This document shows, in pieces, positions 1 to 64,000 of a stretch of DNA of 64,000 nt (positions are counted from its first letter, which is position 1; every line of letters starts with the position of its first letter). Both the position numbers and the translations under genes were made by a program. Where the stretch lies: contig JBEKQU010000011.1 in assembly GCA_049519415.1 (NCBI GenBank), forward strand, positions 7,538 through 71,537, in the 5' to 3' direction. The notes under the pieces are model-generated. The model did not search any database. It was not told the origin of the DNA and worked only from the letters and a program-made list of their open reading frames with translations. Origin of the DNA: Spirochaetia bacterium (GTDB taxonomy: Bacteria > Spirochaetota > Spirochaetia > SZUA-6 > Fen-1364).

Positions 1-81
1 ATCGAGCTGACGGCGGTCGGCGACAGCCGCTTGTCGCGATGCATCCGCACCGAGCAGCTCCACGGAGAACACCGGCGGTGA
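1..81 (+). CDS. ABC transporter ATP-binding protein, C-terminal end only (5' part outside window)
   Basis: Frame 1 is open from the window edge to TGA at 79-81. It overlaps the next start as GTGA. The position directly upstream of an OppF/DppF-like gene suggests the OppD/DppD-like partner. Only 26 codons are visible. Confidence 0.3.
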   Translation: MELTAVGDSRLSRCIRTEQLHGEHRR

Positions 82-1064
82 GCGACGCATGCCCACTGCT
101 GGACGTTCGCGATATCACCGTTACGTACGTGCGGCGGGGAACCTCCATTCCTTTCACCGCCGTGGACCGGGCAAGTCTGACGATCAACCGCGGAGAAACG
201 GTCGGTCTGGTCGGGGAATCTGGTTCCGGCAAGACGACCATTAGCCGTGCCGTGCTCGGGCTCACCCCCGTCCGATCCGGTTCGATCCACTTTCAAGGCG
301 TCGACATCACGCATGCTGGATTCGAGCAGCGAAGGAAACTGAGCACCGTGCTCCAGGTCGTCTTCCAGGACCCCTATGGCTCCCTCAACCCGACGCGAAC
401 GATCTGGCAGATCCTCGCCGAGCCGCTGCAGGTCCACAGGCACCTGGATCGCCGCGGCATCCTCGAGAGGGTTTCCTGGGCGCTGGCGCAGGTCGGCATG
501 AGCGCCGATGACGCGGTGAGATACCCCCGCCAGTTCTCCGGAGGCCAGCGGCAGCGCATCGCCATCGCGCGGGCCCTCATGATGTCGCCGAAGCTCATCA
601 TCTGCGACGAGCCGACGAGCGCCCTCGACCTGTCGATCCAGGCCCAGATCCTGAATCTGCTCGCGGAGCTGCAGCGGTCGCTCGACCTCAGCTACCTTTT
701 CATCTCGCACGCTTTGTCCGTTGTCCGCCATGTCGCGCAGCGGATGGTCGTGCTGTATCGCGGCACGATCATGGAGTCCGGGCCGTCCGCCGTCGTGTAC
801 AACCGGCCGATGCACCCGTACTCTCAGATGCTCCTGGCTGCCGAGCCCACTATGAAGCCGCGGTCGGATGCGACGAGGCGGAAACGGTCCGCGCCGGCAC
901 CACGGCAGCCGACGGGAGCCGACGCCTGCGTGTTCCTCGCACGCTGCCCGTTCGCCACGCCGGTCTGCGGCGCCGAGAAGCCCGTCCTGAGGACCGCGGG
1001 AACCGGTTCGCTCGCTGCCTGCCACAATCTCGATGCCGTGGAGGCTGCCGTGCGCGGAGGTTGA
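78..1064 (+). CDS. Oligopeptide/dipeptide-type ABC transporter ATP-binding protein (OppF/DppF-like)
   Basis: Walker A GESGSGKTT, signature FSGGQRQR and Walker B LIICDEPTSALD are present, with the C-terminal Cys-containing oligopeptide-ABC tail. A GTG at 78 overlapping the upstream stop is preferred over the ORF-track start at 39. Confidence 0.85.
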   Translation: MSDACPLLDVRDITVTYVRRGTSIPFTAVDRASLTINRGETVGLVGESGSGKTTISRAVLGLTPVRSGSIHFQGVDITHAGFEQRRKLSTVLQVVFQDPYGSLNPTRTIWQILAEPLQVHRHLDRRGILERVSWALAQVGMSADDAVRYPRQFSGGQRQRIAIARALMMSPKLIICDEPTSALDLSIQAQILNLLAELQRSLDLSYLFISHALSVVRHVAQRMVVLYRGTIMESGPSAVVYNRPMHPYSQMLLAAEPTMKPRSDATRRKRSAPAPRQPTGADACVFLARCPFATPVCGAEKPVLRTAGTGSLAACHNLDAVEAAVRGG

Positions 1065-1095
1065 GGGCAGCTCTTTCGGATCAGGGGGGACGCCG

Positions 1096-2610
1096 ATGAA
1101 CGATGTCGTTGCACAGACACAATGGGGAAAGGTTCGGGGGGAGGTGGTCGGCAATGTGCTGAGATTCCGCGGGATCCCGTTTGCCGACCGGATCGACGGG
1201 CCGGGACGATTCACGCCATCGAGGCCTCCACAGCCCTGGTCAGGGATACGTGAGGCTGCGCAGTGGGCTCCGCCGATTCCGCAGGTCGCCGATGCCGCCG
1301 CGACGGCGGACGCCGAGTACTTCCGGTTCATGTTCGGCGAATCGTACCCCACGCCGGCAAGCGAGGATGGCCTGTTCCTCGATCTCTGGACGCCGTCCCT
1401 CGATCGAGCAGCGAAGCGGCCGGTCATGGTCTGGCTGCATGGCGGTGCCTTCATCTCCGGGGCTCCCTCCCGGCCCCGGGATGATGGCGCCTCGCTTGCC
1501 GCCAAAGGAGATGTCGTGTATGTGGCCCCGAATCATCGCCTCGGCGCGCTGGGGTACCTCTACCTCGACGAGCTCGTCAACCGCGGGGCGAGCTCCGCGA
1601 ACGTCGGCATGCTCGACATTGTCGCATGTCTCGAGTGGGTCGCCGGCAATATCGAGTCCTTCGGGGGAGATCCCGGCAACGTGACGGTCTTCGGAGAGTC
1701 GGGCGGAGCATTCAAGACCGCAACCCTGCTCGCGATGCCGAAGGCGCGCGGGCTTTTTCATCGGGCAATCTGTCAGGCCGGTGTCTTTGCTGAGGGATTC
1801 CTGTCGGTTCTGTCGCGCCAGGAGGCGACGGAGCTCTCGAGGAAATTCCTGGGCTCTCTCGGACCCAACGCCGCGGCTGAGACACTCGACTGTCTCTCGG
1901 TGGAGAGAATCATCTCGGCTCAGAACCTGGCCAGCAGTGGGGCGTTGAGCTGGCGCCCGGTCGCCGACGGGGAGGTTCTGCCGGAATCGCCCGAGAAGGC
2001 TGCTGAACACGGTTCGACGGTGGCCATACCGCTCTTGCTGGGGACAAGCCTCCACGAGGCGGACGTCCTTGCAAGGTACGGCGAATCCTTCGCGGCACGA
2101 ACTCCCGAAGAGCTCGTCCCGGCGCTCGGCGAGCGGGCGAAGGACCTGTTCCAGAAATACCGGGCAGCCGAGGGCAACCGGAAGACGAGCGAAATCGTCA
2201 ATGCAATCCTCTCGGATTGGTTTTTCCGGATCCCCTCTATCCGGTTCGCCGAGGCGTACGGCGCGAACGGCGCTCCGGTTTACATGTACCTGTTCACCTG
2301 GAGGAATCCGCGGGAACCCGAAGCACGGGCGACTCACGGGAGCGAGGGGCCCTTCATCTTCGGCACCCTCGATGCGACCGCCCAGACCCGGGGGGCGCCC
2401 GGCGCAGAGGAGTTGTCGCGGAAGATGCAGGGCGCGTGGCTGGCGTTCGCGCGATCCGGCGATCCGAATCACGCCGGCATCCCCCGATGGCACGAGTATT
2501 CGCCGGACCGCCGGGCGACGATGGTCTTCGATGAGACGGTCCGTGAAGTCGATGACCCGTACGGCCAGGAGCGCATCGCATGGGTCGATGTGGGGAAACA
2601 GCGCGCTTGA
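1096..2610 (+). CDS. Carboxylesterase type B (para-nitrobenzyl esterase-like)
   Basis: Nucleophile elbow FGESGGA and oxyanion-hole stretch WLHGGAF are present. The N-terminus (GKVRG...FRGIPFA) is typical of the family. ATG 1096 is preceded by a purine-rich RBS (aggggggac). Confidence 0.85.
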   Translation: MNDVVAQTQWGKVRGEVVGNVLRFRGIPFADRIDGPGRFTPSRPPQPWSGIREAAQWAPPIPQVADAAATADAEYFRFMFGESYPTPASEDGLFLDLWTPSLDRAAKRPVMVWLHGGAFISGAPSRPRDDGASLAAKGDVVYVAPNHRLGALGYLYLDELVNRGASSANVGMLDIVACLEWVAGNIESFGGDPGNVTVFGESGGAFKTATLLAMPKARGLFHRAICQAGVFAEGFLSVLSRQEATELSRKFLGSLGPNAAAETLDCLSVERIISAQNLASSGALSWRPVADGEVLPESPEKAAEHGSTVAIPLLLGTSLHEADVLARYGESFAARTPEELVPALGERAKDLFQKYRAAEGNRKTSEIVNAILSDWFFRIPSIRFAEAYGANGAPVYMYLFTWRNPREPEARATHGSEGPFIFGTLDATAQTRGAPGAEELSRKMQGAWLAFARSGDPNHAGIPRWHEYSPDRRATMVFDETVREVDDPYGQERIAWVDVGKQRA

Positions 2611-2778
2611 TCTCGTGAAGCTTTGGTCGCAGGAGGGATCTCGGCTACCCGAGGCCCCGACTGCATCAGGGCTCATCGCCGCGATTCGGTCCTTGCCTCG
2701 ACCGGCCCGCAGGTTCGCAACGAGCACACCGTCCGTGCGCTGAAACACTTGCGGCTCGCTGCCGTTTCCAAGAGAAGT

Positions 2779-3903
2779 TCAGGTGCTCGACAAAACCGGG
2801 TACTTTCCATACTGCCGGCATGTCTCGAAAACACTCACGATTTTCTCCACCGACACGTCGGGCTGGAAGTTGTGCGCACCCGCGAGGATCAAGCCGCCGC
2901 CTTTTCCGGCGGCATCGATAACCCTCCTCACCTCTCCCTCGACATCCTGCACGGTGCCAAATGGAATCACGCTCTGAATATCCATGCCTCCGAAGAAAGC
3001 CACGCGCTCTCCGTAGAGCCTCTTCAACCTTGGCAAATCCATGTCCCGCGCGGTAGGCTGCAGGGCGTTCAGGATATCCACGCCGATCTCCACGAGCTCC
3101 GGGATGATTGGAGCGTATGAGCCGCAGCAGTGATAGGCGATCATGACGCGAGGGTTCCCGTCTTTCAGAGACCTGATGACGGTGCTAAGCCTGTCCTTGA
3201 GGTGCTTCCTCCAAAGATCCGGCGAAAGAAGCATTCCATTCTGCGTTCCTACGTCGTCGCCCAGCCAGATGATATCGGCTCCAATGGCTACAAGCTGTCT
3301 TCCGATTTCGATGCTGAAGCGCATCATCCTGTCCATGAGAGCAAACACGTAATCCTTCTCGAGGCTGAGGTCGACGAGAAACTTCTCGAATCCCGTGAGG
3401 TACCAGGAACCTTCGAAAACCGTGCACTCTGCGTCTCCGCAGATCGCGTGGCTCTCCCCGTAGCGCTCGGCGACCTCTTTTGCCAGACGGAACCTCCCTT
3501 TTGCGTGAGGGTCGGGAAACTCGAAGCTCTCCACATCCGCCACGCGCTCCGCGCGCGCCAGCGGATGCTCGAGCATCTCACTGTAGTATCCGGCCGTTCT
3601 GTACTTGACGCCCCATTCGTTCGTGAGCACGCCGGATTCAAGCTCTCGGGTCGGGCTTGCGTCAGGAGAGCACGCGCCGATTCCCACGACGTCATTTCCC
3701 AGCTCCACGAGGAGCTCGTGGTAGGAGATCCTGTTCTGTGAAAGCGGCGAATCAGCCGTTGTGTAGCGTGGGATCTTCAGATGATGGCTCATGCTCTCTG
3801 CAAGCTGCGGAGTGATGGTGACATAGATCGGAACACGGTCCGGCTCTTCTCTCCTGACAGCCTTGAGCACTCGCATACGGGACGAAAGCTCCGCCACGCT
3901 CAT
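2779..3903 (-). CDS. Uroporphyrinogen decarboxylase (URO-D) family protein, MtaA/CmuA-like methyltransferase fold
   Basis: Family-level resemblance holds over the whole length (RVPIY..., GADIIWLGDD..., FFGGMD...). Start chosen at MSVAELS; substrate unknown. Confidence 0.6.
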   Translation of the reverse strand: MSVAELSSRMRVLKAVRREEPDRVPIYVTITPQLAESMSHHLKIPRYTTADSPLSQNRISYHELLVELGNDVVGIGACSPDASPTRELESGVLTNEWGVKYRTAGYYSEMLEHPLARAERVADVESFEFPDPHAKGRFRLAKEVAERYGESHAICGDAECTVFEGSWYLTGFEKFLVDLSLEKDYVFALMDRMMRFSIEIGRQLVAIGADIIWLGDDVGTQNGMLLSPDLWRKHLKDRLSTVIRSLKDGNPRVMIAYHCCGSYAPIIPELVEIGVDILNALQPTARDMDLPRLKRLYGERVAFFGGMDIQSVIPFGTVQDVEGEVRRVIDAAGKGGGLILAGAHNFQPDVSVEKIVSVFETCRQYGKYPVLSST

Positions 3904-4261
3904 GCACACACTCCTGCGCCTCAGCTGGCGCAATCCCAGCATACACCGCCGGGAGCCAAGTCATCGATCCGTCTGTGTACCTCGTCCTTGACCTGCTGTG
4001 GGCTTCCAAGCGGCAGGACCCACTGCTATCTACACCTCCGCCCCAGAACGTGAGGTCCCGGCGGAACTCCTTTTTCAGCCGGGGATAGGGTGATGTCCTC
4101 ACGCGCTGTGTGGTCACTCTTTAATCTGGCTTCGCATAAACGTACTGCGTCGTCATGCCGAGTGCAACCAGTAGAGACGGCGCTGCTTCGATAGGCACCG
4201 TTTTCGTTTCGGGCATTTTATTTTCGGGTATGTTGCAATTCCCTACAACGTAGGGACTTAT

Positions 4262-4304
4262 ATGGGCGATACTGGGATTGAACCAGTGACTTCTACCGTG
4301 TGAA
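4262..4304. repeat. Distal att repeat (partial tRNA-Val 3' segment)
   Basis: ATGGGCGATACTGGGATTGAACCAGTGACTTCTACCGTGTGAA is identical to 17614-17656. No 5' tRNA half is adjacent. Confidence 0.9.
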
Positions 4305-4432
4305 TGTACGACTCGGCAAATGCGCCTGTTTTCCATACTAATACTGACAGATACTGGAATAGCATAAAACAAAGTAATTCGCAAGGTTCCTCCTACTGAA
4401 AGATTTTGAGGAATACCCGCGTTGCCTGAAAG

Positions 4433-4453
4433 TTGCTCACACTTTTGCTCACA
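4433..4453. repeat. Tandem TTGCTCACA repeats (candidate integrase arm-type sites), distal end
   Basis: TTGCTCACA-ctt-TTGCTCACA has a 12-bp period. The same arrangement and orientation occur at 17533-17553. Confidence 0.6.
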
Positions 4454-4580
4454 CAAGAATGAGCTGCCAAGTCATGCTGGGGAAAAGTATGCGGCAAGGC
4501 TCCTGCAGATTGATTCCAGGGCCGTCTACGCGCGTCTGGTAGGCGTCCGGTTGGCACCCGCTCACGCTTGGGCACGTGAT

Positions 4581-4670
4581 GGGCCGTAGACGCGCCGCGG
4601 GGTTGACGTGAGTTGGCAAGAGGCGGGGGAATCACCGGGGGGATATAACGTCTCTATTGCATTCTGCGGG
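4581..4670 (-). repeat. Cargo-junction repeat, copy C (most diverged)
   Basis: Plus-strand boxes GGGCCGTAGA (4581-4590) and TTCTGCGGG (4662-4670) have the same order and similar spacing as copy B. The copy lies downstream of the caspase-ankyrin stop. Confidence 0.4.
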
Positions 4671-4810
4671 CGATAGTGCGCGAGGCCAGCGCCCCGTTTG
4701 AGCGGACGCTGAGAATGTCGGCGCGAGAGGCACGCCATTGCCAGCCGTGCATGGCGTTGCTACGGTTGAATCTGCGCGCAACCCTTATCGTGTCTCGGGG
4801 TTCCAGCCAG

Positions 4811-7006
4811 CTATTGAAGAGCCTCAGGGGTCTTTGTGAGGTCCGAGTCCTTTAGTTTTGGGTTGGCAAGAATATAGTCATACGCACTCTTACCTGACAT
4901 GTCACGTGCGGTCCTATCCGCACCGTTTGCAAGAAGCAGCTTAACAACTTCGGGATTAGTGTTTCCGCTTGCTGCTGCGAGCAAGGGAGTCATTCCGGCG
5001 AAATTTCGTTGGTTGATATTTGACCCTGAGGAAACGAGAATCTTGCATACCTCCGGGTTGTCGTTATGTAAAGCGGCTTGGATCAGAGGTGTTGATCCAT
5101 CAGATAGTTTATCGTTAACCGAGGCGCCGAGTGAAATAAGCAACCTAGTTACCTCAGGGTTCTTATTGCTATCTGCGGCCTCCAATAGGGCTGTCCACCC
5201 TTTATTGTCTTTTTCGTTTAACTGTGATCCATGAGACATTAGGAACTTTATGACATCCGGGTTTGGATTATGCGAGGCTGCAGCTTGTAATGCGGTTCCA
5301 CCAAACTGTGTCTTCTCGCTTATAGAGCTGCCGGATTCAATCAGAACCTGCAACACTTCTGGACTCTGATTTCCCCAGCAAGCCTCAAGAAAGGGTGTAT
5401 AGCCCTCGGTAGTGCGGTCCGATAAGCTTGCCCCAGCACTTAGCAAGAGGCGAAGTATTTCAGGGTTTTGATTGTTGAGGGCTGCTTCCAATATAGGCGT
5501 CCAACCGCCACCAATGCGATGTTCAACTTCTGCCCCCGCTTTTAACAAAAACGAGGTCACTTCGATCATAGGATTAAACGCAACGGCTTCAAATAGTGCC
5601 GTCCAACCATCTTTTTTAGCAGTGTTTACATTGGCTCCTGATTCCAGAAGAAATTTGATACTATCCGGATTACGATTTCCCCAAGCAGCTTCGATGATCG
5701 GAGTCCAGCCTTCGTTGTCCTGTTCGTTAATATTCGCGCCTGCCTTCAAGAGTATCTGCATTACATCTGCGTTATTTCTCATAGCTGCATAAATTAGTGC
5801 CGTCTTCCCAGAACTATCTCTAATCATAACCTTTGCCCCTGCAGAAAGTAGAAGGGCAACGATGTTAGCATCAGGATTGGAAGAAGCAGCGGACATTAGT
5901 GGCGTAACATCCGCAGGCGTTTGGGCATTGACGTCAGCTCCTGCCTCGATCAAAGAACGAACCACGTCTGCATGGTTCGTGAGCGCGGCCTCATGCAGTG
6001 CGGTATAGCCAGCTTTTTCGGGTTCGTCGACTTTTGCCCCGGCCGATAGAAGTGATTTAAGAACATTCACGTCATGGTTGAAAGCAGCAGCGAAAGCAAG
6101 GGCCGTAGCGCCAAACGTCTTATCTTTCGCGTCAAGGCTCAGGCCGCTTGACAACAGAGCGTTAACTTCTTGAACCGTTCCTGTTTTTAAGATTGCGACC
6201 TCTGCATCAGATAGTGTTGGCAAGGTTCTCGGTGGGACGACGACTGCTTTCTGGGTGGGCCCCGCTAATAGCGCTTCTCCAAAGTATTGGCTGTACATAG
6301 CAGGAACTTGCATGCCATTAGTCTCAGTCTGAACCCTCGCACCCGTTCGGTTAAACACATCTCTAATGTCCAGTCCTGGAGTCGTAAGATCCTTTAGAAG
6401 CTCCGATGTAAAGATTCCGTTTCGGCCTTGGCCATCTTGCGCAACGCTTCCTGCGCTTGTGGCAAAGACTACTATGCTACCAGGTGGTTGCCTATCTACA
6501 ACCGAAAGACCGCGCGTGCCCGAGCGCGCCCAAGAGAAGGGGTTGTCGCGGCAAGCATCAAGCACCACCACGTTCAGGGAGTTGTGAGCTTCCGCCAGCA
6601 CATCAAGCACCTCCTGCGCGGAAAGCGCCTTTGATCTGAGGAAGACCTCTACAGGAATATGAGCGTCAGTAGGTATCAGGTAGTTGATTCCATTAGATTG
6701 CACTCCGTGGCCAGCGTAAAAGAAAAACCCAATAGAATCTTTCGAGGTCGAAAGCCGGTTTCCCAGGCGCACGACAGCGTCCTCCATGGTTGCAAGATCA
6801 GCGTCTGCAAGACTATCGACCTGGAAGCCCAAACTTTTCAGCGCCTCCCCGATATCGTGAGCGTCATTAGTCGGGTTCTTGAGCTTGCTCAGCTCGATAT
6901 AGTTGCCGTTCCCAACGACAAGGGCGTAGCGGGCTGATTGTCCAAAAACGGGCGGCGTGAGACTTAGCACAGCGAGCAGAACGGTGATGAGTTTCGATTT
7001 CTTCAT
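4811..7006 (-). CDS. Secreted caspase (peptidase C14)-ankyrin repeat fusion protein
   Basis: An N-terminal signal peptide (MKKSKLITVLLAVLSLTPPVFG/Q) is present. The caspase p20-like domain has YAGHG (His100) and LDACRDNPF (Cys152). About 13 ankyrin repeats of the 34-residue variant (xNxNPEV..LL.AGA) follow. RBS AGGAG lies upstream of ATG 7006. Confidence 0.9.
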   Translation of the reverse strand: MKKSKLITVLLAVLSLTPPVFGQSARYALVVGNGNYIELSKLKNPTNDAHDIGEALKSLGFQVDSLADADLATMEDAVVRLGNRLSTSKDSIGFFFYAGHGVQSNGINYLIPTDAHIPVEVFLRSKALSAQEVLDVLAEAHNSLNVVVLDACRDNPFSWARSGTRGLSVVDRQPPGSIVVFATSAGSVAQDGQGRNGIFTSELLKDLTTPGLDIRDVFNRTGARVQTETNGMQVPAMYSQYFGEALLAGPTQKAVVVPPRTLPTLSDAEVAILKTGTVQEVNALLSSGLSLDAKDKTFGATALAFAAAFNHDVNVLKSLLSAGAKVDEPEKAGYTALHEAALTNHADVVRSLIEAGADVNAQTPADVTPLMSAASSNPDANIVALLLSAGAKVMIRDSSGKTALIYAAMRNNADVMQILLKAGANINEQDNEGWTPIIEAAWGNRNPDSIKFLLESGANVNTAKKDGWTALFEAVAFNPMIEVTSFLLKAGAEVEHRIGGGWTPILEAALNNQNPEILRLLLSAGASLSDRTTEGYTPFLEACWGNQSPEVLQVLIESGSSISEKTQFGGTALQAAASHNPNPDVIKFLMSHGSQLNEKDNKGWTALLEAADSNKNPEVTRLLISLGASVNDKLSDGSTPLIQAALHNDNPEVCKILVSSGSNINQRNFAGMTPLLAAASGNTNPEVVKLLLANGADRTARDMSGKSAYDYILANPKLKDSDLTKTPEALQ

Positions 7007-7026
7007 ACTCGTCTCCTCGTTTAAGC

Positions 7027-7054
7027 ATTATACAACGCCCCCTGAGCGAGGCAA
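7027..7054 (-). promoter_or_regulatory. Sigma70-like promoter of the caspase-ankyrin gene
   Basis: The minus strand reads TTGCCT-16 nt-TATAAT, about 20 nt upstream of the RBS and ATG. Confidence 0.55.
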
Positions 7055-7160
7055 GCAATGTTAGCGGCATGTCGTGTGTGTTCCCTTTTAAGCCACTTTT
7101 CCCGTGCGTAGAAGTCCCCGGCGATTTCTGAACCTCCCGGATTTTCCCCTAGGCGTGCGT

Positions 7161-7260
7161 AGAGGGCCGCAGACGAATCGGACGTGAAATGACATACGGC
7201 AGGAGCCCTCCGCGTTGAGCCTGCGTGGCTATGTTCTCGAAAAGGGGGGTGTTTCTGCCG
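7161..7260 (-). repeat. Cargo-junction repeat, copy A
   Basis: 7161-7184 matches 10007-10030 at 22 of 24 positions. Further shared blocks are CATACGGC, CGCGTTG and GTTCTC/GTTCTG. The copy lies downstream of the three-gene operon. Confidence 0.65.
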
Positions 7261-7499
7261 CAGTACGTGACCGCTCCGCGACGGACACGATGCGGGAGAG
7301 ACCGTCACACCGTCATAGTCTTGAATAAATCAAGCCGTGATCCCCAATCAAGAGGCAGCGCTCCTCGCTTCTTGGAGGTGCGGCCGATTACCGCTGAGCG
7401 CAGCATTCGCGCACTGCGTGTCTTCGTTCCCATGGAGCGCAAGCCCGCTCCCAAGCCGTAACCGCACGCTACTATCGAACCGGAAGGATTGAGCGGAAG

Positions 7500-7916
7500 C
7501 TATATTTTCAATTCGCTCCTCTTATAGAGATAGAAGCCATTTCCCTGGGTCACATAGGACAGATTAACAAGCTTGATGAGGACTTCATCGAAAGGCAGGT
7601 TCCCTTTGATCTTCTGTGCAAGCTCATTTACATACTCAATGAACTTACTAACAATCGCCTCATCAAGCTGTACTGTAAGATCGCCTGCTTTGATTGCTTG
7701 GATTCGCATATAGAAGGCTGCATACACTGAGCTAAGAATATGATGTAGATAGACCAGCTCTGGCGTTGTTTTTGCATTGAGTGCTCGATTGACCGCCCCG
7801 AATACCGCGCTGAAATAGAACAGCTTTTCATCAAAGGGGACATTTTCTCCAAGCTTGCTCAAAACGAAATCAAGATCGGGGTCGATGATTGTCCTAGCGT
7901 CACCAGACACGACCAT
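7500..7916 (-). CDS. Hypothetical protein, third gene of the toxin/XRE operon
   Basis: ATG 7916 is preceded by a strong RBS (GAGGAGGAAATGT) embedded in the 3' end of the XRE gene, giving a 17-nt overlap. No motif was recognised. The sequence looks helical. Confidence 0.65.
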   Translation of the reverse strand: MVVSGDARTIIDPDLDFVLSKLGENVPFDEKLFYFSAVFGAVNRALNAKTTPELVYLHHILSSVYAAFYMRIQAIKAGDLTVQLDEAIVSKFIEYVNELAQKIKGNLPFDEVLIKLVNLSYVTQGNGFYLYKRSELKI

Positions 7917-8385
7917 ACATTTCCTCCTCAACAACGCCTGATTGCGGCGGGAATAGCCCGGGGCTAGCGGTTCCTATACCAACCAAAGTGTTTGTCCCTA
8001 CAAGAGTCTGTCCACTGTATGCGGCTAACGTTCCTAGTTCATGCACGCTGCTTACGGCCGATGTAATTCGGATTCCCTCAGGCGCGCGAACACCATATGA
8101 AACAGCGCGCCGCGGCCTCATTCCAACAAAGAGCTCAAAATCAATAGCGTCCGCCACTCGGCAGAGCGTAAGCAAAGTCATGTTTGACTTGCCCTGCATG
8201 AGCTGGCTGACATATGCCTTGCTCACCCTAAGACGTTCTGAGAGTTGTTTCTTGGACAGGCTTAGTGCTTTCAGCCTATTGCTTACTTGAATCGCAACAT
8301 CGATTGCGAGAGCTTCAGCCTTGTACTCTGGAGTCTTCCGCGCCTGCGCTCCCGATTCACTCCACCATCTTTGCGCGTTAATCAT
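7900..8385 (-). CDS. XRE-family HTH protein (HigA-like antitoxin candidate)
   Basis: The HTH stretch is LSKKQLSERLRVSKAYVSQLMQGKSNMTLLTLCRVADAI. There is an ATGA overlap with the upstream toxin-like gene. Confidence 0.8.
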   Translation of the reverse strand: MINAQRWWSESGAQARKTPEYKAEALAIDVAIQVSNRLKALSLSKKQLSERLRVSKAYVSQLMQGKSNMTLLTLCRVADAIDFELFVGMRPRRAVSYGVRAPEGIRITSAVSSVHELGTLAAYSGQTLVGTNTLVGIGTASPGLFPPQSGVVEEEMYGRVW

Positions 8386-8792
8386 TCATCGCTCTCCACC
8401 CACTCAGGATTTGCGTCGAACCTCTGTTTTGCTTTTATTGCTCGCCTGTATTGAGCCTTCTCCACTAAAACTGTTTTTATGAAATGCGTAGCCATGAGCA
8501 GCCTTCTATGATTCCCATAGAAAAAGCACCCGATCCTATGTCTCCCCTTCTTTAGCTCGCAAAAGAACTCGTCGCCTTCTTTCCAACAATCCAACTGTTC
8601 GTCGTTCAGAGTTTCATAGCCTTGCGTAGAAATTATCTCTATGAGGTGCCTAAAACCTCTTGCTGCAACGGATGAGTCTCTTTGACTGAAGAAATCCAAC
8701 ACCTCGGATTTCTCACCCTTCTGTAAGACATAAACGTATGTCCGTGGACCCCTTTCAATTAGTATAGCACGCATTCTGACTGGTGTCAACAT
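8382..8792 (-). CDS. RelE/ParE-superfamily toxin, phage Gp49-like (HigB-like)
   Basis: The C-terminal pattern FCELKKGRHRIGCFFYGNHRRLLMATHFIK...YRRAIKAKQRF fits Gp49/DUF891-type toxins. The toxin-first gene order is typical of HigBA. The start could be 8774. Confidence 0.65.
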   Translation of the reverse strand: MLTPVRMRAILIERGPRTYVYVLQKGEKSEVLDFFSQRDSSVAARGFRHLIEIISTQGYETLNDEQLDCWKEGDEFFCELKKGRHRIGCFFYGNHRRLLMATHFIKTVLVEKAQYRRAIKAKQRFDANPEWVESDE

Positions 8793-8887
8793 TGGTTAAG
8801 TTATAGCTTTACTCACTACCTAAGACTCCATTAACTGCCTAATCCTAAGGCATAATGATCTTAAAATCAACAGAAAAAGCGGAAACC

Positions 8888-8926
8888 AGAAGCAAAAGGG
8901 CCTCCCGCAGAAAAGCATAGGGGGCC
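8888..8926 (-). terminator. Putative rho-independent terminator after the serine recombinase
   Basis: The minus strand reads GGCCCCC-13 nt loop-GGGAGGCC (7 bp with one bulge), followed by CUUUUGCUU. Confidence 0.4.
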
Positions 8927-9188
8927 TGAAAAAAGAACACCGGCGGCCAGGAACGCGGTGAGAGGTTGGTAGGGGCATCAACCCCCGGCGACCTAGCCCT
9001 CGGCGCTTCTCATGGTCGATCAGCTCGATAAGTTACAGCGCACGAGGGGGAGAGGGTGATCGGAACACGGGGGGTCCGAATCGGCCCACATGGGCGTGCA
9101 CCCTCGCGGTAACAGAAGGTCCCTCGGGCGGAGAGGGAGGGCTCGGCCTCCTGCCTCGGCGCGCCTTCGCCTGCCGCCGTCGCCGCTG

Positions 9189-9854
9189 TCAGGCCTGCGC
9201 CATCTTGAGAAGGCGCTGTACTTGCTTCGCCGTCCAGAGTCCACCGCGCCGGGCCCGCTGTCCGGTAGCGTTCAACTCGTCTGCTATGCGCTGCAACGTG
9301 TAACCTGCCTTGCGATAGTTCACGGCGTGCCTCATGCTGCCGTTCGCTGCCTTGACTGCCTTCTCGTGCTTGGCCGCTCGGCCTTTCGCCATCGCCTCGG
9401 GAGTCAGGTTCTGAGGGTTGCCCAGCTTCTTGCCGCGTGCCTTCGCCACCGCCAGGGCAACGCGCGTCCTGTCGCTGATTGCCTTCGCCTCGCCTTGAGC
9501 CACTGCCGCGAGGATGCCGACCGTCATTTCATTCGCCTCTGGCATGTCGGCCGCGATGAACCGCACCCGCTCATCCTGTAGGCGAGTGACAAAGGACGCC
9601 TTGCGAGCTAGCCGGTCCAGCTTGGCGATTACCAGGACCGCGCCGCCTGTCTTGCACTCTGCCAGCGCCGCCGTGAGCCCTGGTCTATCGTCGTGCCTGC
9701 CGCTCTCCACGTCCTTGTACTCCGCGACGATTCCCCACCCGCGAGACTTGCACAGGGATTCGACCGACACCCGCTGCGCGTCCAGGCCGAGCCCCGATGC
9801 ACCCTGGCGCTGCGTGGAAACCCTGTAGTACGCGATTGCCTTTTCTCTTTTCAT
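9189..9854 (-). CDS. Serine recombinase (resolvase/invertase family)
   Basis: The catalytic N-terminus is AYYRVSTQRQ. The resolvase core is VLVIAKLDRLAR. A C-terminal HTH (GYTLQRIADELN) is present. Confidence 0.9.
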   Translation of the reverse strand: MKREKAIAYYRVSTQRQGASGLGLDAQRVSVESLCKSRGWGIVAEYKDVESGRHDDRPGLTAALAECKTGGAVLVIAKLDRLARKASFVTRLQDERVRFIAADMPEANEMTVGILAAVAQGEAKAISDRTRVALAVAKARGKKLGNPQNLTPEAMAKGRAAKHEKAVKAANGSMRHAVNYRKAGYTLQRIADELNATGQRARRGGLWTAKQVQRLLKMAQA

Positions 9855-9864
9855 GTTCTGCCCT

Positions 9865-9910
9865 CACTCTTGACATACTTTATACCTTCGTTTAAATAAT
9901 GTCAAGAGTG
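9865..9910 (-). promoter_or_regulatory. Recombinase promoter embedded in a perfect 12-bp inverted repeat
   Basis: CACTCTTGACAT (9865-9876) and ATGTCAAGAGTG (9899-9910) flank a 22-bp AT-rich spacer. The minus strand reads TTGACA-17 nt-TAAAGT, then GAGGG and ATG 9854. Confidence 0.55.
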
Positions 9911-10006
9911 TTCCATATTTTTTCGGGAGTGTCTATTAACGGCAGAGTTCCCGAGCTCTCGTTCTGTGCTTAACATTAAAGGGTCTTTTCTCTTCGCCCC
10001 GAGAGC

Positions 10007-10120
10007 AGAGGGCCGTAGATGAATCGGACGAAAATCTCGTGCGGCATACGGCTTCTGCGTTGGACCTAACGCCTAGCCTGCAAAACGGTGCCCTGTTCTG
10101 CGGGAAGGCGGGTAGTGGCG
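10007..10120 (-). repeat. Cargo-junction repeat, copy B
   Basis: See copy A. Plus-strand boxes are GGGCCGTAGA (10010-10019) and TTCTGCGGG (10096-10104). The copy lies downstream of the ankyrin gene stop and upstream of the recombinase promoter. Confidence 0.65.
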
Positions 10121-10206
10121 GGAAACGTGCTTAATGGTAGCCCCAGGATGAAAACGCCGGGGTCTGCCCTATGTGGAGGGGTTCCCGCTTGTGGAATCCT
10201 TCTGGC

Positions 10207-12603
10207 CTACTTTGATGCTTCTTCGAGTTGCTGATAGGCGTCAGTGCCCTTTAGCGCCGCATTGTTCAGAGCATAATCGAAGGCTGTCTTGCCCTGGAGG
10301 TCTTTAGCTTTCCCGTCCGCGCCGGCTTTCAGCAGCATGGTGATCACTGCGGGGTTCTGATTGCGCACGGCTGCGAGCATGAGCGGAGTGGCGCCATATT
10401 TGGGATCTCGCACGCTGAGGTCCGCACCCGCCAAAAGAAGCGCCGCAATGACCTTAGGGTTTTGGTTGCCCATGGCCGCGAGCATTAGCGCAGTCGCGCC
10501 GTGCGTATCCCGCGCGTTAACGTCTGAGCCGCCCCCCACGAGCGCCGTGATCACTTCGGGGATTTGGTTGAACGCCGCAGCATTCATCAGCGCGGTCATG
10601 CCGTCGTTGTTCTGTGCTTCAAAGTCCGCACCGGCTTTCAGAAGCGCGGTGACTACCGCAGGGTTCTTGTTGCTCGAGGCAGCGAGCATCAGCGGGGTAT
10701 TGCCATACTTGTCCTGCGCCTTGAGGTCCGCCCCTGCCCTAAGGAGTATGGCGATAACCTCGGAGTTCTGGTTCTTGCTTGCGGCGTGCATCAGCGCGGT
10801 CCCACCGTTATTATCCCGCGCCTTGAGGTCCGCTCCGGCCTTAAGGAGCGCGGCAACCAACTCGGAGTTTTGGTTTGTCTCGGCTGCGTACATAAGCGCT
10901 GTCATGCCGTTGCTGTCCCGTGCCTTGGGGTCCGCCCCTGCCTTAAGAAGCGTGATAACCACTTCGGGGTTCTTGTTCGTATCAACTGCGTACATAAGCG
11001 CGCTCAAGCCGTTGTTGTCCTCCGCCTTGAGGTTGGCCCCGGCCCTCAGGAGCGTAGTAATCACGTCGGGATTCTGATTGTTTCCCGCGGCTGCTAAAAG
11101 CGGTGTCCCGCCGTTCTTGTCATGAGCGTTCACATCCGCGCCGGCCTCAAGGAGCATGGTCACCACCATGAGATTCTGGTTATAGCTTGCAGCATGCATC
11201 AGCACGGTCCCGCCGTTATTGTCCCGAGCGTTTAGGTCAGCGCCAGCATTTAGGAGTATCGTGATCAACTCGGGGTTCGGATTGTCGGCTGCGGCAGACA
11301 TAAGCGCGGTCAAGCCTATTTTGTCGCGTGCCTTTATGTCTGCCCCAGCCCTTAAAAGTGCATTGACCACATCAACCTTTTGGTTTTTCCCAGCGGCGTA
11401 CATTAGCGCACTCAAGCCATTCTTGTCCTGCGCCTGGAGGTCCGCTCCTGCCTTAATCAGCGCCGAGATCACTTCCGCTTGAGGGTTGCTCATTGCAGCT
11501 TGCATCAGTGCAGTCATTCCGTCTTTATCCCGCCCCTCGATATTTGCTCCAGCCTGTACGAGTATGGCGATCACTGCAGGGTTCGGGTTGTTCGCGGCGG
11601 CAGCCATTAATGCGGTAGAGCCGTCGTTATTCCGAGCGTTGGGATCTGCCCCTGCCTTAAGAAAAGCGTCGACCACCTCCGAACTCTTGTTTGTTTGGGC
11701 TGCATACATCAGCGCAGTTAGACCATGCTTGTCCTGGGCCTTTAGGTTTGCCCCAGCCCCAAGGAGCGTGGTAATAACTTCTGAGCTTTGGTTTGTCTGG
11801 GCTGCGTACATAAGTGCAGTCGCACCATCCTTGTCACTAGCGTTGACATCTGCACCAGCCGTCAGGAGTATGGTGATTACTTCGGGGTTCTGGTTAACCA
11901 GAGCTGCAACCATCAACGCGTTCATGCCGTCCTTGCTCTGAGCCTTGAGGTCTGCGCCGGCCTTCAGAAGGGTGGTGATTACCGCTGGGTTCTGGTTCCA
12001 TCCGGCGGCCACCATCAACGGCGTTAAGTTGTCTTTATTCCGCGCCTTGAGGTTTGCCCCGGCCCTAAGGAGCGCGGTAATCACTTCTGAGTTTGGGTTT
12101 GTCTGGGCTGCGGACATAAGTGGGGTCTGGCCGAACTTGTCCCGGCTCTCAAGATTTGCGCCAGCATTTAAGAGCGCGGCAATCACGTCGGGACTCGAAT
12201 TGTTCGCGGCAGCATGATCTAACGGGGTCGCGCCGTTCTTGTCTTGGCTCTCAATGCTTGCCCCGGCGTTCAGGAGCGTAGTGATCACGTCGGGATTCTT
12301 GGAGTACCTAGCGGCCCACGATAGCACTTGCAGTCCGAAACTGTAGTCCTTGGCATAAAGGTCCGCTCCAGAATTTAGAAGCGTGGTGATCACTGCGGGG
12401 TTCGGGTTGAACCCGGCAGCAGTCATCAGCGGGGTAGAACCATCCTTTTTCCGAGCATTCACGTCTGCGCCCTGGTTGACAGCCGCTTGTATTTGCGCGG
12501 GTGTCCCGGTCTTTACCAGCTCAAAGAAGTCTGTCGTCTGCGCAAACGCCGAAGCTGCCAAAAGGACCGCAAGGACTACAGCAACCATGATTCGCTTTCT
12601 CAC
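10207..12603 (-). CDS. Secreted ankyrin-repeat protein (about 22 repeats)
   Basis: A signal peptide (VAVVLAVLLAASAFA/Q) is present. About 22 tandem 34-residue ankyrin repeats (G.TALM.AA..N.NPEVI..LL.AGAD) follow. The C-terminal cap is homologous to that of the caspase fusion. GTG start with GAGGG RBS. Confidence 0.9.
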   Translation of the reverse strand: MRKRIMVAVVLAVLLAASAFAQTTDFFELVKTGTPAQIQAAVNQGADVNARKKDGSTPLMTAAGFNPNPAVITTLLNSGADLYAKDYSFGLQVLSWAARYSKNPDVITTLLNAGASIESQDKNGATPLDHAAANNSSPDVIAALLNAGANLESRDKFGQTPLMSAAQTNPNSEVITALLRAGANLKARNKDNLTPLMVAAGWNQNPAVITTLLKAGADLKAQSKDGMNALMVAALVNQNPEVITILLTAGADVNASDKDGATALMYAAQTNQSSEVITTLLGAGANLKAQDKHGLTALMYAAQTNKSSEVVDAFLKAGADPNARNNDGSTALMAAAANNPNPAVIAILVQAGANIEGRDKDGMTALMQAAMSNPQAEVISALIKAGADLQAQDKNGLSALMYAAGKNQKVDVVNALLRAGADIKARDKIGLTALMSAAADNPNPELITILLNAGADLNARDNNGGTVLMHAASYNQNLMVVTMLLEAGADVNAHDKNGGTPLLAAAGNNQNPDVITTLLRAGANLKAEDNNGLSALMYAVDTNKNPEVVITLLKAGADPKARDSNGMTALMYAAETNQNSELVAALLKAGADLKARDNNGGTALMHAASKNQNSEVIAILLRAGADLKAQDKYGNTPLMLAASSNKNPAVVTALLKAGADFEAQNNDGMTALMNAAAFNQIPEVITALVGGGSDVNARDTHGATALMLAAMGNQNPKVIAALLLAGADLSVRDPKYGATPLMLAAVRNQNPAVITMLLKAGADGKAKDLQGKTAFDYALNNAALKGTDAYQQLEEASK

Positions 12604-12617
12604 TTTGTGCCCTCGCT

Positions 12618-12646
12618 ATTTTACCGCCTCACGTCCACGCTGTCAC
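12618..12646 (-). promoter_or_regulatory. Sigma70-like promoter of the ankyrin gene
   Basis: The minus strand reads GTGACA-17 nt-TAAAAT immediately upstream of the RBS and GTG 12603. Confidence 0.45.
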
Positions 12647-12708
12647 GTGTCGCGCCGTCTCGCTTGCGGGGCATAGTGCAACGTTCGGGGGCCTATCGTA
12701 CTTTGACA

Positions 12709-13350
12709 TCAGTCGCAACGCCTACGGCTGGGGATATATGTCACGCTGCCCGGCATGAGGGGCCAGGGGAAAAGCCGTTCTCCCGGCTTTCGGCAATGGT
12801 GACAGACGGGTCGATGCATGCCAGCCGCGTTTACATCGAAAAGAAGGCTATGGATGTCGCCTCCGACATACTGCCGACAGCGCGAGCAGGAAGCACCGTT
12901 CGGACCGCTCTTGATCTCGATGTCGGGAATGTCCCGCGAGCTGTCTCGCACGCTTCCGAGGGGCAAGTCCGAGCGATGGGTACCCAGAGAATCGGCCGAT
13001 TCCGTATGACTGCCCTGGTCCACGTCGCCAGCGACGCCGATTCCCTCGTTTCCCTGGTCCGTAGAGGGCTCCGGGTCTGTGGTAGTCTGGTAGGGCTCCG
13101 GGTGGTTACGGTGCTCTGGCGGCGCTCGCCGCTTCCGTTTCTGGACGATCTTTTCAAGTTTGGCCGCGAGAGGGCCAACAATCCAGCGCCCGACCGTGGT
13201 CCTGGGTATGCCAGTCGAAAAGGCGATCTGTCGGATGCTGGCGCCATCAGCGTAGTAGGCGAGGATGTCTCTCTCCTGCTCAGCCGTGAGGCGTAGTATA
13301 CTCGCTTTGTGCTTTTTTCTCCGTGCGCGAGTGCCATTTTCTCGGTTCAT
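12709..13350 (-). CDS. HTH protein with C-terminal Cys4 zinc-ribbon-like motif
   Basis: The resolvase/IS630-type HTH is LTAEQERDILAYYADGASIRQIAFSTGIPRTTVGRWI. The C-terminus carries CSRC...CHHC. The start is uncertain (13350 ATG or an upstream TTG). Confidence 0.6.
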   Translation of the reverse strand: MNRENGTRARRKKHKASILRLTAEQERDILAYYADGASIRQIAFSTGIPRTTVGRWIVGPLAAKLEKIVQKRKRRAPPEHRNHPEPYQTTTDPEPSTDQGNEGIGVAGDVDQGSHTESADSLGTHRSDLPLGSVRDSSRDIPDIEIKSGPNGASCSRCRQYVGGDIHSLLFDVNAAGMHRPVCHHCRKPGERLFPWPLMPGSVTYIPSRRRCD

Positions 13351-13372
13351 CTTTGGCCCATCCGGCCCATTC

Positions 13373-13897
13373 TCAGCTTTCCTCCGGGGCCTCAAGGTCT
13401 ACCCCGAAGCGATCGCAGTAGTCTGCAATCCTGTTAAATGACCAACCTTGAAGGCAGAGATTCAGTATCCCCCGCTGCTGGGGAGTGAAACGGGTGTCTT
13501 CCTCATCTTCCAGCGCATCCTGGAAGGCTTTTAGGAAGATTAGTTCCTGCATTCGGTCGTAGAGTGCTAGTGCTTTAGGACCACTGAGGGCTGCTTGTTC
13601 TCTGTCTGCGGTTTTAATTTGGTCTAGATATCTCATTGTCCACTGTTCACGGCGAGTTTGCTTGTACCGCTTTCCGAAGTCGTACAAGTTCTCGCTCGCC
13701 CATCGGCGCATAGTCCGCAGTCCGGGAGCGCCCGGGATCTTGGCGACGTCCACGAGTGAAAGGTCGTATCTAGAACAGAGATCGAGCACCAGGTCCATGT
13801 TTGCCCGGATACGTTTTTCTGCCCGCAGAGAGTAACTCTCCCAGGAGATACGGCCAACAATGCGCTCTGGTACCGGGTCGGGTCTACTGTCCGGCAT
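13373..13897 (-). CDS. HTH protein resembling phage small terminase subunits (tentative)
   Basis: The pattern LSLVDVAKIPGAPGLRTMRRWASENLYDFGKRYKQTRREQ resembles the HTH plus RW..E..F...Y..AR motif of many TerS proteins. ATG 13897 has a GAGGGAG RBS. Assignment is by eye only. Confidence 0.55.
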   Translation of the reverse strand: MPDSRPDPVPERIVGRISWESYSLRAEKRIRANMDLVLDLCSRYDLSLVDVAKIPGAPGLRTMRRWASENLYDFGKRYKQTRREQWTMRYLDQIKTADREQAALSGPKALALYDRMQELIFLKAFQDALEDEEDTRFTPQQRGILNLCLQGWSFNRIADYCDRFGVDLEAPEES

Positions 13898-13953
13898 GTT
13901 TTGCTCCCTCGCTTTTCTCGCCTTCATGCGGTCCGAGTCAGTAGCCGCTTCGC

Positions 13954-14274
13954 CTATGCCATCACCTTTCCGTGTGTACGGATAATGCGATACGCATCGC
14001 CTCTTGGAAAGCAGAGACAATTCCGGCAATCCGGAAGCGCCTCATAGATGACCTCGTAGGATAGTTCGTAGGCTTCTGAGGTGCGGAGTTCAGGGTTTTC
14101 GGCCTCCCATCCGACGAGCCCAAGAAGGACCGGCTTCAGCTCATTTACCCAAAAGTTGTTCGCGCAGAAGCTCGGATTCGACTTGTCATCACGAATCGAG
14201 CGGGCCCGGTAGTACAATGCCCGCAATCGCGGCTCCTTCTGGCATAGTTCGTTGAATGTGTCCATCTTTTTCAT
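13954..14274 (-). CDS. Hypothetical protein (106 aa)
   Basis: ATG with GAGAGGGA RBS, in the same strand and operon context as the island core. No motif was recognised. Confidence 0.55.
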   Translation of the reverse strand: MKKMDTFNELCQKEPRLRALYYRARSIRDDKSNPSFCANNFWVNELKPVLLGLVGWEAENPELRTSEAYELSYEVIYEALPDCRNCLCFPRGDAYRIIRTHGKVMA

Positions 14275-14326
14275 AGCCTGTATCCCTCTCGAAGTACGGG
14301 TAACAACGGTAACAGTAGTAACGGCG

Positions 14327-15367
14327 TCATCCTGTATAGCCGTTATTCGTTATCGCGTTACCGTTGTTATCGCTGTTTCGGTACTTCCCTGCGTTCTCCA
14401 GGACCAAACCAGCGTTTTTCATCTTGAAGAGAAGCTGCCGAACCCTGTCCGATGTGCTGTCGAGGTGTAGGGCAATCTCCTTCGGCGCAAGCGCACCTTC
14501 CTTGCTCAATAGGTCTACGATTTGCCGCCGCTCCTGACTCAGCATGACATCGCGAGCAGATCCTTCGCACTTCCAGCCTCCGGGAAGTGAAAAAGATAGT
14601 GCAAGCTCCTGCTCCTCAATATCGCGGCCAGTGGCCGCCAACACAGCTTCTTGCGTGCCGCGGGCCCTCTTGAGTCCCAAGACTGTGTCCGTGGTGGAGC
14701 TGTAAGCCGTCGAGCCGATAATGCCGTCCACGAAGTCCTCTCGCGCGGCCTTGCCATAATGATGAATGAGGAGGAATGCAGTCTTGAATTTCGATGAGAG
14801 TTGTTGAAAGCCTGCGAGGTAGTCGCCGACCACGCCGTAATCATTGTGGTCTGCTTCGGTAGGGAAAATGCGCGCCACAACGTCTACAACACAGAGCCGC
14901 ACAGTTCCGACCCCGATGTATTCAAGAAGGTCACCTATGGCGTCCAGTGCTTCGCGGCCTTTCGCCCATTCCGTGAAGAAACGCAATTTCGCACTCCATA
15001 ACGAACCGAGTAGGTCGGATCGGCTTTTCAGTCTACGGAGAGAGTCTTCAAGGGCCAAATAGAGCACTTCCCCTCGTTCGATCTCGCGGCCAAACAGCGG
15101 CGTCCCTTCCGATATCGCATTGGCAATCTGTAATGCAAGCCAACTCTTCCCGATCTTAGGACGGCCGGCGAGGATTGCTACGCCTCCCTCGATGAGAAGT
15201 CCGGGTACGAGCCATTTGGGAGGGTCGAAGTTCATCATCTCCAGATCGGCCGCCGTGGTCATCTTGGCGTAGATGTGCGATAGTCGATCCGAATTGACAG
15301 AAGCCTGCCTATGATTCGCCTCAATAGTGGTCGCTACATTTCTTTCGTGCCAGTCAGCGGAGCTCAT
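14327..15367 (-). CDS. RecA-like AAA ATPase (AAA_25 / RepA-type replicative helicase-like) with C-terminal winged-helix
   Basis: Walker A is GRPKIGKS. The LYLALED and CVVDV motifs are present. The C-terminus (LSKEGALAPKEIALHL...RVRQLLFKM) looks like a wHTH. ATG 15367 overlaps the xis-like stop as ATGA. Confidence 0.75.
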   Translation of the reverse strand: MSSADWHERNVATTIEANHRQASVNSDRLSHIYAKMTTAADLEMMNFDPPKWLVPGLLIEGGVAILAGRPKIGKSWLALQIANAISEGTPLFGREIERGEVLYLALEDSLRRLKSRSDLLGSLWSAKLRFFTEWAKGREALDAIGDLLEYIGVGTVRLCVVDVVARIFPTEADHNDYGVVGDYLAGFQQLSSKFKTAFLLIHHYGKAAREDFVDGIIGSTAYSSTTDTVLGLKRARGTQEAVLAATGRDIEEQELALSFSLPGGWKCEGSARDVMLSQERRQIVDLLSKEGALAPKEIALHLDSTSDRVRQLLFKMKNAGLVLENAGKYRNSDNNGNAITNNGYTG

Positions 15368-15570
15368 GCCACTCCTGCCTTTGCCTTCGGACTGGTCAGC
15401 GGCGCGACGCGACGGGCGTTCCGCCATTCTATCAACTCATCCCGGTCAAACACGACGCGCCTTCCGAGCTTGTAGAACGGTATCGAGCGCGTTAGGCATA
15501 GCTTTCGCATTGTTGGCGGCTTCAGCGATAGGAGCTCGGCGGCCTGGCGAATATCAAGGGATACACTCAT
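15364..15570 (-). CDS. Excisionase/AlpA-like HTH protein
   Basis: 68 aa. The stretch AAELLSLKPPTMRKLCLTRSIPFYKLGRRVVFDRDELIEW is typical of MerR-like excisionase (HTH_17) proteins. Confidence 0.75.
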   Translation of the reverse strand: MSVSLDIRQAAELLSLKPPTMRKLCLTRSIPFYKLGRRVVFDRDELIEWRNARRVAPLTSPKAKAGVA

Positions 15571-15623
15571 ACCCTACTAATACGCGGCTCTATCAGAGTC
15601 CGCGCACTTTCGGTGATATATTG

Positions 15624-16352
15624 CTACTTTTTCTTTCGGAAATTCTGGGCCGGCGGGACCCGGGCCAGCCAGCCAACCTTGACCCAATCCCTGAGGGTGC
15701 TCTCTGATATTTCGGTCATGCGCGCAACACGGGACAGCACCGCTGTCTTTGTAAGCTTGACGGTCCCGTCATTCTGTTCCCTCGCTCCCCTGAAGGCCAG
15801 CATTTCCTTTATGACTTGGCGGCGATTACCCTTCGCCCATTCTTCGGCCGCTGTGTTAATCCCGTTTACGGCTTCCTGGGCCTTTTTTACTTTCGGGTCG
15901 TCCGCTTTCGATCCATAGCTGCGCTTTCGCCTCTTCGCCTCCCGTGCTTTTTTCAGCGTTCCTAACTGCTCCTTGCCTCTTTCTATCAGGGGAGCATGGG
16001 CCCGTTTCCGCAGCCGTTCATCCTGTGAAATATCCCTACATCGAGAAGCCGCGTCTTCAGCGCTGAGAAGCTCAGCAGAGGGGGCCTCGTTGGAGCACCC
16101 CCCGCTCACGAAGTCAGCGGCCTCCTTGGATAGTTGCTTAGGGCTCGATTCGGTGAACAACTCGCTGAGCCGATTTCCAGGGAGCGGTCTGTCCGGATCG
16201 TTCTCGCGCTCGACCTCTGCGGCCTCGGCTTTCAACTCTTCATCGCTCTTTGAGGATTTCCATTCTCCCGTTGCGGCCCGCCGTTCACGTTCAGCGATCC
16301 TGCGCTGTATTTCTCGGGCCTTGTCGTCAGGGAGTCCAGTGGTGTCCTTCAT
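15624..16352 (-). CDS. Hypothetical charged protein with C-terminal HTH
   Basis: ATG 16352 overlaps the integrase stop as ATGA. The protein is Lys/Glu/Arg-rich. The C-terminus (LSRVARMTEISESTLRDWVK) is HTH-like. Confidence 0.6.
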   Translation of the reverse strand: MKDTTGLPDDKAREIQRRIAERERRAATGEWKSSKSDEELKAEAAEVERENDPDRPLPGNRLSELFTESSPKQLSKEAADFVSGGCSNEAPSAELLSAEDAASRCRDISQDERLRKRAHAPLIERGKEQLGTLKKAREAKRRKRSYGSKADDPKVKKAQEAVNGINTAAEEWAKGNRRQVIKEMLAFRGAREQNDGTVKLTKTAVLSRVARMTEISESTLRDWVKVGWLARVPPAQNFRKKK

Positions 16353-17497
16353 ATACGGCCTTCCGCCACGGCGAGCGCATCCTTGAAGTGCTCGTCGCCG
16401 AATGCAGTGTATCGGTCCGTCATGGCGGGGCTCTTGTGCCCGGTCAGCGCCCGGATTTTCGAGTCCTCGACCCCGCCGGAGCGCAGCATCGTGTTGAACC
16501 AGCGCCGCCACGAATGCACAACGATTCCACGGCGTTTACGTTCCGCGTCTGTGATCTTCATGGTCGATAGCGCATCATGAAGTCCTTTGGCGATGAAGCT
16601 CTGCGCCATCGGAGTGTGCGCTGTTCGTCCGTAGAATACCAAGCTTTCGGGATCATCCTTGAAGCGAGATTCCTCGATGATCTCCCGGAGGTGAAGGGCA
16701 GTCTTTGCCGGCAGTGGCACGACGCGAGCGCTATCCCATTTCGGAGCCTTCAGGCCTGCCTTGCGTTCCCATGCGTGGACAACGGCAAGGTGGTTGCTCT
16801 GAACGTCTCCGACTTGAAGGGCTTGAAGCTCGCCGAGTCGGAGCCCAGTCGAAGCAAGTACAAGGTGCGCCGTGAACATCCGCTTGTCGCCCGCCCATAA
16901 CTTCCCGATTGTCTTTTCCGCGAAGAGCTTCTTAACTTCGGCGTTCGTGAGGATGCCCCGGTCTGCCGGCTTCGCTTTGAACATCCCGACTGCCTCCGCC
17001 GGATTGCGCGGGATCAACTCCGCGTCGCGGGCCTCACGGAACATGAGCTTCAATACGGTGAGGATGCTGTTGACGGTTCCTGCCGCGAGCCCATCGTCAA
17101 GGAGCTTCATCCGCCATTTTTCGACTGCCGGGCGGGTAATCTCCGAGAGCTTCATCTTGCCGAACGTGGGGAGGATGTAAGTCTCGATGTACTTCCGTCT
17201 GCCCTCGGCGTAGGTCCGTCCTATGCTCTTGCCCTCGGCGAGCCTCCGTTTGATGTAGTCGCACTTTCCCCAGATAAAGAAGTTGGCCGAGAATTGCTTC
17301 AGAGTGATATTGCCGGCAGAGGATGCAGGCACCTTGCCGCTTTCGATCTGAGCGAGCGCCCAGGCCTCGGCTGCGGCCCTGCTCGTCTGCTCCGACGACA
17401 CGGCCGTCATTCGCTTGCCCTGGTAGTCGCGGAACATGACGTAAAAGATTACCCCGTGCTTCATCTTCCGCTTGAACATCGTGTAGGGCCTATGCAT
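16349..17497 (-). CDS. int: Tyrosine integrase (phage integrase family) with N-terminal arm-binding-type domain
   Basis: The C-terminal catalytic region is HSWRRWFNT...LTGHKSPAMTDRYT. The N-terminus (GVIFYVMFRDYQGKR) resembles arm-binding domains. GGGAGG RBS. The gene is adjacent to the tRNA. Confidence 0.9.
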   Translation of the reverse strand: MHRPYTMFKRKMKHGVIFYVMFRDYQGKRMTAVSSEQTSRAAAEAWALAQIESGKVPASSAGNITLKQFSANFFIWGKCDYIKRRLAEGKSIGRTYAEGRRKYIETYILPTFGKMKLSEITRPAVEKWRMKLLDDGLAAGTVNSILTVLKLMFREARDAELIPRNPAEAVGMFKAKPADRGILTNAEVKKLFAEKTIGKLWAGDKRMFTAHLVLASTGLRLGELQALQVGDVQSNHLAVVHAWERKAGLKAPKWDSARVVPLPAKTALHLREIIEESRFKDDPESLVFYGRTAHTPMAQSFIAKGLHDALSTMKITDAERKRRGIVVHSWRRWFNTMLRSGGVEDSKIRALTGHKSPAMTDRYTAFGDEHFKDALAVAEGRI

Positions 17498-17532
17498 GGC
17501 TACCTCCCTGAAATCCTTGAAACAGAGGGGAT

Positions 17533-17553
17533 TTGCTCACAGATTTGCTCACA
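17533..17553. repeat. Tandem TTGCTCACA repeats (candidate integrase arm-type sites), int-proximal end
   Basis: TTGCTCACA-gat-TTGCTCACA lies 60 bp inside the att core, with the same period and orientation as 4433-4453. Confidence 0.6.
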
Positions 17554-17613
17554 CGGGGTTTTGGCGAATAGTTGAAAAGTCATGTAATTCATTATAGACA
17601 AAGGAAAAGATAG

Positions 17614-17656
17614 ATGGGCGATACTGGGATTGAACCAGTGACTTCTACCGTGTGAA
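17614..17656. repeat. Proximal att repeat (within the intact tRNA-Val)
   Basis: Identical to 4262-4304. It covers the tRNA from the 3' anticodon-stem strand to the discriminator base, plus 1 nt. Confidence 0.9.
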
Positions 17657-17686
17657 GGTAGCACTCTGCCGCTGAGTTAATCGCCC
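17615..17686 (-). tRNA. tRNA-Val (anticodon CAC)
   Basis: A 72-nt cloverleaf folds by hand. Acceptor is GGGCGAT/ATCGCCC and D stem is ACTC/GAGT. Anticodon stem CTACC/GGTAG carries loop TTCACAC. T stem ACTGG/CCAGT carries loop TTCAATC. CCA is not encoded. Confidence 0.9.
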
Positions 17687-17703
17687 GGGACTGTTCTTCC
17701 AAT

Positions 17704-17733
17704 TGTATACATCAGCGGATCGGGCAATGTCAA
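17704..17733 (-). promoter_or_regulatory. Sigma70-like promoter of tRNA-Val
   Basis: The minus strand reads TTGACA-18 nt-TATACA, ending 17 nt before the tRNA 5' end. Confidence 0.45.
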
Positions 17734-17970
17734 TCATGGGGAGGAATGCGAAGTTGCTACACGGATGTCAGGCATTTCACGCAGCCATCGGGCATCTGTC
17801 TATATTAAAATCAGATATCAAAGCATACGAAAGTAGACAAATCAACCGTTTTGGGAACTGCGGCTTTTTTAAAGGCATTATTGCTTTGCGTTATAAGGAA
17901 TTAAAACTATATGCCTGTTCCCTTGATTGGACCCGTTCTTGCATGAAATACCACGATAAGCATAAACATC

Positions 17971-18612
17971 ATGCAGCAAACCCGAGAGCTCATTCCACAG
18001 ATCCGAAGCGAACGATTTAACAGTACCACAACTGTTGTCAGGATTCAAGGTGAGGTTGTCAGGAAGTCCCTCCATCTCCTGATCGCGCTCGTCCCCTTGC
18101 TCGCATCGGTGAATCTCTCCGCCACATTTGCATTGCTCGCCGTTGGCACGATTTTCTACGCTCTTGCCGAGACCTCGCGGCTTCAGGGATCTCCCGTGCC
18201 CCTGGTAAGCGATCTGACCCTCATTGCTTCCCGGGAAAGGGATCGAAACGGCTTTGTGCTCGGTCCCATTACGCTGGGCATCGGCGCCATGCTGTCCCTC
18301 CTCCTCTATCCTCTCCCCGCAGCCTCCATCGCCATCTATGCGCTCGCCTTTGGCGATGGCTTTGCCAGCCTGGTGGGCACCACCGTTCGCGGGCCGCGGC
18401 TCCCGTTCCTGCGCGGCAAGACGCTCGCCGGCAGCCTTGCGTGTTTCACAGTGGTTTTCATCGTCACGCTCCGCATCACCGCGCGTCCGGTCGGCGCGGC
18501 CTTGATCGCCGGTTCAGCGACCCTCCTCGAGGCCATTCCCACGGGGAACTTCGACAATGTCATCCTCCCCTTCGGGGTGGGGATGATCGCGGCAAAAATT
18601 CTCTTTATATAG
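17971..18612 (+). CDS. Diacylglycerol/polyprenol kinase family membrane protein (CTP_transf_1 superfamily)
   Basis: Polytopic membrane protein with the motif YALAFGDGFASLVG...GKTLAGS, typical of the CdsA/dolichol-kinase superfamily. Confidence 0.55.
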   Translation: MQQTRELIPQIRSERFNSTTTVVRIQGEVVRKSLHLLIALVPLLASVNLSATFALLAVGTIFYALAETSRLQGSPVPLVSDLTLIASRERDRNGFVLGPITLGIGAMLSLLLYPLPAASIAIYALAFGDGFASLVGTTVRGPRLPFLRGKTLAGSLACFTVVFIVTLRITARPVGAALIAGSATLLEAIPTGNFDNVILPFGVGMIAAKILFI

Positions 18613-18651
18613 GCGCGCCTCGACGGAGGCGTTGGCAGACCTGCGCATGGA

Positions 18652-19509
18652 TCATATCCCAAGCTTTTCCCCCGCCCGCTGATAGATCGCCGAGAGGATG
18701 CGCAGGCAGAGAAGGCAGCCCCCTGCCAGGCACGCCAGTCCCGCTGCCAGCATTACCGGATGCGTAGCGAAGAACAGGAACTCTCGCGCGGCTAGAAGGA
18801 GCATAAATCCGGCGGAGAGCCATAGGAATCGGATGTCCCGGCGGGAGAGCGCGGCCGCGCAGCCGGTTGCCACCGTGAGGATCCCGATCACCAGGTTCAC
18901 AAACCACACGCTCTGTTCGTCTCCGAGCTTCCACGTGAGCTGCGCCAGAAACACGGTCCTGTCCATGGGGATGTAGGCCACCATTGCAAAGGAAACAAGG
19001 AACACGCCCCCCGCAAGGACCATGACCTTCCTGTATTTCAATTCGATGCAGTACAAGCCCGCTATAAGGAGCGCGAGCAGGCCCATGAACCTGCCCCAGT
19101 AGATGGTTCTGGTGAGCACGATCGACAAGCCGATTGACCTGTCCGACGCGTACAGAAGGGCGGTGCCTGCGCGAAGACATTCCAGGCTGAGGGAGAACAG
19201 GAACATCATGAGAAAGGGCAGGAGAGGGGAGGAGCCTTTATGGTAAAGCCGGAACCCGCCAAACGCGGCAACGCAGGCTATGCACGCCGCGGCAATGGCC
19301 GCGCAGATCCGCCAGAGCGCATCCCGGGATCCGGCCGCGGAGGGGTCGCTGTAATGGAACCACCAGGCGTTGCTGGGCAAGCTGCGCAGGGGATCGGCCA
19401 GACCGGGCATGGCCAGAAGCAGCGAAAGTCCGAGTGCTGAACCAACGATGAGCAGGATTGTGATGGTCATGGCGGTGGTGAAGGCGACGGTCCCGGTGGA
19501 AGGGCGCAT
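18652..19509 (-). CDS. Polytopic membrane protein, unknown function
   Basis: There are about 8 hydrophobic segments. It is convergent with the previous gene. No motif was recognised. Confidence 0.6.
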   Translation of the reverse strand: MRPSTGTVAFTTAMTITILLIVGSALGLSLLLAMPGLADPLRSLPSNAWWFHYSDPSAAGSRDALWRICAAIAAACIACVAAFGGFRLYHKGSSPLLPFLMMFLFSLSLECLRAGTALLYASDRSIGLSIVLTRTIYWGRFMGLLALLIAGLYCIELKYRKVMVLAGGVFLVSFAMVAYIPMDRTVFLAQLTWKLGDEQSVWFVNLVIGILTVATGCAAALSRRDIRFLWLSAGFMLLLAAREFLFFATHPVMLAAGLACLAGGCLLCLRILSAIYQRAGEKLGI

Positions 19510-19530
19510 GGGGGTATTCTACGACGTTCT

Positions 19531-19558
19531 TTGCGAAAAGGTCAAAACATTGTAGCAT
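19531..19558 (+). promoter_or_regulatory. Sigma70-like promoter placed for a leaderless DAHP synthase mRNA
   Basis: TTGCGA-16 nt-TAGCAT; the A of ATG 19564 is 6 nt after the -10 element and no SD is present. Confidence 0.4.
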
Positions 19559-19563
19559 TCCTC

Positions 19564-20580
19564 ATGATCCTTATCTTCCGACAGGACGCCACGGAGGAGC
19601 AGATCCAGGCCGCTCTCCGCAAGATCGAATCCCTCGGCTACACCCCGCACCTGAGCCGGGGAGCCCTCAAGACAATCTGCGGCATCACGGGAGATGATCG
19701 GGCCATCGCGGAGTCGGAGTTCGACCAGCTCCCCGGCATTGAAACCGTCCTCCGCGTGCTCAAGCCATACAAGCTCGCTTCCCGCGAGTTCCACCCGGAT
19801 CCCACTCGCGTGGAAGTGGGCGGCGTGTCCATCGGTCCAGGCTGCTTTGCCGTCATTGCCGGCCCCTGCTCCGTGGAGACGGAGGAGCAGGTGGAGTCCA
19901 GCGCCGCCCTGGCGGAGCGCATGGGGCTTTCGCTGATGCGGGGCGGGGCGTTCAAGCCGCGCTCCTCTCCCTACTCATTCCAGGGCCTGGGGGAGCAGGG
20001 GTTGGAAATCCTGAGCGCGGCCGCGCGCCGCCACGGCCTCACCGTGGTCACCGAGATCATGTCGGAGCACGACGTGGACCTGGTGGGCCGCTACGCGGGG
20101 ATCTTCCAGGTGGGGGCGCGCAACATGCAGAACTTCGCGCTCTTGAAGGCGATCGGGGAGACGCGGAAGCCGGTCCTCCTGAAGCGGAGCATGATGGGCA
20201 CCATCGAGGAGCTTCTCCTGTCCGCGGAGTACATCATGAAGGGCGGCAACTCCCGCGTCATCCTCTGCGAGCGCGGAATCCGCACCTTCGAAACGCAGAC
20301 CAGGAACACGCTGGACATCGCCGCGGTGCCGGTCATCAAGCGTCTCAGTCACCTGCCGATACTGGTGGACCCCAGCCATGCCATGGGGGATTGGCACTAT
20401 GTGGCTTCCGCTTCCCTGGCGGCTCTGGCGGCGGGAGCCGACGGGATACTCATCGAGATCCATCCGGATCCCTCGATGGCCAAGTCGGATGGAAAGCAGA
20501 GCTTGAACTACCCCCATTTCGAGGAATTGATGGGGAGATTGCGTGCCCTGGCGCCGCACCTGGGAGTGGAAATACGGTAG
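19564..20580 (+). CDS. aroF: 3-deoxy-7-phosphoheptulonate (DAHP) synthase, type I-beta with N-terminal regulatory domain
   Basis: It is collinear from Met1 with the Thermotoga-type enzyme as recalled (338 aa). Shared motifs are VLKPYKL.SREFHP, AGPCSVE, KPRSSPYSFQGLG and LVDPSHA. Confidence 0.9.
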   Translation: MILIFRQDATEEQIQAALRKIESLGYTPHLSRGALKTICGITGDDRAIAESEFDQLPGIETVLRVLKPYKLASREFHPDPTRVEVGGVSIGPGCFAVIAGPCSVETEEQVESSAALAERMGLSLMRGGAFKPRSSPYSFQGLGEQGLEILSAAARRHGLTVVTEIMSEHDVDLVGRYAGIFQVGARNMQNFALLKAIGETRKPVLLKRSMMGTIEELLLSAEYIMKGGNSRVILCERGIRTFETQTRNTLDIAAVPVIKRLSHLPILVDPSHAMGDWHYVASASLAALAAGADGILIEIHPDPSMAKSDGKQSLNYPHFEELMGRLRALAPHLGVEIR

Positions 20581-20678
20581 GGGCAGGGATGCACCCGCCG
20601 AATTGACGGCGCGCGCAAGCCTCCAAATTCCTCTATAAAAACGGCTCAAGCAGTACGATACTATAACCAGGAGCACCT

Positions 20679-21365
20679 ATGTCAAAACGGCTTGCCCTGG
20701 TCTGGGTACTGCTTCTCTTTGCAGCGCTTGCCGCTTCCGCTGGCGATGTTGCCCAGTTCGTCAATCTGGGGTTCTCGCCGGACGGCAAGTACTTCATGTT
20801 CGGCCAGTACGGGATAACGGAAAAGGGTTCCCTTCCCTGGGCCAGCGCCTGCATCGTGGATGTGCCGGCCAACGCGTTCGCGCCAAAGGGAAACCAGCAG
20901 CTCACCGGCGCGCAGCCGGCGGACCCGGGTTCCAGCGGCCTTGGCGCGCTGTTGAAAGTGCTCGCCAACTCGCTTCCACAGACAAAGAAGTTCCGCGTCG
21001 ACCACCTTCTCACCGGCCGGCTCCTGTACATCCTGATGGACGGGGCCCAGGCGGCCGACGCGCTGGAGTTCAGGGATTTCCTGTCAGGCAAGGCCTACAC
21101 GATTGCCCTTTCGCAGACAGCCCCGACAAAGGACGCCGGCTCTTCGTTCAGCATCGCGATCACGGTGACGGACAAGGACGGGAAGGTGAAATCATTCGCC
21201 GTGGGGGATCCGGCATTCAAGAGAGCCAGCGTGAAAGCGTATCATATCAAACAGATCATTCTCTCCCCTGAGGGCAACTCCCTGGTGTTCATCGTCCAGA
21301 AAGAGGAGCAGGACACAAGGGGGAGCAACATCCGCTATATGATTGAGACGGTCAGGCCGAAATAA
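20679..21365 (+). CDS. Secreted hypothetical protein (possibly DUF2259-like)
   Basis: A signal peptide (LVWVLLLFAALAASAG/D) and a GGAG RBS are present. The family assignment is from memory only. Confidence 0.6.
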   Translation: MSKRLALVWVLLLFAALAASAGDVAQFVNLGFSPDGKYFMFGQYGITEKGSLPWASACIVDVPANAFAPKGNQQLTGAQPADPGSSGLGALLKVLANSLPQTKKFRVDHLLTGRLLYILMDGAQAADALEFRDFLSGKAYTIALSQTAPTKDAGSSFSIAITVTDKDGKVKSFAVGDPAFKRASVKAYHIKQIILSPEGNSLVFIVQKEEQDTRGSNIRYMIETVRPK

Positions 21366-21390
21366 GGCGAACCGCGGCCGTCTTTTTTTT
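21346..21390 (+). terminator. Putative rho-independent terminator
   Basis: GC-rich pairing (GGCCG...CGGCC or AGACGG...CCGTCT) spans the stop codon and is followed by a T8 run at 21383-21390. Confidence 0.4.
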
Positions 21391-21496
21391 CTTCTGATTG
21401 CGCGGCCGATTGTACCCCGCTCTTTATCGAAAAAAGCGTTCCGCGGTGGAGCACGCGATCGAATCACCCCAAGACCACGATTCAGGAGGGGCTGCA

Positions 21497-22237
21497 ATGA
21501 ACGTGATTGTGCAGGGGGTCACTGTCCGCTTTGACAAAAGGCCGGCGCTCAGCGATGCCTCGTTGGAGATACCGGTAGGCAGCATCGTCGGGCTGCTTGG
21601 CCCTTCAGGAGCGGGCAAGACCACGCTTATCCGCTGCATTATGGGGCTTCTGCGCCCGGATGCGGGCAGCGTCCGGATAGCTGACCGGCGCGTGCCAGAC
21701 CGCGGCCTGGCGCATCGGATCGGCTACATGGCGCAGGAGGATGCCCTGTATCCCGACCTGACGGGTTTTCAGAACCTGCGTTTCTTCACCGCGCTGTACG
21801 GCCTGCGCGGGAGCGCGGCCCGGAGCGCCATCGGCGACGTGTTCCGTCTCACGCGCCTGGAGGGTGAAGAAAACAAGAAGGTGAAGAATTACTCCGGCGG
21901 CATGCGGAAGAGGCTTTCCCTAGCCGCGGCGCTCGTGCATTGTCCTGAGCTTCTCATTCTGGACGAGCCCACGGTGGGAATCGATCCCATTCTCCGCGCA
22001 GAGTTCTGGGACGAGTTCCGCAAGCTGCGCGACAATGGCGCCACGCTCCTGCTTACCACTCACGTGATGGACGAATCGGATCGATGCGACAGGCTGGCCC
22101 TTATCTTCGAGGGCAGGGTGCTGGCCTACGACGCCCCTGCAGCAATCCACCGGGCGTTGGGCGTGCAATCGACGGAGGAGGCGTTTCTTGCCCTGCGCAC
22201 GCGATCCCTCGCGGAGAAAGGAGCGCCCCGTGCGTAA
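21497..22237 (+). CDS. ABC transporter ATP-binding protein (ABC-2 exporter type)
   Basis: Walker A GPSGAGKTT, signature YSGGMRKRL and Walker B LLILDEPTVGID are present. Confidence 0.9.
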   Translation: MNVIVQGVTVRFDKRPALSDASLEIPVGSIVGLLGPSGAGKTTLIRCIMGLLRPDAGSVRIADRRVPDRGLAHRIGYMAQEDALYPDLTGFQNLRFFTALYGLRGSAARSAIGDVFRLTRLEGEENKKVKNYSGGMRKRLSLAAALVHCPELLILDEPTVGIDPILRAEFWDEFRKLRDNGATLLLTTHVMDESDRCDRLALIFEGRVLAYDAPAAIHRALGVQSTEEAFLALRTRSLAEKGAPRA

Positions 22238-23279
22238 CGCGTTCAGCATCGCCCGCAGGATTATCACCCAGATCGGCATGGACCGCAGGACGCTCGCCCT
22301 CATTCTTGTCGCGCCCCTGGCGATGATCGCGCTTCTGTGGGTCGTCATCAACGGCGGTCTTTCCACTCCCACGATCGCGGTGACGGGAAGCCCGCCTGCC
22401 GCGTTCCGGGAGGCGCTGGGGAAGAACGCAGCGGTGATCGATGTGGAGTCGACCGATGCAGGAATTGCGCTTGTACGCAGCGGAAAGGCGGACGCGTTGC
22501 TTGACTATTCCGCCTCCCCGCCAAAGCTCACCCTTGATGGAGCTGACCCATCGGTGACCGCGGTGGTGGGCAGGGCGGTGGAGAAGACGGGATTCTCCTT
22601 TCTCTCTTCGGTTCCTCTTTTGCAGGGGGTCATGGGCAATGTTCAGCCGACTATCCAGCTCCTCCATGGCAGTGAGAACAGCACCGCGTTTGATTTCATC
22701 GCCCCGGTCATGATGGGCTTCGTGATTTTCTTTTTCATCTTCATTCTCTCGGCCATTTCCTTCCTCCGGGAGCGGACAACGGGAACGCTCGCGCGCATCC
22801 TGGTCACGCCCGCCACTCCCCTGCAACTGGTGGTCGGCTACATACTGGGATTCGGATTTTTCGCCGCGCTGGAGACCGTTCTCATCCAGCTCTTCACCAT
22901 CTGGGTGCTCGGCATTCCCGCGCTGGGCTCTTTCCTGGAGATACTCGTCGTGAATCTCGCTCTCTGCCTGGTGGCGCTCAGCATGGGGAGCTTTATTTCC
23001 GCTTTTGCCCAGAACGAGTTTCAGGTTCTGCAGTTTATACCGATCGTCATTGTGCCCCAGGTGCTTTTTTCCGGCATCCTCGACCTGCGCCAGTCGCCGG
23101 GATGGGTGCAATTCCTGTCATGCATCTTCCCGCTCACCTACGGGGGCCACGCATTGCGCGAAATGATGCTGCGGGGAAAAGCGCTGGGCGATCTCTGGGT
23201 CGATCTCGTGGTGGTGTTGGGATTCGCGGCTCTGTTCATCTTCCTGAACGCGCTCAGTATCCGGCGGACGCGGGCCTAG
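22230..23279 (+). CDS. ABC-2 type transporter permease
   Basis: GTG 22230 follows an AAAGGAG RBS and overlaps the ATPase stop. There is one N-terminal TM segment, a large loop and five C-terminal TM segments, as in ABC-2 permeases. Confidence 0.8.
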   Translation: MRNAFSIARRIITQIGMDRRTLALILVAPLAMIALLWVVINGGLSTPTIAVTGSPPAAFREALGKNAAVIDVESTDAGIALVRSGKADALLDYSASPPKLTLDGADPSVTAVVGRAVEKTGFSFLSSVPLLQGVMGNVQPTIQLLHGSENSTAFDFIAPVMMGFVIFFFIFILSAISFLRERTTGTLARILVTPATPLQLVVGYILGFGFFAALETVLIQLFTIWVLGIPALGSFLEILVVNLALCLVALSMGSFISAFAQNEFQVLQFIPIVIVPQVLFSGILDLRQSPGWVQFLSCIFPLTYGGHALREMMLRGKALGDLWVDLVVVLGFAALFIFLNALSIRRTRA

Positions 23280-23290
23280 CCGCGGAAGAC

Positions 23291-24838
23291 CTAGAATCTC
23301 TCCAGCACGCTCTCCACTTCAGCGTCAAAGGTGCGTGAGACCCGGTTGAGGAAGACAGCGAGCAGCGCGCCGGCCGCGCCGATGCAGATGAAGAGCGCGG
23401 CATCGAATCCGAAGGACCCGAATGGAGCGACCATTCTATGGATTGCCAGAGGGAGGCCGCAGATCGCGAAAGGCGCGATCTGGTTGATGAATGCCACCCC
23501 GTGCAACGCGCCATGCGCGAATGGCAGCAGGAGCGAGCTGAGGTTCCCCCATACAAGGCTCACGAGCAGTGCCGAGCACACGCACAGGAGCAGAGATGCT
23601 GCGGCTGCCACACTCACCCTGATAGCCGTGGCTGCCACGGGAGCGATGAGAGCGCCGGCCATGACCGTGAGCCAGGAGCGGTTCTTTGCCCAGAACACGG
23701 TGCTCCACCGGGGACAGAGGAGCGCATACCGGCGCAGCGCCTGGCCGTCATGGCCGAAAATGTTGACGGGGTAGGAGAAGGTCGTGAGAAGGGCGAGAAT
23801 GCAGCCAAGAATTGTGATGCCCAATGTTGGTTCCTCGGCAGCAAGGAGCCACGCGGCTGATCCGATTCCGGCCGCCATGCAGGCGATGCTCCCGGGAGCG
23901 GATGCCAGCCGCTTCAACTCGTGCCGGTAGAGAACAGCGGATATTCCACCTCTTCCGGCAGGCGCGCCATCAGCCGGCTGCCCCGCGGCCGGCTGTCGGG
24001 AAGCGCGGGCCCTTCTTGAAGGAGCGGCCTCGCCTGCCGCGTCATACATGCCGCGGAGGGAGAACACGAATATTACCAGCGCCGCCGCGGCAAGTCCCAT
24101 GCACGGCAGAAGCCAGCCTCTGAAGATCCACACGGAAGGGCTCCACGCCCGGAATACGGGCAGGAGCCCCTGGCCGGCATCATTAAGCAGAATGATCGGA
24201 TGCCCGAAAACGAATATCCGGATCGGTCCCCCGTTCCACTGGAAATCGAAATTGGAGAGCAGGAGGCCGAGCAGGCCGATGATGAACACGAACCTGAAGG
24301 CTCCAGCCAACCGATGCGCGGTTCTATTGAGTGAAAGCGCGTGTCCGAGCCCAAAGGCGAGAAGCAGCGCGCCAAGGAATGCGGCCAGCAGGGACAGGAC
24401 GCAGGCGCCAGGATGCGCGAGTGCAAGCAGGGGAACGGCGCCGGGAATGATGAAAAGGAACACCACCCCGGTCATTGGGTGCGTGAAGATGTTCCACAGC
24501 TCTGCAGAGACCAGGGAGGGGAAGGGCACGCCCAGAAGCGCCAGGCGCTTCCTGTCCAGGCTGGCAGCGCCGAGGGAAAGCGTGGAAGAGAGGAACGTAA
24601 GGAGGAACACGACCAGGAGGAAGTGGAGCATGGTGAACTCCGCAATCGCCAGTCCCACGTCGTGCGATCCCCGGGTAAGCTCCCTTTCCGCAAGAATACA
24701 GTTCAGCGTGAACCGTATCAGGATGACGATCACCAGCCACACGTACAGGAGCATGTCGCCTGTGCGCGGCGCGCGCAGCTTCATCATGCGCCGCCGCGAC
24801 AACCGTGCGGCCGCGGCGAGGTGTCTCACCCGACCCAT
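23291..24838 (-). CDS. Polytopic membrane protein, probable permease partner of the adjacent ABC ATPase
   Basis: There are more than 10 hydrophobic segments. ATG 24838 with a GGAG RBS overlaps the ATPase stop by 13 nt. The longer ORF-track start (24970) was rejected. Confidence 0.65.
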   Translation of the reverse strand: MGRVRHLAAAARLSRRRMMKLRAPRTGDMLLYVWLVIVILIRFTLNCILAERELTRGSHDVGLAIAEFTMLHFLLVVFLLTFLSSTLSLGAASLDRKRLALLGVPFPSLVSAELWNIFTHPMTGVVFLFIIPGAVPLLALAHPGACVLSLLAAFLGALLLAFGLGHALSLNRTAHRLAGAFRFVFIIGLLGLLLSNFDFQWNGGPIRIFVFGHPIILLNDAGQGLLPVFRAWSPSVWIFRGWLLPCMGLAAAALVIFVFSLRGMYDAAGEAAPSRRARASRQPAAGQPADGAPAGRGGISAVLYRHELKRLASAPGSIACMAAGIGSAAWLLAAEEPTLGITILGCILALLTTFSYPVNIFGHDGQALRRYALLCPRWSTVFWAKNRSWLTVMAGALIAPVAATAIRVSVAAAASLLLCVCSALLVSLVWGNLSSLLLPFAHGALHGVAFINQIAPFAICGLPLAIHRMVAPFGSFGFDAALFICIGAAGALLAVFLNRVSRTFDAEVESVLERF

Positions 24839-25581
24839 GAAAGCTCCGGCAGCCCGCGCTCCCCGTTGTGGAGCGCAGCCACGTATACCTGCTCCAGGGA
24901 CCTGCCCGAGCCTCTGACCGCGTCCATCGAGGTGTCCAGCACCGCCATGCCCCTGTCCATGATTACGCACCTGTTCACGACTGTCTCCACGGAATCCAGG
25001 ACGTGGGAGCTTAGTATGATGGTGACCCCCCGCGCGGCGAGCCGTTTCAACAATGCCTTGATCCGGGACACGATGACAGCGTCGATACCGTTCAGGGCCT
25101 CGTCCAGCAGCAGCACCCGGGGGGAATGGATCAGGCAGAGGGCGAAGGCGAGCTTCTTCCGGGTGCCCTGCGACGCCTCCGCCGCGATGGTGCCGGAGAA
25201 ATCGTTCAACTGAAAGAAGTCCAGCAGCTCCCCGGATCGCCGTTCCGTCTCCGCCTGGTCCAGCCCAGCCAGGCGCGCCGTCAGGCGCAGATGCTCGAGC
25301 ACGGAGAGGTATTCAAAAAGCGAGAGGTCCTCCAGCACCACGCCGATGGACCTGCGCCATTCCGGCATCGCGTCGAAGATCGACCTGCCCTCCCAGAGGA
25401 TATCGCCGGCGCTGGGAGAGAGGAGCCCGGTGAGCATCGCGATCGTCGTGGACTTGCCCGCGCCGTTCGGCCCGAGAAGGCCAACGATCTCTTCGCGCGC
25501 GATGGAGAGGGACACGCCGCGCACCGCCTCCCGCCTGCCGTAGCTTTTCGCAAGCCCCCGCAATTCGATGAGTGTCTCCAC
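24826..25581 (-). CDS. ABC transporter ATP-binding protein
   Basis: Walker A GPNGAGKST, signature-like SQGTRKKL and Walker B LLLDEALNGID are present. The start is uncertain (GTG 25581 preferred; the ORF track extends to 25701). Confidence 0.8.
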   Translation of the reverse strand: METLIELRGLAKSYGRREAVRGVSLSIAREEIVGLLGPNGAGKSTTIAMLTGLLSPSAGDILWEGRSIFDAMPEWRRSIGVVLEDLSLFEYLSVLEHLRLTARLAGLDQAETERRSGELLDFFQLNDFSGTIAAEASQGTRKKLAFALCLIHSPRVLLLDEALNGIDAVIVSRIKALLKRLAARGVTIILSSHVLDSVETVVNRCVIMDRGMAVLDTSMDAVRGSGRSLEQVYVAALHNGERGLPELSWVG

Positions 25582-25663
25582 GGGCCCATGGTGCCGGTTT
25601 GCGGGCTGCCGGTCAACGCGGCGTTTCTTGTAGCACCTCTCGGAACCATCCTCCCTGAACAGG

Positions 25664-25855
25664 TTGGGGATTCTGTATGCGCGATTCGGTTTGACGGACA
25701 AGGCGCAGGTGCAATTTCAAGAGGCTGCCCAAGGTGGGGATTATGCTCCTGCCCTGGTGAACCTTGGAAACCTTTTGTTCCTGAAGAAAGACTGGCAGAA
25801 TGCCTTCGACTACTACGATCAGGCGCGAAAGATTGATCCCGCGCTTCAAGGATGA
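25664..25855 (+). pseudogene. Short TPR-repeat ORF, probable remnant of a larger TPR gene
   Basis: 63 codons read as about 1.5 TPR units (DYAPALVNLGNLLFLKKDWQNAFDYYDQARKIDP). TTG start, with an in-frame stop just upstream and no RBS. Confidence 0.3.
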
Positions 25856-25908
25856 AGTGCAACAAGCAACGGTGCTTTTAACACGTCGCCATGAAGGATA
25901 AACAAAGG

Positions 25909-25935
25909 GGCTGTCAGTTTATATCCGAGACAGCC
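25909..25935. terminator. Hairpin between convergent genes
   Basis: GGCTGTC-13 nt-GACAGCC, followed by AATTTGTT on the plus strand. Confidence 0.3.
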
Positions 25936-26004
25936 AATTTGTTATCCTTCCGCCAATGACAAATCCTCCAACTCACTGTTGAATGCGTTTGTAATCAGGA
26001 AATT

Positions 26005-26187
26005 CTATTCCACGAGGTCCAACTGTTTTCGGATAAGCCTACAAAGGGAGTCCTTGATCTCCGGATGCCTTGGAATTGGGGCAGACTTTCTTGTCAGAGG
26101 ATTGGTGTATAGATCGTGTCGATTACCCCTCCGTTTAAGGTAGCAGCCAGCGCGCACAAGCTCTTGTACGCATTGTTTCCTGTTCAC
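26005..26187 (-). CDS. hicA: HicA-family toxin
   Basis: NRKQCVQELVRAGCYLKRRGNRHDLYTNP...IPRHPEIK is the HicA/YcfA pattern. GTG 26187 overlaps the hicB stop as GTGA. Confidence 0.75.
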   Translation of the reverse strand: MNRKQCVQELVRAGCYLKRRGNRHDLYTNPLTRKSAPIPRHPEIKDSLCRLIRKQLDLVE

Positions 26188-26396
26188 ATCGTGACAATGA
26201 CTTCTTTGCACTGAGTTTTTTCTGAGGGTGAATAGCTTGCAGTATCTTCTGAGATGACTATTCGATATGCATCCGCGATGTTCTTTTCCAGTTCATCCAA
26301 CGTGGCACCCTGGCTGAAGACTCCCGGCACCTCTTTGATCCTGCCGACGTACCAGTCGTCATCTATCCAGTACTCGAGAGTGAACTTGCGCTCCAT
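26184..26396 (-). CDS. hicB: HicB-family antitoxin (UPF0150-like)
   Basis: FTLEYWIDDDWYVGRIKEVPGVFSQGATLDELEKNIADAY is typical of the HicB N-terminal domain. Confidence 0.75.
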   Translation of the reverse strand: MERKFTLEYWIDDDWYVGRIKEVPGVFSQGATLDELEKNIADAYRIVISEDTASYSPSEKTQCKEVIVTM

Positions 26397-26457
26397 AGTA
26401 TGCCATCCTTGGTCAAAATATATCAAGTTATGGAGCACTCATCTACCACCCCGCTCC

Positions 26458-26486
26458 TTGACACCCCTGAGCGCCGCCCGTAGAAT
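26458..26486 (+). promoter_or_regulatory. Sigma70-like promoter of proS
   Basis: TTGACA-17 nt-TAGAAT ends 21 nt before ATG 26508. Confidence 0.55.
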
Positions 26487-26507
26487 GCGCACCACACAGA
26501 GACGGTC

Positions 26508-27944
26508 ATGGCAGAAAAGATCACACCCAGGGCAACGGACTATTCCCAGTGGTACATCGACATCGTCATCAACGCGAAACTGGCCGATTATGCGCCGGTG
26601 AAGGGCTGCATGGTCATCCGTCCCCGGGGCTACGCGCTCTGGGAGCGCATCCAGCAGGGGCTGGACGGGCTGTTCAAGGAGACCGGACACGTCAATGCGT
26701 ATTTCCCGCTCCTGATTCCCGAGAGCTTTATAAAGAAGGAAGCGGAGCACGTGGAGGGGTTCTCCCCCGAGCTGGCGGTGGTGACGCACGCGGGAGGGGA
26801 GAAGCTGGAAGAGCCCCTGGTGATCCGGCCCACGTCGGAGACAATCATCTGGAGCATGTACAGGAAGTGGATCCAGTCCTACCGGGATCTGCCGCTTCTC
26901 ATCAATCAATGGTGCAACGTGCTTCGCTGGGAGAAGCGCACGCGCCTATTCCTGCGCACCACGGAGTTTCTCTGGCAGGAGGGACATACGGCTCACTCCA
27001 CGGCCGCGGAGGCGGAAGAGGAGACAATGCGGATGCTCGGCGTCTACCGGAAGTTCGCTGAAGAGTACATGGCGGTTCCGGTGCTCGCCGGCTTGAAGAC
27101 GGAGTCGGAGAAATTCGCGGGCGCCGTGCGCACCTACTCCATCGAGGCCATGATGCAGGACAGGAAGGCGCTGCAGGCCGGCACGTCGCACTTCCTTGGC
27201 CAGAATTTTGCCAAGGCCTTCGACGTCACCTTCCAGACCAAGGACAAGACCCTTGACCACGTGTGGGCCACCTCCTGGGGGGCCTCCACCCGGCTCATTG
27301 GCGCGCTGATCATGGCCCACTCCGACGACAAGGGACTGGTGCTCCCGCCACGGCTGGCGCCCACACAGGCGGTCATTGTGCCCATCTTCAAGAATGAAAC
27401 CAAGGACGCGGTTCTCGGTTTTACCAGGAAGCTCCGCGATACGCTTGCTCCGAGGCTGCGGATCCTCCTGGACGATGACGACCAAAACACGCCGGGGTGG
27501 AAGTTCTCCGAGTACGAGCTGCAGGGCATTCCCCTGCGGATCGAGGTAGGACCGCGCGACATGGAGAAGGGCCAGGTTGTCGCGGTTCGACGGGACACGG
27601 GGGAAAAGGCCTTTGTTCCCGTGGCCCAGGCGGCAGACACGCTTTGCTCCCTTTTGGATGGCATCCAGGCTTCGCTCTTTCAGCGCGCCCTGAAGTTCCG
27701 AAAGGACAATACCTTCCAGGCCCGGGACTACGCCGAGTTCGTGAAGCTGCTGGACGAGCCGGGCGGGTTCATAGAGGCGGGCTGGTGCGGAAATCCCGCG
27801 TGCGAGGCGAAAGTGAAGGAGGAGACAAAGGCGACGATCCGCCTGCTCCCTCTCGAACAGGACAAAAAGGAAACGGAAGGCGCTCCGTGCATGGTCTGCG
27901 GAAAGACGGCCCAGGCAATCGCGGTTTTCGGCCGGGCGTACTGA
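26508..27944 (+). CDS. proS: Proline--tRNA ligase, archaeal/eukaryotic type
   Basis: 478 aa of class II aaRS. The N-terminus is [12 protein letters not shown]. The C-terminal Zn-binding ProRS-C1 domain (GWCGNPACE...CMVCG) is present and there is no bacterial INS editing domain. Confidence 0.9.
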
Positions 27945-29011
27945 CCGGCGCCCTTCTGGCAGGGCTTCTTGTCGCTCTGGCAGCCTGCTCCCAAACGTCC
28001 GGCGGGACGGCCGCTGGCGCGGTGGGCCTGAAAATCACATGGTTTCAGCTTCAGTCCGGGATCTTTGCTCCTGTCGCGGATCCCCATGCGGCTGTCTCCG
28101 TGGCGAATCGTCCCTGGACCGTGCAGGCCCGTGTAGCCGACATGGCATTTCTGGACGACACGCTGTATTGCGCGGTGAATGGATCGGGCCTGGCCTCCAT
28201 GGGGAAGGACGCGGCGGGCGCGCCTGTCTTCAGTTATCATCCTGATTCCCTTATCTTTGCGCACCGCACCGTCACAACCCTCGTTCCCCGGCAGGGAGCG
28301 CTCGCCATCCATCTCTATTACAACGCCCTCCTCAATGATGCGTCGCTGCAGGATCTGGCCATCAGCGGAATTTCCCTGGTGTCATACCTCCCGGCCCAGT
28401 CGGATTACGCGTTCCTCATTTCCCCTTTCCAGAGGAAGAACCCTGACTGGGAAGCCGTGGGTTTCGCGCCGGAGTCGGAGAACAGCTTCGATTTCGAGTG
28501 GAAGTACACGGACGCCTCGGAGACGCGCTTCGCGTATACCCGCTACCACGCGGACACGCGCGCGGAGGAGGCGGTGGATAGGGAGACGTATCTCGCCGCC
28601 CTGGGCGTTCCTTCGATTACCGGGCCCGATGTGCCCACCACCCTAGCCGCGTTCTTTGCCTCTTGCCGGGCAGGCATATCGCTGCCTTCCTCCGACACCG
28701 CGCTGCAGTTCAGCTTGAGGTCCCGGGAAAGCCCCGTGCGCAGGAACTACCGTTCGCAGAAGGAAAGCGATTCAGCGGTCGCGGTCCCTGTTTTCCAGGA
28801 GCAGGGGTCGCTATTCGCGCTGCTGCCGGCCGGCAAGGTCTTGAGCGCGGTGTCGGGAGGGTCGCGGACCATCGCTCTGCCCCGGCTGCCGCAGGGCTTC
28901 CGCTACACCGACCTGGTGAAATGGGGCGATGCTCTGGTGCTCCCGTGGGAGGAAACGTCCTTCACGGACGTCGGCCGGGCGGGAATCCTCGTGTTCCCGC
29001 TGCCGCGCTGA
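27887..29011 (+). CDS. Lipoprotein, unknown function
   Basis: The lipobox is [12 protein letters not shown] 27887 (RBS GGAAACGGAAGG) lies inside the proS 3' end. Alternatively, CTG 27941 overlaps the proS stop. Confidence 0.65.
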
Positions 29012-29020
29012 CGCACGCCT

Positions 29021-29770
29021 CTAATTCCCGATAGCGTCGCCGTCGCGCGGCACGCCGCCCGGTTGGGCGGATGCGCCCAGGAACAGCGACAGGTCGAAGA
29101 GCAGGGGCTCTTCGACGATGAACCCCTCGGCATAAGCGACGCCCAGCATGTTCCCGTACCCTTCCCTGAACCGGCGCAGGCTTTCGAGGACCTTTCCATC
29201 GCGCAGGTTGAGCTGCGACGTGTGGCAGCGCGCGATGGATTCCCATTCGGCCATGTACGCCGTCACGTCGTTCAGCAGGCTCGGCGTGCGCGAGCGCGGC
29301 ACCATATAGTAGAGGATGTGCTCCGCGTTCCACGGCTCCCCCTTCGCGTCCTTGAGGCCCGCAAAGCGCGCGTAGCGGGTCGCCGAGCGCACGATTGTGC
29401 CAACAGCGGTGTGATCGGGGTGCGCCGCGCCGTCCTTGTGGAAACTCGGGTTGGTGTGATAGGGGGCGAAGATGATCCGGGGCCTGTGCTTGCGGATGAC
29501 CTGGGCAAGCTGGACCCGGGCTTCGTAGGAATCGAATACCTGGCAGTCTCGGAAGGAGAGAATGTCCAAGGCGCTGCCCAGCTTTGCCGCCGCCGCCTTC
29601 ATCTCCGCCTCGCGCTCCTGCGGGGTGCCGAAGGTTCCCGCCTCTCCGCGGGTAAGCACGCAGACCGCAACCGTTGCGCCGGAGCGCACGAACTTGACCA
29701 TGCTCGCCCCCATGCCGAACTCGGCATCGTCAGGGTGGGCTCCGAATACGAGGATGTCCGCCATCAGCAC
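29021..29770 (-). CDS. PIG-L/LmbE family deacetylase
   Basis: The N-terminal motif ILVFGAHPDDAEFGMG and later HPDH are present. Confidence 0.85.
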   Translation of the reverse strand: MLMADILVFGAHPDDAEFGMGASMVKFVRSGATVAVCVLTRGEAGTFGTPQEREAEMKAAAAKLGSALDILSFRDCQVFDSYEARVQLAQVIRKHRPRIIFAPYHTNPSFHKDGAAHPDHTAVGTIVRSATRYARFAGLKDAKGEPWNAEHILYYMVPRSRTPSLLNDVTAYMAEWESIARCHTSQLNLRDGKVLESLRRFREGYGNMLGVAYAEGFIVEEPLLFDLSLFLGASAQPGGVPRDGDAIGN

Positions 29771-29795
29771 AAGATACGGGCGAGTTCCCTCGAGG

Positions 29796-32700
29796 TCAAG
29801 GAAGGGAGGAGCGTGCCGTCCTCTCCATCAACCCTTGCACGCCGCGGCGGAACATGCGCGGCCTTTCCGGCCACCACTCGAAGCTGAGCCCCTCGACGTA
29901 GGATTCAAAACCGAAACAGTCGATGGCGATAGCCATCACCCGGCCCTTGCCGAAGATCCATTCGGCGATCAGGGGCTCGCCTTTTTCGGTTTCGGCCAGG
30001 AGTCGGGCGCCGGGGCGCAGCTCGGCCGCATTGTGGTCGAAGGGCGGAATGGTATCCCACGCGATGTCGGTGAGGGCCGTTTTCCCTTCCTCCGTCACGC
30101 GCACCCGGCGCGCGTGGGTTATTCCTTTCCTCATCCGCAGGGGCAGCATGTCGGGAAATCTGCCGATCGCAATCGAGCCGAAGGTGTCCTGGAAGCCGCG
30201 GCCCCAGGGAGCCGACCAGGAGCAGAAGAAAAGGAGCCTGCCGCCTTCATGAACGAAACGTTCCAAGGCCCTGATCTGATCGGGAGCGAACACCGCGTCG
30301 TGCTGGTCGCTGGTGAGCACGAGGTCCGTCGCAGCCAGGAGCTCGCTGAATACGTGCGGCTTGCGCAGGGCATAGTTGGCGGGCAGGTTGACCACCTCGA
30401 GTCCGTCCCCGTTGGGGAGGGGACAGCGAAGGAAGCCGGAGTAAAGAACCAGGGGGATTTCCCTGGGGACCACGCGCACGTTGTGGCTGAGCTGCCACTC
30501 GTCCTTGGGCGCCGCGCAGGTCACTAAGACCCGGATCTTCGCATCACCCGAGCCCGTGGGTACAGCGGTGAGCCGTAGCGAGCCATTCTGCCCAGGCTCC
30601 AGGTCCGCGAGCACAGCCTGGTTTTCCGTTTCCTTCCAATCCGCGGGCCAATCGATACGCGCGCTCACCGTCTGCGCCAGGGCTGAGAGGTTTGTCACCG
30701 GCACCTGTACCGCATAGGGCAGGCCGGGTCGGGCAACCTGCCGGGCGTCGATGGAAGGTGCAAGGGAGCGGAAGACCGGCAGGTAGGCTGTCCTGGCCAT
30801 AAGAAGCGTCGGATCCCCGAGGAGCCGGACCCGAAGCGTCGCGTAACCCTCCGCGATCGCGGCAGGCACGGAAAGCGCGAATGCAACGTCCTTTTTCTCA
30901 TTCGGCGCAAGAACAAGAGGACGCACGGGACCGGGAACCCGGGCCCAATCCGGGGGAAGAATGAGCTGAAGCTCCGCGCGCACCTGCTCGAAGCCATTGT
31001 TTCTGACTTGAACCTCCACCTGGCATGTGCTGCCGGGAATGCAGCGGCTAAGAAACACCGGCTGCTGGGTGGGCCGGGATCCGACCGCGGCGCTTCCGCT
31101 CGCAATCTCGAACATCATGGTGGACGGTTCCCAGCGCAGTTCAGAAGCGCATTCAGCGCCGGGCTCGGCCTTGGCCTCAGCGAAGACGTGGAAATCAGTG
31201 GGCGTCTGGTGTGCCTGCACGGCCTGGAGATCCCGCTCCTTGCCGTTTATACGCAGCTCCCGCAGCCTCACCATAAGAGGCAGCGCGAAACCAAAGGTGA
31301 CGGTGAGGCCGGCATCGGTTGCGTTGCGAACGCACAGCCGCCGCCATCCCTCGCCTTGCTCGCATTCCAGGTCGAACCACCCCTCTCCCAGGCGAAGCCT
31401 TCTGAGGGAGAGCCGCGGCCAGTGCGGCGGCAGGTGGGGATCCAGCGTCAGCGCGTGAGAAGCCGCATCGGGACGCAGCCCCAACAAGCCTTCCATGAAC
31501 GGGTAGAGAAAGCCGTGGCTGCCGGTCCATGCCTGGTGGAAGCAGCCCCTCGCACGCAGCGTCGTGGGCTCATCCACCGCCCACACCTCTGGCCAAAGCC
31601 CGGGCGTGGTCCAGTGAAAGGGGGACCCCGCAATCGCCTCCAGGGCCTGATAGGCCGGATCAGGCTGGTGAGCCTTATAGAGAAGGCCCGCACGCCGGCC
31701 TCGCTCGATCACGTACCAGGACATGTACGATCGGTGCGTGCCGAAGGTCTTCTCGAACTCCTTCCGCGCCTGGAAGGATTCGATGTCGGAGAGGTACGCC
31801 TCCTCTTCCAGGAGCAGACGCGCCGTGGCCGCGGCCTTGCCCTCGTCCACCATGGTCGGATCCAGGTTGGGGTATCCCTTGGCCGACGTGTCCAGGCATC
31901 CGTCCGGACGCAGCGTCTCCTCGAAATACCGCGCTTTCTCGTTCCAATAGAAGCGATTTACCAGGGGAAGGAGCCGGTCGATGGCCGCTTGCCAGCGTGT
32001 CGCGCTTTCCGCGTCCCCAACCAGCCCGGCAAGGCGCACGCCCTCGTGGAGCGCGTCCAGCCATTGGGTCTGCACGTGGTAATGGGACCGCTCGACGTTG
32101 CGGTCCTCTGAGGCGGAATCGGCCATCTCCCCTTCGGGTCCGTTTTCCAGCAGCCCGTCGCCATTGGTGTCCATGAGAAAGCCCCAGTCGATGACCGCCC
32201 GGGCGTGGGGATACATCTCTTGGAGGAAGCGCGCGTCGCCGGTCCAGTCGTGGAACTCGCGGAGCAGCCCGGGGAACAGGAAACCGGCGAAGTTGGGCGA
32301 GATCCGGTCCCCCGTGGTGCTCATCTCGTGCCAGATCTCGCCGGGCAGCGTGTCGCGGCCCTGCGTGGTGGCCTGGTAGCGGACGATGGTGCGCATCATC
32401 GCGCGGGCATCCTCAAAATCGCCAAAGGCGAGGGAGCCGCGCAGGATGAGCATTGAATCGCTTGCGAAATAGAAGTTGTATGCGGGAAATCCCGCGAAGA
32501 AGAGGAGGCCCAGCCGGGGGTCATCGTGCTTGAAATCCTCTGTCCCGAGCTTGGCCCACAGGAACGCCTTGTTGAAAACGTAGCTGGGGGAATCGAGCAC
32601 GGCGGTGTCCTGGAACAGACGCAGGTAATGTGCGCGCTTTTCCTCCTTCAGCTCGGCGAGACGGGAGCCGACGCTGCGCTCAATTTCCCGCGCTTCGCTC

Positions 32701-33467
32701 TCCGATCGGGGGCTCCCGCAGACAATGAAAGCAACGCGCTCTTCGCCGTCCGAGGGAAGGCTGAGCGTATACTGCATGCAGGAGCAGCCCCTGCTAGGCG
32801 TCTCAGGGCCTCCCGCGCGCCCTGCCAGGCTGCCTTCACCGATCATGTGAGGAGCAAAGTCACCCACCCGGAATGCTTCCGCCGCCCGCGTGCCTGCGCA
32901 AAGGGCTGTCCACTCGGGGTATGTTTCATCGTGGGCGACAATACCGGGCAGCGACGGATCAAACCGGGCAGTGTTCCTGCCTCCCTGCCGCAGGGGCCAG
33001 CCGATGCTGAGATGAGACTGGAATTCCGCGAAAAGGCGCAGCGTCCGCGGCAGATCGGATTCGTTGTGCAGCACAAGCTCGACAACGATGGCCGGGCTCT
33101 GGAGGGGCACCCATACCGTCTTGGTGATGCTCAGGTAGGGATGCGAGCCGAACTGGTAATAGATTTCGCTGCAACCCACCTGCCGCGTGTAGCGTTTTGC
33201 ATTGCGTTCCACGTGCGCGAGGCCGTTCGCGTCGTCCCAGATATGGAAGTGCACGTAGTCAGCCAAACGGAGCGGCTCTGCCCAGATGCCTTCCGTGCCG
33301 CCCCCGGGGGGATTGACGATCTCCTTTGACACCGCCCGCAGGCCGCCGAAACTGCCGTCGAGCCTCCAGATGACGTGGGCCTGACGTCCCGCTTCCGCAA
33401 ATAGGTTGTCAAGGTCGCGCGAATAGGAAAAGTATTCAGTGAGCAGCGGCGTTTTTACGTCCCGCAT
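29796..33467 (-). CDS. Large multidomain glycoside-hydrolase-like protein ((alpha/alpha)6 six-hairpin core, Ig-like middle, GATase1-like C-terminal domain)
   Basis: ATG 33467 with an AGGAGGAG RBS. The core resembles amylo-alpha-1,6-glucosidase/GDE_C-type hydrolases (GEIWHE..., DTNGDGLLENGPEG...). The middle resembles CARDB/NEW3 repeats. The C-terminus (LVLTSDQHD...FVHEGGRLLFF) resembles class-I glutamine-amidotransferase-like folds. All assignments are by eye. Confidence 0.7.
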   Translation of the reverse strand: MRDVKTPLLTEYFSYSRDLDNLFAEAGRQAHVIWRLDGSFGGLRAVSKEIVNPPGGGTEGIWAEPLRLADYVHFHIWDDANGLAHVERNAKRYTRQVGCSEIYYQFGSHPYLSITKTVWVPLQSPAIVVELVLHNESDLPRTLRLFAEFQSHLSIGWPLRQGGRNTARFDPSLPGIVAHDETYPEWTALCAGTRAAEAFRVGDFAPHMIGEGSLAGRAGGPETPSRGCSCMQYTLSLPSDGEERVAFIVCGSPRSESEAREIERSVGSRLAELKEEKRAHYLRLFQDTAVLDSPSYVFNKAFLWAKLGTEDFKHDDPRLGLLFFAGFPAYNFYFASDSMLILRGSLAFGDFEDARAMMRTIVRYQATTQGRDTLPGEIWHEMSTTGDRISPNFAGFLFPGLLREFHDWTGDARFLQEMYPHARAVIDWGFLMDTNGDGLLENGPEGEMADSASEDRNVERSHYHVQTQWLDALHEGVRLAGLVGDAESATRWQAAIDRLLPLVNRFYWNEKARYFEETLRPDGCLDTSAKGYPNLDPTMVDEGKAAATARLLLEEEAYLSDIESFQARKEFEKTFGTHRSYMSWYVIERGRRAGLLYKAHQPDPAYQALEAIAGSPFHWTTPGLWPEVWAVDEPTTLRARGCFHQAWTGSHGFLYPFMEGLLGLRPDAASHALTLDPHLPPHWPRLSLRRLRLGEGWFDLECEQGEGWRRLCVRNATDAGLTVTFGFALPLMVRLRELRINGKERDLQAVQAHQTPTDFHVFAEAKAEPGAECASELRWEPSTMMFEIASGSAAVGSRPTQQPVFLSRCIPGSTCQVEVQVRNNGFEQVRAELQLILPPDWARVPGPVRPLVLAPNEKKDVAFALSVPAAIAEGYATLRVRLLGDPTLLMARTAYLPVFRSLAPSIDARQVARPGLPYAVQVPVTNLSALAQTVSARIDWPADWKETENQAVLADLEPGQNGSLRLTAVPTGSGDAKIRVLVTCAAPKDEWQLSHNVRVVPREIPLVLYSGFLRCPLPNGDGLEVVNLPANYALRKPHVFSELLAATDLVLTSDQHDAVFAPDQIRALERFVHEGGRLLFFCSWSAPWGRGFQDTFGSIAIGRFPDMLPLRMRKGITHARRVRVTEEGKTALTDIAWDTIPPFDHNAAELRPGARLLAETEKGEPLIAEWIFGKGRVMAIAIDCFGFESYVEGLSFEWWPERPRMFRRGVQGLMERTARSSLP

Positions 33468-33548
33468 CCGTTGTCTCCTCCTGCCGGCCTTCTTCGATGG
33501 AACAAATGCCCAGTGGAGAATAAGCGGAAAATGTATTGGACGCAACGG

Positions 33549-33577
33549 TTGACTTACAATGAATCTACACGTAATAT
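33549..33577 (+). promoter_or_regulatory. Sigma70-like promoter of vapBC, positioned for a leaderless transcript
   Basis: TTGACT-17 nt-TAATAT; ATG 33586 begins 9 nt after the -10 element. Confidence 0.5.
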
Positions 33578-33585
33578 GTGTTGGG

Positions 33586-33816
33586 ATGACAATGAAGAAC
33601 ATCACTCTCGCTCTCGATGAAAAGACCATAAAGGCTGGAAGAGAATACGCTCGCAAGCATAATCTCAGCCTCAACTCTCTTGTAAGAAAACTGCTGCAGC
33701 AAACCGTGTTACAGGGTTCTCAAAATTGGATTGACGAGTGTTTCTCCCTGATGGATAAAGTAAAAGTGTCCTCTCGCGCACAAAAATGGACACGTGAGGA
33801 TCTGCATCGTGCCTAA
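33586..33816 (+). CDS. vapB: VapB-like antitoxin
   Basis: Small protein (MKNITLALDEKTIKAGREYARKHNLSLNSLVRKLL) directly upstream of, and overlapping, a PIN gene. Confidence 0.7.
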   Translation: MTMKNITLALDEKTIKAGREYARKHNLSLNSLVRKLLQQTVLQGSQNWIDECFSLMDKVKVSSRAQKWTREDLHRA

Positions 33817-34219
33817 GGTGTTCATTGACACAAACATACTCGTCTACCAAATGGACAAACGAGATCCAAGAAAGCGCAACGTGTGTCGCGACGTGGTGAA
33901 AAAAGCTGCCTCGAGCAGGGATGCCGTCATTTCGACGCAGGTCTTGCAAGAATTCTATGTAGCAACCACGACAAGACTTCATATAGACCCGATTCTCATT
34001 AAAAGCATTATGCACAGCCTGGAGAATATGGAAGTTGTAACGGTCGGAAATGAACTGATTGATGATGCAATTGATGCAAGCCTTCAATATCACTTATCAT
34101 TTTGGGACTCATTGATAATTGTTGCTGCAGAAAGCGCAAAGTGCGAGACGCTGTACACGGAAGACCTCAATGATGGGCAGATAATCCGGAATGTGCGAAT
34201 AGCCAATCCAATGAAGTAG
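33794..34219 (+). CDS. vapC: PIN-domain toxin (VapC)
   Basis: VFIDTNILVY (first acidic residue) is present, with later D and E positions. It overlaps vapB. The start is GTG 33794 or 33809. Confidence 0.8.
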   Translation: MRICIVPKVFIDTNILVYQMDKRDPRKRNVCRDVVKKAASSRDAVISTQVLQEFYVATTTRLHIDPILIKSIMHSLENMEVVTVGNELIDDAIDASLQYHLSFWDSLIIVAAESAKCETLYTEDLNDGQIIRNVRIANPMK

Positions 34220-34464
34220 AAGGCATCATCCCGCAGCGGCTATCGCATGAGCTACAACCGCAGGGGATGGCCGTGTCGGCGACGCAGTTCAGCGATACGT
34301 CATGCAACGATGCTTGCTTTTAACTCGATATCACCAATCCATGCATGTGTTCCCTCGCCTCGTGCAGGCAGGAATGGGGAGGAATTGAAACGCTTTGGAT
34401 AGGCAAAGAACAGACGTGCGCAGCGCTTTCATACAGGAGAATTCCTGCTTGGGAGCGAAAAAAC

Positions 34465-34492
34465 TTGACAACTGCTTATCCTCTGTTAGTAT
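34465..34492 (+). promoter_or_regulatory. Sigma70-like promoter of the ABC transporter operon
   Basis: TTGACA-16 nt-TAGTAT lies 60 nt upstream of ATG 34552. Confidence 0.55.
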
Positions 34493-34551
34493 GCGAGTTA
34501 GGGCTCCGACATGGTGAACGGAGCCAAAACGTCTTCCTGAAGGAGGTACGC

Positions 34552-36276
34552 ATGATACGATCTAAAAAACTCTTGCTGGTCCTTGGCATTCTCTTCCTAT
34601 GCGCGTCCGCGACAATGTGGGCACAGGCATTCCCTGTACCGCGTGAGAAGGCCGTGGTCGTCGAGACGGACCAGAAGTATCAGTACTTCAACACCGCCAG
34701 CCCCCTGAAGACCATTGGAGGATCCCAGTGGGGCTCTGGGTGGAACCAGGTGGTGGAGGAGTGGGACTGGTACCAGAACTACGCCACCGGTGAGCGGATC
34801 CTGTGGCGGACCACGGGCTGGGACTACTCTCCAGACTACACGCAGCTCACGTGGCACGTGCGCAAGGGCGTGACCTGGAACGATGGCGTTCCATACACGG
34901 CGCAGGACATCGTGTATACCTTCAACCTCTGGCTCAAGGACCCGAGCCTGAGCGGCGCGAACGTGGCGACGAACGTTGCGTCCGTCAGCGCGCCGGACGA
35001 CTACACCGTCATCTTTAAGTTCAAGACCCCTGACTACCGTTTCCACCAGTACCTCAGGATGTGGGGCGGTGCGGCGATCGTCGCCAAGCACATCTACGAG
35101 AACCAGGACCCCCGGACATTCTCCAACTGGCCGCCCGTGGAAACCGGCCCCTACAAGCTACAGGGCTGGTACCAGGACAACCAGTTGTACGTCTGGCAGG
35201 CTGATCCCAACTACTGGGGCACCAAGGTCATGGGCAAGAAGCCGGGCCCGCAGTACGTGATCTTTAGGAGCGCTCCGCCGCCTGACCTGGATCTGGCAGA
35301 GTTCGTGAAGGGCAACGTGGACATGCCCCTGCCGCACATCTTCACGATCGACATGATCCGGGCGGCCGAGAAGCAGTGGACGCATACCGTGCGCTCGCCG
35401 TACATGGATGCTGTCTCCACGGGCATCTGCGGCTTCAACACGGCCAAGGCTCCCGGGAGCGACCGCGAGTTCCGCTGGACGATGAACTACCTCATGAACC
35501 GCGAGAAGCTGCGGAAGATCTACCCCATGGCGGACTCCACGGCCGTGACCATGTGGCCCTGGCCGGACTGGGCGACCCTGCACAAGTGGGAAGTCCCCGC
35601 AATCGCGAACAAGTACGGCCCGATGCTGAGGTACGATCCGGTCTTCGCCGCGAAGGAGCTCGACCGGCTGGGGTACAAGAAGGGTTCGAACGGTCTGCGC
35701 ACTCTGCCCAACGGAAAGCCCTTCACCCTGACCCTGGTTTCCGGCGCAGCGCCTGACTACAACTACCTCGTGGCCAAGGACTTCAGCGACGAGCTCACGA
35801 AGATCGGCATCGACAATGTGCTCAAGATCTTCCAGGCTGGCATCACGGAGCAGCAGTTCTACGAGGGCCAGTACGACATCCACTTCGACGTGCTCGACAT
35901 CGGGGCCGCGTTCCCCAACGACGTGTGGCAGATGATCGACAGCTACGCCGGCAAGTGGGCCCAGCCCATCGGCACGGTGCAGAACAAGGGTGACCGTTCG
36001 AGGACCAGGCTGAATGACCCGACCCTGGACGCCATCGGCGAGAAGATGGCCCGGATGAACCCTGACGATCCCAAGTACATGGACCTCGTGTCGCAGGCCC
36101 TGGACAGGTGGTACTACGACCTGCCCTCTGTTCCTGCCACGGAAAAGACCTTCATCCAGACCTTGTCCAACATGTACTGGACCAACTGGCCGGTTCCCGG
36201 CAACATGTACCAGGTGCCTTACCAGTGGTGGCCGTCCATGATCTTCATCATGTTCGAGATCAAGCCGGTCATGTAG
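34552..36276 (+). CDS. ABC transporter substrate-binding protein, family 5 (peptide/nickel/oligosaccharide type)
   Basis: GAAGGAGG RBS. A signal peptide (KKLLLVLGILFLCASATMWA/Q) is present. Length and sequence pattern fit SBP_bac_5. Confidence 0.85.
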   Translation: MIRSKKLLLVLGILFLCASATMWAQAFPVPREKAVVVETDQKYQYFNTASPLKTIGGSQWGSGWNQVVEEWDWYQNYATGERILWRTTGWDYSPDYTQLTWHVRKGVTWNDGVPYTAQDIVYTFNLWLKDPSLSGANVATNVASVSAPDDYTVIFKFKTPDYRFHQYLRMWGGAAIVAKHIYENQDPRTFSNWPPVETGPYKLQGWYQDNQLYVWQADPNYWGTKVMGKKPGPQYVIFRSAPPPDLDLAEFVKGNVDMPLPHIFTIDMIRAAEKQWTHTVRSPYMDAVSTGICGFNTAKAPGSDREFRWTMNYLMNREKLRKIYPMADSTAVTMWPWPDWATLHKWEVPAIANKYGPMLRYDPVFAAKELDRLGYKKGSNGLRTLPNGKPFTLTLVSGAAPDYNYLVAKDFSDELTKIGIDNVLKIFQAGITEQQFYEGQYDIHFDVLDIGAAFPNDVWQMIDSYAGKWAQPIGTVQNKGDRSRTRLNDPTLDAIGEKMARMNPDDPKYMDLVSQALDRWYYDLPSVPATEKTFIQTLSNMYWTNWPVPGNMYQVPYQWWPSMIFIMFEIKPVM

Positions 36277-36325
36277 ACGGATTGATCAACCCGGTCCGGC
36301 CCTGAGGGCCGGAACAGACAATCAA

Positions 36326-36362
36326 GCCACTCGGGGGGCTCGCCCCTCGAGTGGCGATTTTT
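36326..36362 (+). terminator. Intra-operon rho-independent terminator/attenuator after the SBP gene
   Basis: GCCACTCGGGGGG-CTCG-CCCCTCGAGTGGC (12 of 13 paired) is followed by GATTTTT. A second hairpin, CCGGCCC-tga-GGGCCGG, lies at 36296-36312. Confidence 0.65.
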
Positions 36363-36383
36363 GTGCGGAGGGCATTAGGGACC

Positions 36384-37391
36384 ATGAAGAAAATGCTCTG
36401 GTACTTCGTGAGGAAGATCCTTGTCTACACCCTCGTCTTCTTCGTGGCACTCACGGTTTTTTATTTCGTGCTCCAGCTCGCGCCTGGCGACCCGGTGCTC
36501 CGGTACGTTCGCGAGATGGAGAGCCGCTACGGATACAACACGGGCACCACAGAATCGGGAGCCCAATTGTTCCGCAGCCAGTTCGGCCTGGACAAGCCCG
36601 TCCCGATCCGTTACCTCTCCTTCATGAAGGAGCTGCTGTTCCACGGGAATTTCGGCCCCTCCATCGTTTCCTATCCCGTGCCGGCACAGGTCGGGGTGTT
36701 TCAGGCCCTTCCCTGGAGCATCGGCCTGCTCGGTGTCTCGGTGATCATATCGTGGATCCTTGGTATGGGGCTCGGCACGGTGCTGGGGTGGCGGCGTGGC
36801 AAGGCGTTGGATTCCATCGCAACACCGTTCGCCATAACACTGGCCCAGATGCCGCAGTACCTTATGGCCATCCTTCTCTCCATGATCTTCGTCTATGTCA
36901 TCGCCGTATTCCCCGCCGGCGGCGCGTACTCCGCGGCGCTGAAGCGGTCGTGGAGCCTTCCCTTCATTGGCAGCCTGATCTACCACGCACTCCTCCCCTC
37001 GCTGTCCATGGTGATAGTCGGCGTCCTGGGATGGTCGCTTGGACAACGAGCCATGGTCATCAACCTCCTGGGGGAGGACTACATGCGCCTGGCAGAGGCC
37101 AAGGGGCTTCCGCGCGGGCGCCTCATTAACCGCTACATATTGAGAAACACGATGCTTCCTCAGACAACGGGCCTCGCCCTGAGCCTGGGGGGCGTGGTGA
37201 ACGGGTACTTCCTCATCGAGTGGATCTTCCGCTACCCCGGGATCGGATCGCTCTTCGTGAACGCCATACGGACAATCGACTACAACGTGCTCCTCTGCAT
37301 CGTCGTGATCGCCATGCTCATGGTGCTCCTGGCGAACCTCATCATAGAGTTCCTGTATCCGCTTATTGACCCAAGAATCAGGCGGGGGTAG
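36384..37391 (+). CDS. ABC transporter permease (OppB/DppB-like)
   Basis: Six TM segments. The binding-protein-dependent transport motif region is EDYMRLAEAKGLPRGRLINRYILRN. Confidence 0.85.
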   Translation: MKKMLWYFVRKILVYTLVFFVALTVFYFVLQLAPGDPVLRYVREMESRYGYNTGTTESGAQLFRSQFGLDKPVPIRYLSFMKELLFHGNFGPSIVSYPVPAQVGVFQALPWSIGLLGVSVIISWILGMGLGTVLGWRRGKALDSIATPFAITLAQMPQYLMAILLSMIFVYVIAVFPAGGAYSAALKRSWSLPFIGSLIYHALLPSLSMVIVGVLGWSLGQRAMVINLLGEDYMRLAEAKGLPRGRLINRYILRNTMLPQTTGLALSLGGVVNGYFLIEWIFRYPGIGSLFVNAIRTIDYNVLLCIVVIAMLMVLLANLIIEFLYPLIDPRIRRG

Positions 37392-37393
37392 GC

Positions 37394-38299
37394 ATGTCAA
37401 GCTCAGACAGACCCAGGGTACGGACCGGCGGCATCTTTACCATCGCAAGGCTGCTCCGCGAGTCTCCCATACTCGTGGTCGGGATCACTATCTTCGGGCT
37501 CCTCGTGCTCGTGGCCATCTTCGAGCCCGTCATCAACAACGCTCTTCTGCACGGGAACCGCTCCACCGAACTCGGCCTCTACGATGTGCACATGCCCAGC
37601 TCGCGGGAGCACTTCTTCGGCACTGACGAGCGCGGCAGGGACGTGCTGGCCCTGCAGTTCACCGGCCTCAGGAACTCCCTCCTGGTCGGCATGCTGGCCG
37701 GCGCGATGTCGCTAGGCATCTCAGTGATCCTTGCCACTGTCGCGGGGTACGTCGGCGGGAGGACGGAGACGGTCATCACCGCCATTACGAACTCGTGGCT
37801 CATCATCCCGTCATGGCCGGTCATCGCAATCCTGGTGCTCTACGTCGCGAAGGTGAGCCTCCTGGACCTCGCCCTGGTCCTCGCCGCCTTCGGCTGGCCC
37901 TCGGCAACCCGCGTCATGACGGCGCAGATCGCGAGCCTCAAGTCCAGGCCCTACGTGGACCTCGCCAAGCTTAACGGCTTCAGGAGCGCCTCCATCATGT
38001 TCCGGGAGGTGCTGCCCAACTTCCTCCCCTACATCGTCCTGAGCTTCTCCTACGCCGTGGCCTACAATATCATGGCGGAGACCGGGCTCCGCGTCATCGG
38101 GCTGGGACCCCAGACAGTGGTGTCCCTGGGCGAGCTAATCAACTTCTCCCTGTACGCCGGGACCCTGGCGCAGGGGTACTACCTTGTCGCCCTGTGCCCC
38201 ATCGTCATGCTCGTGCTCATCTTCGCCTCGTTGAACTTCATCAACCTCGGGATGGAAGAGGTGTACAACCCCCGGCTGAAGAAGATCACGGGGCTGTAG
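37394..38299 (+). CDS. ABC transporter permease (OppC/DppC-like)
   Basis: Polytopic protein. The motif region is SRPYVDLAKLNGFRSASIMFREVLPN. Confidence 0.85.
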   Translation: MSSSDRPRVRTGGIFTIARLLRESPILVVGITIFGLLVLVAIFEPVINNALLHGNRSTELGLYDVHMPSSREHFFGTDERGRDVLALQFTGLRNSLLVGMLAGAMSLGISVILATVAGYVGGRTETVITAITNSWLIIPSWPVIAILVLYVAKVSLLDLALVLAAFGWPSATRVMTAQIASLKSRPYVDLAKLNGFRSASIMFREVLPNFLPYIVLSFSYAVAYNIMAETGLRVIGLGPQTVVSLGELINFSLYAGTLAQGYYLVALCPIVMLVLIFASLNFINLGMEEVYNPRLKKITGL

Positions 38300-38314
38300 A
38301 GCCAGAGGGAGCCT

Positions 38315-39289
38315 ATGGAATCACTTCTCGAGGTGAAAGGCCTGAACGTCTCCGTGCGGACCATCGCAGGAAACATGAATATCACGGACAATGTCTCCTT
38401 CGGCGTCTACGAGAAGGAGATCCTCGGCATCGCCGGGGAATCGGGATGTGGCAAGTCCACGGTTGTGGAGACGGTGCTGAACCTCATCGTCGCCCCCCGG
38501 TACATAGAAAGCGGGCAGGTGCTGCTCAAGGGCAGGGACCTCCTCACGCTGAGCCCGCGCGATCTCCAGAATGTCCGGTGGAAGGAGGTCGCGTACGTGC
38601 CTCAGGGCTCCATGAACACCCTGAACCCGGTGCTGAAGATCGAGGAGCAGATCGTCGATGCCATCATCTGCCACTCCAAGCTCAGTAAGGCACAGGCCAA
38701 GGAAGCAGCGGTAGCCGCGCTCCGGTCCGTGGGGATGTCGCCGGACGTCGCGCGGATGTACCCGCACGAGCTCTCGGGAGGCATGCGGCAGCGGGTGTGC
38801 ATCGGCCTGAGCACGGCCCTCAAGCCCGCCGTCATCCTCGCGGACGAGCCCGTCACAGCCCTGGACGTGGTGATGCAGCGACTCAACCTGGAGACCCTGG
38901 CCCGGCTCCGCGACCAGGACGGCATCACGGTTGTCATGGTCACCCACGACATGGCGTGCCACGCCGAAATCTGCGACAGGGTGTGCGTCATGTACGCCGG
39001 GAGGGTCGCAGAAATCGGCGAGACACGGACGCTCTTCGCCGAGCCCCTGCACCCCTATACCCAGGGGCTCCTCAGGGCGGTCCCTTCCATCCAGAACAGG
39101 CACTCGGAGAGCATCCCCGGTATAGCGCCCAGCCCCACGGCCTGGCCCAAGGGATGCAGGTTCCACCCCCGCTGCAAGCAGGCCATGGAAATATGCTCGC
39201 GCGAGGTTCCGCCGCTCCGCGAGATCAGGCCAAAGCGCCTCGTGGCCTGTCACCTGTACAATGCAGAGGGAGGGGCGCGGAATGGCTGA
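38315..39289 (+). CDS. ABC transporter ATP-binding protein (OppD/DppD-like)
   Basis: Walker A GESGCGKST, signature LSGGMRQRV and Walker B ILADEPVTALD are present, with the C-terminal oligopeptide-ABC tail (CRFHPRC). Confidence 0.9.
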   Translation: MESLLEVKGLNVSVRTIAGNMNITDNVSFGVYEKEILGIAGESGCGKSTVVETVLNLIVAPRYIESGQVLLKGRDLLTLSPRDLQNVRWKEVAYVPQGSMNTLNPVLKIEEQIVDAIICHSKLSKAQAKEAAVAALRSVGMSPDVARMYPHELSGGMRQRVCIGLSTALKPAVILADEPVTALDVVMQRLNLETLARLRDQDGITVVMVTHDMACHAEICDRVCVMYAGRVAEIGETRTLFAEPLHPYTQGLLRAVPSIQNRHSESIPGIAPSPTAWPKGCRFHPRCKQAMEICSREVPPLREIRPKRLVACHLYNAEGGARNG

Positions 39290-40277
39290 ACCGCTTCTCG
39301 AGCTCAATAACATCGCAAAGGTCTTCACCCGCGCCAGCTTCGGCGTCGGCGGGCGGAAGACCGTCCAGGCCCTGGACGATGTCACGCTCATCCTGCCGGA
39401 CAAGCCCCAGGTTTTCGCGCTCGTGGGGGAAAGCGGCAGCGGCAAGACGACCCTGTCCAGGATCGTCATTGGCCTCGAGCAGCCTTCGGGGGGTACGGCC
39501 TTGTACCGCGGCAGGCCGGTCCGGGACTGGGTAAGGCGGCACATGAAGCAGTACCGGCGGGAGGTGCAGGTCATCTTCCAGGACCCCTACGCCACGTACA
39601 ACCCCTTCTATCGGGTGGATCGCGTGCTCTGGTCCGTGGTCCGGAACTTCCACCTCGCGGAGAATAAAGAAAGAGGAAAGAGGATGATCGACGGTGCGCT
39701 AGAGGCGATGGGTCTTCGGCCGCAGGAAATCCTTGGCCGTTACCCCCACCAGCTCTCCGGCGGCGAGCGGCAGCGCATCATGCTGGCCCGCGTGTATCTC
39801 CTGCGCCCCAAGCTGCTCGTGGCCGACGAGCCGGTCTCCATGCTCGACGCATCGCTCAGGGCGATGTTCCTGGATCACCTGCAGGCCTTCAAGGACCTGG
39901 GTGTCAGCTGCCTTTACATCACCCATGACCTCAACGTGGGCTACTTCATAGCCGACCAGATCCTCATCCTCTGCCTGGGCAGGACCGTGGAGTGGGGGGA
40001 GTCGGATCATATCGTCAAGGATCCCCTGCATCCCTATACGCAGGAGCTGATTTCCTCCATTCCCAATCCCAACCCCGAGAAAAAGTGGACCGAGCGGCTG
40101 CAGGCGGAAAAGATCGGGCTGAATGAGCTGCGCCAGGCCAGGACAGCGGCGGGCTGCATCTATGCTCAGCGCTGCCCGCGTGTCATGGATAAGTGCAGAC
40201 ACAACAACCCCCCCCTCAAGCGCGTAAAGGGCCACGAAGGCGACTCCCGGGAAGTGGCCTGCTTCCTCTACGAATGA
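39282..40277 (+). CDS. ABC transporter ATP-binding protein (OppF/DppF-like)
   Basis: Walker A GESGSGKTT, signature LSGGERQRI and Walker B LVADEPVSMLD are present. ATG 39282 overlaps the upstream stop. Confidence 0.9.
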   Translation: MAEPLLELNNIAKVFTRASFGVGGRKTVQALDDVTLILPDKPQVFALVGESGSGKTTLSRIVIGLEQPSGGTALYRGRPVRDWVRRHMKQYRREVQVIFQDPYATYNPFYRVDRVLWSVVRNFHLAENKERGKRMIDGALEAMGLRPQEILGRYPHQLSGGERQRIMLARVYLLRPKLLVADEPVSMLDASLRAMFLDHLQAFKDLGVSCLYITHDLNVGYFIADQILILCLGRTVEWGESDHIVKDPLHPYTQELISSIPNPNPEKKWTERLQAEKIGLNELRQARTAAGCIYAQRCPRVMDKCRHNNPPLKRVKGHEGDSREVACFLYE

Positions 40278-42361
40278 AAGAGCCCGCGCCTGTCCCAACG
40301 CTCGCGTGCACGCGCTTCGATCAAGGTTACACCCCGACCTGTCTGAGCAATGGCCTGATCGGGGTGACGCCGGGTCCCAACCCGCTTCTGCAGGGGAAAA
40401 CCCTTGTCAGCGGCTACGTTTTTTCGCATCCCCTGTACGGTTTCGAAAATCTCGCGCTTGCCCCTTACCCGCTCGGATTGGATCTTTGCTGCCAGGGCCG
40501 CAGGATGCGGGCTGAGCCTGGGTCGGTCACCTTTCACAGCCAGGCTCTCTCAATGGAGAACGGCGAGCTTCTCACCCGCATGAGCTTTACCGCCGGGAGC
40601 GAACGCTTCGAGCTTGAAGTCCTCCAATTCGTCAGCCGATCGGTGCCCTGCCTCGTATGCCAGGAGGTCCGGATCTCCACTGACGCTAACCGCGAGCTTG
40701 AAGTCACGACCTCCATCGATGCTGAAGGGAGCAGCGGCGCCCCGTTCACCGGTGATACGGATCGGTTCACCCGGGGATGGTACCAGGAAGACCTGGCGGA
40801 TCGATGCGTGGGATACGCCACGGACAGGAGCAGGCTGGGAATCGCCACGATCGCAGCCCGCGGACCGGAGGTGACCCGGAAGGGTCCCGGCGCGTATTCG
40901 GTCCGGGTTTCCCGGAACGCACCGGCCTTTTTCCGAGTGCTCGCCGCGCTGGTGCCTGACCTGTACAGCGAAACGGATCCTCACCTGGATGCAATCAGGC
41001 TGGCGCGATGGGGTGAAATGCTCGGGTTCCAGACCCTGAGGAACGACAACAGGGAGGCATGGAAGGACCTGTGGAGATCGAGGATAAAAATAGAAGGAAG
41101 CCAGGACGATCAGCGGGCCATGGACACGGCCTTCTATTACTACCATTCCAACATCCATCCCTCCAGCCGGGCAGGCATGCCGCCGTTCGGGCTCGCCCAT
41201 CATGACAAATACTTCGGCCACAATTTCTGGGACATGGACCTGTGGATGCTCATTCCCGCCCTCCTGACTGCCCCGCATTCAGCGCGAGCCATCGAGGAAT
41301 ACCGGCTGCGGGGATTGGACGCCGCGCAGCGGAAAGCCTGGCTGTTCGGTTACCGTGGCGCACAGTACCCGTGGGAGGCGTCCGTGGCAGGGTGGGAGGC
41401 CACTCCATCGTGCTGCCCAACCGGTTGGGCAGAGCAGCATGTGACTCCGGGGATAGCAATCGGCGCGTGGGAATACCAGTGCGCGCTCGGAGACCGTGAG
41501 ACCATGCGCTCCCTCACCTGGCCGATTGTGAAGAACGCGGCTGAATGGATCGAAAGCAGGGGACGGTTCACGGACAGGGGATTCGAGATCGGCCACATGA
41601 TGGGCCCGGACGAGGGCATCACAAACCTTTCCAACCAGACCTATTTCAACCTCCTGTCCAAGATGGCTCTCTCCGCGGCCATCGCCTGCTGCAGGTCCCT
41701 CGGCATGACGCCGCCTCAAGCCTGGCCTCGAATATGCAAGCACATGGTCATCCCCCGGGATCGGGATTCGGGCGTTGTTTTGCCCTTTGACCTTCAGAAC
41801 ACGGTCCGGGTGTTCAATCCAGAGCTCCGGGTCTTCGAGGAGAAGGTCGCCTCCGAAAGCCGGGAGACCTACTCCCTGGGAAACCTCCACTTCCTCTTCA
41901 TCCACGGCTGCCCGGTGGACGAGCGGTCTTTCCGCGCCACCTATTTTCACGAAGAAAAGCTCCGGCTTGCGCGTCTGGCAGCCGGCGAAATGGCCGACAT
42001 GGCAGGGTTTGTTTTTCCTCCCTACTCCGCGTGCGCAGCATTCTGCGGCGAGCGGAAAAAATCCGCAGAGCTTTTCGTCAATGCCTGGAAACCCTACTGG
42101 ACGGAGCCTTTCGGCATGACCCGCGAATGCCCCTCCCATTCCTACGGGGGATTCGTTACGAACTATGGCTCTCTCCTGCAAGGCGTCCTGCTCGGTTTCA
42201 CCGGCCTTCGCATCGGCCAGGCGGATCCGGTGCGGTATGCCGCTGCATTCCCTGAGGGCTGGGAGAGGATCGCCGTTGACCGGATATGGCTCCGCGGCAG
42301 GCCAATGCGCATGAGCGTGGAGCACGGCAGGCGCGCGGTTCTAGCGCCCGCAGGGGAGTAA
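40274..42361 (+). CDS. Glycoside hydrolase family 65-like protein (glycoside phosphorylase/hydrolase)
   Basis: The central region (GHNFWDMDLWMLIPALL...ARAIEEYRLRGLDAAQRKA..GYRGAQYPWEAS) matches the GH65 catalytic-domain pattern. ATG 40274 overlaps the ATPase stop as ATGA. Confidence 0.7.
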   Translation: MKEPAPVPTLACTRFDQGYTPTCLSNGLIGVTPGPNPLLQGKTLVSGYVFSHPLYGFENLALAPYPLGLDLCCQGRRMRAEPGSVTFHSQALSMENGELLTRMSFTAGSERFELEVLQFVSRSVPCLVCQEVRISTDANRELEVTTSIDAEGSSGAPFTGDTDRFTRGWYQEDLADRCVGYATDRSRLGIATIAARGPEVTRKGPGAYSVRVSRNAPAFFRVLAALVPDLYSETDPHLDAIRLARWGEMLGFQTLRNDNREAWKDLWRSRIKIEGSQDDQRAMDTAFYYYHSNIHPSSRAGMPPFGLAHHDKYFGHNFWDMDLWMLIPALLTAPHSARAIEEYRLRGLDAAQRKAWLFGYRGAQYPWEASVAGWEATPSCCPTGWAEQHVTPGIAIGAWEYQCALGDRETMRSLTWPIVKNAAEWIESRGRFTDRGFEIGHMMGPDEGITNLSNQTYFNLLSKMALSAAIACCRSLGMTPPQAWPRICKHMVIPRDRDSGVVLPFDLQNTVRVFNPELRVFEEKVASESRETYSLGNLHFLFIHGCPVDERSFRATYFHEEKLRLARLAAGEMADMAGFVFPPYSACAAFCGERKKSAELFVNAWKPYWTEPFGMTRECPSHSYGGFVTNYGSLLQGVLLGFTGLRIGQADPVRYAAAFPEGWERIAVDRIWLRGRPMRMSVEHGRRAVLAPAGE

Positions 42362-42366
42362 CGCAC

Positions 42367-42395
42367 TTGACAGCGCGGTGAAGCTGGGCGATTCT
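42367..42395 (+). promoter_or_regulatory. Possible promoter of the cNMP-PP2C gene
   Basis: TTGACA-17 nt-GATTCT (weak -10); ATG 42408 begins 13 nt after it. Confidence 0.3.
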
Positions 42396-42407
42396 GGCAC
42401 AAGGGTC

Positions 42408-43700
42408 ATGGACGACGATCTTCTTCCCATTCTCACCGGCAATACGCTCCTGCAAGGCCTGACAAGCGAACAGATCCTGCAGGTGCAGTCCCTGGTGCGC
42501 AAGGAAACCTTCTCTGCCGGCGCCGTCATCTTCCGGCAGTCCGAGGCGCCCGACCGGGTGCATCTGCTTGCGGAGGGCAAGGTCCAGGTGCGCAGCAGCC
42601 TGCCTGGCGCCCGCGACGGGGAGGAGATCGTGGACATCACGCCGGGGAGCTTCTTCGGAGAGATGGCCGTCATCAGCGGAGCGCCGCGGCATTCGTCGAG
42701 CGTCGTGGCCCTGACTCCGGTCACAACGCTGTCCCTGACCGCGGATGATTTCATGCGCCTTCTCATCGACCACCCCGAAACCATCCGCAACGTCCTTTCC
42801 CGAATAGTCCTGCAGCTTCAGGGAATGAACAACCGTTGGCTGGAGACCCTGCGCGTGGAAAAGGAAGTGCTGGAGTGGAAGGTGCGCGAGCGCACCCAGG
42901 AGCTGGAGGAAATGAACCAGCGGGTCCACAGGGAGCTCATCCTCGCGCAGACCATCCAGCGCAACCTTCTCCCTGAGAAGCGTAAGAGCTTTCCCGGCAT
43001 CACCATAGCAACCGACTACATCCCCTGCGACGAGCTGGGCGGAGACATCACGGGCGTTTTCCAGATCGACGAGAGCCGGCTGGGCGTATACGGCGGGGAC
43101 GTGTGCGGCCACGGCATCTACGCCGCAATGGTGATGAGCTACGTGAAGAAGCTTATCGAGACCTCGGTGAAGAGGATCCTCCTCAACCGGCAGTATATCG
43201 TAAAGCCGCCGGGAGCCGTGCTCACGGCGATCAACCAGAGCTTCATGGCGGAGATCAGCCAGGGCGATCCCGAGATCTACCTCACCCTGTTCCTCGGGGT
43301 CCTGGACATGCGGAAGCTCACCTTCGAGTACTCTTCAGCAGGGACCCACGTGCCGCCCCTCGTGCTCTCGGCCGGCGCGGCAGCGGAGCTTTTCCATCAG
43401 TCCGATTTTCCCATCGGCCACGTGGCCAACCACGAGTATGCGACCTCTCGTCGTCAGTTCGCCCCCCACGACGTGTTCCTGTTCGTGAGCGACGGCGTGA
43501 TCGAAGCGCGCCGTGGGCAGTCCACGTTCGGCATGGACCGGCTGAAATCGGAGCTGATCCGCATCCAGGAGGCGGCCGGAACCGTGGACGTGGAGAGCGT
43601 CATGGTCTCGGTTCGGAGCTTCCTCGGGGACGAACCGCCTCAGGATGACATGTGCCTGCTCACGATCGCTTTCGGACGGCAGGAAGATCTGGCCAGATGA
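42408..43700 (+). CDS. Cyclic-nucleotide-binding domain / PP2C (SpoIIE-type) phosphatase fusion
   Basis: The N-terminal cNMP-binding pattern is FGEMAVISGAPRHSSSVVA. A coiled linker follows. The SpoIIE/PP2C motifs are DYIPCDELGGD, DVCGHG and LFVSDGV. Confidence 0.8.
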   Translation: MDDDLLPILTGNTLLQGLTSEQILQVQSLVRKETFSAGAVIFRQSEAPDRVHLLAEGKVQVRSSLPGARDGEEIVDITPGSFFGEMAVISGAPRHSSSVVALTPVTTLSLTADDFMRLLIDHPETIRNVLSRIVLQLQGMNNRWLETLRVEKEVLEWKVRERTQELEEMNQRVHRELILAQTIQRNLLPEKRKSFPGITIATDYIPCDELGGDITGVFQIDESRLGVYGGDVCGHGIYAAMVMSYVKKLIETSVKRILLNRQYIVKPPGAVLTAINQSFMAEISQGDPEIYLTLFLGVLDMRKLTFEYSSAGTHVPPLVLSAGAAAELFHQSDFPIGHVANHEYATSRRQFAPHDVFLFVSDGVIEARRGQSTFGMDRLKSELIRIQEAAGTVDVESVMVSVRSFLGDEPPQDDMCLLTIAFGRQEDLAR

Positions 43701-46700
43701 CGGAAGGGGCGCCACCCTCCCCCGTGCGGTTGGAGATATTCACGCGCGGCCGGTTCCGAGACGGCAGGGCGGAGAGGCTCCTGCCCGGCCTCCGGCGGGA
43801 CATCTCCGCCGGCGTTACCGGCTGCGCCATCGTCGACGTCTTTCTGCTCAGCGGAATTCCCGGGCTTGATCCCGCAACCGCGGCCGAGGTCTTTTGCGAC
43901 GCGGTAGCTCAGGACATGGTCCTGGATGGTTTCGCGGCTGAAAAAGAGTTCAAGGGCAGGTGGGACTTTCTCATCGAGGTGGCAGCCAAGCCGGGCGTGA
44001 CGGATCCCGTGGCCCTCACCGCAAAGGAAGCGCTGCGCGTGTGCCGGACGGACGGACTGCCGGAAGGAGCCGTGGTGCAGACGGCGGTCCAGTACCTGGT
44101 GGCAGTCGATCCCTCGTTTTCCATTGATCTCGAGCAGCTCAGCCGATTTTTCCATAACCCTCTCATCCAGTCCGCAGCCTCCCTCACGGCTTCTCAGTGG
44201 GCAGCGGGACACCGGCCCGCCGCGCGCTACCCTTCAACCGTGGCAGGAAGCCCCTCAGCGGTCCAATGCATCGATCTGGCCGGACTGGGGGATGCTGAGC
44301 TGTCGGCGCTTTCTAAAAGCCGGCTCCTCGCGCTTTCTCGGGAAGAGATGAAGGCAGTGCAGCGCTATTTTTCCGATGAAAGGGTGACGGCGGCGCGGCA
44401 GTCGCGCGGGCTTTCGCGGGCGCCGACGGACGTTGAGCTGGAAATGATCGCCCAGACCTGGTCGGAGCACTGCAAGCACAAGATCTTCAACGCCTCCATC
44501 CGCTACCGGGAGGCCGGCCGCGAGCGCACCATCCACTCCCTGTTCCGCACGTACATCCGGGCCACGACGGAGGCGGTCGCCCGCAAGCGGCGGTTCCTCC
44601 GCTCGGTTTTCCACGACAACTCGGGGGTGATCGCTTTCGATCGGCACACCCTGGTGTGCTTCAAGGTAGAGACGCACAACTCCCCCTCAGCCCTCGATCC
44701 CTACGGCGGCTCTATCACGGGCATCGTGGGCGTGAACCGCGACATCATGGGAACGGGTCTGGGCGCAAAGCCCATCTTCAACACGGACGTGCTGTGCTTC
44801 GGATTTCCCGATACGCCCAGGTCGGAGGTTCCCGCGGGTCTCCTGCATCCCCGGCGCGTCCTGGAAGGGGTGCATCGGGGCATCGTGGACGGAGGCAACC
44901 AGTCCGGCATTCCCGTCGTGGCAGGCGCGCTCTTGTTCGACGAGAGCTTCCTGGGCAAACCGCTGGTCTTCTGCGGAACCGGCGGGCTCCTTCCTGCCCG
45001 GATCCGGGGCAGGGACGCATGCGAGAAGCGCGTTCTGCCGGGCGATCTGGCAGTGATGGCGGGCGGAAGGATCGGCAAGGACGGCATCCACGGCGCCACG
45101 TTCTCCTCTGAGGCGCTCAGTGAAAGCTCCCCCACCTCTGCCGTGCAGATCGGCGATCCCATCACCCAGAAGAAAATGCTCGACATGCTCCTGGAGGCCC
45201 GGGACCTCGGGCTGTACCGGGGGCTCACGGACAATGGCGCAGGCGGGCTCTCCTCATCCCTCGGAGAAATGGCCGGCCTGAGCGGCGGTGTGCGGATCGA
45301 TCTGAACAAATGCCCGCTAAAGTACCAGGGATTGGCGGCCTGGGAGATCCTGGTGTCCGAGTCCCAGGAACGGATGAGCCTGGCCGTGCCGGTGACGAGC
45401 CTCGGCGCCTTCCTCGACCTTGCGCGCCGCCGGGACGTGGAGGCCGCGGTTGTCGGGGAGTTTACCAGCACAGGGCTGGTGGAGGTGTTCGCGCACGGAG
45501 CGCTGGTGGGAATGCTGGACCTGGACTTCCTGCACAACGGGCTTCCCGTCATGGACCTGAGGGCTGAGTGGGACCACCCCCTTGCAGCGGCCATGCCGCA
45601 AGCTGTGCCGATAGCCGTGCCGCCCGCCGCGGCGCCGGCCGCGCCCGCGCTTGACCTTCACGCCGTGCTGCTGGACCTCATCGGGGATGCCAACGTGGCC
45701 TCACGGGAGGAGTGGGTCCGGCAGTACGACCACGAGGTGCAGGCCAGGTCCGTGATCAAGCCGTTCGTCGGCCGGCGCCGCGACGGGCCCTCGGACGGCG
45801 CCGTGCTGCGCGTGCGCCATGATTCCCAGCGCGGCATCACGGTCACGCACGGCATCTGCCCCCGGTACTCCGACCATGACACCTACGACATGGCCCAATG
45901 CGCCGTGGACGAAGCGGTGCGCGCGCATGTTGCCCTGGGCGGCGACCCCAGCCGGATGTCAGCCCTGGACAACTTCTGCTGGCCGGACCCCGTGGAGAGC
46001 GAGGACACGCCGGACGGGGCCTTCAAGCTGGCCCAGCTCGTGCGCGCGTGCCAGGGACTTTCCGACGCCTGCCGCACATATCAGCTTCCGCTCATCTCCG
46101 GCAAGGACTCCATGAAGAACGACGCGCGCGTCGGCGGGAAGAAGATCTCCATCAGGCCGACCCTGCTCGTTTCCCTTCTTGGCATCATCGAGGACGTGCG
46201 GAAAAGCATGACCACTGACCTGAAGGCTGACGGCGACCTGCTCTACGTGGTGGGAGAGACCAGGGGAGAATTGGGAGGCACGTGCTTTGAAAGGCTGGCG
46301 GGCGCCCCGCTCGGTCCCTGCCCATCGGTGAAGCCAGCAACCGCGTTTGCCTGCTACCGGAAACTGCATCGCGCTATAGCCCGCGGGCTTGTGCGTTCCT
46401 GCCATGACCTGTCGGATGCCGGGCTTTGGACCGCATTGGCGGAAAGCTCCCTCGGGGGCGACCTTGGCGCGCGAGTCTCGCTGGATGATCTGCCCGCCTC
46501 CCCCGGCTGCGGAGGAGAGACCGAGCGGCTGCTCTTTTCTGAGACCCCCTCCCGGTTCCTGGTGAGCGTGGCCCCTGCCGACCGCGCTCGATGGACGCGC
46601 GCCATGGCGGGAACGACCTTTGGCTGCATCGGCCACGTAACCCAGGAGACGCGCATCCATATCACCGCGAAAGGCCGGGAGATCACATCCATCGGCATCG

Positions 46701-46747
46701 ACGAAATTCGCGCCGCATGGTCGCGGCAGGGGAGGGCCGGGTCATGA
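43697..46747 (+). CDS. purL: Phosphoribosylformylglycinamidine synthase subunit PurL with fused PurS-like N-terminal region
   Basis: The FGAM synthase core (SEHCKHKIF, ETHNSPSALDPYGG, two AIR-synthase-like halves) is present. It is preceded by about 230 residues resembling the N-terminal/PurS-like domain of large PurL. There is no glutaminase domain. Confidence 0.85.
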   Translation: MTEGAPPSPVRLEIFTRGRFRDGRAERLLPGLRRDISAGVTGCAIVDVFLLSGIPGLDPATAAEVFCDAVAQDMVLDGFAAEKEFKGRWDFLIEVAAKPGVTDPVALTAKEALRVCRTDGLPEGAVVQTAVQYLVAVDPSFSIDLEQLSRFFHNPLIQSAASLTASQWAAGHRPAARYPSTVAGSPSAVQCIDLAGLGDAELSALSKSRLLALSREEMKAVQRYFSDERVTAARQSRGLSRAPTDVELEMIAQTWSEHCKHKIFNASIRYREAGRERTIHSLFRTYIRATTEAVARKRRFLRSVFHDNSGVIAFDRHTLVCFKVETHNSPSALDPYGGSITGIVGVNRDIMGTGLGAKPIFNTDVLCFGFPDTPRSEVPAGLLHPRRVLEGVHRGIVDGGNQSGIPVVAGALLFDESFLGKPLVFCGTGGLLPARIRGRDACEKRVLPGDLAVMAGGRIGKDGIHGATFSSEALSESSPTSAVQIGDPITQKKMLDMLLEARDLGLYRGLTDNGAGGLSSSLGEMAGLSGGVRIDLNKCPLKYQGLAAWEILVSESQERMSLAVPVTSLGAFLDLARRRDVEAAVVGEFTSTGLVEVFAHGALVGMLDLDFLHNGLPVMDLRAEWDHPLAAAMPQAVPIAVPPAAAPAAPALDLHAVLLDLIGDANVASREEWVRQYDHEVQARSVIKPFVGRRRDGPSDGAVLRVRHDSQRGITVTHGICPRYSDHDTYDMAQCAVDEAVRAHVALGGDPSRMSALDNFCWPDPVESEDTPDGAFKLAQLVRACQGLSDACRTYQLPLISGKDSMKNDARVGGKKISIRPTLLVSLLGIIEDVRKSMTTDLKADGDLLYVVGETRGELGGTCFERLAGAPLGPCPSVKPATAFACYRKLHRAIARGLVRSCHDLSDAGLWTALAESSLGGDLGARVSLDDLPASPGCGGETERLLFSETPSRFLVSVAPADRARWTRAMAGTTFGCIGHVTQETRIHITAKGREITSIGIDEIRAAWSRQGRAGS

Positions 46748-47517
46748 GCCGGCCGAAAGTCTGCGTGGTCACGGGCTTCGGGATAAATGCCGATGAAGAG
46801 CTTGCCCTGGCATTCGGCATGGCAGGCGCCGAGGCGTCACGCGTGCACGTGCGGGACCTCATTGCCCAGCCCGAGCTCCTGTCAGCGTACCGCATCATCG
46901 CTTTCCCCGGAGGGTTTTCCTTCGGCGATCACCTCGGATCAGGCAAGGTTTTTGCCACCCTGTTCCGCCGGAATCTCGGGGATGCCATGAAAGCGTTCGT
47001 GGCAGGGGGCGGGCTGGCCATCGGGATCTGCAATGGGTTTCAGGTGCTTGTGAAGATGGGCATCCTCCCCGATCTCTCCGGCGCCGGCGTGCAGGAGGTG
47101 TCGCTCATTCACAATGACTCGGGAAAGTTTGAGGACCGATGGGTCAGGGTCCATTCCGAAAAAGACAGCCGCTGCCTGTGGACGCGTAATCTTCCCGACA
47201 TGGACCTGCCGGTCCGTCACGGGGAAGGGAAGTTTGTCGCGCGCTCCGCGAAGACCCTTTCCGATCTGGCGGACCGGGGGCTCATCGCTCTGCGCTACAC
47301 CACACCGGACGGTAGTGAGCCGGCGTACCCCGCTGACCCAAACGGCTCCGAAGGCCACGTGGCGGGGATCTGCGATCGGACAGGGAGGGTGTTCGGGCTC
47401 ATGCCTCATCCGGAAGCCTTCATCTCCCCGCAGCATCATCCCAACTGGGCTGCCACAACCATCCCTGAGGGCGTAGGGCTGCGCATCTTTCTAAACGGCG
47501 TACGCGCCTGCCGCTGA
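46744..47517 (+). CDS. purQ: Phosphoribosylformylglycinamidine synthase glutaminase subunit PurQ
   Basis: The class I GATase motifs GICNGFQ (Cys) and MPHPE (His/Glu) are present. ATGA overlap with purL. Confidence 0.9.
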   Translation: MSRPKVCVVTGFGINADEELALAFGMAGAEASRVHVRDLIAQPELLSAYRIIAFPGGFSFGDHLGSGKVFATLFRRNLGDAMKAFVAGGGLAIGICNGFQVLVKMGILPDLSGAGVQEVSLIHNDSGKFEDRWVRVHSEKDSRCLWTRNLPDMDLPVRHGEGKFVARSAKTLSDLADRGLIALRYTTPDGSEPAYPADPNGSEGHVAGICDRTGRVFGLMPHPEAFISPQHHPNWAATTIPEGVGLRIFLNGVRACR

Positions 47518-47531
47518 TGCCGCGGCCCGCC

Positions 47532-47560
47532 TTGACACGTGGGGTGGGAGTTTTTAATAT
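47532..47560 (+). promoter_or_regulatory. Sigma70-like promoter of tRNA-Ala
   Basis: TTGACA-17 nt-TAATAT ends 13 nt before the tRNA 5' end. Confidence 0.6.
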
Positions 47561-47573
47561 ACTGACCGTTCCC

Positions 47574-47647
47574 GGGGGCGTAGCTCAGTTGGCTAGAGCG
47601 CTTGAATGGCATTCAAGAGGTCGTGGGTTCAATTCCCGTCGCCTCCA
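47574..47647 (+). tRNA. tRNA-Ala (anticodon GGC)
   Basis: A 74-nt cloverleaf folds by hand. The acceptor stem has the G3:U70 alanine identity pair. Anticodon stem CTTGA/TCAAG carries loop ATGGCAT. The T loop is TTCAATT. CCA is not encoded. Confidence 0.9.
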
Positions 47648-47668
47648 TACCCCGAACATCGTCCGGAT

Positions 47669-48748
47669 TCAGGGCCGCGGAAGCCTCTTCTCCACGGGCA
47701 GGAGAAGCGGAAACGCGCCGTGCGGCTCCGCCTGGTACCAGTAGGCGGTCGAAGAAAAATCGTGGCTCAGGCAGTTCGCCTCTCCGTGCTCGATGGTCAC
47801 CCGGATGGATTTTTCGAAAAAAATGGGATCCTCGATGTGGTAGCGGTACATCGAGTTCTTCCCTTTCCACGGCCACTCCTTTGTTCCTGAGTTCACCGTG
47901 AGCCCGTGGTACGGCGAGCAATACTCCTGGGTGGGGCTGAAGGCGGTGTTGAAATAGTCCTCGCTGCCCGTGCCGTACAGTCGGGGGAGGGGCTCTCCGT
48001 CAATGATGATCATGTCATCCCCCTCGCCCCACCAGTCGTTCTTGGCGGGGGCAAAGCAATCCACATCGAGGTGGCATCCAATGTAGTGTCCCCTTCCCTG
48101 CGCCTCCAGGATCACGTAGTTGCCGGCCGCGTCGAGGTTGGGCGTCCGCCATACCTTTTCCATGACTTCCTTGTGCTCCGCGAATCGCAGCGCGTCGTCG
48201 CCCCATCCCTCCGTGGGATTCTCCCTCCGCCATTGGGCGTGAAACCGGCCGTACTGCGGATCGAGGCGATCCATGCTCTCATAGTCGACGTAGAAATAGA
48301 GGTTCACCGGGCTCGCTGATTCATTGGCAACGGCCAGCCGGGCCCCGGCGCTGAACGGCATAGGGAACCAGCAGTTGAACGCGCGTCCATCCTGCGGGCT
48401 CATTTGCAGGGGCAGGGACCAGAAGTTCTTCATGATCCCATGGCCGATTCCGAAGAAATCGCCGATGGGGCATTCGACGCTGGGAGACCCTTCGCCATCC
48501 CACCACGCCCGGAAGACCAGCTTGCGGAGAAAGGCCTCCTCCGTTGACCACATTGTGGTCCAGATGTGCCGGATGCAGCCCGCTCCCTCAATTCTGGCAA
48601 TGGATGCGCTCATCCCCGGCTGGATCACCCACCAATCGTAGTTGCCGCCCTTCCTGTCGTAGCTGGAAAGCCTGTGCCTGCGCACCCCCTGGCGCAGACG
48701 CGCAAGGTCCGCCAGGGTGGAGAAACCTAGAGATGCGGTTCCCTTCAT
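47669..48748 (-). CDS. DUF2961 / glycoside hydrolase family 172-like protein
   Basis: N-terminal pattern SSYDRKGGNYDWW...IRHIWTT. The overall length and the C-terminal GTGSEDYFN pattern are typical of DUF2961. Confidence 0.7.
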   Translation of the reverse strand: MKGTASLGFSTLADLARLRQGVRRHRLSSYDRKGGNYDWWVIQPGMSASIARIEGAGCIRHIWTTMWSTEEAFLRKLVFRAWWDGEGSPSVECPIGDFFGIGHGIMKNFWSLPLQMSPQDGRAFNCWFPMPFSAGARLAVANESASPVNLYFYVDYESMDRLDPQYGRFHAQWRRENPTEGWGDDALRFAEHKEVMEKVWRTPNLDAAGNYVILEAQGRGHYIGCHLDVDCFAPAKNDWWGEGDDMIIIDGEPLPRLYGTGSEDYFNTAFSPTQEYCSPYHGLTVNSGTKEWPWKGKNSMYRYHIEDPIFFEKSIRVTIEHGEANCLSHDFSSTAYWYQAEPHGAFPLLLPVEKRLPRP

Positions 48749-48794
48749 GTGGTCTTCCTTTCTCTGCGACCTGATTGCACGCGGGGAGCGCGCA

Positions 48795-50342
48795 TCACGC
48801 CTTGAATACGTTGGCGCCCTTTTTCACGTCGAATGAATGCGCGCGCCCAGCGCGCGTCACGCGCAGGGAAAAGGGGCCGTCGGAATCGACGCGCAGCCTT
48901 CTCTCCCCCTTCCTCTGTCCGGCATCGGCAATGAGGGAGACCATGTGGCCGGCAAATCTGAAGTTGCGGCAACCGCAGGACCCATCGGATGCGATTCTCC
49001 AGTCCAGCCGGTTGTCAGCCGCCCAGGCGCGCAGGCCGACGGCGTATTCCAGCAGATACAGGATGGGCCCTATCCCGCTCCATCCCACGAAGTCCTTTCG
49101 CACCAGCTGTCCGGCAAACAGAGTGCCCGGTTCAGGTGCATCCGGCGCGTAGTTCTCCCAGATCGTTCCTGTCTTCTGGTAGACTCGAGCAACCAGATCG
49201 ACATGCTTCAGGGCGATCTCCCGAGCCAGGGCTTCTTCTCCGTATTTCTCCAGGCCCCGTACGATCATGGTGATGATCGGGGCCCACGTGGCGCCGCGCC
49301 AGTAACCGCCGTTGGACCTGTAGCCACGCTCGTCCGCCGCGCAGGTCGGCACGGGGTTCAGCCGGCCAAACGTCTTGGGGTTGCGGAGGTGGCCGATCAG
49401 AGAGCGCGCCTGCTCAGGGGAAGCCACGCCGGCAAGCAGTGACCAGTATGCGGCCACGGTTTTCACCGTGGTTTGGCGGCCTTCCAGCGTGAGATCGAAG
49501 TAAAATCCCTGCTTCTCATTCCACATGAGAGCGTTGATGAGCCCCGCCAGCTCTTCCGCCTGCGCCAGGAAGCCCGGCCCGGCATCGGGCTGTCCGATGA
49601 TTTGCGCGATCTCAGCAAGCTGCCGGGCAAAGAGCGCCATTTCACAGGAGATGTCGACCCCCGTGCCTCCCCCCTTCAGGAAGCGGTTGCGGGGCGAATT
49701 GTCCATGCTGGCCCAATCCGTCATGTACAGTCCGTTTCCCTGACGGAGGTATTTCTGCAGTGCGCGGTAATAGCGGACCAGGTGATCCCAGCAGGCTTTC
49801 AGACGCCCGGCGTCCGCGGTCCAGCGGTAATGCTCAAGCTCGGCCCAACACAGCAGGGGATGGTTCAGCGCGTCCAAAGTCAGCCGGGGATTCGGCCGCG
49901 GGATCTCCCGGCCCCGGTAGCGCACAGCGGTCCGCTTGAAAGCTCCTGGCATCCCCCATCCCCAACGGCTTTCGAGCGGCTTGTCCTCGGAGTTCCGCCA
50001 GGGCGCGAAATCTTCTCCCGTGGAACGATTTATTTCCCGGCAGATTTCCCCGTCCGAATGCTGCTTTGCATAGAAATTGTCCAGCGATGAAATGCCGGGC
50101 ACCAGGGGATGCGCAACGTTGCAGAACATGGTCATGAAGCAGGCATCCCACAGGAAGATGTTCTCGTTGAACGCGGCGTCAATGAAGGGAGAAACGAACC
50201 CGCTCCCCGGCGCGGGCTCGTGGAAGTTCCTGAAAGCGATCTCCCATGCCTTCCCGTACGTCTCTCTCCAAAGCGGCTCGCGCTCCAATACGGGAGCGGG
50301 CAGTTGATCCTTCAGCTCGCTGAGCTCCTTGAGCACCGACAT
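48795..50342 (-). CDS. (alpha/alpha)6 glycoside hydrolase, GH63/MGH1-like (trehalase-like fold)
   Basis: Start chosen at MSVLKEL. Motifs FLWDACFM, MDNSPR, GYWRGATWAP and IWENY fit the MGH1-like/GH63 family. Confidence 0.65.
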   Translation of the reverse strand: MSVLKELSELKDQLPAPVLEREPLWRETYGKAWEIAFRNFHEPAPGSGFVSPFIDAAFNENIFLWDACFMTMFCNVAHPLVPGISSLDNFYAKQHSDGEICREINRSTGEDFAPWRNSEDKPLESRWGWGMPGAFKRTAVRYRGREIPRPNPRLTLDALNHPLLCWAELEHYRWTADAGRLKACWDHLVRYYRALQKYLRQGNGLYMTDWASMDNSPRNRFLKGGGTGVDISCEMALFARQLAEIAQIIGQPDAGPGFLAQAEELAGLINALMWNEKQGFYFDLTLEGRQTTVKTVAAYWSLLAGVASPEQARSLIGHLRNPKTFGRLNPVPTCAADERGYRSNGGYWRGATWAPIITMIVRGLEKYGEEALAREIALKHVDLVARVYQKTGTIWENYAPDAPEPGTLFAGQLVRKDFVGWSGIGPILYLLEYAVGLRAWAADNRLDWRIASDGSCGCRNFRFAGHMVSLIADAGQRKGERRLRVDSDGPFSLRVTRAGRAHSFDVKKGANVFKA

Positions 50343-50482
50343 GATCGGCCATGATACAGCGCCGGCTTTTCCGCTGACAATAGCGGGGCGCGATTGACAT
50401 CCATGCTCTGACGTCCTATTTTTCCCAAAGCCGCTGCAAGACACGCGGGACGCGCGGTCATTGCAGCCGCGCGGAGCGTACA

Positions 50483-51520
50483 ATGGCGGAACCAGTTCGC
50501 ATTGCGATTGTCGGCATGGGCATTGGGAAGGACAATGGCCGGGGCTTCCTGGCCGATCCGAGGGCAAGGATTACGGCGTTGTGCGATCTGGATGAGTCGC
50601 GCATGAAAGGATTCGCGAAAGAGCTTCCCGAACCCGTGGCCCTCTTCACGGATTACAAGGCGCTGTGCGCCAGCAGGGAAATGGACGCGGTATTCGTTGG
50701 TCCGCCGAATCAGTGGCACGTCCCCATCGCCCTGGAAGCTGTTCGCAACGGGAAGCACGTCATGGTCACAAAGCCGCTCGCCGATTCTCTGGCGCCCGCC
50801 CGCAGGCTGGTGGAAGCCGCCGAAGCGTCCGGCGTGGTGAACATGATGTCCCTGTCAGCCCGGTTCTCCGATGAGGTGCGGCACCTCGGAATGCTTGGAT
50901 CTCAGGGGATGTTCGGCGACATCTACTACGCCCGCGCTCGGAGCGTCCGACGGAGCGGCATCCCCAATTGGAACCTGGGGTTCGTGCAGAAAGGGGGTGG
51001 CGCGTTCCGCGACATGGGAGTGCACGCGCTGGACGCCGCCTGGTGGCTGATGGGAATGCCGACGCCAAGACGCATCCTGGGGGCCGCAGGGGCGAGATTC
51101 GGACCGCGCGGCCGGGGGTATTGGGACTTTGCCGCGCCCCCGGAGGATTTCCCCCGCCAGTACGCAGAGGACGACTATGCCTGCGGCATGATCCTGTTCG
51201 ACGGCGGGAGCGCCCTCCAGGTGGAAAGCCATTGGGCCAGCCACCAGACGGAGGAGTTTTCCATCGAGCTTTTTGGCACCGAGGCGGGCGCGCGTCTGCA
51301 TCCTCTCACGGTGTTTCGCACGGAGAACGGCGCTCCCCAGGACATCGCTATCACGCCGCCCAAGGGGCGCGGCGTGTGGGAAAGGATTGCCTCCCATTTC
51401 ATCGACTGCGTCCGCGACGGAGTCCCCTGCCAGGCGCCGCTGCGCCACGGATTAATCGTGCAGGAAATGATGGAAGGACTGCTGCGAAGCGCGAAAAAAG
51501 GGGCTGAGGAAACCCTGTAG
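50483..51520 (+). CDS. Gfo/Idh/MocA family oxidoreductase
   Basis: The N-terminal Rossmann motif is IAIVGMGIGKDNG. The family-typical stretch is EAVRNGKHVMVTKPLA. Confidence 0.85.
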   Translation: MAEPVRIAIVGMGIGKDNGRGFLADPRARITALCDLDESRMKGFAKELPEPVALFTDYKALCASREMDAVFVGPPNQWHVPIALEAVRNGKHVMVTKPLADSLAPARRLVEAAEASGVVNMMSLSARFSDEVRHLGMLGSQGMFGDIYYARARSVRRSGIPNWNLGFVQKGGGAFRDMGVHALDAAWWLMGMPTPRRILGAAGARFGPRGRGYWDFAAPPEDFPRQYAEDDYACGMILFDGGSALQVESHWASHQTEEFSIELFGTEAGARLHPLTVFRTENGAPQDIAITPPKGRGVWERIASHFIDCVRDGVPCQAPLRHGLIVQEMMEGLLRSAKKGAEETL

Positions 51521-51581
51521 CAACGCCTGTGGAGCGACGCCTGTGCCGCGACGCCCCGGCGGAGGGGAAGAGGAGGTGGAG

Positions 51582-52721
51582 ATGAACGCAGCGTATCGCC
51601 TGGGCGTGATCGGTTTCGCCCACATGCATATCAACACTCTGATGGACGAATTCGCGAAGCTTCCCGGGGTGGAATGGGTGGCGTGCGCGGACACGACGCC
51701 CGCCGTTCCGTCGCTTTCGAGCAAGGAATCCACCCGTGCTTCAAACCTCCGCCGCGCCCGGGAGAAAATCGGGATTCCCAAGGTCCACGAGGACTACAGG
51801 GAGATGCTCGTGCGCCACAAGCTCGACATCGTCATCTTCTGTCCCGAGAACGCGCGGCACGGAGAGGTGGCCGAAGCCGTGGCTCAGGCGGGAGCGCACA
51901 TGGTCACAGAGAAACCCATGGCGTCCACCCTTTCCGAGGCCCTGCGCATGATCCGCGCGGCCCGGCGCCACAACGTGCGGCTGGCAATCAACTGGCCCAC
52001 CACCTGGTCTCCCGCCATCCGCACGATGAAGTCCCTGCTGGAGAAGGGAGTTGTCGGAGAGCCATGGGAGGTGAAGTGGCGCAACGGCGCTTCCATGGGT
52101 CCCCTGGCGTATGGGACTGGAGCGAACCTGGTCACGGACGCGGAGAAGGCGGCCGAATGGTGGCACCAGGAAAAGACGGGCGGCGGCGCTCTGCTCGACT
52201 ATTGCTGCTATGGGGCATGCCTGTCCCGCTGGTTCCTCGGCCAGCAGGCCGTGGCAGCCATTGGGATGAAGGCCAACCTCACCAGCCCGTATGGGGATGC
52301 TGAAGACAACGCAGTGGTGACGGTTCGATTCCCAAAAGCGCTTGCCATCCTGGAAGCGACATGGTCCACGTGGCACACGGCAGTTCCGATAGGTCCTGTC
52401 GTGTACTGCACCCGGGGAACGCTGGTCGTTGACCACCAGCAGAACAAAGCTACGGGTGTATCAGAGCAGGTGGTAAAGGTGTACTCCAGCCGGGGCTACG
52501 CTGGGGAGCCGGACGCGATTGTCCCGGGAGATCCCCTGCCCGCAGGCCGTTCAACAATCGCCGAGGAGTTCATCCATCACCTGAAGACCGGCGAGCCCCT
52601 GCATCCCACGCTCGATCCCGAGAGCAATCTCGAGGTCATGGCGATCCTTGATGCGGGGATCCGTTCGGCAGCCAGCGGCAAGCTCGAGCTGGTGAACGAT
52701 TCGCGCTGGAATATCGGGTAG
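51582..52721 (+). CDS. Gfo/Idh/MocA family oxidoreductase
   Basis: AGGAGG RBS. Motifs LGVIGFAHMH and AQAGAHMVTEKPMA are present. Confidence 0.85.
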   Translation: MNAAYRLGVIGFAHMHINTLMDEFAKLPGVEWVACADTTPAVPSLSSKESTRASNLRRAREKIGIPKVHEDYREMLVRHKLDIVIFCPENARHGEVAEAVAQAGAHMVTEKPMASTLSEALRMIRAARRHNVRLAINWPTTWSPAIRTMKSLLEKGVVGEPWEVKWRNGASMGPLAYGTGANLVTDAEKAAEWWHQEKTGGGALLDYCCYGACLSRWFLGQQAVAAIGMKANLTSPYGDAEDNAVVTVRFPKALAILEATWSTWHTAVPIGPVVYCTRGTLVVDHQQNKATGVSEQVVKVYSSRGYAGEPDAIVPGDPLPAGRSTIAEEFIHHLKTGEPLHPTLDPESNLEVMAILDAGIRSAASGKLELVNDSRWNIG

Positions 52722-52730
52722 GCCGGGTGC

Positions 52731-52756
52731 GGCTCTCCTACGCGCGGTGGAGAGCC
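52731..52756 (+). terminator. Hairpin after the oxidoreductase gene (no clear U tract)
   Basis: GGCTCTCC-10 nt-GGAGAGCC. Confidence 0.3.
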
Positions 52757-52759
52757 TCC

Positions 52760-52788
52760 TTGACTATCTCATCCGGCTGAAATAACAT
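52760..52788 (+). promoter_or_regulatory. Sigma70-like promoter of the 547-aa ORF
   Basis: TTGACT-17 nt-TAACAT; ATG 52809 begins 21 nt after the -10 element and no SD is present. Confidence 0.5.
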
Positions 52789-52808
52789 CTAGCCGCTGTA
52801 AATGCCCC

Positions 52809-54452
52809 ATGGATAACACGAACGACGCGCCAGCAAAGAACGGACTCGATCCTGACCTCGCCGAGCTTCTCGAAATCGAGGAGGCGGAACCCATTGCCGA
52901 AGGCGAGCCCGACTTTCACACTCTTTTCGCCGAAGAAAAGCCCCCGGAGAAGAAGGCCGAAGAGGTCGATACCACCAAGGCTCGTTTTCCCACGATCATA
53001 AAGATCCAGGAAGACCCCAAGCCGTTCTTCGAGGATAAGGATTTTTACAAAAAGGTGCTCGCAGGAGAGGGAGAGGAGGGAACGCGCGTCCACGACCTCC
53101 TGGGCAAGTACATGAAGGCCGAGGATCCCGAGGAGAAATCCCACTGCCGCGCACAGCTCATCTCCGCGTTCTGGGAGCTGGGAGCCAAGATCGCCTACCG
53201 CTCTGGCGTAGGGCTGATCATGCCCAAGCGCTTGCTCTTGCGCTTCGGCATCCTTTCCCCCGGTTTCCTCACTCCCGAGCTCAAGGACATGGTGTCCCGG
53301 ATCGTGTACGAGAACACGACCGGGGAGCCGGTCTGGTACACCGACGAATGGCTGGAACGCATCTCCAAGGGCCAGGTCAGGCCTTCCACCGCGGATGAGG
53401 TCAAACAGAAGGGCAAGGATACGGCGAAGAAGATCCTGGACGCCGTGGAGAAGAAGAAGGGGCAGCGGGATAGCGAGGTCACGATCCTGAAGGCCAAGAT
53501 CTCACAGCTTGATGAGAAGGAAGCGCAGCTCCGGAGCCAGGTGGATGTGCTCCTGCGGCACGACCGCAACGAGGATTACGGCGGCCTGAAGGCCTGCTTT
53601 ACCGCCAGTCAAAAGGCCGCGCTTGCCCAGGTGCAGGACCAGCTCCGACAGCTCTCCACTCTGGACGCGCAGATGGCCACTTCCTACGCTGACCTGGTCA
53701 GCCTGGACAAGGAGCTGGAATCTCTGGGCCGCAAGTCCGAGGGCATCTCATCGGACACCGCCGTGGATCAGAAGACCGCGGTGGGCGAATGGGGATGCAT
53801 CCGGCAGATGGCAAAGATGTGCGTCGGCCGACAGGGAAACCACTTCCCCATTTTCCTGTCACAATTTGTCAGGCCCGCCATTCGGGAGATCGGCACTCGG
53901 GAGAACGTGATCCGTGAGATGGCGCAGGTAGAGGCGTTGGACCCGGAGCTTTTCCTGCGTACCTATAAGAGTCAAACCACGCGTATCGTGCCCAATATCA
54001 TCCTCCTGGCCAATTACGGGGACACGGGCGTCTGCTGGGAGCCGTTTGAGAAGTTCAACCGGTCCACCAGCCGCGGCAGGGTGGCAATCCCCATGTACCC
54101 CAAGATGCTGTCCGTGGCGGTCATCACGGCATTGGGGGACCTGCGATGGCAGGTGGCCAAGGAAAAGGCCCAGTATTATTGGATGGAAGAAGGGATCACG
54201 GGAAAGTACTACCAGTGGTTCACGGAGCACAAGCTCCGCGGGGACGTGCGGGAGTATTTCATCCGCGACTATGCGCTGTGGATCAACAAGGAAAGCCAGG
54301 GGATGCAGAAGCTGGACAAGGAGGTGCGCGGCATCTTCTGGCGCATGATGCCGTTCCCCCAGCACATCAAGGACTCCCTCAAGAACCGGAGCATGGTGTA
54401 CAACGAGCTGTACAAGAAAGACCAGAACATCGCGAAATCAGACGGGTACTAA
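52809..54452 (+). CDS. Hypothetical protein (547 aa), acidic N-terminus and central coiled-coil-like region
   Basis: Long uninterrupted ORF with ordinary composition and its own promoter. No motif was recognised. Confidence 0.75.
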   Translation: MDNTNDAPAKNGLDPDLAELLEIEEAEPIAEGEPDFHTLFAEEKPPEKKAEEVDTTKARFPTIIKIQEDPKPFFEDKDFYKKVLAGEGEEGTRVHDLLGKYMKAEDPEEKSHCRAQLISAFWELGAKIAYRSGVGLIMPKRLLLRFGILSPGFLTPELKDMVSRIVYENTTGEPVWYTDEWLERISKGQVRPSTADEVKQKGKDTAKKILDAVEKKKGQRDSEVTILKAKISQLDEKEAQLRSQVDVLLRHDRNEDYGGLKACFTASQKAALAQVQDQLRQLSTLDAQMATSYADLVSLDKELESLGRKSEGISSDTAVDQKTAVGEWGCIRQMAKMCVGRQGNHFPIFLSQFVRPAIREIGTRENVIREMAQVEALDPELFLRTYKSQTTRIVPNIILLANYGDTGVCWEPFEKFNRSTSRGRVAIPMYPKMLSVAVITALGDLRWQVAKEKAQYYWMEEGITGKYYQWFTEHKLRGDVREYFIRDYALWINKESQGMQKLDKEVRGIFWRMMPFPQHIKDSLKNRSMVYNELYKKDQNIAKSDGY

Positions 54453-54964
54453 AGATACTTCACCACTTCCTGCAGGTTTTTCCTCTGTTTCTGTCCCTTC
54501 TTTGCGAATCCCGGCCGGGGATATCCCAGCGGCGTGATGGCGTAAACCCGATCCTCTGAGGAGAGGCCGAGCGATGAGCGGAGAATTGCCGGCTCAAAGG
54601 CCGCTATCCAGCAAGCGCCCACCCCCTCGTTCTCCGCGGCCAGCACCATGTGATCCATGGCGATTGCCAGGTCGGTCTCGATGGAGTTCCACCCGTCCTG
54701 CCGGGACCACGCTTCCCCGGTCCGGCCCACGACGACGAGCACGTGGGGCGCGTCCTGGAACCATGGCTTCTGGTAGCATCTGCGGACCTGGGAGAGCATC
54801 TCCCGCGAGGAGACGAGGAGGAATCGCCATGGCTGCCGGTTGGCCGCCGAGGGCGCGATGCGTCCCGCGTCGAGAATCCTTTCCAGCACGGGCTTCTCCA
54901 CGGGCCGCGTGGGATCGTAGCTGCGGATGCTCTCCCTGCCGGAGATGACTTTGACGAACTCCAT
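54449..54964 (-). CDS. Nitroreductase family protein
   Basis: RESIRSYDP...RIAPSAANRQPWRF is the canonical nitroreductase N-terminal pattern. Confidence 0.85.
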   Translation of the reverse strand: MEFVKVISGRESIRSYDPTRPVEKPVLERILDAGRIAPSAANRQPWRFLLVSSREMLSQVRRCYQKPWFQDAPHVLVVVGRTGEAWSRQDGWNSIETDLAIAMDHMVLAAENEGVGACWIAAFEPAILRSSLGLSSEDRVYAITPLGYPRPGFAKKGQKQRKNLQEVVKYL

Positions 54965-54976
54965 GTCCGCGCGGTC

Positions 54977-55252
54977 CTACTTTTTCTTGCTCTTGAAAAG
55001 CTGCGGAATGTGCTTTTCGAGATTGAATTTAACGGTGATTTTCTTCATTGCCCAGCCATAGATGAGGAAGGTCAGCACGATGGAGGCGATGAACCCCACG
55101 AAGAGCAGAATCTGGAATAGCGTGGGGTTGGCGTTTCCGCCGAGGGCGAGCCCTATGATGAGGACGAAAGCGATCACCAGGACAGCCATCAGTGCGATGT
55201 TGAACACCGTTGCGCCGATGAAAAAGAGGACCATTTTACTGTTCGAGGTCAT
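54977..55252 (-). CDS. Small membrane protein (91 aa, two to three TM segments)
   Basis: ATG 55252 overlaps the lspA stop as ATGA. The sequence is hydrophobic with a Lys-rich C-terminus. Confidence 0.6.
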   Translation of the reverse strand: MTSNSKMVLFFIGATVFNIALMAVLVIAFVLIIGLALGGNANPTLFQILLFVGFIASIVLTFLIYGWAMKKITVKFNLEKHIPQLFKSKKK

Positions 55253-55785
55253 GCGGTTGCTCCTGTGGGTCGTGGGGGGATGAGGAAGGAGATGAACAGG
55301 AGGATGCCCGTGATCACCAGCGTCATGTCGGCGACGTTGAACGTCGGCCAGCGCTCCAGCCCGAAAATGCCGTAGAACTTGAAATCCAGGAAATCCACCA
55401 CCCCCTCGGGACGAAAGATCCGGTCCACGTAATTGCCCAGCCCGCCGCCCACCAAAGCGCCGAAACACCACTTCTGGAAGCGCGTCAGGGGGTCGCGCGT
55501 AAGGAAGTAGTACAGCGACAGGAGCGCTATCACGATAAGCGGGAGGAGCATGAACACTGTCCTGCGCGTGGCAGCCTCGATGCCGCGGCCGATGCTGAAA
55601 GCAATAGCCGGGTTCTGCACCCGGATGATGCGGAAGAAGTCGCCGATGACCTTCACGCCCCCGCCCCGGGGAATCAGTTTCAGTACCATGATCTTTGCGA
55701 TCTGGTCCGCCACGATGATTCCGGCGGAAAGGATCAGGGGCCACAGCCGGGACTTGATGTCGCGTTTTTTTGTGTTCAGTATCAT
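55249..55785 (-). CDS. lspA: Lipoprotein signal peptidase (signal peptidase II)
   Basis: Four TM segments and the motifs NPAIAFS, GNYVDR, VVDFLDF and FNVAD are present. Confidence 0.9.
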   Translation of the reverse strand: MILNTKKRDIKSRLWPLILSAGIIVADQIAKIMVLKLIPRGGGVKVIGDFFRIIRVQNPAIAFSIGRGIEAATRRTVFMLLPLIVIALLSLYYFLTRDPLTRFQKWCFGALVGGGLGNYVDRIFRPEGVVDFLDFKFYGIFGLERWPTFNVADMTLVITGILLFISFLIPPRPTGATA

Positions 55786-55863
55786 TGCGGCTACGATACC
55801 ATGAATTTACTCCCGAAGGCAATGACGACATCCGACAGCCACGGATGTCTTTCGGCTTGACAG

Positions 55864-57033
55864 GTGCCCTACAATCGGGAGGTGAGCACAATCGAAGTCC
55901 TTCCCGCGCGCACGCGCCGCGAGCGCGAGATATTCCTCACCTTCCCCTGGCGCATCTACGCGGGGGATCCCCTCTGGGTGCCCCCGCTGCTCTCGGAAAG
56001 AAGAAAGACCATCGATCCCGCGCGCGGAGTTTTTTTCCAGAGAGGTGATGCCGAGTTCTTCATTGCATGGCGTGACGGTGCTCCAGTGGGAACCATCTGC
56101 GCGGCCGAGGACAAGGCGTACAACTCAAGCATGGGAAAGCGGGAGTGCATGTTCGGCTTTTTCGAGTGGGTGCCGGACCAGGCGGTCGCGCTCGCCCTGA
56201 TCAAGCACGTAGCCCGGTGGGCCGCGGCGCGGGGGCTGGCCTTGCTGGGCGGGCCGTTCAACCTCGACTACGAGGACGGGTACGGCGTGCTCGTTGAGGG
56301 CCGGGATCGGCCGCCCGTGGTGCTCTGCGGCCACACCCCTCCCTACTATCTTCCCTTCTTCGAGCGTCTGGGGTTCACGCCTTTGCGGGGAGACAACATC
56401 GCTTACGAAATCCCGCTGGACACCCAGTCCGCGGCGCTGCAGCGCACAGCGTTCCTCGCGGAGCGCATCAGGAAAAACGGATGGATCACGATCCGGACGC
56501 CCAACCTCGACCGATGGATGGACGAGGTTGATGTCGTGCAGGAGCTTCTCAACAAAGCCCTGGCGCATCTTCCCGACTTCAGGCCCTGGGAGCGCGAGGC
56601 CGTTGTCGGGCTGCTGGAACCTTTCAAATCGTTGGCCGACCCTGACCTGGTGCTCTTCGCGGAAGTGAAGGGAAAAACAATCGGCTTTTTCCCGGGGATC
56701 GCAAACATGAACGAGGTGCTGATCCACCTCAACGGGCTGCGTTACCCCTGGGACTTTCTCCGCGCCCTGCGCTGGATGCGCTACAAGCCGCGCTGCGTGA
56801 CGATCAAGAGCGTGCTCATCCTGCCCGAGTACTGGGGAGGCGGGGCCGCGCTTCTCCTCATCGACGAGATGGCGCGCAGGGCGCGCGCCAAGGGGTACGA
56901 GTGGGCGGACCTGTCTCTCACTTCCGATGATAATCCCTACACGCCCGAGCTTGCCACCCGCATGGGCGCGCGCATCTACAAGCGCTACCGGGTTTACGGC
57001 AAGCCGGTGGAGGAGATCTTGTCGACGACCTGA
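55864..57033 (+). CDS. GNAT-like N-acetyltransferase family protein
   Basis: The C-terminal motif-A-like stretch is LILPEYWGGGAALLLIDEMARRARAKG. The start is uncertain (GTG 55864 or 55882). Confidence 0.5.
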   Translation: MPYNREVSTIEVLPARTRREREIFLTFPWRIYAGDPLWVPPLLSERRKTIDPARGVFFQRGDAEFFIAWRDGAPVGTICAAEDKAYNSSMGKRECMFGFFEWVPDQAVALALIKHVARWAAARGLALLGGPFNLDYEDGYGVLVEGRDRPPVVLCGHTPPYYLPFFERLGFTPLRGDNIAYEIPLDTQSAALQRTAFLAERIRKNGWITIRTPNLDRWMDEVDVVQELLNKALAHLPDFRPWEREAVVGLLEPFKSLADPDLVLFAEVKGKTIGFFPGIANMNEVLIHLNGLRYPWDFLRALRWMRYKPRCVTIKSVLILPEYWGGGAALLLIDEMARRARAKGYEWADLSLTSDDNPYTPELATRMGARIYKRYRVYGKPVEEILSTT

Positions 57034-57119
57034 CGGGCGCCCCTTGACTCAAATTCCCGGCTAGGGCACTGTAAAGAATACAATTTTGGTCATGTTTTCC
57101 GGAAAAGGAGGGTCTGAAG

Positions 57120-58280
57120 GTGAACTATTTCCTCAGCGACGATCAGAAAATGATCAAGGATCTCGCGGCGCAGATCGCACGGGAGAAGATCGCCCCCATT
57201 GCGGCTGAACTGGACGAATCAGGAGAGTTCCCCTGGGAGATCGTGAAGACCCTGGCCCAATCCGATCTGTTTCGGGTATTCATTCCCACGGAATACGAAG
57301 GACTCGGCGGCGGCATGTTCGAGATGTGCCTCGTGGTGGAGGAGCTTTCCAAGGCGTGCGGCGGCATCGCCCTGTCCTATGCCGCCTCGGGGCTGGGCAC
57401 AATCCCCATCATTCTCTTTGGGAGCGACGAGCAGAAGAAGAAGTACCTGCCGCGTCTTGCTGCCGGAGAGATCCTTGCGGCATTCGGCCTCACGGAGTCC
57501 GGCGCGGGAAGCGATGCCGCGGGCATCAAGACCACGGCAAAGCAGGAGGCTGATTCGTACGTGATCAACGGCACCAAGCAATGGATTACCAACGGCGGCG
57601 AGGCGAGCATCTACACGGTCGTGGCTCTCACCGATCCCGAGCGCGGGGTCCGGGGCTCATCAGCAATCCTGGTGGAGAAGGGCACTCCGGGATTCGACTT
57701 CGGCAAGAAGGAGAACAAGATGGGCATCCGGGCATCGGCCACCCGGGAGCTGGTGTTCCAGGGCTGCAAGGTCCCCAAGACCAATATCCTTGCAAAGGAA
57801 GGCATGGGGTTCCTCGTGGCCATGCGGACCCTGGACCAGTCCCGGCCGGGCGTGGCGGCCCAGGCGCTGGGAATCGCGCAAGGGGCGCTTGAAAAAGCGG
57901 TGGACTATTCCCGGGAGCGCCGCCAGTTCGGAAAGCCCGTTTCCTCCTTCCAAGGCCTGCAGTTCATGATGGCGGACATGGCCACCCAGGTGGAGGCCGC
58001 ACGCGCCCTCACGTATGCTGCTGCCCGGGCGATCGACGCGGGGGAGAAGGACGTGTCGAGGATCTCCGCCATGGCAAAGGTGTTCGCGTCGGACACCGCC
58101 ATGAGGGTGACCACCGACGCCGTGCAGGTGTTCGGCGGCTACGGGTACATGAAGGACTACCCGGTGGAGAAGATGATGCGCGACGCCAAGATCACGCAGA
58201 TCTACGAGGGCACGAACCAGATCCAGCGCGAGGTGATCGCCCTGGGCCTGATCAAGGAATCGGTGCGCGCCAAGAAGTGA
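57120..58280 (+). CDS. bcd: Acyl-CoA dehydrogenase (butyryl-CoA dehydrogenase-like)
   Basis: GTG start with AAAGGAGGG RBS. Motifs GLTESGAGSD, QWITNG and YEGTNQIQ are present. Confidence 0.9.
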   Translation: MNYFLSDDQKMIKDLAAQIAREKIAPIAAELDESGEFPWEIVKTLAQSDLFRVFIPTEYEGLGGGMFEMCLVVEELSKACGGIALSYAASGLGTIPIILFGSDEQKKKYLPRLAAGEILAAFGLTESGAGSDAAGIKTTAKQEADSYVINGTKQWITNGGEASIYTVVALTDPERGVRGSSAILVEKGTPGFDFGKKENKMGIRASATRELVFQGCKVPKTNILAKEGMGFLVAMRTLDQSRPGVAAQALGIAQGALEKAVDYSRERRQFGKPVSSFQGLQFMMADMATQVEAARALTYAAARAIDAGEKDVSRISAMAKVFASDTAMRVTTDAVQVFGGYGYMKDYPVEKMMRDAKITQIYEGTNQIQREVIALGLIKESVRAKK

Positions 58281-58290
58281 GAAGACCGTC

Positions 58291-59136
58291 ATGAAGATCT
58301 TTGTCTGCATCAAGCAGGTGCCTGACACCACGAACGTGCGCATCAACCCGGAGACCAACACGCTGGTGCGGGAAGGCGTGCAGTCCATCATCAATCCCTT
58401 TGACGTGTACGCCATTGAAGAGGCGCTGCGCCTCCGGGAGAAGCACGGGGGCACGGTCACCGTGATCACCATGGGCCCGCCCCAGGCCGCGGAGGCGCTG
58501 CGGGAGGCCATCAGTCTGGGCGCTGACAATGTCTGCCTGGTGTCGGATCGCGCTTTTGCGGGCGCCGACACCCTTGCCACCGCCTACACGCTGGCATGCA
58601 CGATACGCAAGCTGGCCAGAAATACTGGCTCAGGGGGCGGCGGAGCCGCCAATGCAGAGGCTGGCGCCGACATCATCCTCATGGGCCGGCAGGCCATCGA
58701 CGGCGATACCGGGCAGGTCGGCCCCGGCGTTGCTGAGAACCTGGGCATCAGCCATATCACGGACATCCGCAAGATCGAGGAGATCGCGGACGGCCGGATA
58801 GTTGTGGAGCGGCTCCTTGAAGAAGGATACGCGCGCATCGCCGCCCGGTTGCCGGTCGTGCTCACCGTGGTCAAGGAGATCAATGTGCCCCGGCTTCCGT
58901 CTTTGAAGGGCAAGATGGCTGCCCGCAAGGCGGAGATCCCCGTGCTGAAGGCCGCCGATATCGGCGCCGACGTCGAACGGCTCGGACTGAACGGGTCTCC
59001 CACCCAGGTCATGAAGATTTTCACGCCGCCCAAGCCGTCGGGCGGAAAGAGGTTCACCGGAGAGCCCGCGGAAACCGTGGCCGCGCTGCTCTCAGAGCTC
59101 ACGGCAGCGGGCATCACCATCCGGAGGGCCACCTGA
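58291..59136 (+). CDS. etfB: Electron transfer flavoprotein beta subunit
   Basis: MKIFVCIKQVPDT is the typical N-terminus, and the GRQAIDGDTGQVG motif is present. Confidence 0.9.
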   Translation: MKIFVCIKQVPDTTNVRINPETNTLVREGVQSIINPFDVYAIEEALRLREKHGGTVTVITMGPPQAAEALREAISLGADNVCLVSDRAFAGADTLATAYTLACTIRKLARNTGSGGGGAANAEAGADIILMGRQAIDGDTGQVGPGVAENLGISHITDIRKIEEIADGRIVVERLLEEGYARIAARLPVVLTVVKEINVPRLPSLKGKMAARKAEIPVLKAADIGADVERLGLNGSPTQVMKIFTPPKPSGGKRFTGEPAETVAALLSELTAAGITIRRAT

Positions 59137-60386
59137 TGGACCCCATTCGCGTCATCATCCAGAACTGCGTCGGCTGCAACCTCTGCGTCAAGGCCTGCCC
59201 CTATAGCGCCATCGCGCTCTCAGGTGCGCCGGGCGCCAGGCCTGACAAGCCGACGGCCGTCATCGACCTGGGGAAGTGCACCATCTGCGGGGCATGCGTG
59301 GAGGCGTGCAAGCGCTACAATGCCATCGTCATCACGCGCAGCACCTACAAAGGCCAGGACATCGCAAAATACGCGGGGATCTGCGTGTACGCCGAGCATC
59401 GGCTGGGCAGGCTGGCATCAGTGGTGCCCGAGATCATCGGCGCGGCAAGAGATCTGCAGAAGGCGCTGTCCGTGCCCGTGACCGCCATCATTGTGGGAAA
59501 CGGGGTGCGGAAGTTCGCCGACGAGCTTCTCTCCTACGGTGTGGACGCAGTGTGGATGATCGACAACCCTTCCATCGGCGATTTCGACGAGGACGTGCAC
59601 GCGGAGTTGGTGTCCGAGATCCTCATGGAGAAGAGGCCCGAGATTTTCCTCGGCGGCGGCACCGTTGTGGGCCGGTCCCTGCTCCCCCGGGTGGCTGCAA
59701 GGATCCTGAGCGGCCTCACGGCCGACTGCACGGAGCTCTCCATCGATCCTGAAACGCGATTCATGCGCCAGACCCGTCCGGCGTTCGGCGGGAACATCAT
59801 GGCCACGATCCTCACGCAGAACCACAGGCCACAGATGGCCACGGTGCGGCACAAGGTGATGAAGCCCGCCGAAAAGGTGGCCGATCCAAAAGGCGCCATC
59901 GTCGAGTTTTCCCACATCCCGGTTCCGAAATCCCGTCTTGAGTTCCTCGAGTTCGTGGAGGAGAAGACCTCGACCGTGAACCTCGTGGAGGCAGACGTCA
60001 TCGTCTCCGGCGGCCGGGGCATCAAGGACCCGAAGAACTTTGCGCTGATAGAAAAGCTCGCCCTTGCCACGGGAGGCGCCGTGGGCGCCTCCCGCGCCGC
60101 CGTGGACGCAGGCTGGATCCCCTATTCCCACCAGGTGGGCCAGACCGGGAAAACAGTGAAACCCAAGGTCTACATCGCCTGCGGGATCAGCGGCGCCATC
60201 CAGCACCTTGCAGGCATGAAGGGCTCCGACATGATCGTTGCCATCAACTCAGATCCCAATGCCCCCATCTTCGACGTTGCCCACTTCGGCATCGTGGGCG
60301 ACCTGTTCCAGGTGATACCGGAGCTGGTGAGACGGCTGGAGAACGGGGGGCAGGGGGCGGTGCAGCCTGGACTGACGAGCGCTTGA
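59136..60386 (+). CDS. etfA: Electron transfer flavoprotein alpha subunit with N-terminal 2x[4Fe-4S] ferredoxin domain
   Basis: [12 protein letters not shown] and [12 protein letters not shown] clusters are followed by the EtfA core, with the FAD motif [15 protein letters not shown]. Confidence 0.9.
60174..60213 (+). repeat. 40-nt repeat, copy 1 (inside etfA, FAD-motif codons)
   Basis: It matches 61439-61478 at 38 of 40 positions. Both differences are synonymous third-codon positions in the etfA frame. Confidence 0.85.
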
Positions 60387-60472
60387 CGGCTTCGCCAGGG
60401 TGATGTACTACGGCCATTGAACTGGGCGGCCGATTATCTGAATTGGAAACCAGGAAGGAAGTTGGGGCCGGG

Positions 60473-60859
60473 ATGGAAGGAAAGTGCAACGCACTCCTCA
60501 TGGCTGATAAGATCATCAGAGAGGACAATGGCAAGCGTGGAATCATTGGATCCTTTAACACGTTCAGTTTTCCAATCTTTCCTTTCACCGCGCCGCCCTT
60601 CTTTGTCTATGCAAACCTCGAAGATTTCGAAGGAGATCATGAGTTTTCTGTGACGATAGCTCGTGAAGGCGCCGAACTTGTGGTTTTCTCAGCGGGCGGT
60701 GAGATACATTTCCAAGATGAGAATCGAGAAGCGGAGATCCTTGTTCCTGCTTTTGGCGTGACCTTTCCCAAGGAAGGCAGCTATAATCTGATTCTCAGGA
60801 TTGGGAATAGCCTGTATGGGTCAAGAAGGATTACGGTGAACAGGATGCCAACTCCATAA
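60473..60859 (+). CDS. Hypothetical protein (128 aa), possibly DUF6941-like
   Basis: The ORF lies directly upstream of the mazEF-like pair, with a 14-nt gap. The start is uncertain (ATG 60473 or TTG 60443). The family idea is from memory only. Confidence 0.5.
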   Translation: MEGKCNALLMADKIIREDNGKRGIIGSFNTFSFPIFPFTAPPFFVYANLEDFEGDHEFSVTIAREGAELVVFSAGGEIHFQDENREAEILVPAFGVTFPKEGSYNLILRIGNSLYGSRRITVNRMPTP

Positions 60860-60873
60860 ACAGGAGGTGCGGG

Positions 60874-61074
60874 ATGTCGGACTCGTCGCTTGTTATCGGC
60901 ACAATTTATACTCCTCATTCTGCGTCAGCGGAGCCTTCTTTCGCGGCTAACAATGCTCAAGAAATAGTGATTGAACCGACGGATCTCGGCAGGGAGTTCA
61001 TGCTCGCCTCAGTGAAGTCGCTCATGTCGGTGTGGATGACTCCTGACGAGGAGGAGGCTTGGAAGGATCTATGA
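60874..61074 (+). CDS. Antitoxin partner of MazF-like toxin
   Basis: AGGAGG RBS. 66 aa with an acidic C-terminus (WMTPDEEEAWKDL). ATGA overlap with the toxin gene. Confidence 0.6.
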   Translation: MSDSSLVIGTIYTPHSASAEPSFAANNAQEIVIEPTDLGREFMLASVKSLMSVWMTPDEEEAWKDL

Positions 61075-61385
61075 AGGGGGAAGTCGTGGTCGTTCCCTTT
61101 CCTTTTTCGAACATATCCCAATCCAAGAATCGTCCGGCGCTTGTCTTGATTGATTTGCCGGGAGCCGATGCAGTCATGGCCGCAATCACATCAACGGGAA
61201 CAGAGCCCCACACGATTGCGCTCGAACAAAAGGATTTTCAGACGGGTTCGCTCCCTCACATGTCCTATATACACCCCGTCAAGCTATTCACATTTCAAAA
61301 GAACCTTATCAGGAAAGTTGTCGGCAACATCACCGAAACGAAACGCAGGGAAGTCGTCACGAAGATAGCGGCTCTGCTAGGATAA
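61071..61385 (+). CDS. mazF: MazF/PemK-family toxin (mRNA interferase)
   Basis: MKGEVVVVPFPFSN...KNRPALVL...ITS is the PemK/MazF N-terminal pattern. Confidence 0.8.
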   Translation: MKGEVVVVPFPFSNISQSKNRPALVLIDLPGADAVMAAITSTGTEPHTIALEQKDFQTGSLPHMSYIHPVKLFTFQKNLIRKVVGNITETKRREVVTKIAALLG

Positions 61386-61438
61386 TTCCTCTTGTCGATT
61401 GCTCATCCGCTGGCCAATCGCTGAAGCGTCCCCTCTCT

Positions 61439-61478
61439 ATTGCCTGCGGGATCAGCGGTGCCATCCAGCACCTTGCAG
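61439..61478 (+). repeat. 40-nt repeat, copy 2 (orphan etfA-motif fragment)
   Basis: See copy 1. The flanking sequence on both sides is unrelated to etfA. Confidence 0.85.
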
Positions 61479-61481
61479 ACT

Positions 61482-62180
61482 TCAGACAAGTTGGGAAAGC
61501 AGATTCAGGAGCGGCACGACGACCGGCTTTCCCACGGAGAAACAATTCTTCCGCACCTGGTCAAGGAAGAGAACGGCCGGGAAGGCGTGAGGAACTCCCA
61601 GCTGCTCATGATAATAGGAAAACGCCTTTGAGAGCGATGTGTCGGACGATTTCACCTCTACAAGAAACCATGGTTTGCCGTCCCGCACAATGCAGAAGTC
61701 CACTTCGCGCTTCTCCTTGTCGCGAAGATAGAACAGATCATACGTTCCCGGCCCCGTGTCTGTCCAAAAGTGGACCGCCTTGAGAAGATGAGATGCCACG
61801 AAGTTCTCCAGCCGGGAACCGGCATCGGTAACAAGCGACCAGTCCCAGAGGAAGAGCTTGGGCTGCTTCAGAAGGCTTTTGGCGATGTTCTTGTGCCAGG
61901 GCCGGATGATAAAAACGGTATACAGCGACTCCAGGATTGCCAGCCACCTGCGGATGGAGTCGACGGACACTCCGACCTTTTCCGCGAGCGACGCATAGTT
62001 GAGAAGGTGTCCCGCCTGTTCCTTCAACAGTGCGGCCAGCAGCTCCACCTGCCGAGCCTGATGAACATTGGAAACGTCCCTCAGGTCTTCCCGGAAGAGT
62101 TGTTGTTCGCGCAGGGGTCTCCATCGATTGGTGAAGCGCGCTTGCTCCTTGAAAAATGGATATTCTTGCCGCGGAATCGT
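61482..62180 (-). pseudogene. Truncated DUF4143-family ATPase gene (AAA_14 N-terminal domain missing)
   Basis: The C-terminal two thirds match the AAA_14/DUF4143 family pattern (FREDLRDV...LLAALLKEQAGHLLNYASLAEKVGVSVDSIRRWLAILESLY...PW...K.PKLF.WD). There is no Walker motif and no plausible start. The upstream part of the ORF runs into the neighbouring gene. Confidence 0.55.
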
Positions 62181-62322
62181 CAAGACCAAAAAAAGGCCAA
62201 TCGTAAAACGGTCCGAACCAAAATGCGATGGGCCGCGTAATGGTCCTGGCCGCTGTTGCCCGTGCCTACCGCTACACGCGTGCGTGCCCGCGCGCTCGGG
62301 CCCAGGCGCTCGACGGCTCTGC

Positions 62323-63324
62323 CTATTGAGTGATGCCCAGAAGAGATCGTATGTTCGTTCGCGCCTCCGCATAGGCATCCTCGAAGCCTGTCTCTATTTC
62401 CAGGATGAGGTCGTCCCTAAAGTCGGGCAGGCGCGCGAAGACCTCGCGGTAGGGGATGCTCCCCCAGCCGGGAGGCATGTGCATGTCCGCTTCGCCAAAC
62501 GCCCAGCGGTCCCGCTCAATGGCGTAGCCAGCGTCAAGCTTGCCGAAGTTGTCGGTCACATGCAGGTGCCGGACCCACGGCGCGGCCTCGCTTACAGCCT
62601 CCAGGTACGCGAAGCCCCGGTCGTGCGACGCTATGTAAAGGTGCGCCACGTCCAGAGTCATTCCGACATTGGGGTGGTTGATGGCCTGGAGCTGGCGCAC
62701 GATGGGACCGATGCGCAGCCGGGCGAGGTGCTTGTCGATTGCGGAGCGCGGCAGCCCGAAGCTCTGGATGAGGTTGTGCTCCCAGAGATGGGGATCGAGG
62801 TTTTCCATGCAGATGACCACCCCGGCATCCGCCGCGGCACGAGCGAGGTCCCTGAACGCCGCCACCTCCCTCTGCGCGCCCTCTTCAAGCTCCTGGTCCG
62901 TGAGAAGAGTCGCCCGCACGCCGCTTTTCACCTCGTCCAGCGCCTGTAAGCCGCTGTGGTACACCAGACGGGCCGCCCCCATTGCAGCGCACAGCTCGAT
63001 CTGGGCGCGCATGATCTTCTTGCACAGGTCGTGCCGGGGATCATAGGCGAGATTCAGCCGGCCGAAGCCGTGGACGCTGAAACGCAGGCCGGATTGTCCG
63101 GTCACGGCTATGAAATTGGCAAGCTGCCTCTGGCGCACCTCCCCGTCGATGATCAACGCAAAGGAGCTCGGGTCGATTTCAACAAGCGGGTATCCCAGCT
63201 CTCCCAGCTTGGCAAGCTCGATCTCCAACTGGCGCAGAGTGAATGAGCTCCCAGGAGTCTTCAACGTGATGCCGATATCGCGTATATGAATCATGGCCGT
63301 GAGCATATCCGGCCCTTGCGCCAT
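62323..63324 (-). CDS. Sugar phosphate isomerase/epimerase (xylose isomerase-like TIM barrel)
   Basis: Family pattern with LVYHSG, ICMENL and HLHVTDN. The start is uncertain (63324 or 63294). Confidence 0.7.
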   Translation of the reverse strand: MAQGPDMLTAMIHIRDIGITLKTPGSSFTLRQLEIELAKLGELGYPLVEIDPSSFALIIDGEVRQRQLANFIAVTGQSGLRFSVHGFGRLNLAYDPRHDLCKKIMRAQIELCAAMGAARLVYHSGLQALDEVKSGVRATLLTDQELEEGAQREVAAFRDLARAAADAGVVICMENLDPHLWEHNLIQSFGLPRSAIDKHLARLRIGPIVRQLQAINHPNVGMTLDVAHLYIASHDRGFAYLEAVSEAAPWVRHLHVTDNFGKLDAGYAIERDRWAFGEADMHMPPGWGSIPYREVFARLPDFRDDLILEIETGFEDAYAEARTNIRSLLGITQ

Positions 63325-63362
63325 TGCCTACAGCCCGCGGCCGTGACCATGATGCCTATCCT

Positions 63363-64000
63363 TCAGTCGAAGAAGCCCTTGTCCTCTTCTGAAAGGTAGT
63401 GCGAAGCCTTTGCCCGATCAAAGGTGACGCCCAGCCCGGGCCTGTCTCCCACCGCTATGAATCCCTGCTTCACGATCGGGTCGGGAAGCCCGGTGACGAT
63501 GTCGTACCACCACGCCGGCCGGGCAACGGGGTATTCGAAGGCGATATAGTTCTGCGGGAGCGTGGCGCAGACCTGGATCAGGGCCGCCAAGCCGATGACA
63601 CCGTCGAACACGCCGTGCGGCGCTACGAGGATGCCGTACAGATCGGCGAATTCGGCCACCCACTTCAGCTCCGCCAACCCGCCGATATCGCACGGGTCCG
63701 GGCCGATGACGCTCACCGCGTGCGTCTCGATGAGCTGCTTGAAGTTCTGCCTGAGGTAGATTTGTTCGCCGGTATGGATAGGGGTGGAAGTGCCGCGGGT
63801 CACCTCGCGGTAGAGATCGGCAAGGGTGTAGGGGGTGTAGTCGCCGGTGATCAAGTCCTCCAGCCACGCCACGTGCAGGGGCTCCACCGCACGTGCGAAC
63901 CTTATCGCGTCGCTCACCATCCATCCCGGGCCGCAGTCCAGCGCCAGCCCCACCTCGTCGCCGAGAACCCCCTTCATCGCCTCCACGCAGGCGATCACGT
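63363..64000 (-). CDS. Enolase-superfamily enzyme (mandelate racemase/muconate lactonizing family, sugar-acid dehydratase-like), 5' end outside window
   Basis: C-terminal-domain motifs are LALDCGPGW, WLEDLI, IHTGEQIY and IGPDP. The ORF is open to the window edge. Confidence 0.75.
   Translation of the reverse strand, partial: VIACVEAMKGVLGDEVGLALDCGPGWMVSDAIRFARAVEPLHVAWLEDLITGDYTPYTLADLYREVTRGTSTPIHTGEQIYLRQNFKQLIETHAVSVIGPDPCDIGGLAELKWVAEFADLYGILVAPHGVFDGVIGLAALIQVCATLPQNYIAFEYPVARPAWWYDIVTGLPDPIVKQGFIAVGDRPGLGVTFDRAKASHYLSEEDKGFFD

Follow-up and report, generated by a model that had tools for sequence, protein, structure and literature searches.

Caspase homologues of bacteria are usually treated as cytoplasmic cell-death or defence proteases. 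Those known as orthocaspases are bacterial members of family C14 that have a His-Cys dyad and no separate metacaspase-type p10, that carry accessory domains C-terminally, and whose acidic pocket points to a basic residue at P1; the protein described here resembles them in its dyad, in its C-terminal accessory domain and in its acidic pocket, and may resemble them in the lack of a p10. The Microcystis orthocaspase MaOC1, which is without an extra domain, autoprocesses and needs self-cleavage for its activity, and it has been noted in the same work that the characterised non-caspase members of C14 cut after basic residues, that paracaspases are p10-less, and that the DxCR motif is also present in many prokaryotic homologues (PMC5756287). 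A survey published in 2012, covering 671 prokaryotic caspase homologues and 71 partner domains, makes no mention of ankyrin in its main text, and reported N-terminal hydrophobic segments, probable signal peptides, in 46 of the 671 sequences (PMC3501461).

Two further systems invite comparison. Among solved structures the paracaspase-like domain of MALT1 (PDB 3V4O, 3UO8) is the best match to our protein in both sequence and fold (26-28% identity, TM about 0.8), and the two share YAGHG, LDxCR and two aligned acidic residues of the S1 pocket. However, the death and Ig domains that flank the caspase domain in type I paracaspases such as MALT1 are absent here (Pfam), and in contrast to MALT1 the protein is bacterial, is predicted to be exported and has no counterpart of activation by a CARD-BCL10 scaffold. 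The gingipains (C25) and clostripain (C11), which have been mentioned as secreted members of the caspase fold (PMC3482391), are alike by analogy, in that a Sec leader precedes a caspase-fold head with basic P1 and C-terminal binding modules; the families, tails and secretion routes differ, and the likeness is one of working mode, not of family membership.

The gene in question lies in the window, by which we mean the whole 64,000-nt stretch of DNA that was analysed. We consider it rather probable that its product is an exported C14 cysteine endopeptidase, a MALT1-like prokaryotic orthocaspase whose ankyrin solenoid selects the partner or substrate, and that it represents one tail variant of a large family. 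It differs from the orthocaspases described in the main text of the 2012 survey in having an ankyrin array for its tail, and from orthocaspases in general in that the named members of its clade are all spirochaetes and export leaders are almost universal among its members. Its prokaryotic origin is apparent both from these relatives, since all the close ones to which an organism name is attached are spirochaetes, and from the ProRS of the host, which shares 81-87% identity with proteins that carry the name "Spirochaetia bacterium"; judged by such sequence comparisons the host is a diderm member of the Spirochaetia.

The gene and its four parts

The caspase-ankyrin gene occupies positions 4811-7006 on the minus strand and is a real and complete open reading frame of 731 codons, with its ATG at 7006-7004 and its stop at 4811-4813, as seen in the ORF list and the translation. 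No in-frame start codon lies 5' of this ATG, and four metagenome contigs (three of them among the matches listed) encode an identical 731-aa product. A Shine-Dalgarno sequence, GAGGAG at 7018-7013, is placed 6 nt 5' of the ATG, and together with a promoter-like site found by consensus scan, TTGCCT-16-TATAAT at 7054-7027, it makes up the upstream region 7013-7054 (minus strand). An initial sequence-only reading of this DNA had described the site as a near-consensus promoter. It scores 10/12. The region holds only five such sites in total against 2.7+/-1.9 in shuffled sequence, and we therefore treat the site as a pattern match and nothing further.

The protein consists of four parts, namely a Sec-type leader, a Peptidase_C14 domain, a flexible linker and an ankyrin array. 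The leader (residues 1-22, positions 6941-7006, minus strand; MKKSKLITVLLAVLSLTPPVFG, followed by Q) is a signal peptide predicted from the sequence, with an n-h-c layout of MKKSK, LITVLLAVLSL and TPPVFG before the Q. As it contains no Cys, and so no lipobox, the protein is not a lipoprotein. In the full-length model the leader appears as a separate, low-confidence helix (residues 4-15), and of 172 homologues 159 have a similar hydrophobic leader ahead of their caspase domain. From these features we infer export, in agreement with the signal peptide proposed previously.

The caspase/paracaspase-like Peptidase_C14 domain spans residues 26-239 (6290-6931, minus strand) and matches PF00656 over profile positions 2-225 of 233, scoring 126.7 bits where the cut-off is 21.4 (E=1.5e-36); Pfam found only C14 and Ank families in the protein, with no C25 or C11 match. 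The motif YAGHG holds the catalytic His100 (codon 6707-6709) and LDACR the catalytic Cys152 (codon 6551-6553), and these motifs align with YAGHG and LDMCR of MALT1. Their context had been called intact, and conservation bears this out: H100 and C152 are kept, together with D48, D150 and D191, in 32/32 aligned caspase-bearing homologues, and H100, C152, R161 and R165-G166 are invariant across an alignment of 74 sequences. The invariant W159/R161/R165-G166 loop comes directly after the catalytic Cys152 and is modelled by AF2 with low confidence.

By sequence, MALT1 is the best match among solved structures at E about 1e-16 with the protein and 2.7e-25 with a profile, and D48 and D150 align with its pocket aspartates. 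The PDB profile alignment stops short of the C-terminal third of the domain, and sequence therefore does not place the third pocket residue; we take E500 of MALT1 to be a candidate counterpart of D191 in this third S1 position. The AF2 model of the head (residues 23-263) has a pLDDT of 90.9 and a pTM of 0.89, and a Foldseek search with the head alone returned MALT1 at TM 0.79-0.81, followed by caspases 7, 9 and 11 at about 0.65-0.70. The MALT1 match extends over about 239 aligned columns, that is, its whole caspase domain, on which the head superposes as one compact unit with the ankyrin tail C-terminal to it. Profile and predicted structure thus both support the caspase fold that had been read from the letters; the term "caspase p20-like" is too narrow, as the model superposes on the whole of the MALT1 domain.

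The linker follows at residues 240-264 (6215-6289, minus strand) and includes K252 and R260; its residues 251-263 fall below a pLDDT of 50 in the full-length model. The remainder of the protein, residues 265-731 (4814-6214, minus strand), is an ankyrin solenoid, matched by Pfam Ank_2 at E=1.5e-86, in which 12 full repeats starting at residues 299-671 with a spacing of 33 or 34 are enclosed by an N-cap (265-298) and a C-cap (705-731); the earlier count of about 13 repeats agrees with this. The repeat motif is G-x-T-A/P-L...N-x-N-P-E-V...G-A. The solenoid is modelled at pLDDT 95-98 with its helices paired, and Foldseek with the full-length model gave only ankyrin and DARPin matches (DARPins and ankyrin-B/R at the top), with the head not represented. 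In 6/12 repeats the residue between G and T is W or Y, a position that we take to be one of target contact in designed ankyrin binders. The AF2 full-length model contains no confident contact between head and tail, and "target capture" by the array, as first suggested, is accordingly proposed from how ankyrin arrays behave in general; it may be, instead, that the array inhibits its own enzyme or is released as a product.

The family of heads and its tails

The family that shares this leader and caspase head numbers no fewer than 12,896 representatives of 50%-identity clusters at E<=1e-30. Among close relatives the tails include FGE-sulfatase, TPR, Sel1, PEGA, LamG, DUF1566, fn3, periplasmic-binding and Ank domains, and ankyrin tails are rare (5/304). 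In the nearest heads, which are 74-79% identical to ours, the tail is an FGE-sulfatase or a periplasmic-binding protein, and the other Ank-fused heads reach only about 63%. This greater closeness of the head to FGE-sulfatase-tailed proteins points to an independent fusion with ankyrin; by sequence comparison, ankyrin tails appear to have arisen more than once in the family.

A contig scan of species-representative genomes found the full leader-caspase-ankyrin architecture in none of them. It returned heads at 72-75% identity (tblastn) in two Spirochaetia metagenome-assembled genomes from peat or fen, and otherwise ankyrin proteins unrelated to this one. In metagenomes, five other proteins (P0122, P0123, P0125, P0019 and P0029) resemble the window protein in having a leader, a caspase head and the same ankyrin variant. 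Four of the five have a PEGA-like beta domain of roughly 100 residues between head and tail, and in these four an HMM built from the repeats of the window protein detected 2-5 repeats; P0029 has the reverse order, leader-Ank-caspase. The window protein, unlike all five, joins its head directly to an array of 12 repeats.

These relatives, and the size of the family, mean that the architecture is not singular, as the sequence-only reading had supposed it might be. It knew of no characterised protein that combines signal peptide, caspase and ankyrin, and this has held up in literature searches, in which neither exported spirochaete caspases nor caspase-ankyrin fusions were the subject of any paper found. 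A constant association of such proteins with mobile elements and an ankyrin-only partner is not borne out: the loci of four caspase-ankyrin relatives have ordinary genes around them, one with an integrase fragment nearby, and an ankyrin-only neighbour was found at 0/4 of them. The relatives are not clearly on mobile elements.

The tRNA-Val island

The window's own copy is cargo of a 13.3-kb element integrated in tRNA-Val, and the view of the gene as island cargo, like the remainder of the anatomy first proposed (leader, intact caspase domain, ankyrin array and ankyrin-only neighbour), is upheld. The tRNA-Val(cac) gene, called by ARAGORN at 17615-17686, overlaps the proximal att repeat at 17611-17669 (together 17611-17686, minus strand), and the distal att repeat at 4259-4317, at the island end nearest the caspase-ankyrin gene, copies the 3' part of the tRNA incompletely. 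The two 59-nt direct repeats are 92% identical, have a 43-nt identical core and lie 13,352 nt apart. A tyrosine integrase with Pfam Phage_integrase and SAM-like N-terminal domains (16349-17497, minus strand) adjoins the tRNA, and the GC content is 0.551 within the island vs 0.616 outside it. A scan of metagenomes for the integrase returned three contigs, which are too short for a comparison of cargo.

The second ankyrin gene of the island, at 10207-12603 (minus strand), encodes a predicted exported protein of 798 aa (Pfam Ank_2 E=9e-204) with the leader MRKRIMVAVVLAVLLAASAFA before Q, in which the same 34-residue variant recurs about 21-22 times; the repeat HMM reports 21 domains. At the position between G and T, all of its repeats lack an aromatic residue. 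An origin of the caspase-ankyrin array as a recent duplicate of this neighbour was considered and rejected, as the two are only 41% identical and very different in codon composition. An HTH regulator is encoded near the caspase-ankyrin gene. The ORF at 8382-8792 had been guessed to resemble a Gp49/HigB-type toxin, which no profile backs. Searches with PADLOC, PHROGs and NCBIfam assigned neither the caspase-ankyrin protein nor the small neighbouring ORFs to a specific family.

Proposed action and its alternatives

Under the reading we prefer, Sec would export the protein and signal peptidase I would cut at about G22-Q23, which would place the mature enzyme in the spirochaete periplasm or beyond. 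There the H100/C152 dyad, set beside an acidic S1 pocket of D48, D150 and probably D191, would cleave substrates after Arg or Lys, a probable specificity to which the pocket residues point indirectly. Self-processing is probable as well, as in MaOC1, with the R161/R165 loop and K252/R260 of the linker as candidate sites. The 12-repeat solenoid, tethered by the linker, would act as a partner-binding module and determine either the choice of protein to be cleaved or the location of the enzyme. One constant leader and caspase head would in this way be combined with many alternative binding tails across the family, the ankyrin copy moving on the 13.3-kb island.

Alternatively, the head might be a releasing peptidase that cuts the linker after export and frees the ankyrin array, which would then be the real effector, as a binder or inhibitor. 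Caspase-like releasing peptidases and ankyrin repeats both occur in Sec-dependent polymorphic toxins (Zhang et al. 2012, PMC3482391), where caspase-like processing domains stand upstream of variable C-terminal modules, and the constant N-terminal head and variable C-terminal modules of the present family mirror this arrangement; a disordered linker with K252 and R260, and the dependence of MaOC1 activity on self-cleavage, would likewise suit it. Nevertheless, we regard this alternative as unlikely. The tails of the family are binding and adhesion folds, not toxin domains, the C-terminus here being a capped ankyrin array; the ORF is followed only by the att repeat, with no immunity-type gene; the head is N-terminal, not internal; and a full S1 pocket kept across thousands of tails fits action on other proteins equally well or better.

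It is also conceivable, and in our judgement distinctly unlikely, that the protein is a horizontally acquired factor directed at eukaryotes, whose array would bind, and whose protease would then cut, some protein belonging to a host or to a grazing protist, in the manner of gingipains or the ankyrin effectors of Legionella. In bacteria, a proteome rich in ankyrin repeats tends to go with host association, the Spirochaetia rank high in this respect, and an array of 12 repeats is long against a bacterial average of 4-6 (PMC3932732), which together with the low GC of this mobile cargo would be in keeping with such a role. However, only a Sec leader is present, the window encoding neither a translocation signal nor a specialised system for secretion; the closest relatives are found in peat/fen metagenome-assembled genomes, and the tails elsewhere in the family are not eukaryote-like.

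The ankyrin-only neighbour raises the further idea, improbable in our view, of a protease-inhibitor pair in which this protein binds and restrains the caspase-ankyrin enzyme in the periplasm. Both proteins have leaders, both are encoded on one island, and they have in common the 34-residue variant, the cap sequences and the 41% identity of their ankyrin regions; a precedent exists in a Bdellovibrio ankyrin protein that shields the cell from the endopeptidases it secretes itself (PMC4686830). Against this, the two genes have four ORFs between them, one of which encodes a recombinase; a strong difference in GC3 (0.44-0.56 vs 0.66) implies separate histories; and the four other loci, as given above, have no such neighbour. 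On these grounds the regulation by an ankyrin-only paralogue proposed in the sequence-only reading looks weak.

An anti-phage effector of the caspase-like/CHAT kind on a defence island is most improbable, and was rightly set aside from the outset over the leader, for although the gene is mobile cargo near an HTH regulator and matches the PADLOC models "caspase", "Ankyrin" and PDC-M72A, these matches are of generic domain similarity ("caspase" at only 43 bits), NCBIfam caspase_w_EACC1 gives 52.8 bits vs a cut-off of 140, the conserved export leader would take the protease out of the cytoplasm, and no sensor, gasdermin, TIR or CRISPR partner is nearby.

Returning to the exported, ankyrin-guided endopeptidase, we speculate, as a decidedly long shot, that the island is a two-part extracytoplasmic weapon or shield composed of an ankyrin-steered Arg/Lys protease and the ankyrin-only neighbour as its cognate inhibitor or decoy. 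The aromatic-lined ankyrin groove may steer the protease to one foreign or envelope protein, whose source might be, for instance, a competitor, a grazing protist or a phage receptor. If this were true, it would be the first functionally defined role among thousands of exported spirochaete caspase homologues, and target specificity would be swapped through the exchange of tails.

The combination of caspase and ankyrin is a rare one and not a new kind of system, and the protein is a rare tail variant, not a one-off. The ankyrin-tailed copy represents an entry point for study, with a small and well-bounded element, an intact active site, a simple linker and a tail whose fold has a well-understood binding surface, and could therefore be used to ask what is cleaved and whether the tail sets the target. 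Our finding indicates that this protein belongs to a very large and unstudied branch of caspase homologues, predicted to be built for export, which couples one conserved catalytic head to dozens of different binding tails.

Anatomy of an exported-type caspase with an ankyrin tail

We note that the caspase-ankyrin gene (4811-7006, minus strand) is the sole long open reading frame at its position in the ORF list and translation, and encodes 731 residues from an ATG (7006-7004) that is the first start past an in-frame stop 21 nt upstream and is preceded, 6 nt away, by a Shine-Dalgarno-type GAGGAG on the same strand. The near-consensus promoter proposed from the sequence alone is a genuine match (TTGCCT-16-TATAAT, 7054-7027, minus strand; 10 of 12 positions in a consensus scan), but it is not evidence of function, since the region holds five such sites against 2.7 +/- 1.9 in shuffles. 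Four metagenome contigs carry a gene call for the identical 731-residue protein, with the same neighbours on all three contigs shown.

Residues 26-239 cover nearly the full Pfam Peptidase_C14 profile (E=1.5e-36), and the only strong sequence matches among solved structures are MALT1 paracaspases (E of about 1e-16 with the single sequence, 2.7e-25 with a family profile). In the sequence alignment His100 (YAGHG) and Cys152 (LDACR) stand opposite MALT1 YAGHG and LDMCR, while D48 and D150 face two MALT1 aspartates that we take to be the S1-pocket residues D365 and D462. An AlphaFold2 model of the head (residues 23-263, from 74 homologues, mean pLDDT 90.9) superposes in Foldseek on the whole MALT1 caspase domain (TM 0.79-0.81, 26-28% identity, about 239 columns), with caspases 7, 9 and 11 as the next matches. 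The head thus has a complete caspase fold, and the "p20-like" of the sequence-only reading was too narrow, although its intact dyad and its caspase fold held. H100, C152, D48, D150 and D191 are kept in 32/32 aligned caspase-bearing relatives; across 74 relatives the positions H, C, W159, R161 and R165-G166 do not vary at all, and the R161/R165 loop directly after the catalytic Cys is the lowest-confidence part of the model. On the features tested the protein belongs to Peptidase C14 and, in the broad sense, to the orthocaspases. Paracaspases are closest to it by DxCR motif and fold, but, unlike MALT1, it has no death or Ig domains.

Pfam likewise recovers the ankyrin solenoid (Ank_2, E=1.5e-86; residues 265-731, encoded on the minus strand), which comprises an N-cap, 12 full repeats and a C-cap; the spacing is 33 or 34 residues, where about 13 repeats of 34 had been counted. 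In the full-length model the array reaches pLDDT 95-98 and residues 251-263 stay below 50, so that a flexible linker tethers head and tail, without confident mutual contact. The structural neighbours of the solenoid in Foldseek are DARPins and ankyrin-B/R. One position, flanked by the conserved G and T, contacts the target in designed ankyrin binders; it is Trp or Tyr in 6 of the 12 repeats, and is aromatic in no repeat of the ankyrin-only protein encoded nearby.

In residues 1-22, three lysines, a hydrophobic core of 11 residues, a break at Pro-Pro and the triplet V-F-G ahead of Gln23 make up the layout expected of the Sec-type signal peptide originally proposed. The translated leader contains no cysteine, and a lipoprotein reading was ruled out. 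By a simple hydrophobicity test, 159 of 172 relatives have a comparable leader ahead of their caspase domain, typically with an A-x-A-like end (e.g., FGQ, AQ, AE). It is thus a family-wide feature under selection, and export is accordingly very likely. The host belongs to the Spirochaetia and is uncultured: its prolyl-tRNA synthetase shares 81-87% identity with proteins named "Spirochaetia bacterium". The spirochaete periplasm is thus the predicted default destination.

A compositionally mosaic tRNA-Val island

The gene is clearly foreign cargo. As first supposed, it lies on a tRNA-integrated element: tRNA-Val(cac) (17615-17686) is the integration site, and a partial copy of its 3' part lies at 4259-4317 (a 59-nt repeat, 92% identical, with a 43-nt identical core, 13,352 nt apart). 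The two repeats enclose genes for a tyrosine integrase, a primase/helicase-like AAA_25 protein (14327-15427, minus strand; matching phage primase/helicase families, with a C-terminal winged-helix region), the exported ankyrin-only protein and a serine recombinase, as well as three small ORFs that overlap and the caspase-ankyrin gene; phage structural genes are absent. The AAA_25 protein, the integrase and this absence suggest a small integrative, possibly satellite-like element.

The island is mosaic. GC is 0.551 within it versus 0.616 outside, and 0.51 for 4318-9100 versus 0.574 for the integrase-proximal 9101-17610, with the serine recombinase (9189-9854) at the junction; GC3 is 0.44-0.56 in the caspase-ankyrin gene versus 0.66 in the ankyrin-only gene. 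This suggests that the caspase-ankyrin module joined an older element, and was probably a later addition. The ankyrin-only protein (10207-12603, minus strand; 798 aa, about 21-22 repeats) has the same 34-residue repeat variant and cap sequences as the caspase-ankyrin tail, and is 41% identical to it.

The three small ORFs just upstream of the caspase-ankyrin gene (7500-8792, minus strand; 136, 161 and 144 aa) have a toxin-antitoxin-like arrangement; the 161-aa ORF matches HTH_3, and those flanking it have no match in Pfam, PHROG or PADLOC. Elsewhere in the window, low-GC patches at about 33000-35000 and 60000-62000 (0.53-0.55 versus about 0.62) may be other foreign insertions.

One head, many tails

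A search with the first 300 residues against cluster representatives at 50% identity matched 42,505 at E<=0.001 and 12,896 at E<=1e-30. Close relatives with an organism name are all spirochaetes (Spirochaetia, Rectinemataceae, Rectinema, Treponema, Alkalispirochaeta), and among species-representative genomes the two closest were assembled from peat and fen metagenomes. FGE-sulfatase is the commonest tail on this head; others include TPR, Sel1, PEGA, LamG/laminin-G, DUF1566, fn3, Big_2 and a periplasmic-binding domain. Nine relatives (P0211, P0213, P0221, P0231, P0258, P0260, P0275, P0281 and P0290) have two caspase domains per chain, and on one contig of a peat Spirochaetia metagenome-assembled genome (JBEKTX010000146; locus L007, 2113-6820) four paralogues with caspase domains stand in tandem, sharing 39-79% identity with the window head.

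Ankyrin repeats occur in 5 of 304 retrieved caspase proteins. In four ankyrin-tailed relatives a PEGA-like beta domain separates the head from the repeats, of which a repeat HMM built from the window protein finds only 2-5; one ankyrin-bearing relative (P0029, locus L014, from the same genome as the tandem paralogues) has the reverse order, leader-ankyrin-caspase. The window head is 74-79% identical to relatives with FGE-sulfatase or binding-protein tails versus about 63% to other ankyrin-tailed ones. Together with the differing architectures, this argues that ankyrin fusion arose at least three times, the window's (direct junction, 12 repeats) appearing to be a separate event. The idea that homologues are always mobile and always paired with an ankyrin-only gene fails at the four other ankyrin-tailed loci examined: none has a recognisable mobile element, although one adjoins an integrase fragment, and the ankyrin-only neighbour is absent from all four.

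Possible modes of action

The analysis establishes a full caspase fold whose dyad is intact and, like the acidic pocket residues, strictly conserved, together with an export leader kept across the family, a flexible linker, a well-formed ankyrin solenoid and a modular head-tail family. Characterised C14 members, animal caspases excepted, all cleave after Arg or Lys owing to an acidic pocket, and the orthocaspase MaOC1 requires self-cleavage for activity (PMC5756287). Most probably the window protein is exported and loses its leader, may cut itself within the invariant Arg-containing loop or the linker, and then cleaves, after basic residues, proteins recruited by the ankyrin groove. As working analogies for this mechanism, though not as family members, gingipains and clostripain come closest: both are clan-CD proteases that are secreted and bear binding tails (mentioned in PMC3482391).

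Alternatively, the head may serve only to free the ankyrin array, a role that fits a constant head with variable tails and a linker with basic residues; but the tails of this family are not toxin domains, the ORF is not followed by an immunity gene, and the head is N-terminal, not internal. A rival reading as a eukaryote-directed effector draws on the general link of ankyrin richness to host association and on the gene's foreign composition, against which stand the lack of a specialised secretion signal and relatives from peat. A protease-inhibitor pair with the ankyrin-only neighbour, which has a Bdellovibrio precedent (PMC4686830), loses weight because the two genes lie apart, differ in composition and do not co-occur at the four other loci. 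Anti-phage defence is unlikely given generic PADLOC matches only, an NCBIfam EACC1-type model far under its cut-off, no partner genes and an export leader.

Set beside known systems, the protein is a new tail on a known caspase type, rare but not unique. Surveys of prokaryotic caspase homologues (PMC3501461, PMC5756287) already describe many C-terminal partner domains, and N-terminal hydrophobic segments read as probable signal peptides; ankyrin goes unmentioned in the main text of the 2012 survey. Our literature search found no paper on this exported spirochaete clade, in keeping with the earlier statement that no characterised protein is known to combine signal peptide, caspase and ankyrin. 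The original observation is confirmed, and its interpretation upheld in part. A bacterial caspase homologue with a repeat-domain tail would be no surprise to a specialist, and there is no pointer yet to a new mechanism; the protein's anatomy is nevertheless clean, and the family to which it belongs is large and unexplored.

Follow-up and report, generated by a model that had tools for sequence, protein, structure and literature searches.

Among the described systems closest to the locus analysed here are the sites of small serine recombinases and of integrons. The res site of Tn3/gamma-delta is 114 bp long and has three subsites, and res or six sites of the Sin/beta type span 86–90 bp (site I, bend site and site II). 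The invertase sites hix and gix are 26-bp dyads that adjoin the invertase gene, and the attC site of integrons is an imperfect palindrome with R''/L''-L'/R' boxes and the motifs RYYYAAC ... GTTRRRY at its ends. Res sites of 86 and 114 bp have been described (PMC2428073), and the combination of a resolvase gene, its site and a toxin–antitoxin pair is known in Tn3-family transposons (PMC7157771).

The window (the whole 64,000-nt stretch of DNA that was analysed) contains an island integrated in a tRNA-Val gene; its host is an uncultured peat spirochaete. Two copies of a repeat element (A and B) and a third, box-only match (C) lie in the intergenic DNA of this island. Two further boxes, a and b, occur in inverted order in L016, a related 13-kb island from other peat metagenomes. 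The features of the window island are as follows.

4259–17686, minus strand: carrier island, 13.4 kb, in tRNA-Val(CAC)
17615–17686: tRNA-Val(CAC)
4259–4317 and 17611–17669: att repeats
16349–17497: tyrosine integrase
12709–13395, minus strand: gene for a protein with helix-turn-helix (HTH) and zinc ribbon (weak Pfam HTH matches)
10207–12603, minus strand: ankyrin-repeat cargo gene, upstream of B (Pfam Ank families)
9990–10124, plus strand: element copy B, box at 10010–10030 (GGGCCGTAGATGAATCGGACG), profile E 1e-31
9865–9910, minus strand: recombinase promoter TTGACA-17-TAAAGT within a perfect 12-bp inverted repeat, CACTCTTGACAT...ATGTCAAGAGTG (promoter scan)
9189–9854, minus strand: small serine recombinase, 221 aa, full length (Pfam PF00239, 6.6e-27)
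7500–8792, minus strand: three overlapping genes between the recombinase and A, encoding 136 aa, a 161-aa XRE-type HTH protein and 144 aa; own promoter at 8789–8761
7143–7269, plus strand: element copy A, box at 7164–7184 (GGGCCGCAGACGAATCGGACG), tail with CATACGGCAGGAGCCCTCCGCGTTGAGCC, profile E 2e-29
4811–7006, minus strand: caspase-ankyrin cargo gene, between A and C (Pfam Peptidase_C14 and Ank); promoter at 7054–7027 (promoter scan)
4580–4598, plus strand: copy C, box only (TGGGCCGTAGACGCGCCGC), matrix score 16.4
4488–4537, plus strand: repeat family D, 80–84% identical to two places in L016 (E 5e-8 and 2e-7)

An earlier note on this DNA had described A and B as similar over about 100 nt. 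The similarity is genuine: their best local alignment (7161–7217 with 10007–10062) scores 42, against 17.2 ± 2.1 for shuffled sequences (maximum 25). A block search of the window placed AGAGGGCCGYAGAYGAATCGGACG at 7161–7184 and 10007–10030, and allowing up to three mismatches gave no third site in the window (0.00 expected). Outside the box, the further blocks claimed are weak, the tails being just 52% identical. A and B have the same orientation, forming a direct repeat. The copies were also said to follow cargo units on the 3' side, and this was borne out, with B ending 87 nt past the ankyrin stop at 10207 and A ending 240 nt past the stop at 7500 and C 141 nt past the stop at 4811. Coding potential is not shared across the copies, which differ in reading frames and stop codons; a zinc-ribbon ORF reads through copy a of L016 only. 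A literature search with the box sequence returned chance primer matches only.

A and B are members of a dispersed non-coding element family. A is 77% identical to copy b of L016 over 88 nt, and the identity of this pair is 85%, as opposed to 64% for A and B; A thus resembles the L016 copy more than it does B, which rules out a recent local duplication. Block, matrix and profile searches, the last with a profile of four copies, found no element copy elsewhere in the window, over the remaining 50 kb.

The conserved part of the element is a 21-nt box (consensus GGGCCGYAGAYGAATCGGACG), 90–100% identical in all six pairwise comparisons of A, B and the two L016 copies, whereas the 50 columns beside it are 46–60% identical (80% for A and L016 copy b). 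This is not neutral decay, given the contrast between the box and a tail of about 50% identity. The box is the functional unit of the element, conserved far beyond its surroundings and the island proteins. In the weakly conserved tail (50–100 nt) lies a second block, CYCCGCGTTGRRYCT, which lies 37–42 nt beyond the box's GAATC; YGAATCKG is common to this block and the box in the L016 copies, too weak a match for a repeated motif. The box itself is asymmetric. Its dyad is limited to GNCCG-N9-CGGNC, shorter than known crossover sites, two inverted half-sites of ~12 bp round a central dinucleotide were not found in it, and no inverted or direct sub-repeat common to the four copies was found.

Copy C, previously presented as a diverged third copy, stands as a box match and falls as a wider alignment. 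A position matrix was trained solely on boxes from other metagenome loci and scored on both strands (128,000 positions). Its top three scores in the window went to B (21.6), A (20.4) and C (16.4), the next being 12.8, and all three lie on one strand in intergenic gaps of the island. A score of 16.4 is attained by random 64-kb sequence in 13% of simulated cases, and what makes C convincing is therefore only its place, on the same strand and in the sole intergenic gap where a copy was expected. Aligned locally with A or B, C scores no better than chance (19–20 vs 17 ± 2.4; profile E = 4), and apart from a second short match (TTCTGCGGG, 4661–4669) the remainder is not alignable. Repeat D, read in reverse orientation, may be a distant relative of the box. 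Two other candidates were rejected: a partial copy 3' of the recombinase gene (~9068–9100, resembling the box tail of L043), which was not significant by BLAST, and a fourth box at 12718–12727 on the minus strand, within the terminal part of the HTH gene, which is a 10-mer only and outside the top matrix scores.

The recombinase consists of an N-terminal resolvase catalytic domain and a C-terminal HTH. It has more than 6,600 homologues of ~225 aa and, because all of them measure about 220–235 aa, a truncated large serine recombinase was rejected. Its best solved relatives are the Gin/Hin invertases and gamma-delta/Tn3 resolvase, and the annotated ‘recombinase family proteins’ ~50% identical to it are plasmid-borne, near rep or parA genes. 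Counting upstream from the recombinase start codon (9854), the edge of the B box is reached after 155 nt, on the strand opposite the gene, so that B adjoins a small serine recombinase gene as a res site does. The box core GCCGTAGRCG was found 150–250 nt upstream of the recombinase in six of the seven distinct upstream regions of its clade (the window, L037, L039/L040, L041/L042, L043 and L044, with L038 the exception), and in none of the 83 upstream regions of homologues with 42–55% identity (~0.002 expected by chance per region). None of 80 viral-contig loci with recombinases in the same identity range carries the element, and the box pattern gave a single chance-like match in viral contigs. 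At a recombinase identity of 58% (L135), a box variant with a 1-nt insertion is present. Box and ATG are 155 nt apart in the window and 153 nt apart in L039, with unalignable DNA between them.

Between the recombinase and A, the 161-aa protein matches Pfam HTH_3, with weak matches to HigA/HipB-type antitoxins, and the three genes look like a putative toxin–antitoxin-like maintenance operon. The inverted repeat at the recombinase promoter occurs once in the window, is conserved upstream of 80–90% identical homologues and is probably an operator. A second copy of it, considered as a partner site, was not found in the window.

Selective conservation of the box, its link to one recombinase clade, its confinement to the island, the resolvase-type enzyme with its neighbours and rearrangements at the box together lead us to a tentative reading, in which the adjacent plasmid-type serine recombinase recognises or recombines A and B, which bracket its gene together with the toxin–antitoxin-like module. 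The box would then be the DNA site recognised by a clade of small plasmid-type serine recombinases. B, at its conserved position ~155 nt upstream of the gene, would be the enzyme's own site and A a second site in direct orientation, the two bracketing a 2.85-kb maintenance module made up of the recombinase and the toxin–antitoxin-like operon. Resolvase-type recombination between A and B would delete this module as a circle with one site. Recombination between sites on different molecules could resolve multimers of an excised, replicating island or, alternatively, exchange cargo modules between islands, and sites in inverted order, as in L016, would invert the segment between them.

Rearrangements at the box come from comparison with other loci. 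The window island and L016 have in common only the integrase (43% amino-acid identity) and ankyrin genes. The inverted copies of L016 share 25 identical bases and are 9.3 kb apart; one contig, L022, consists of L016 positions 2812–2889, the 25-nt core and then L016 from 12216 down to 9184, which is an exact inversion junction at the box between these copies, supported by 78 nt at the contig end. L041 and L044 are identical on both flanks, the sole difference between them being a replacement of 12 nt versus 27 nt at the box's left edge.

Several observations count against the recombinase-site reading. The L022 junction was not reproduced in the contigs of 12 runs, apparent breaks in run X16 being coverage gaps. 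Deletion or circular forms joining A to B, which the earlier note had recommended looking for, were absent from the Logan contigs of 8 runs (assembled contigs, 3–10x depth). Contigs with the recombinase, ankyrin or caspase proteins likewise included no A–B recombinant and were all in window order, and exact-protein look-ups of Abi_2 and BrkB for alternative arrangements of L016 returned known contigs only. Two direct res sites flanking the enzyme's own gene are expected to be unstable, yet the A/B arrangement is fixed in every sample seen. Moreover, the box has no dyad of the expected kind, its orientation relative to the recombinase gene varies among sub-lineages, L016 has no serine recombinase gene in its 13 kb, and the strongest candidate binding site near the recombinase gene is the 12-bp promoter palindrome, not the box. 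The original suggestion of serine recombinase sites therefore gains from box conservation and the clade link (6/7 vs 0/83), and loses from the lack of any recombinant and of a dyad-symmetric crossover site.

It is possible, if rather unlikely, that the box is instead bound by another protein, either the HTH–zinc-ribbon protein or a host factor, and serves regulation, replication or packaging, as an operator, iteron or pac-like site and not as a crossover site. A short, asymmetric box suits this role, as do the GTAGRC-like submotifs ~10–18 nt apart in several copies (A, L016 copy b, L041 and L039) and the position of A and B, each ~100–107 nt upstream of a −35 hexamer in the promoter scan. The HTH–zinc-ribbon protein aligns with L041 372–1154 and L043 335–922, and its homologues are encoded immediately upstream of box and recombinase in related loci. 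From L039 to L044 the order HTH(–zinc-ribbon) gene, box region, recombinase is conserved, with the HTH gene directly before the box region in place of the ankyrin gene. L016, which has boxes and no recombinase gene, adds a box (a) that abuts a fragment of a homologous zinc-ribbon gene. However, L037 combines box and recombinase with a large serine recombinase gene upstream instead of the HTH gene, and neither A nor L016 copy b has an HTH–zinc-ribbon gene nearby. The orientation of the box to nearby promoters is also inconstant, the promoter faced by L016 copy b lying on the opposite flank. A search of viral contigs yielded no relatives of the HTH protein.

A bolder version of the recombinase-site reading, which we regard as unlikely, has the small serine recombinase drive a module-shuffling system in which the box is the crossover site and every cargo unit ends in a box. 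The units would be the ankyrin gene, the maintenance module and the caspase-ankyrin gene, in tRNA-integrated islands of peat spirochaetes. Acting in cis, or in trans when encoded on another island or a plasmid, the recombinase would excise, invert and swap them, in a system resembling integrons or shufflons but with resolvase-type chemistry and double-stranded, sequence-conserved sites.

It appears quite unlikely that earlier exchange of modules left the copies behind as inert DNA, brought in with stretches that used to surround a recombinase gene and having no present function. They do lie at boundaries between G+C blocks (45–50% in the two low-G+C modules, 64–66% in the recombinase gene), their tails are decaying (to 46–60% identity) with C reduced to the box, no recombinants were seen, and L016 retains at 2555–2600 part of a recombinase upstream region with no recombinase gene. 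Mere remnants fit poorly with a box that stays at 90–100% identity in six pairs beside a ~50% tail, with A resembling a copy from another island more than it does B, and with the retention of the box upstream of recombinases just ~60% identical, amid non-coding DNA that can no longer be aligned. The idea of serial-insertion footprints thus holds in that the copies mark module boundaries, and fails on the refuted local duplication and on a box conservation unlike that of neutral relics.

Very little probability attaches to the copies being secondary or arm-type sites of a tyrosine recombinase, be it the island integrase or a Xer-type enzyme like the second integrase in L016, with modules stacked and shuffled by the chemistry of such enzymes. 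Both islands with full elements carry related tyrosine integrases (43% identity), the second, Xer-like integrase of L016 lies inside the segment bounded by the inverted copies, and C lies 264 nt, L016 copy b 316 nt, inward of the distal att repeat. A and B, on the other hand, are 3–6 kb from either att site, the box is unlike the tRNA-Val att core, and another tandem motif (TTGCTCACA...), present at both island ends, fits arm-type sites better. In L041 (7.4 kb) and the recombinase clade's other contigs, the box occurs with no tyrosine integrase in view. A tRNA-derived att remnant was rejected for A, B, C and both L016 copies (p = 0.19–0.97 against tRNA-Val); repeat D was borderline (p ~0.03).

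Least probable is a structured RNA, whether a coding-strand 3' UTR or terminator, as suggested earlier, or a small RNA from the opposite strand. Conservation lies in primary sequence and not in pairing. The B hairpin beats shuffled sequences on both strands, whereas for A and the L016 copies folding is equal to that of shuffles or poorer (z for A, B, L016 a and L016 b: +1.5, −2.8, +1.8 and 0.0 on the plus strand; +0.7, −2.0, +1.6 and +0.1 on the minus strand). RNAalifold, the joint folding that had been advised, proposes a 13-pair stem on the plus strand with a few two-sided changes, but its covariation terms are ~0 (−0.31 and +0.19 kcal/mol) with four sequences only. The U-A to U-G change noted in a GCCGUA/UACGGC stem is literally present, and folding lends the stem itself no support. 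The element has no Rfam match at gathering or relaxed thresholds, and no intrinsic terminator was found on the coding strand at the copies.

If the box is a recombinase site, as we tentatively propose, the island would have two levels of mobility: the tyrosine integrase would move the whole island at tRNA-Val, and the resolvase-type enzyme would excise or exchange internal cargo modules, including secreted ankyrin and caspase-like proteins and the toxin–antitoxin-like unit. This would offer a concrete mechanism by which the small islands of uncultured bacteria in soil and peat become mosaic, and a DNA site would be defined for a very large clade of ~225-aa serine recombinases, among whose >6,600 relatives we found no characterised member, and a compact 21-nt site with a 221-aa enzyme might make a useful tool. 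Were the box an operator or a relic instead, the finding would be ordinary.

Compared with known systems, the element resembles REP and MITE elements as a short, GC-rich, non-coding repeat between genes. It differs from them in being confined to mobile-element DNA in the window and in lacking a REP-type palindromic stem and terminal inverted repeats. Like integron cassettes and SCC-type composite islands, the locus has accessory units that are each followed by a shared site in one orientation, at a fixed chromosomal island site. Unlike integrons, it has no integron integrase (27.7 bits for the island integrase, where 265 is the cut-off), and imperfect palindromes of the attC type are missing, none running end to end in the copies; what is conserved is the sequence and not the fold, a separate promoter serves each unit, and only two copies are solid. 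Its enzyme is of the small resolvase type rather than a large serine recombinase.

With the invertase systems (Hin/hix, Gin/gix and Mpi of Bacteroides) the locus shares a recombinase of the same size class, whose best solved relatives include Gin and Hin, and, in L016, inverted copies with 25 identical bases and one contig (L022) with an inverted junction. Unlike hix and gix, the inverted pair of L016 is 9.3 kb apart with no serine recombinase gene in view; its inversion was not reproduced, and the copies in the window are direct.

From res sites the element departs in its asymmetric box, in which no 12-bp inverted half-sites round a central dinucleotide were seen, and in its setting, where two direct copies flank the enzyme's gene in a chromosomal island with a tyrosine integrase and no transposase. 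Its orientation to the gene varies among relatives, and no resolution product was seen. It agrees with them in being a non-coding element of ~70–125 nt just upstream of a small serine recombinase gene, in having two conserved blocks and a spacer, and in sequence mosaics that break at the site. As in res systems, the closest annotated relatives of the recombinase are plasmid-borne, and, as in many Tn3-family transposons, a toxin–antitoxin-like pair lies beside the element (PMC7157771).

The repeated element is carried by a 13.4-kb island integrated in tRNA-Val(CAC), whose genes all lie on the minus strand. Outward from the integrase, regulatory and replication genes are followed by the HTH-zinc-ribbon, ankyrin and recombinase genes, the three-gene unit and the caspase-ankyrin gene, and every unit has its own sigma-70-like promoter in front of it.

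Features of the island in the window
4259-4317 and 17611-17669: island ends, a 59-nt direct repeat of the tRNA 3' part
4811-7006, minus: caspase-ankyrin gene
7500-8792, minus: three overlapping small genes, one encoding an XRE-type HTH protein
9189-9854, minus: small serine recombinase
10207-12603, minus: ankyrin-repeat gene
12709-13395, minus: HTH plus zinc-ribbon gene
integrase-proximal, minus: regulatory and replication genes, including one for an AAA_25 protein
16349-17497, minus: tyrosine integrase gene, beside the tRNA
17615-17686, minus: tRNA-Val(CAC)

The G+C content is 45–50% in the three-gene unit and caspase gene, against 64–66% in the recombinase gene. Sequencing runs containing the island derive from peat and wetland metagenomes. 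At positions 12830-13340 public annotation places a 166-aa ORF on the opposite strand; instead, sequence homology to three contigs carrying recombinase homologues (L041, L042 and L043) speaks for an HTH plus zinc-ribbon gene on the minus strand. Just inside both island ends (4433-4454 and 17533-17554) lies a tandem TTGCTCACA motif, 20/22 identical (E 5e-5), which fits arm-type integrase sites.

The earlier note had proposed three copies of the element, and two of them, A (7143-7269) and B (9990-10124), proved to be a genuine repeat. With up to three mismatches allowed, their shared 24-nt block has exactly two occurrences in the window (0.00 expected), and their best local alignment (7161-7217 with 10007-10062) scored 42, compared with 17.2 ± 2.1 for shuffles. 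A profile of four copies, these two and two from a related island, matched 7143-7269 and 9990-10124 and aligned nothing else in the window. For the third proposed copy, C (4580-4598), only a match to the box, the 21-nt core of the element, held up; C as a whole is dissimilar to A and B (alignment at chance, profile E = 4). With a position matrix trained exclusively on boxes from other loci, C ranked third in the window (B 21.6, A 20.4, C 16.4, fourth match 12.8), a score of 16.4 being attained in 13% of random 64-kb sequence trials. It is plausible as a degenerate, box-only copy, and what makes it credible is solely its location, on the same strand and in the sole gap where a third copy was predicted.

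The box pattern was scanned across public collections of genome contigs and metagenome contigs. One of seven genome-contig matches was real (L005, in a metagenome-assembled Spirochaetia genome of the SPRUCE peat site), as were four of 22 among the metagenome contigs (L014, L016, L019 and L022). All belong to one other island, best viewed in the 13.2-kb contig L016 (Ga0187870_1003077, 1-13217), which has two element copies, L016a and L016b, in inverted order, 9.3 kb apart and with 25 identical bases. The overlap in proteins with the window island is limited to ankyrin genes, a related tyrosine integrase (43% identity) and part of the zinc-ribbon gene. Relative to the integrase, its ankyrin genes run in the opposite direction to those of the window.

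Features of contig L016
1-760 and 6169-6999: two tyrosine recombinases
7615-9153: D5-type primase
12557-12612: partial tRNA-like fragment, read from sequence as a tRNA 3' end at the far end of the island; ARAGORN calls no tRNA there
further genes: two ankyrin, PilZ, DUF2569 and Abi_2

This island holds other repeats. Two pairs of non-coding direct repeats, at 3017-3283 and 4388-4654 (73% over 271 nt) and at 3297-3347 and 6116-6166 (82% over 51 nt), are placed either upstream or downstream of cargo genes. A second family of repeats, D, links window positions 4488-4537 with L016 1328-1377 and 2059-2102 (80–84% identity); the two L016 copies are in direct orientation around a small ORF (1497-2039). 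Submotifs of D (CGTAGA..GAATC) recur in the A/B box in reversed orientation, and D has borderline similarity to the tRNA-Val 3' half (p about 0.03). In L005, between box copy b and the Abi_2 gene, positions 2900-3000 (L016 about 12050-12150) contain a near-consensus promoter (TTGACA-17-TATACT), then a hairpin with a U run, which could be a small RNA or leader attenuator. A 56-nt direct repeat of a tRNA-like fragment (L005 161-216 and 2442-2497) surrounds a BrkB plus cNMP-binding membrane protein gene, suggesting that this gene, too, is on a small inserted unit.

The box is 90–100% identical in every pair among A, B, L016a and L016b, and the following 50 columns 46–60%, except in A versus L016b (80%). 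Between A and B the box differs at two positions. Sequence comparison thus shows that the maintained part is the box and not the whole 100 nt. Over the box and proximal tail (71 alignment columns), A is closer to L016b (85%) than to B (64%), which excludes a recent local duplication.

The recombinase, which is full length, is one of a very large family of proteins of roughly 225 aa; among relatives with solved structures, the Gin and Hin invertases and gamma-delta/Tn3 resolvase match it best. Proteins about 50% identical, annotated solely as 'recombinase family protein', are encoded on Methylobacterium, Hymenobacter and Deinococcus plasmids; in the first two genera a parA or rep gene is nearby. 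We compared upstream regions on contigs with the closest homologues (58–90% identity). The box core GCCGTAGRCG was found 150–250 nt upstream of the recombinase gene in six of seven distinct regions (window, L037, L039/L040, L041/L042, L043 and L044); it was absent from that of L038, and in L135 the core appears as a variant carrying one inserted base. None of 83 upstream regions of homologues with 42–55% identity contained it. Clade upstream regions do not align with that of the window outside the promoter, and despite this the box-to-start-codon distances in the window and L039 are 155 and 153 nt. Its orientation is towards the gene in some lineages and away in others.

The recombinase promoter is overlain by a perfect 12-bp inverted repeat (9865-9910; single occurrence in the window), which is kept with its spacer AAACGAAGGTATAAAGTATGT in 80–90% identical homologues (upstream regions of L037-L040) and probably serves as an autoregulatory operator. 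L135 is a 75-kb contig of plasmid- or ICE-like type that carries MobA/MobL, ParA and an integrase; immediately before its recombinase promoter, a 46-nt stretch (9869-9914) is 89% identical to L016 2555-2600, where no recombinase gene is present.

We tentatively read the box as the recognition site of the adjacent small serine recombinase, because it hardly varies between elements with proteins only 43% identical, is confined to island intergenic DNA, and keeps a set distance from the genes of one recombinase clade, with which it is specifically associated, and because the enzyme is of plasmid-resolvase type and is followed by a toxin-antitoxin-like operon. B would then be the recombinase's own site and A a second one. 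As judged from sequence, the repeat is genuine and selectively conserved and its link to the recombinase clade is specific; recombination activity is a prediction. A serious rival, to which we give rather less credence, is that the box binds another protein, foremost the HTH-zinc-ribbon protein, whose gene travels with the box too. In L039 and L041-L043 the homologue of this gene lies directly upstream of the box region and the recombinase; in the window a 2.4-kb ankyrin gene with its own promoter intervenes (10207-12708), which suggests that it was inserted between genes that are neighbors elsewhere.

That the copies are inert relics is improbable, and a tyrosine-recombinase (integrase) site is very unlikely. 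The structured 3' UTR or terminator proposed in the earlier note fared worst, and an RNA element is now barely tenable: the coding strand has no intrinsic terminator, Rfam holds no matching family, and B folds better than shuffled sequence while A, L016a and L016b do not. Folding the copies together (RNAalifold) gave a modest plus-strand stem with essentially nil covariation energy from only four sequences. Comparison with the tRNA-Val att core showed that the element does not derive from it, nor is its conservation that of a coding sequence.

The evidence for recombination is slight. No A-B deletion or circle joint was found in independently assembled contigs from eight runs, all in window order, at a depth of 3–10x at which rare forms would escape a search of contigs. 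All contigs on record carrying the recombinase, ankyrin or caspase proteins have the same neighbors. In L022, a contig of another sample, 78 nt from the left-hand side of copy a run through the 25-nt core into 3 kb from the right-hand side of copy b, which in sequence is exactly the junction expected from inversion between the L016 copies. This junction was not reproduced: contigs of 12 runs carry the other arrangement only, so L022 may be a rare form or an assembly chimera. Suggestive breaks in one run were coverage gaps. Two weaker hints point to rearrangement at the box: L041 and L044, identical on either side, differ at its left edge by a replacement of 12 nt versus 27 nt, and box a of L016 directly adjoins a truncated zinc-ribbon gene.

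Module shuffling analogous to that of an integron is a bolder and improbable reading, for which the support is limited to two sound copies in each island and a single questionable junction. The element has no counterpart among curated RNA or repeat families, and no occurrence of the box was found in the literature searched. In size, the window element falls within the range of known res sites (Sin, 86 bp; Tn3/gamma-delta, 114 bp; PMC2428073). Those sites are defined by a dyad-symmetric crossover subsite, which was looked for in the element and not found. For this reason, and because no product was seen and L016 has boxes and no serine recombinase gene, we stop short of classing the element among res sites. 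No internal inverted or direct repeat common to the copies was found, and the dyad in the box is weak, GNCCG-N9-CGGNC at most. If the recombinase-site reading holds, resolvase/invertase sites would bracket cargo modules within a tyrosine-integrase island. A resolvase with its site and a toxin-antitoxin pair is a well-known grouping in Tn3-family transposons, whose mosaics break at res site I (PMC7157771).
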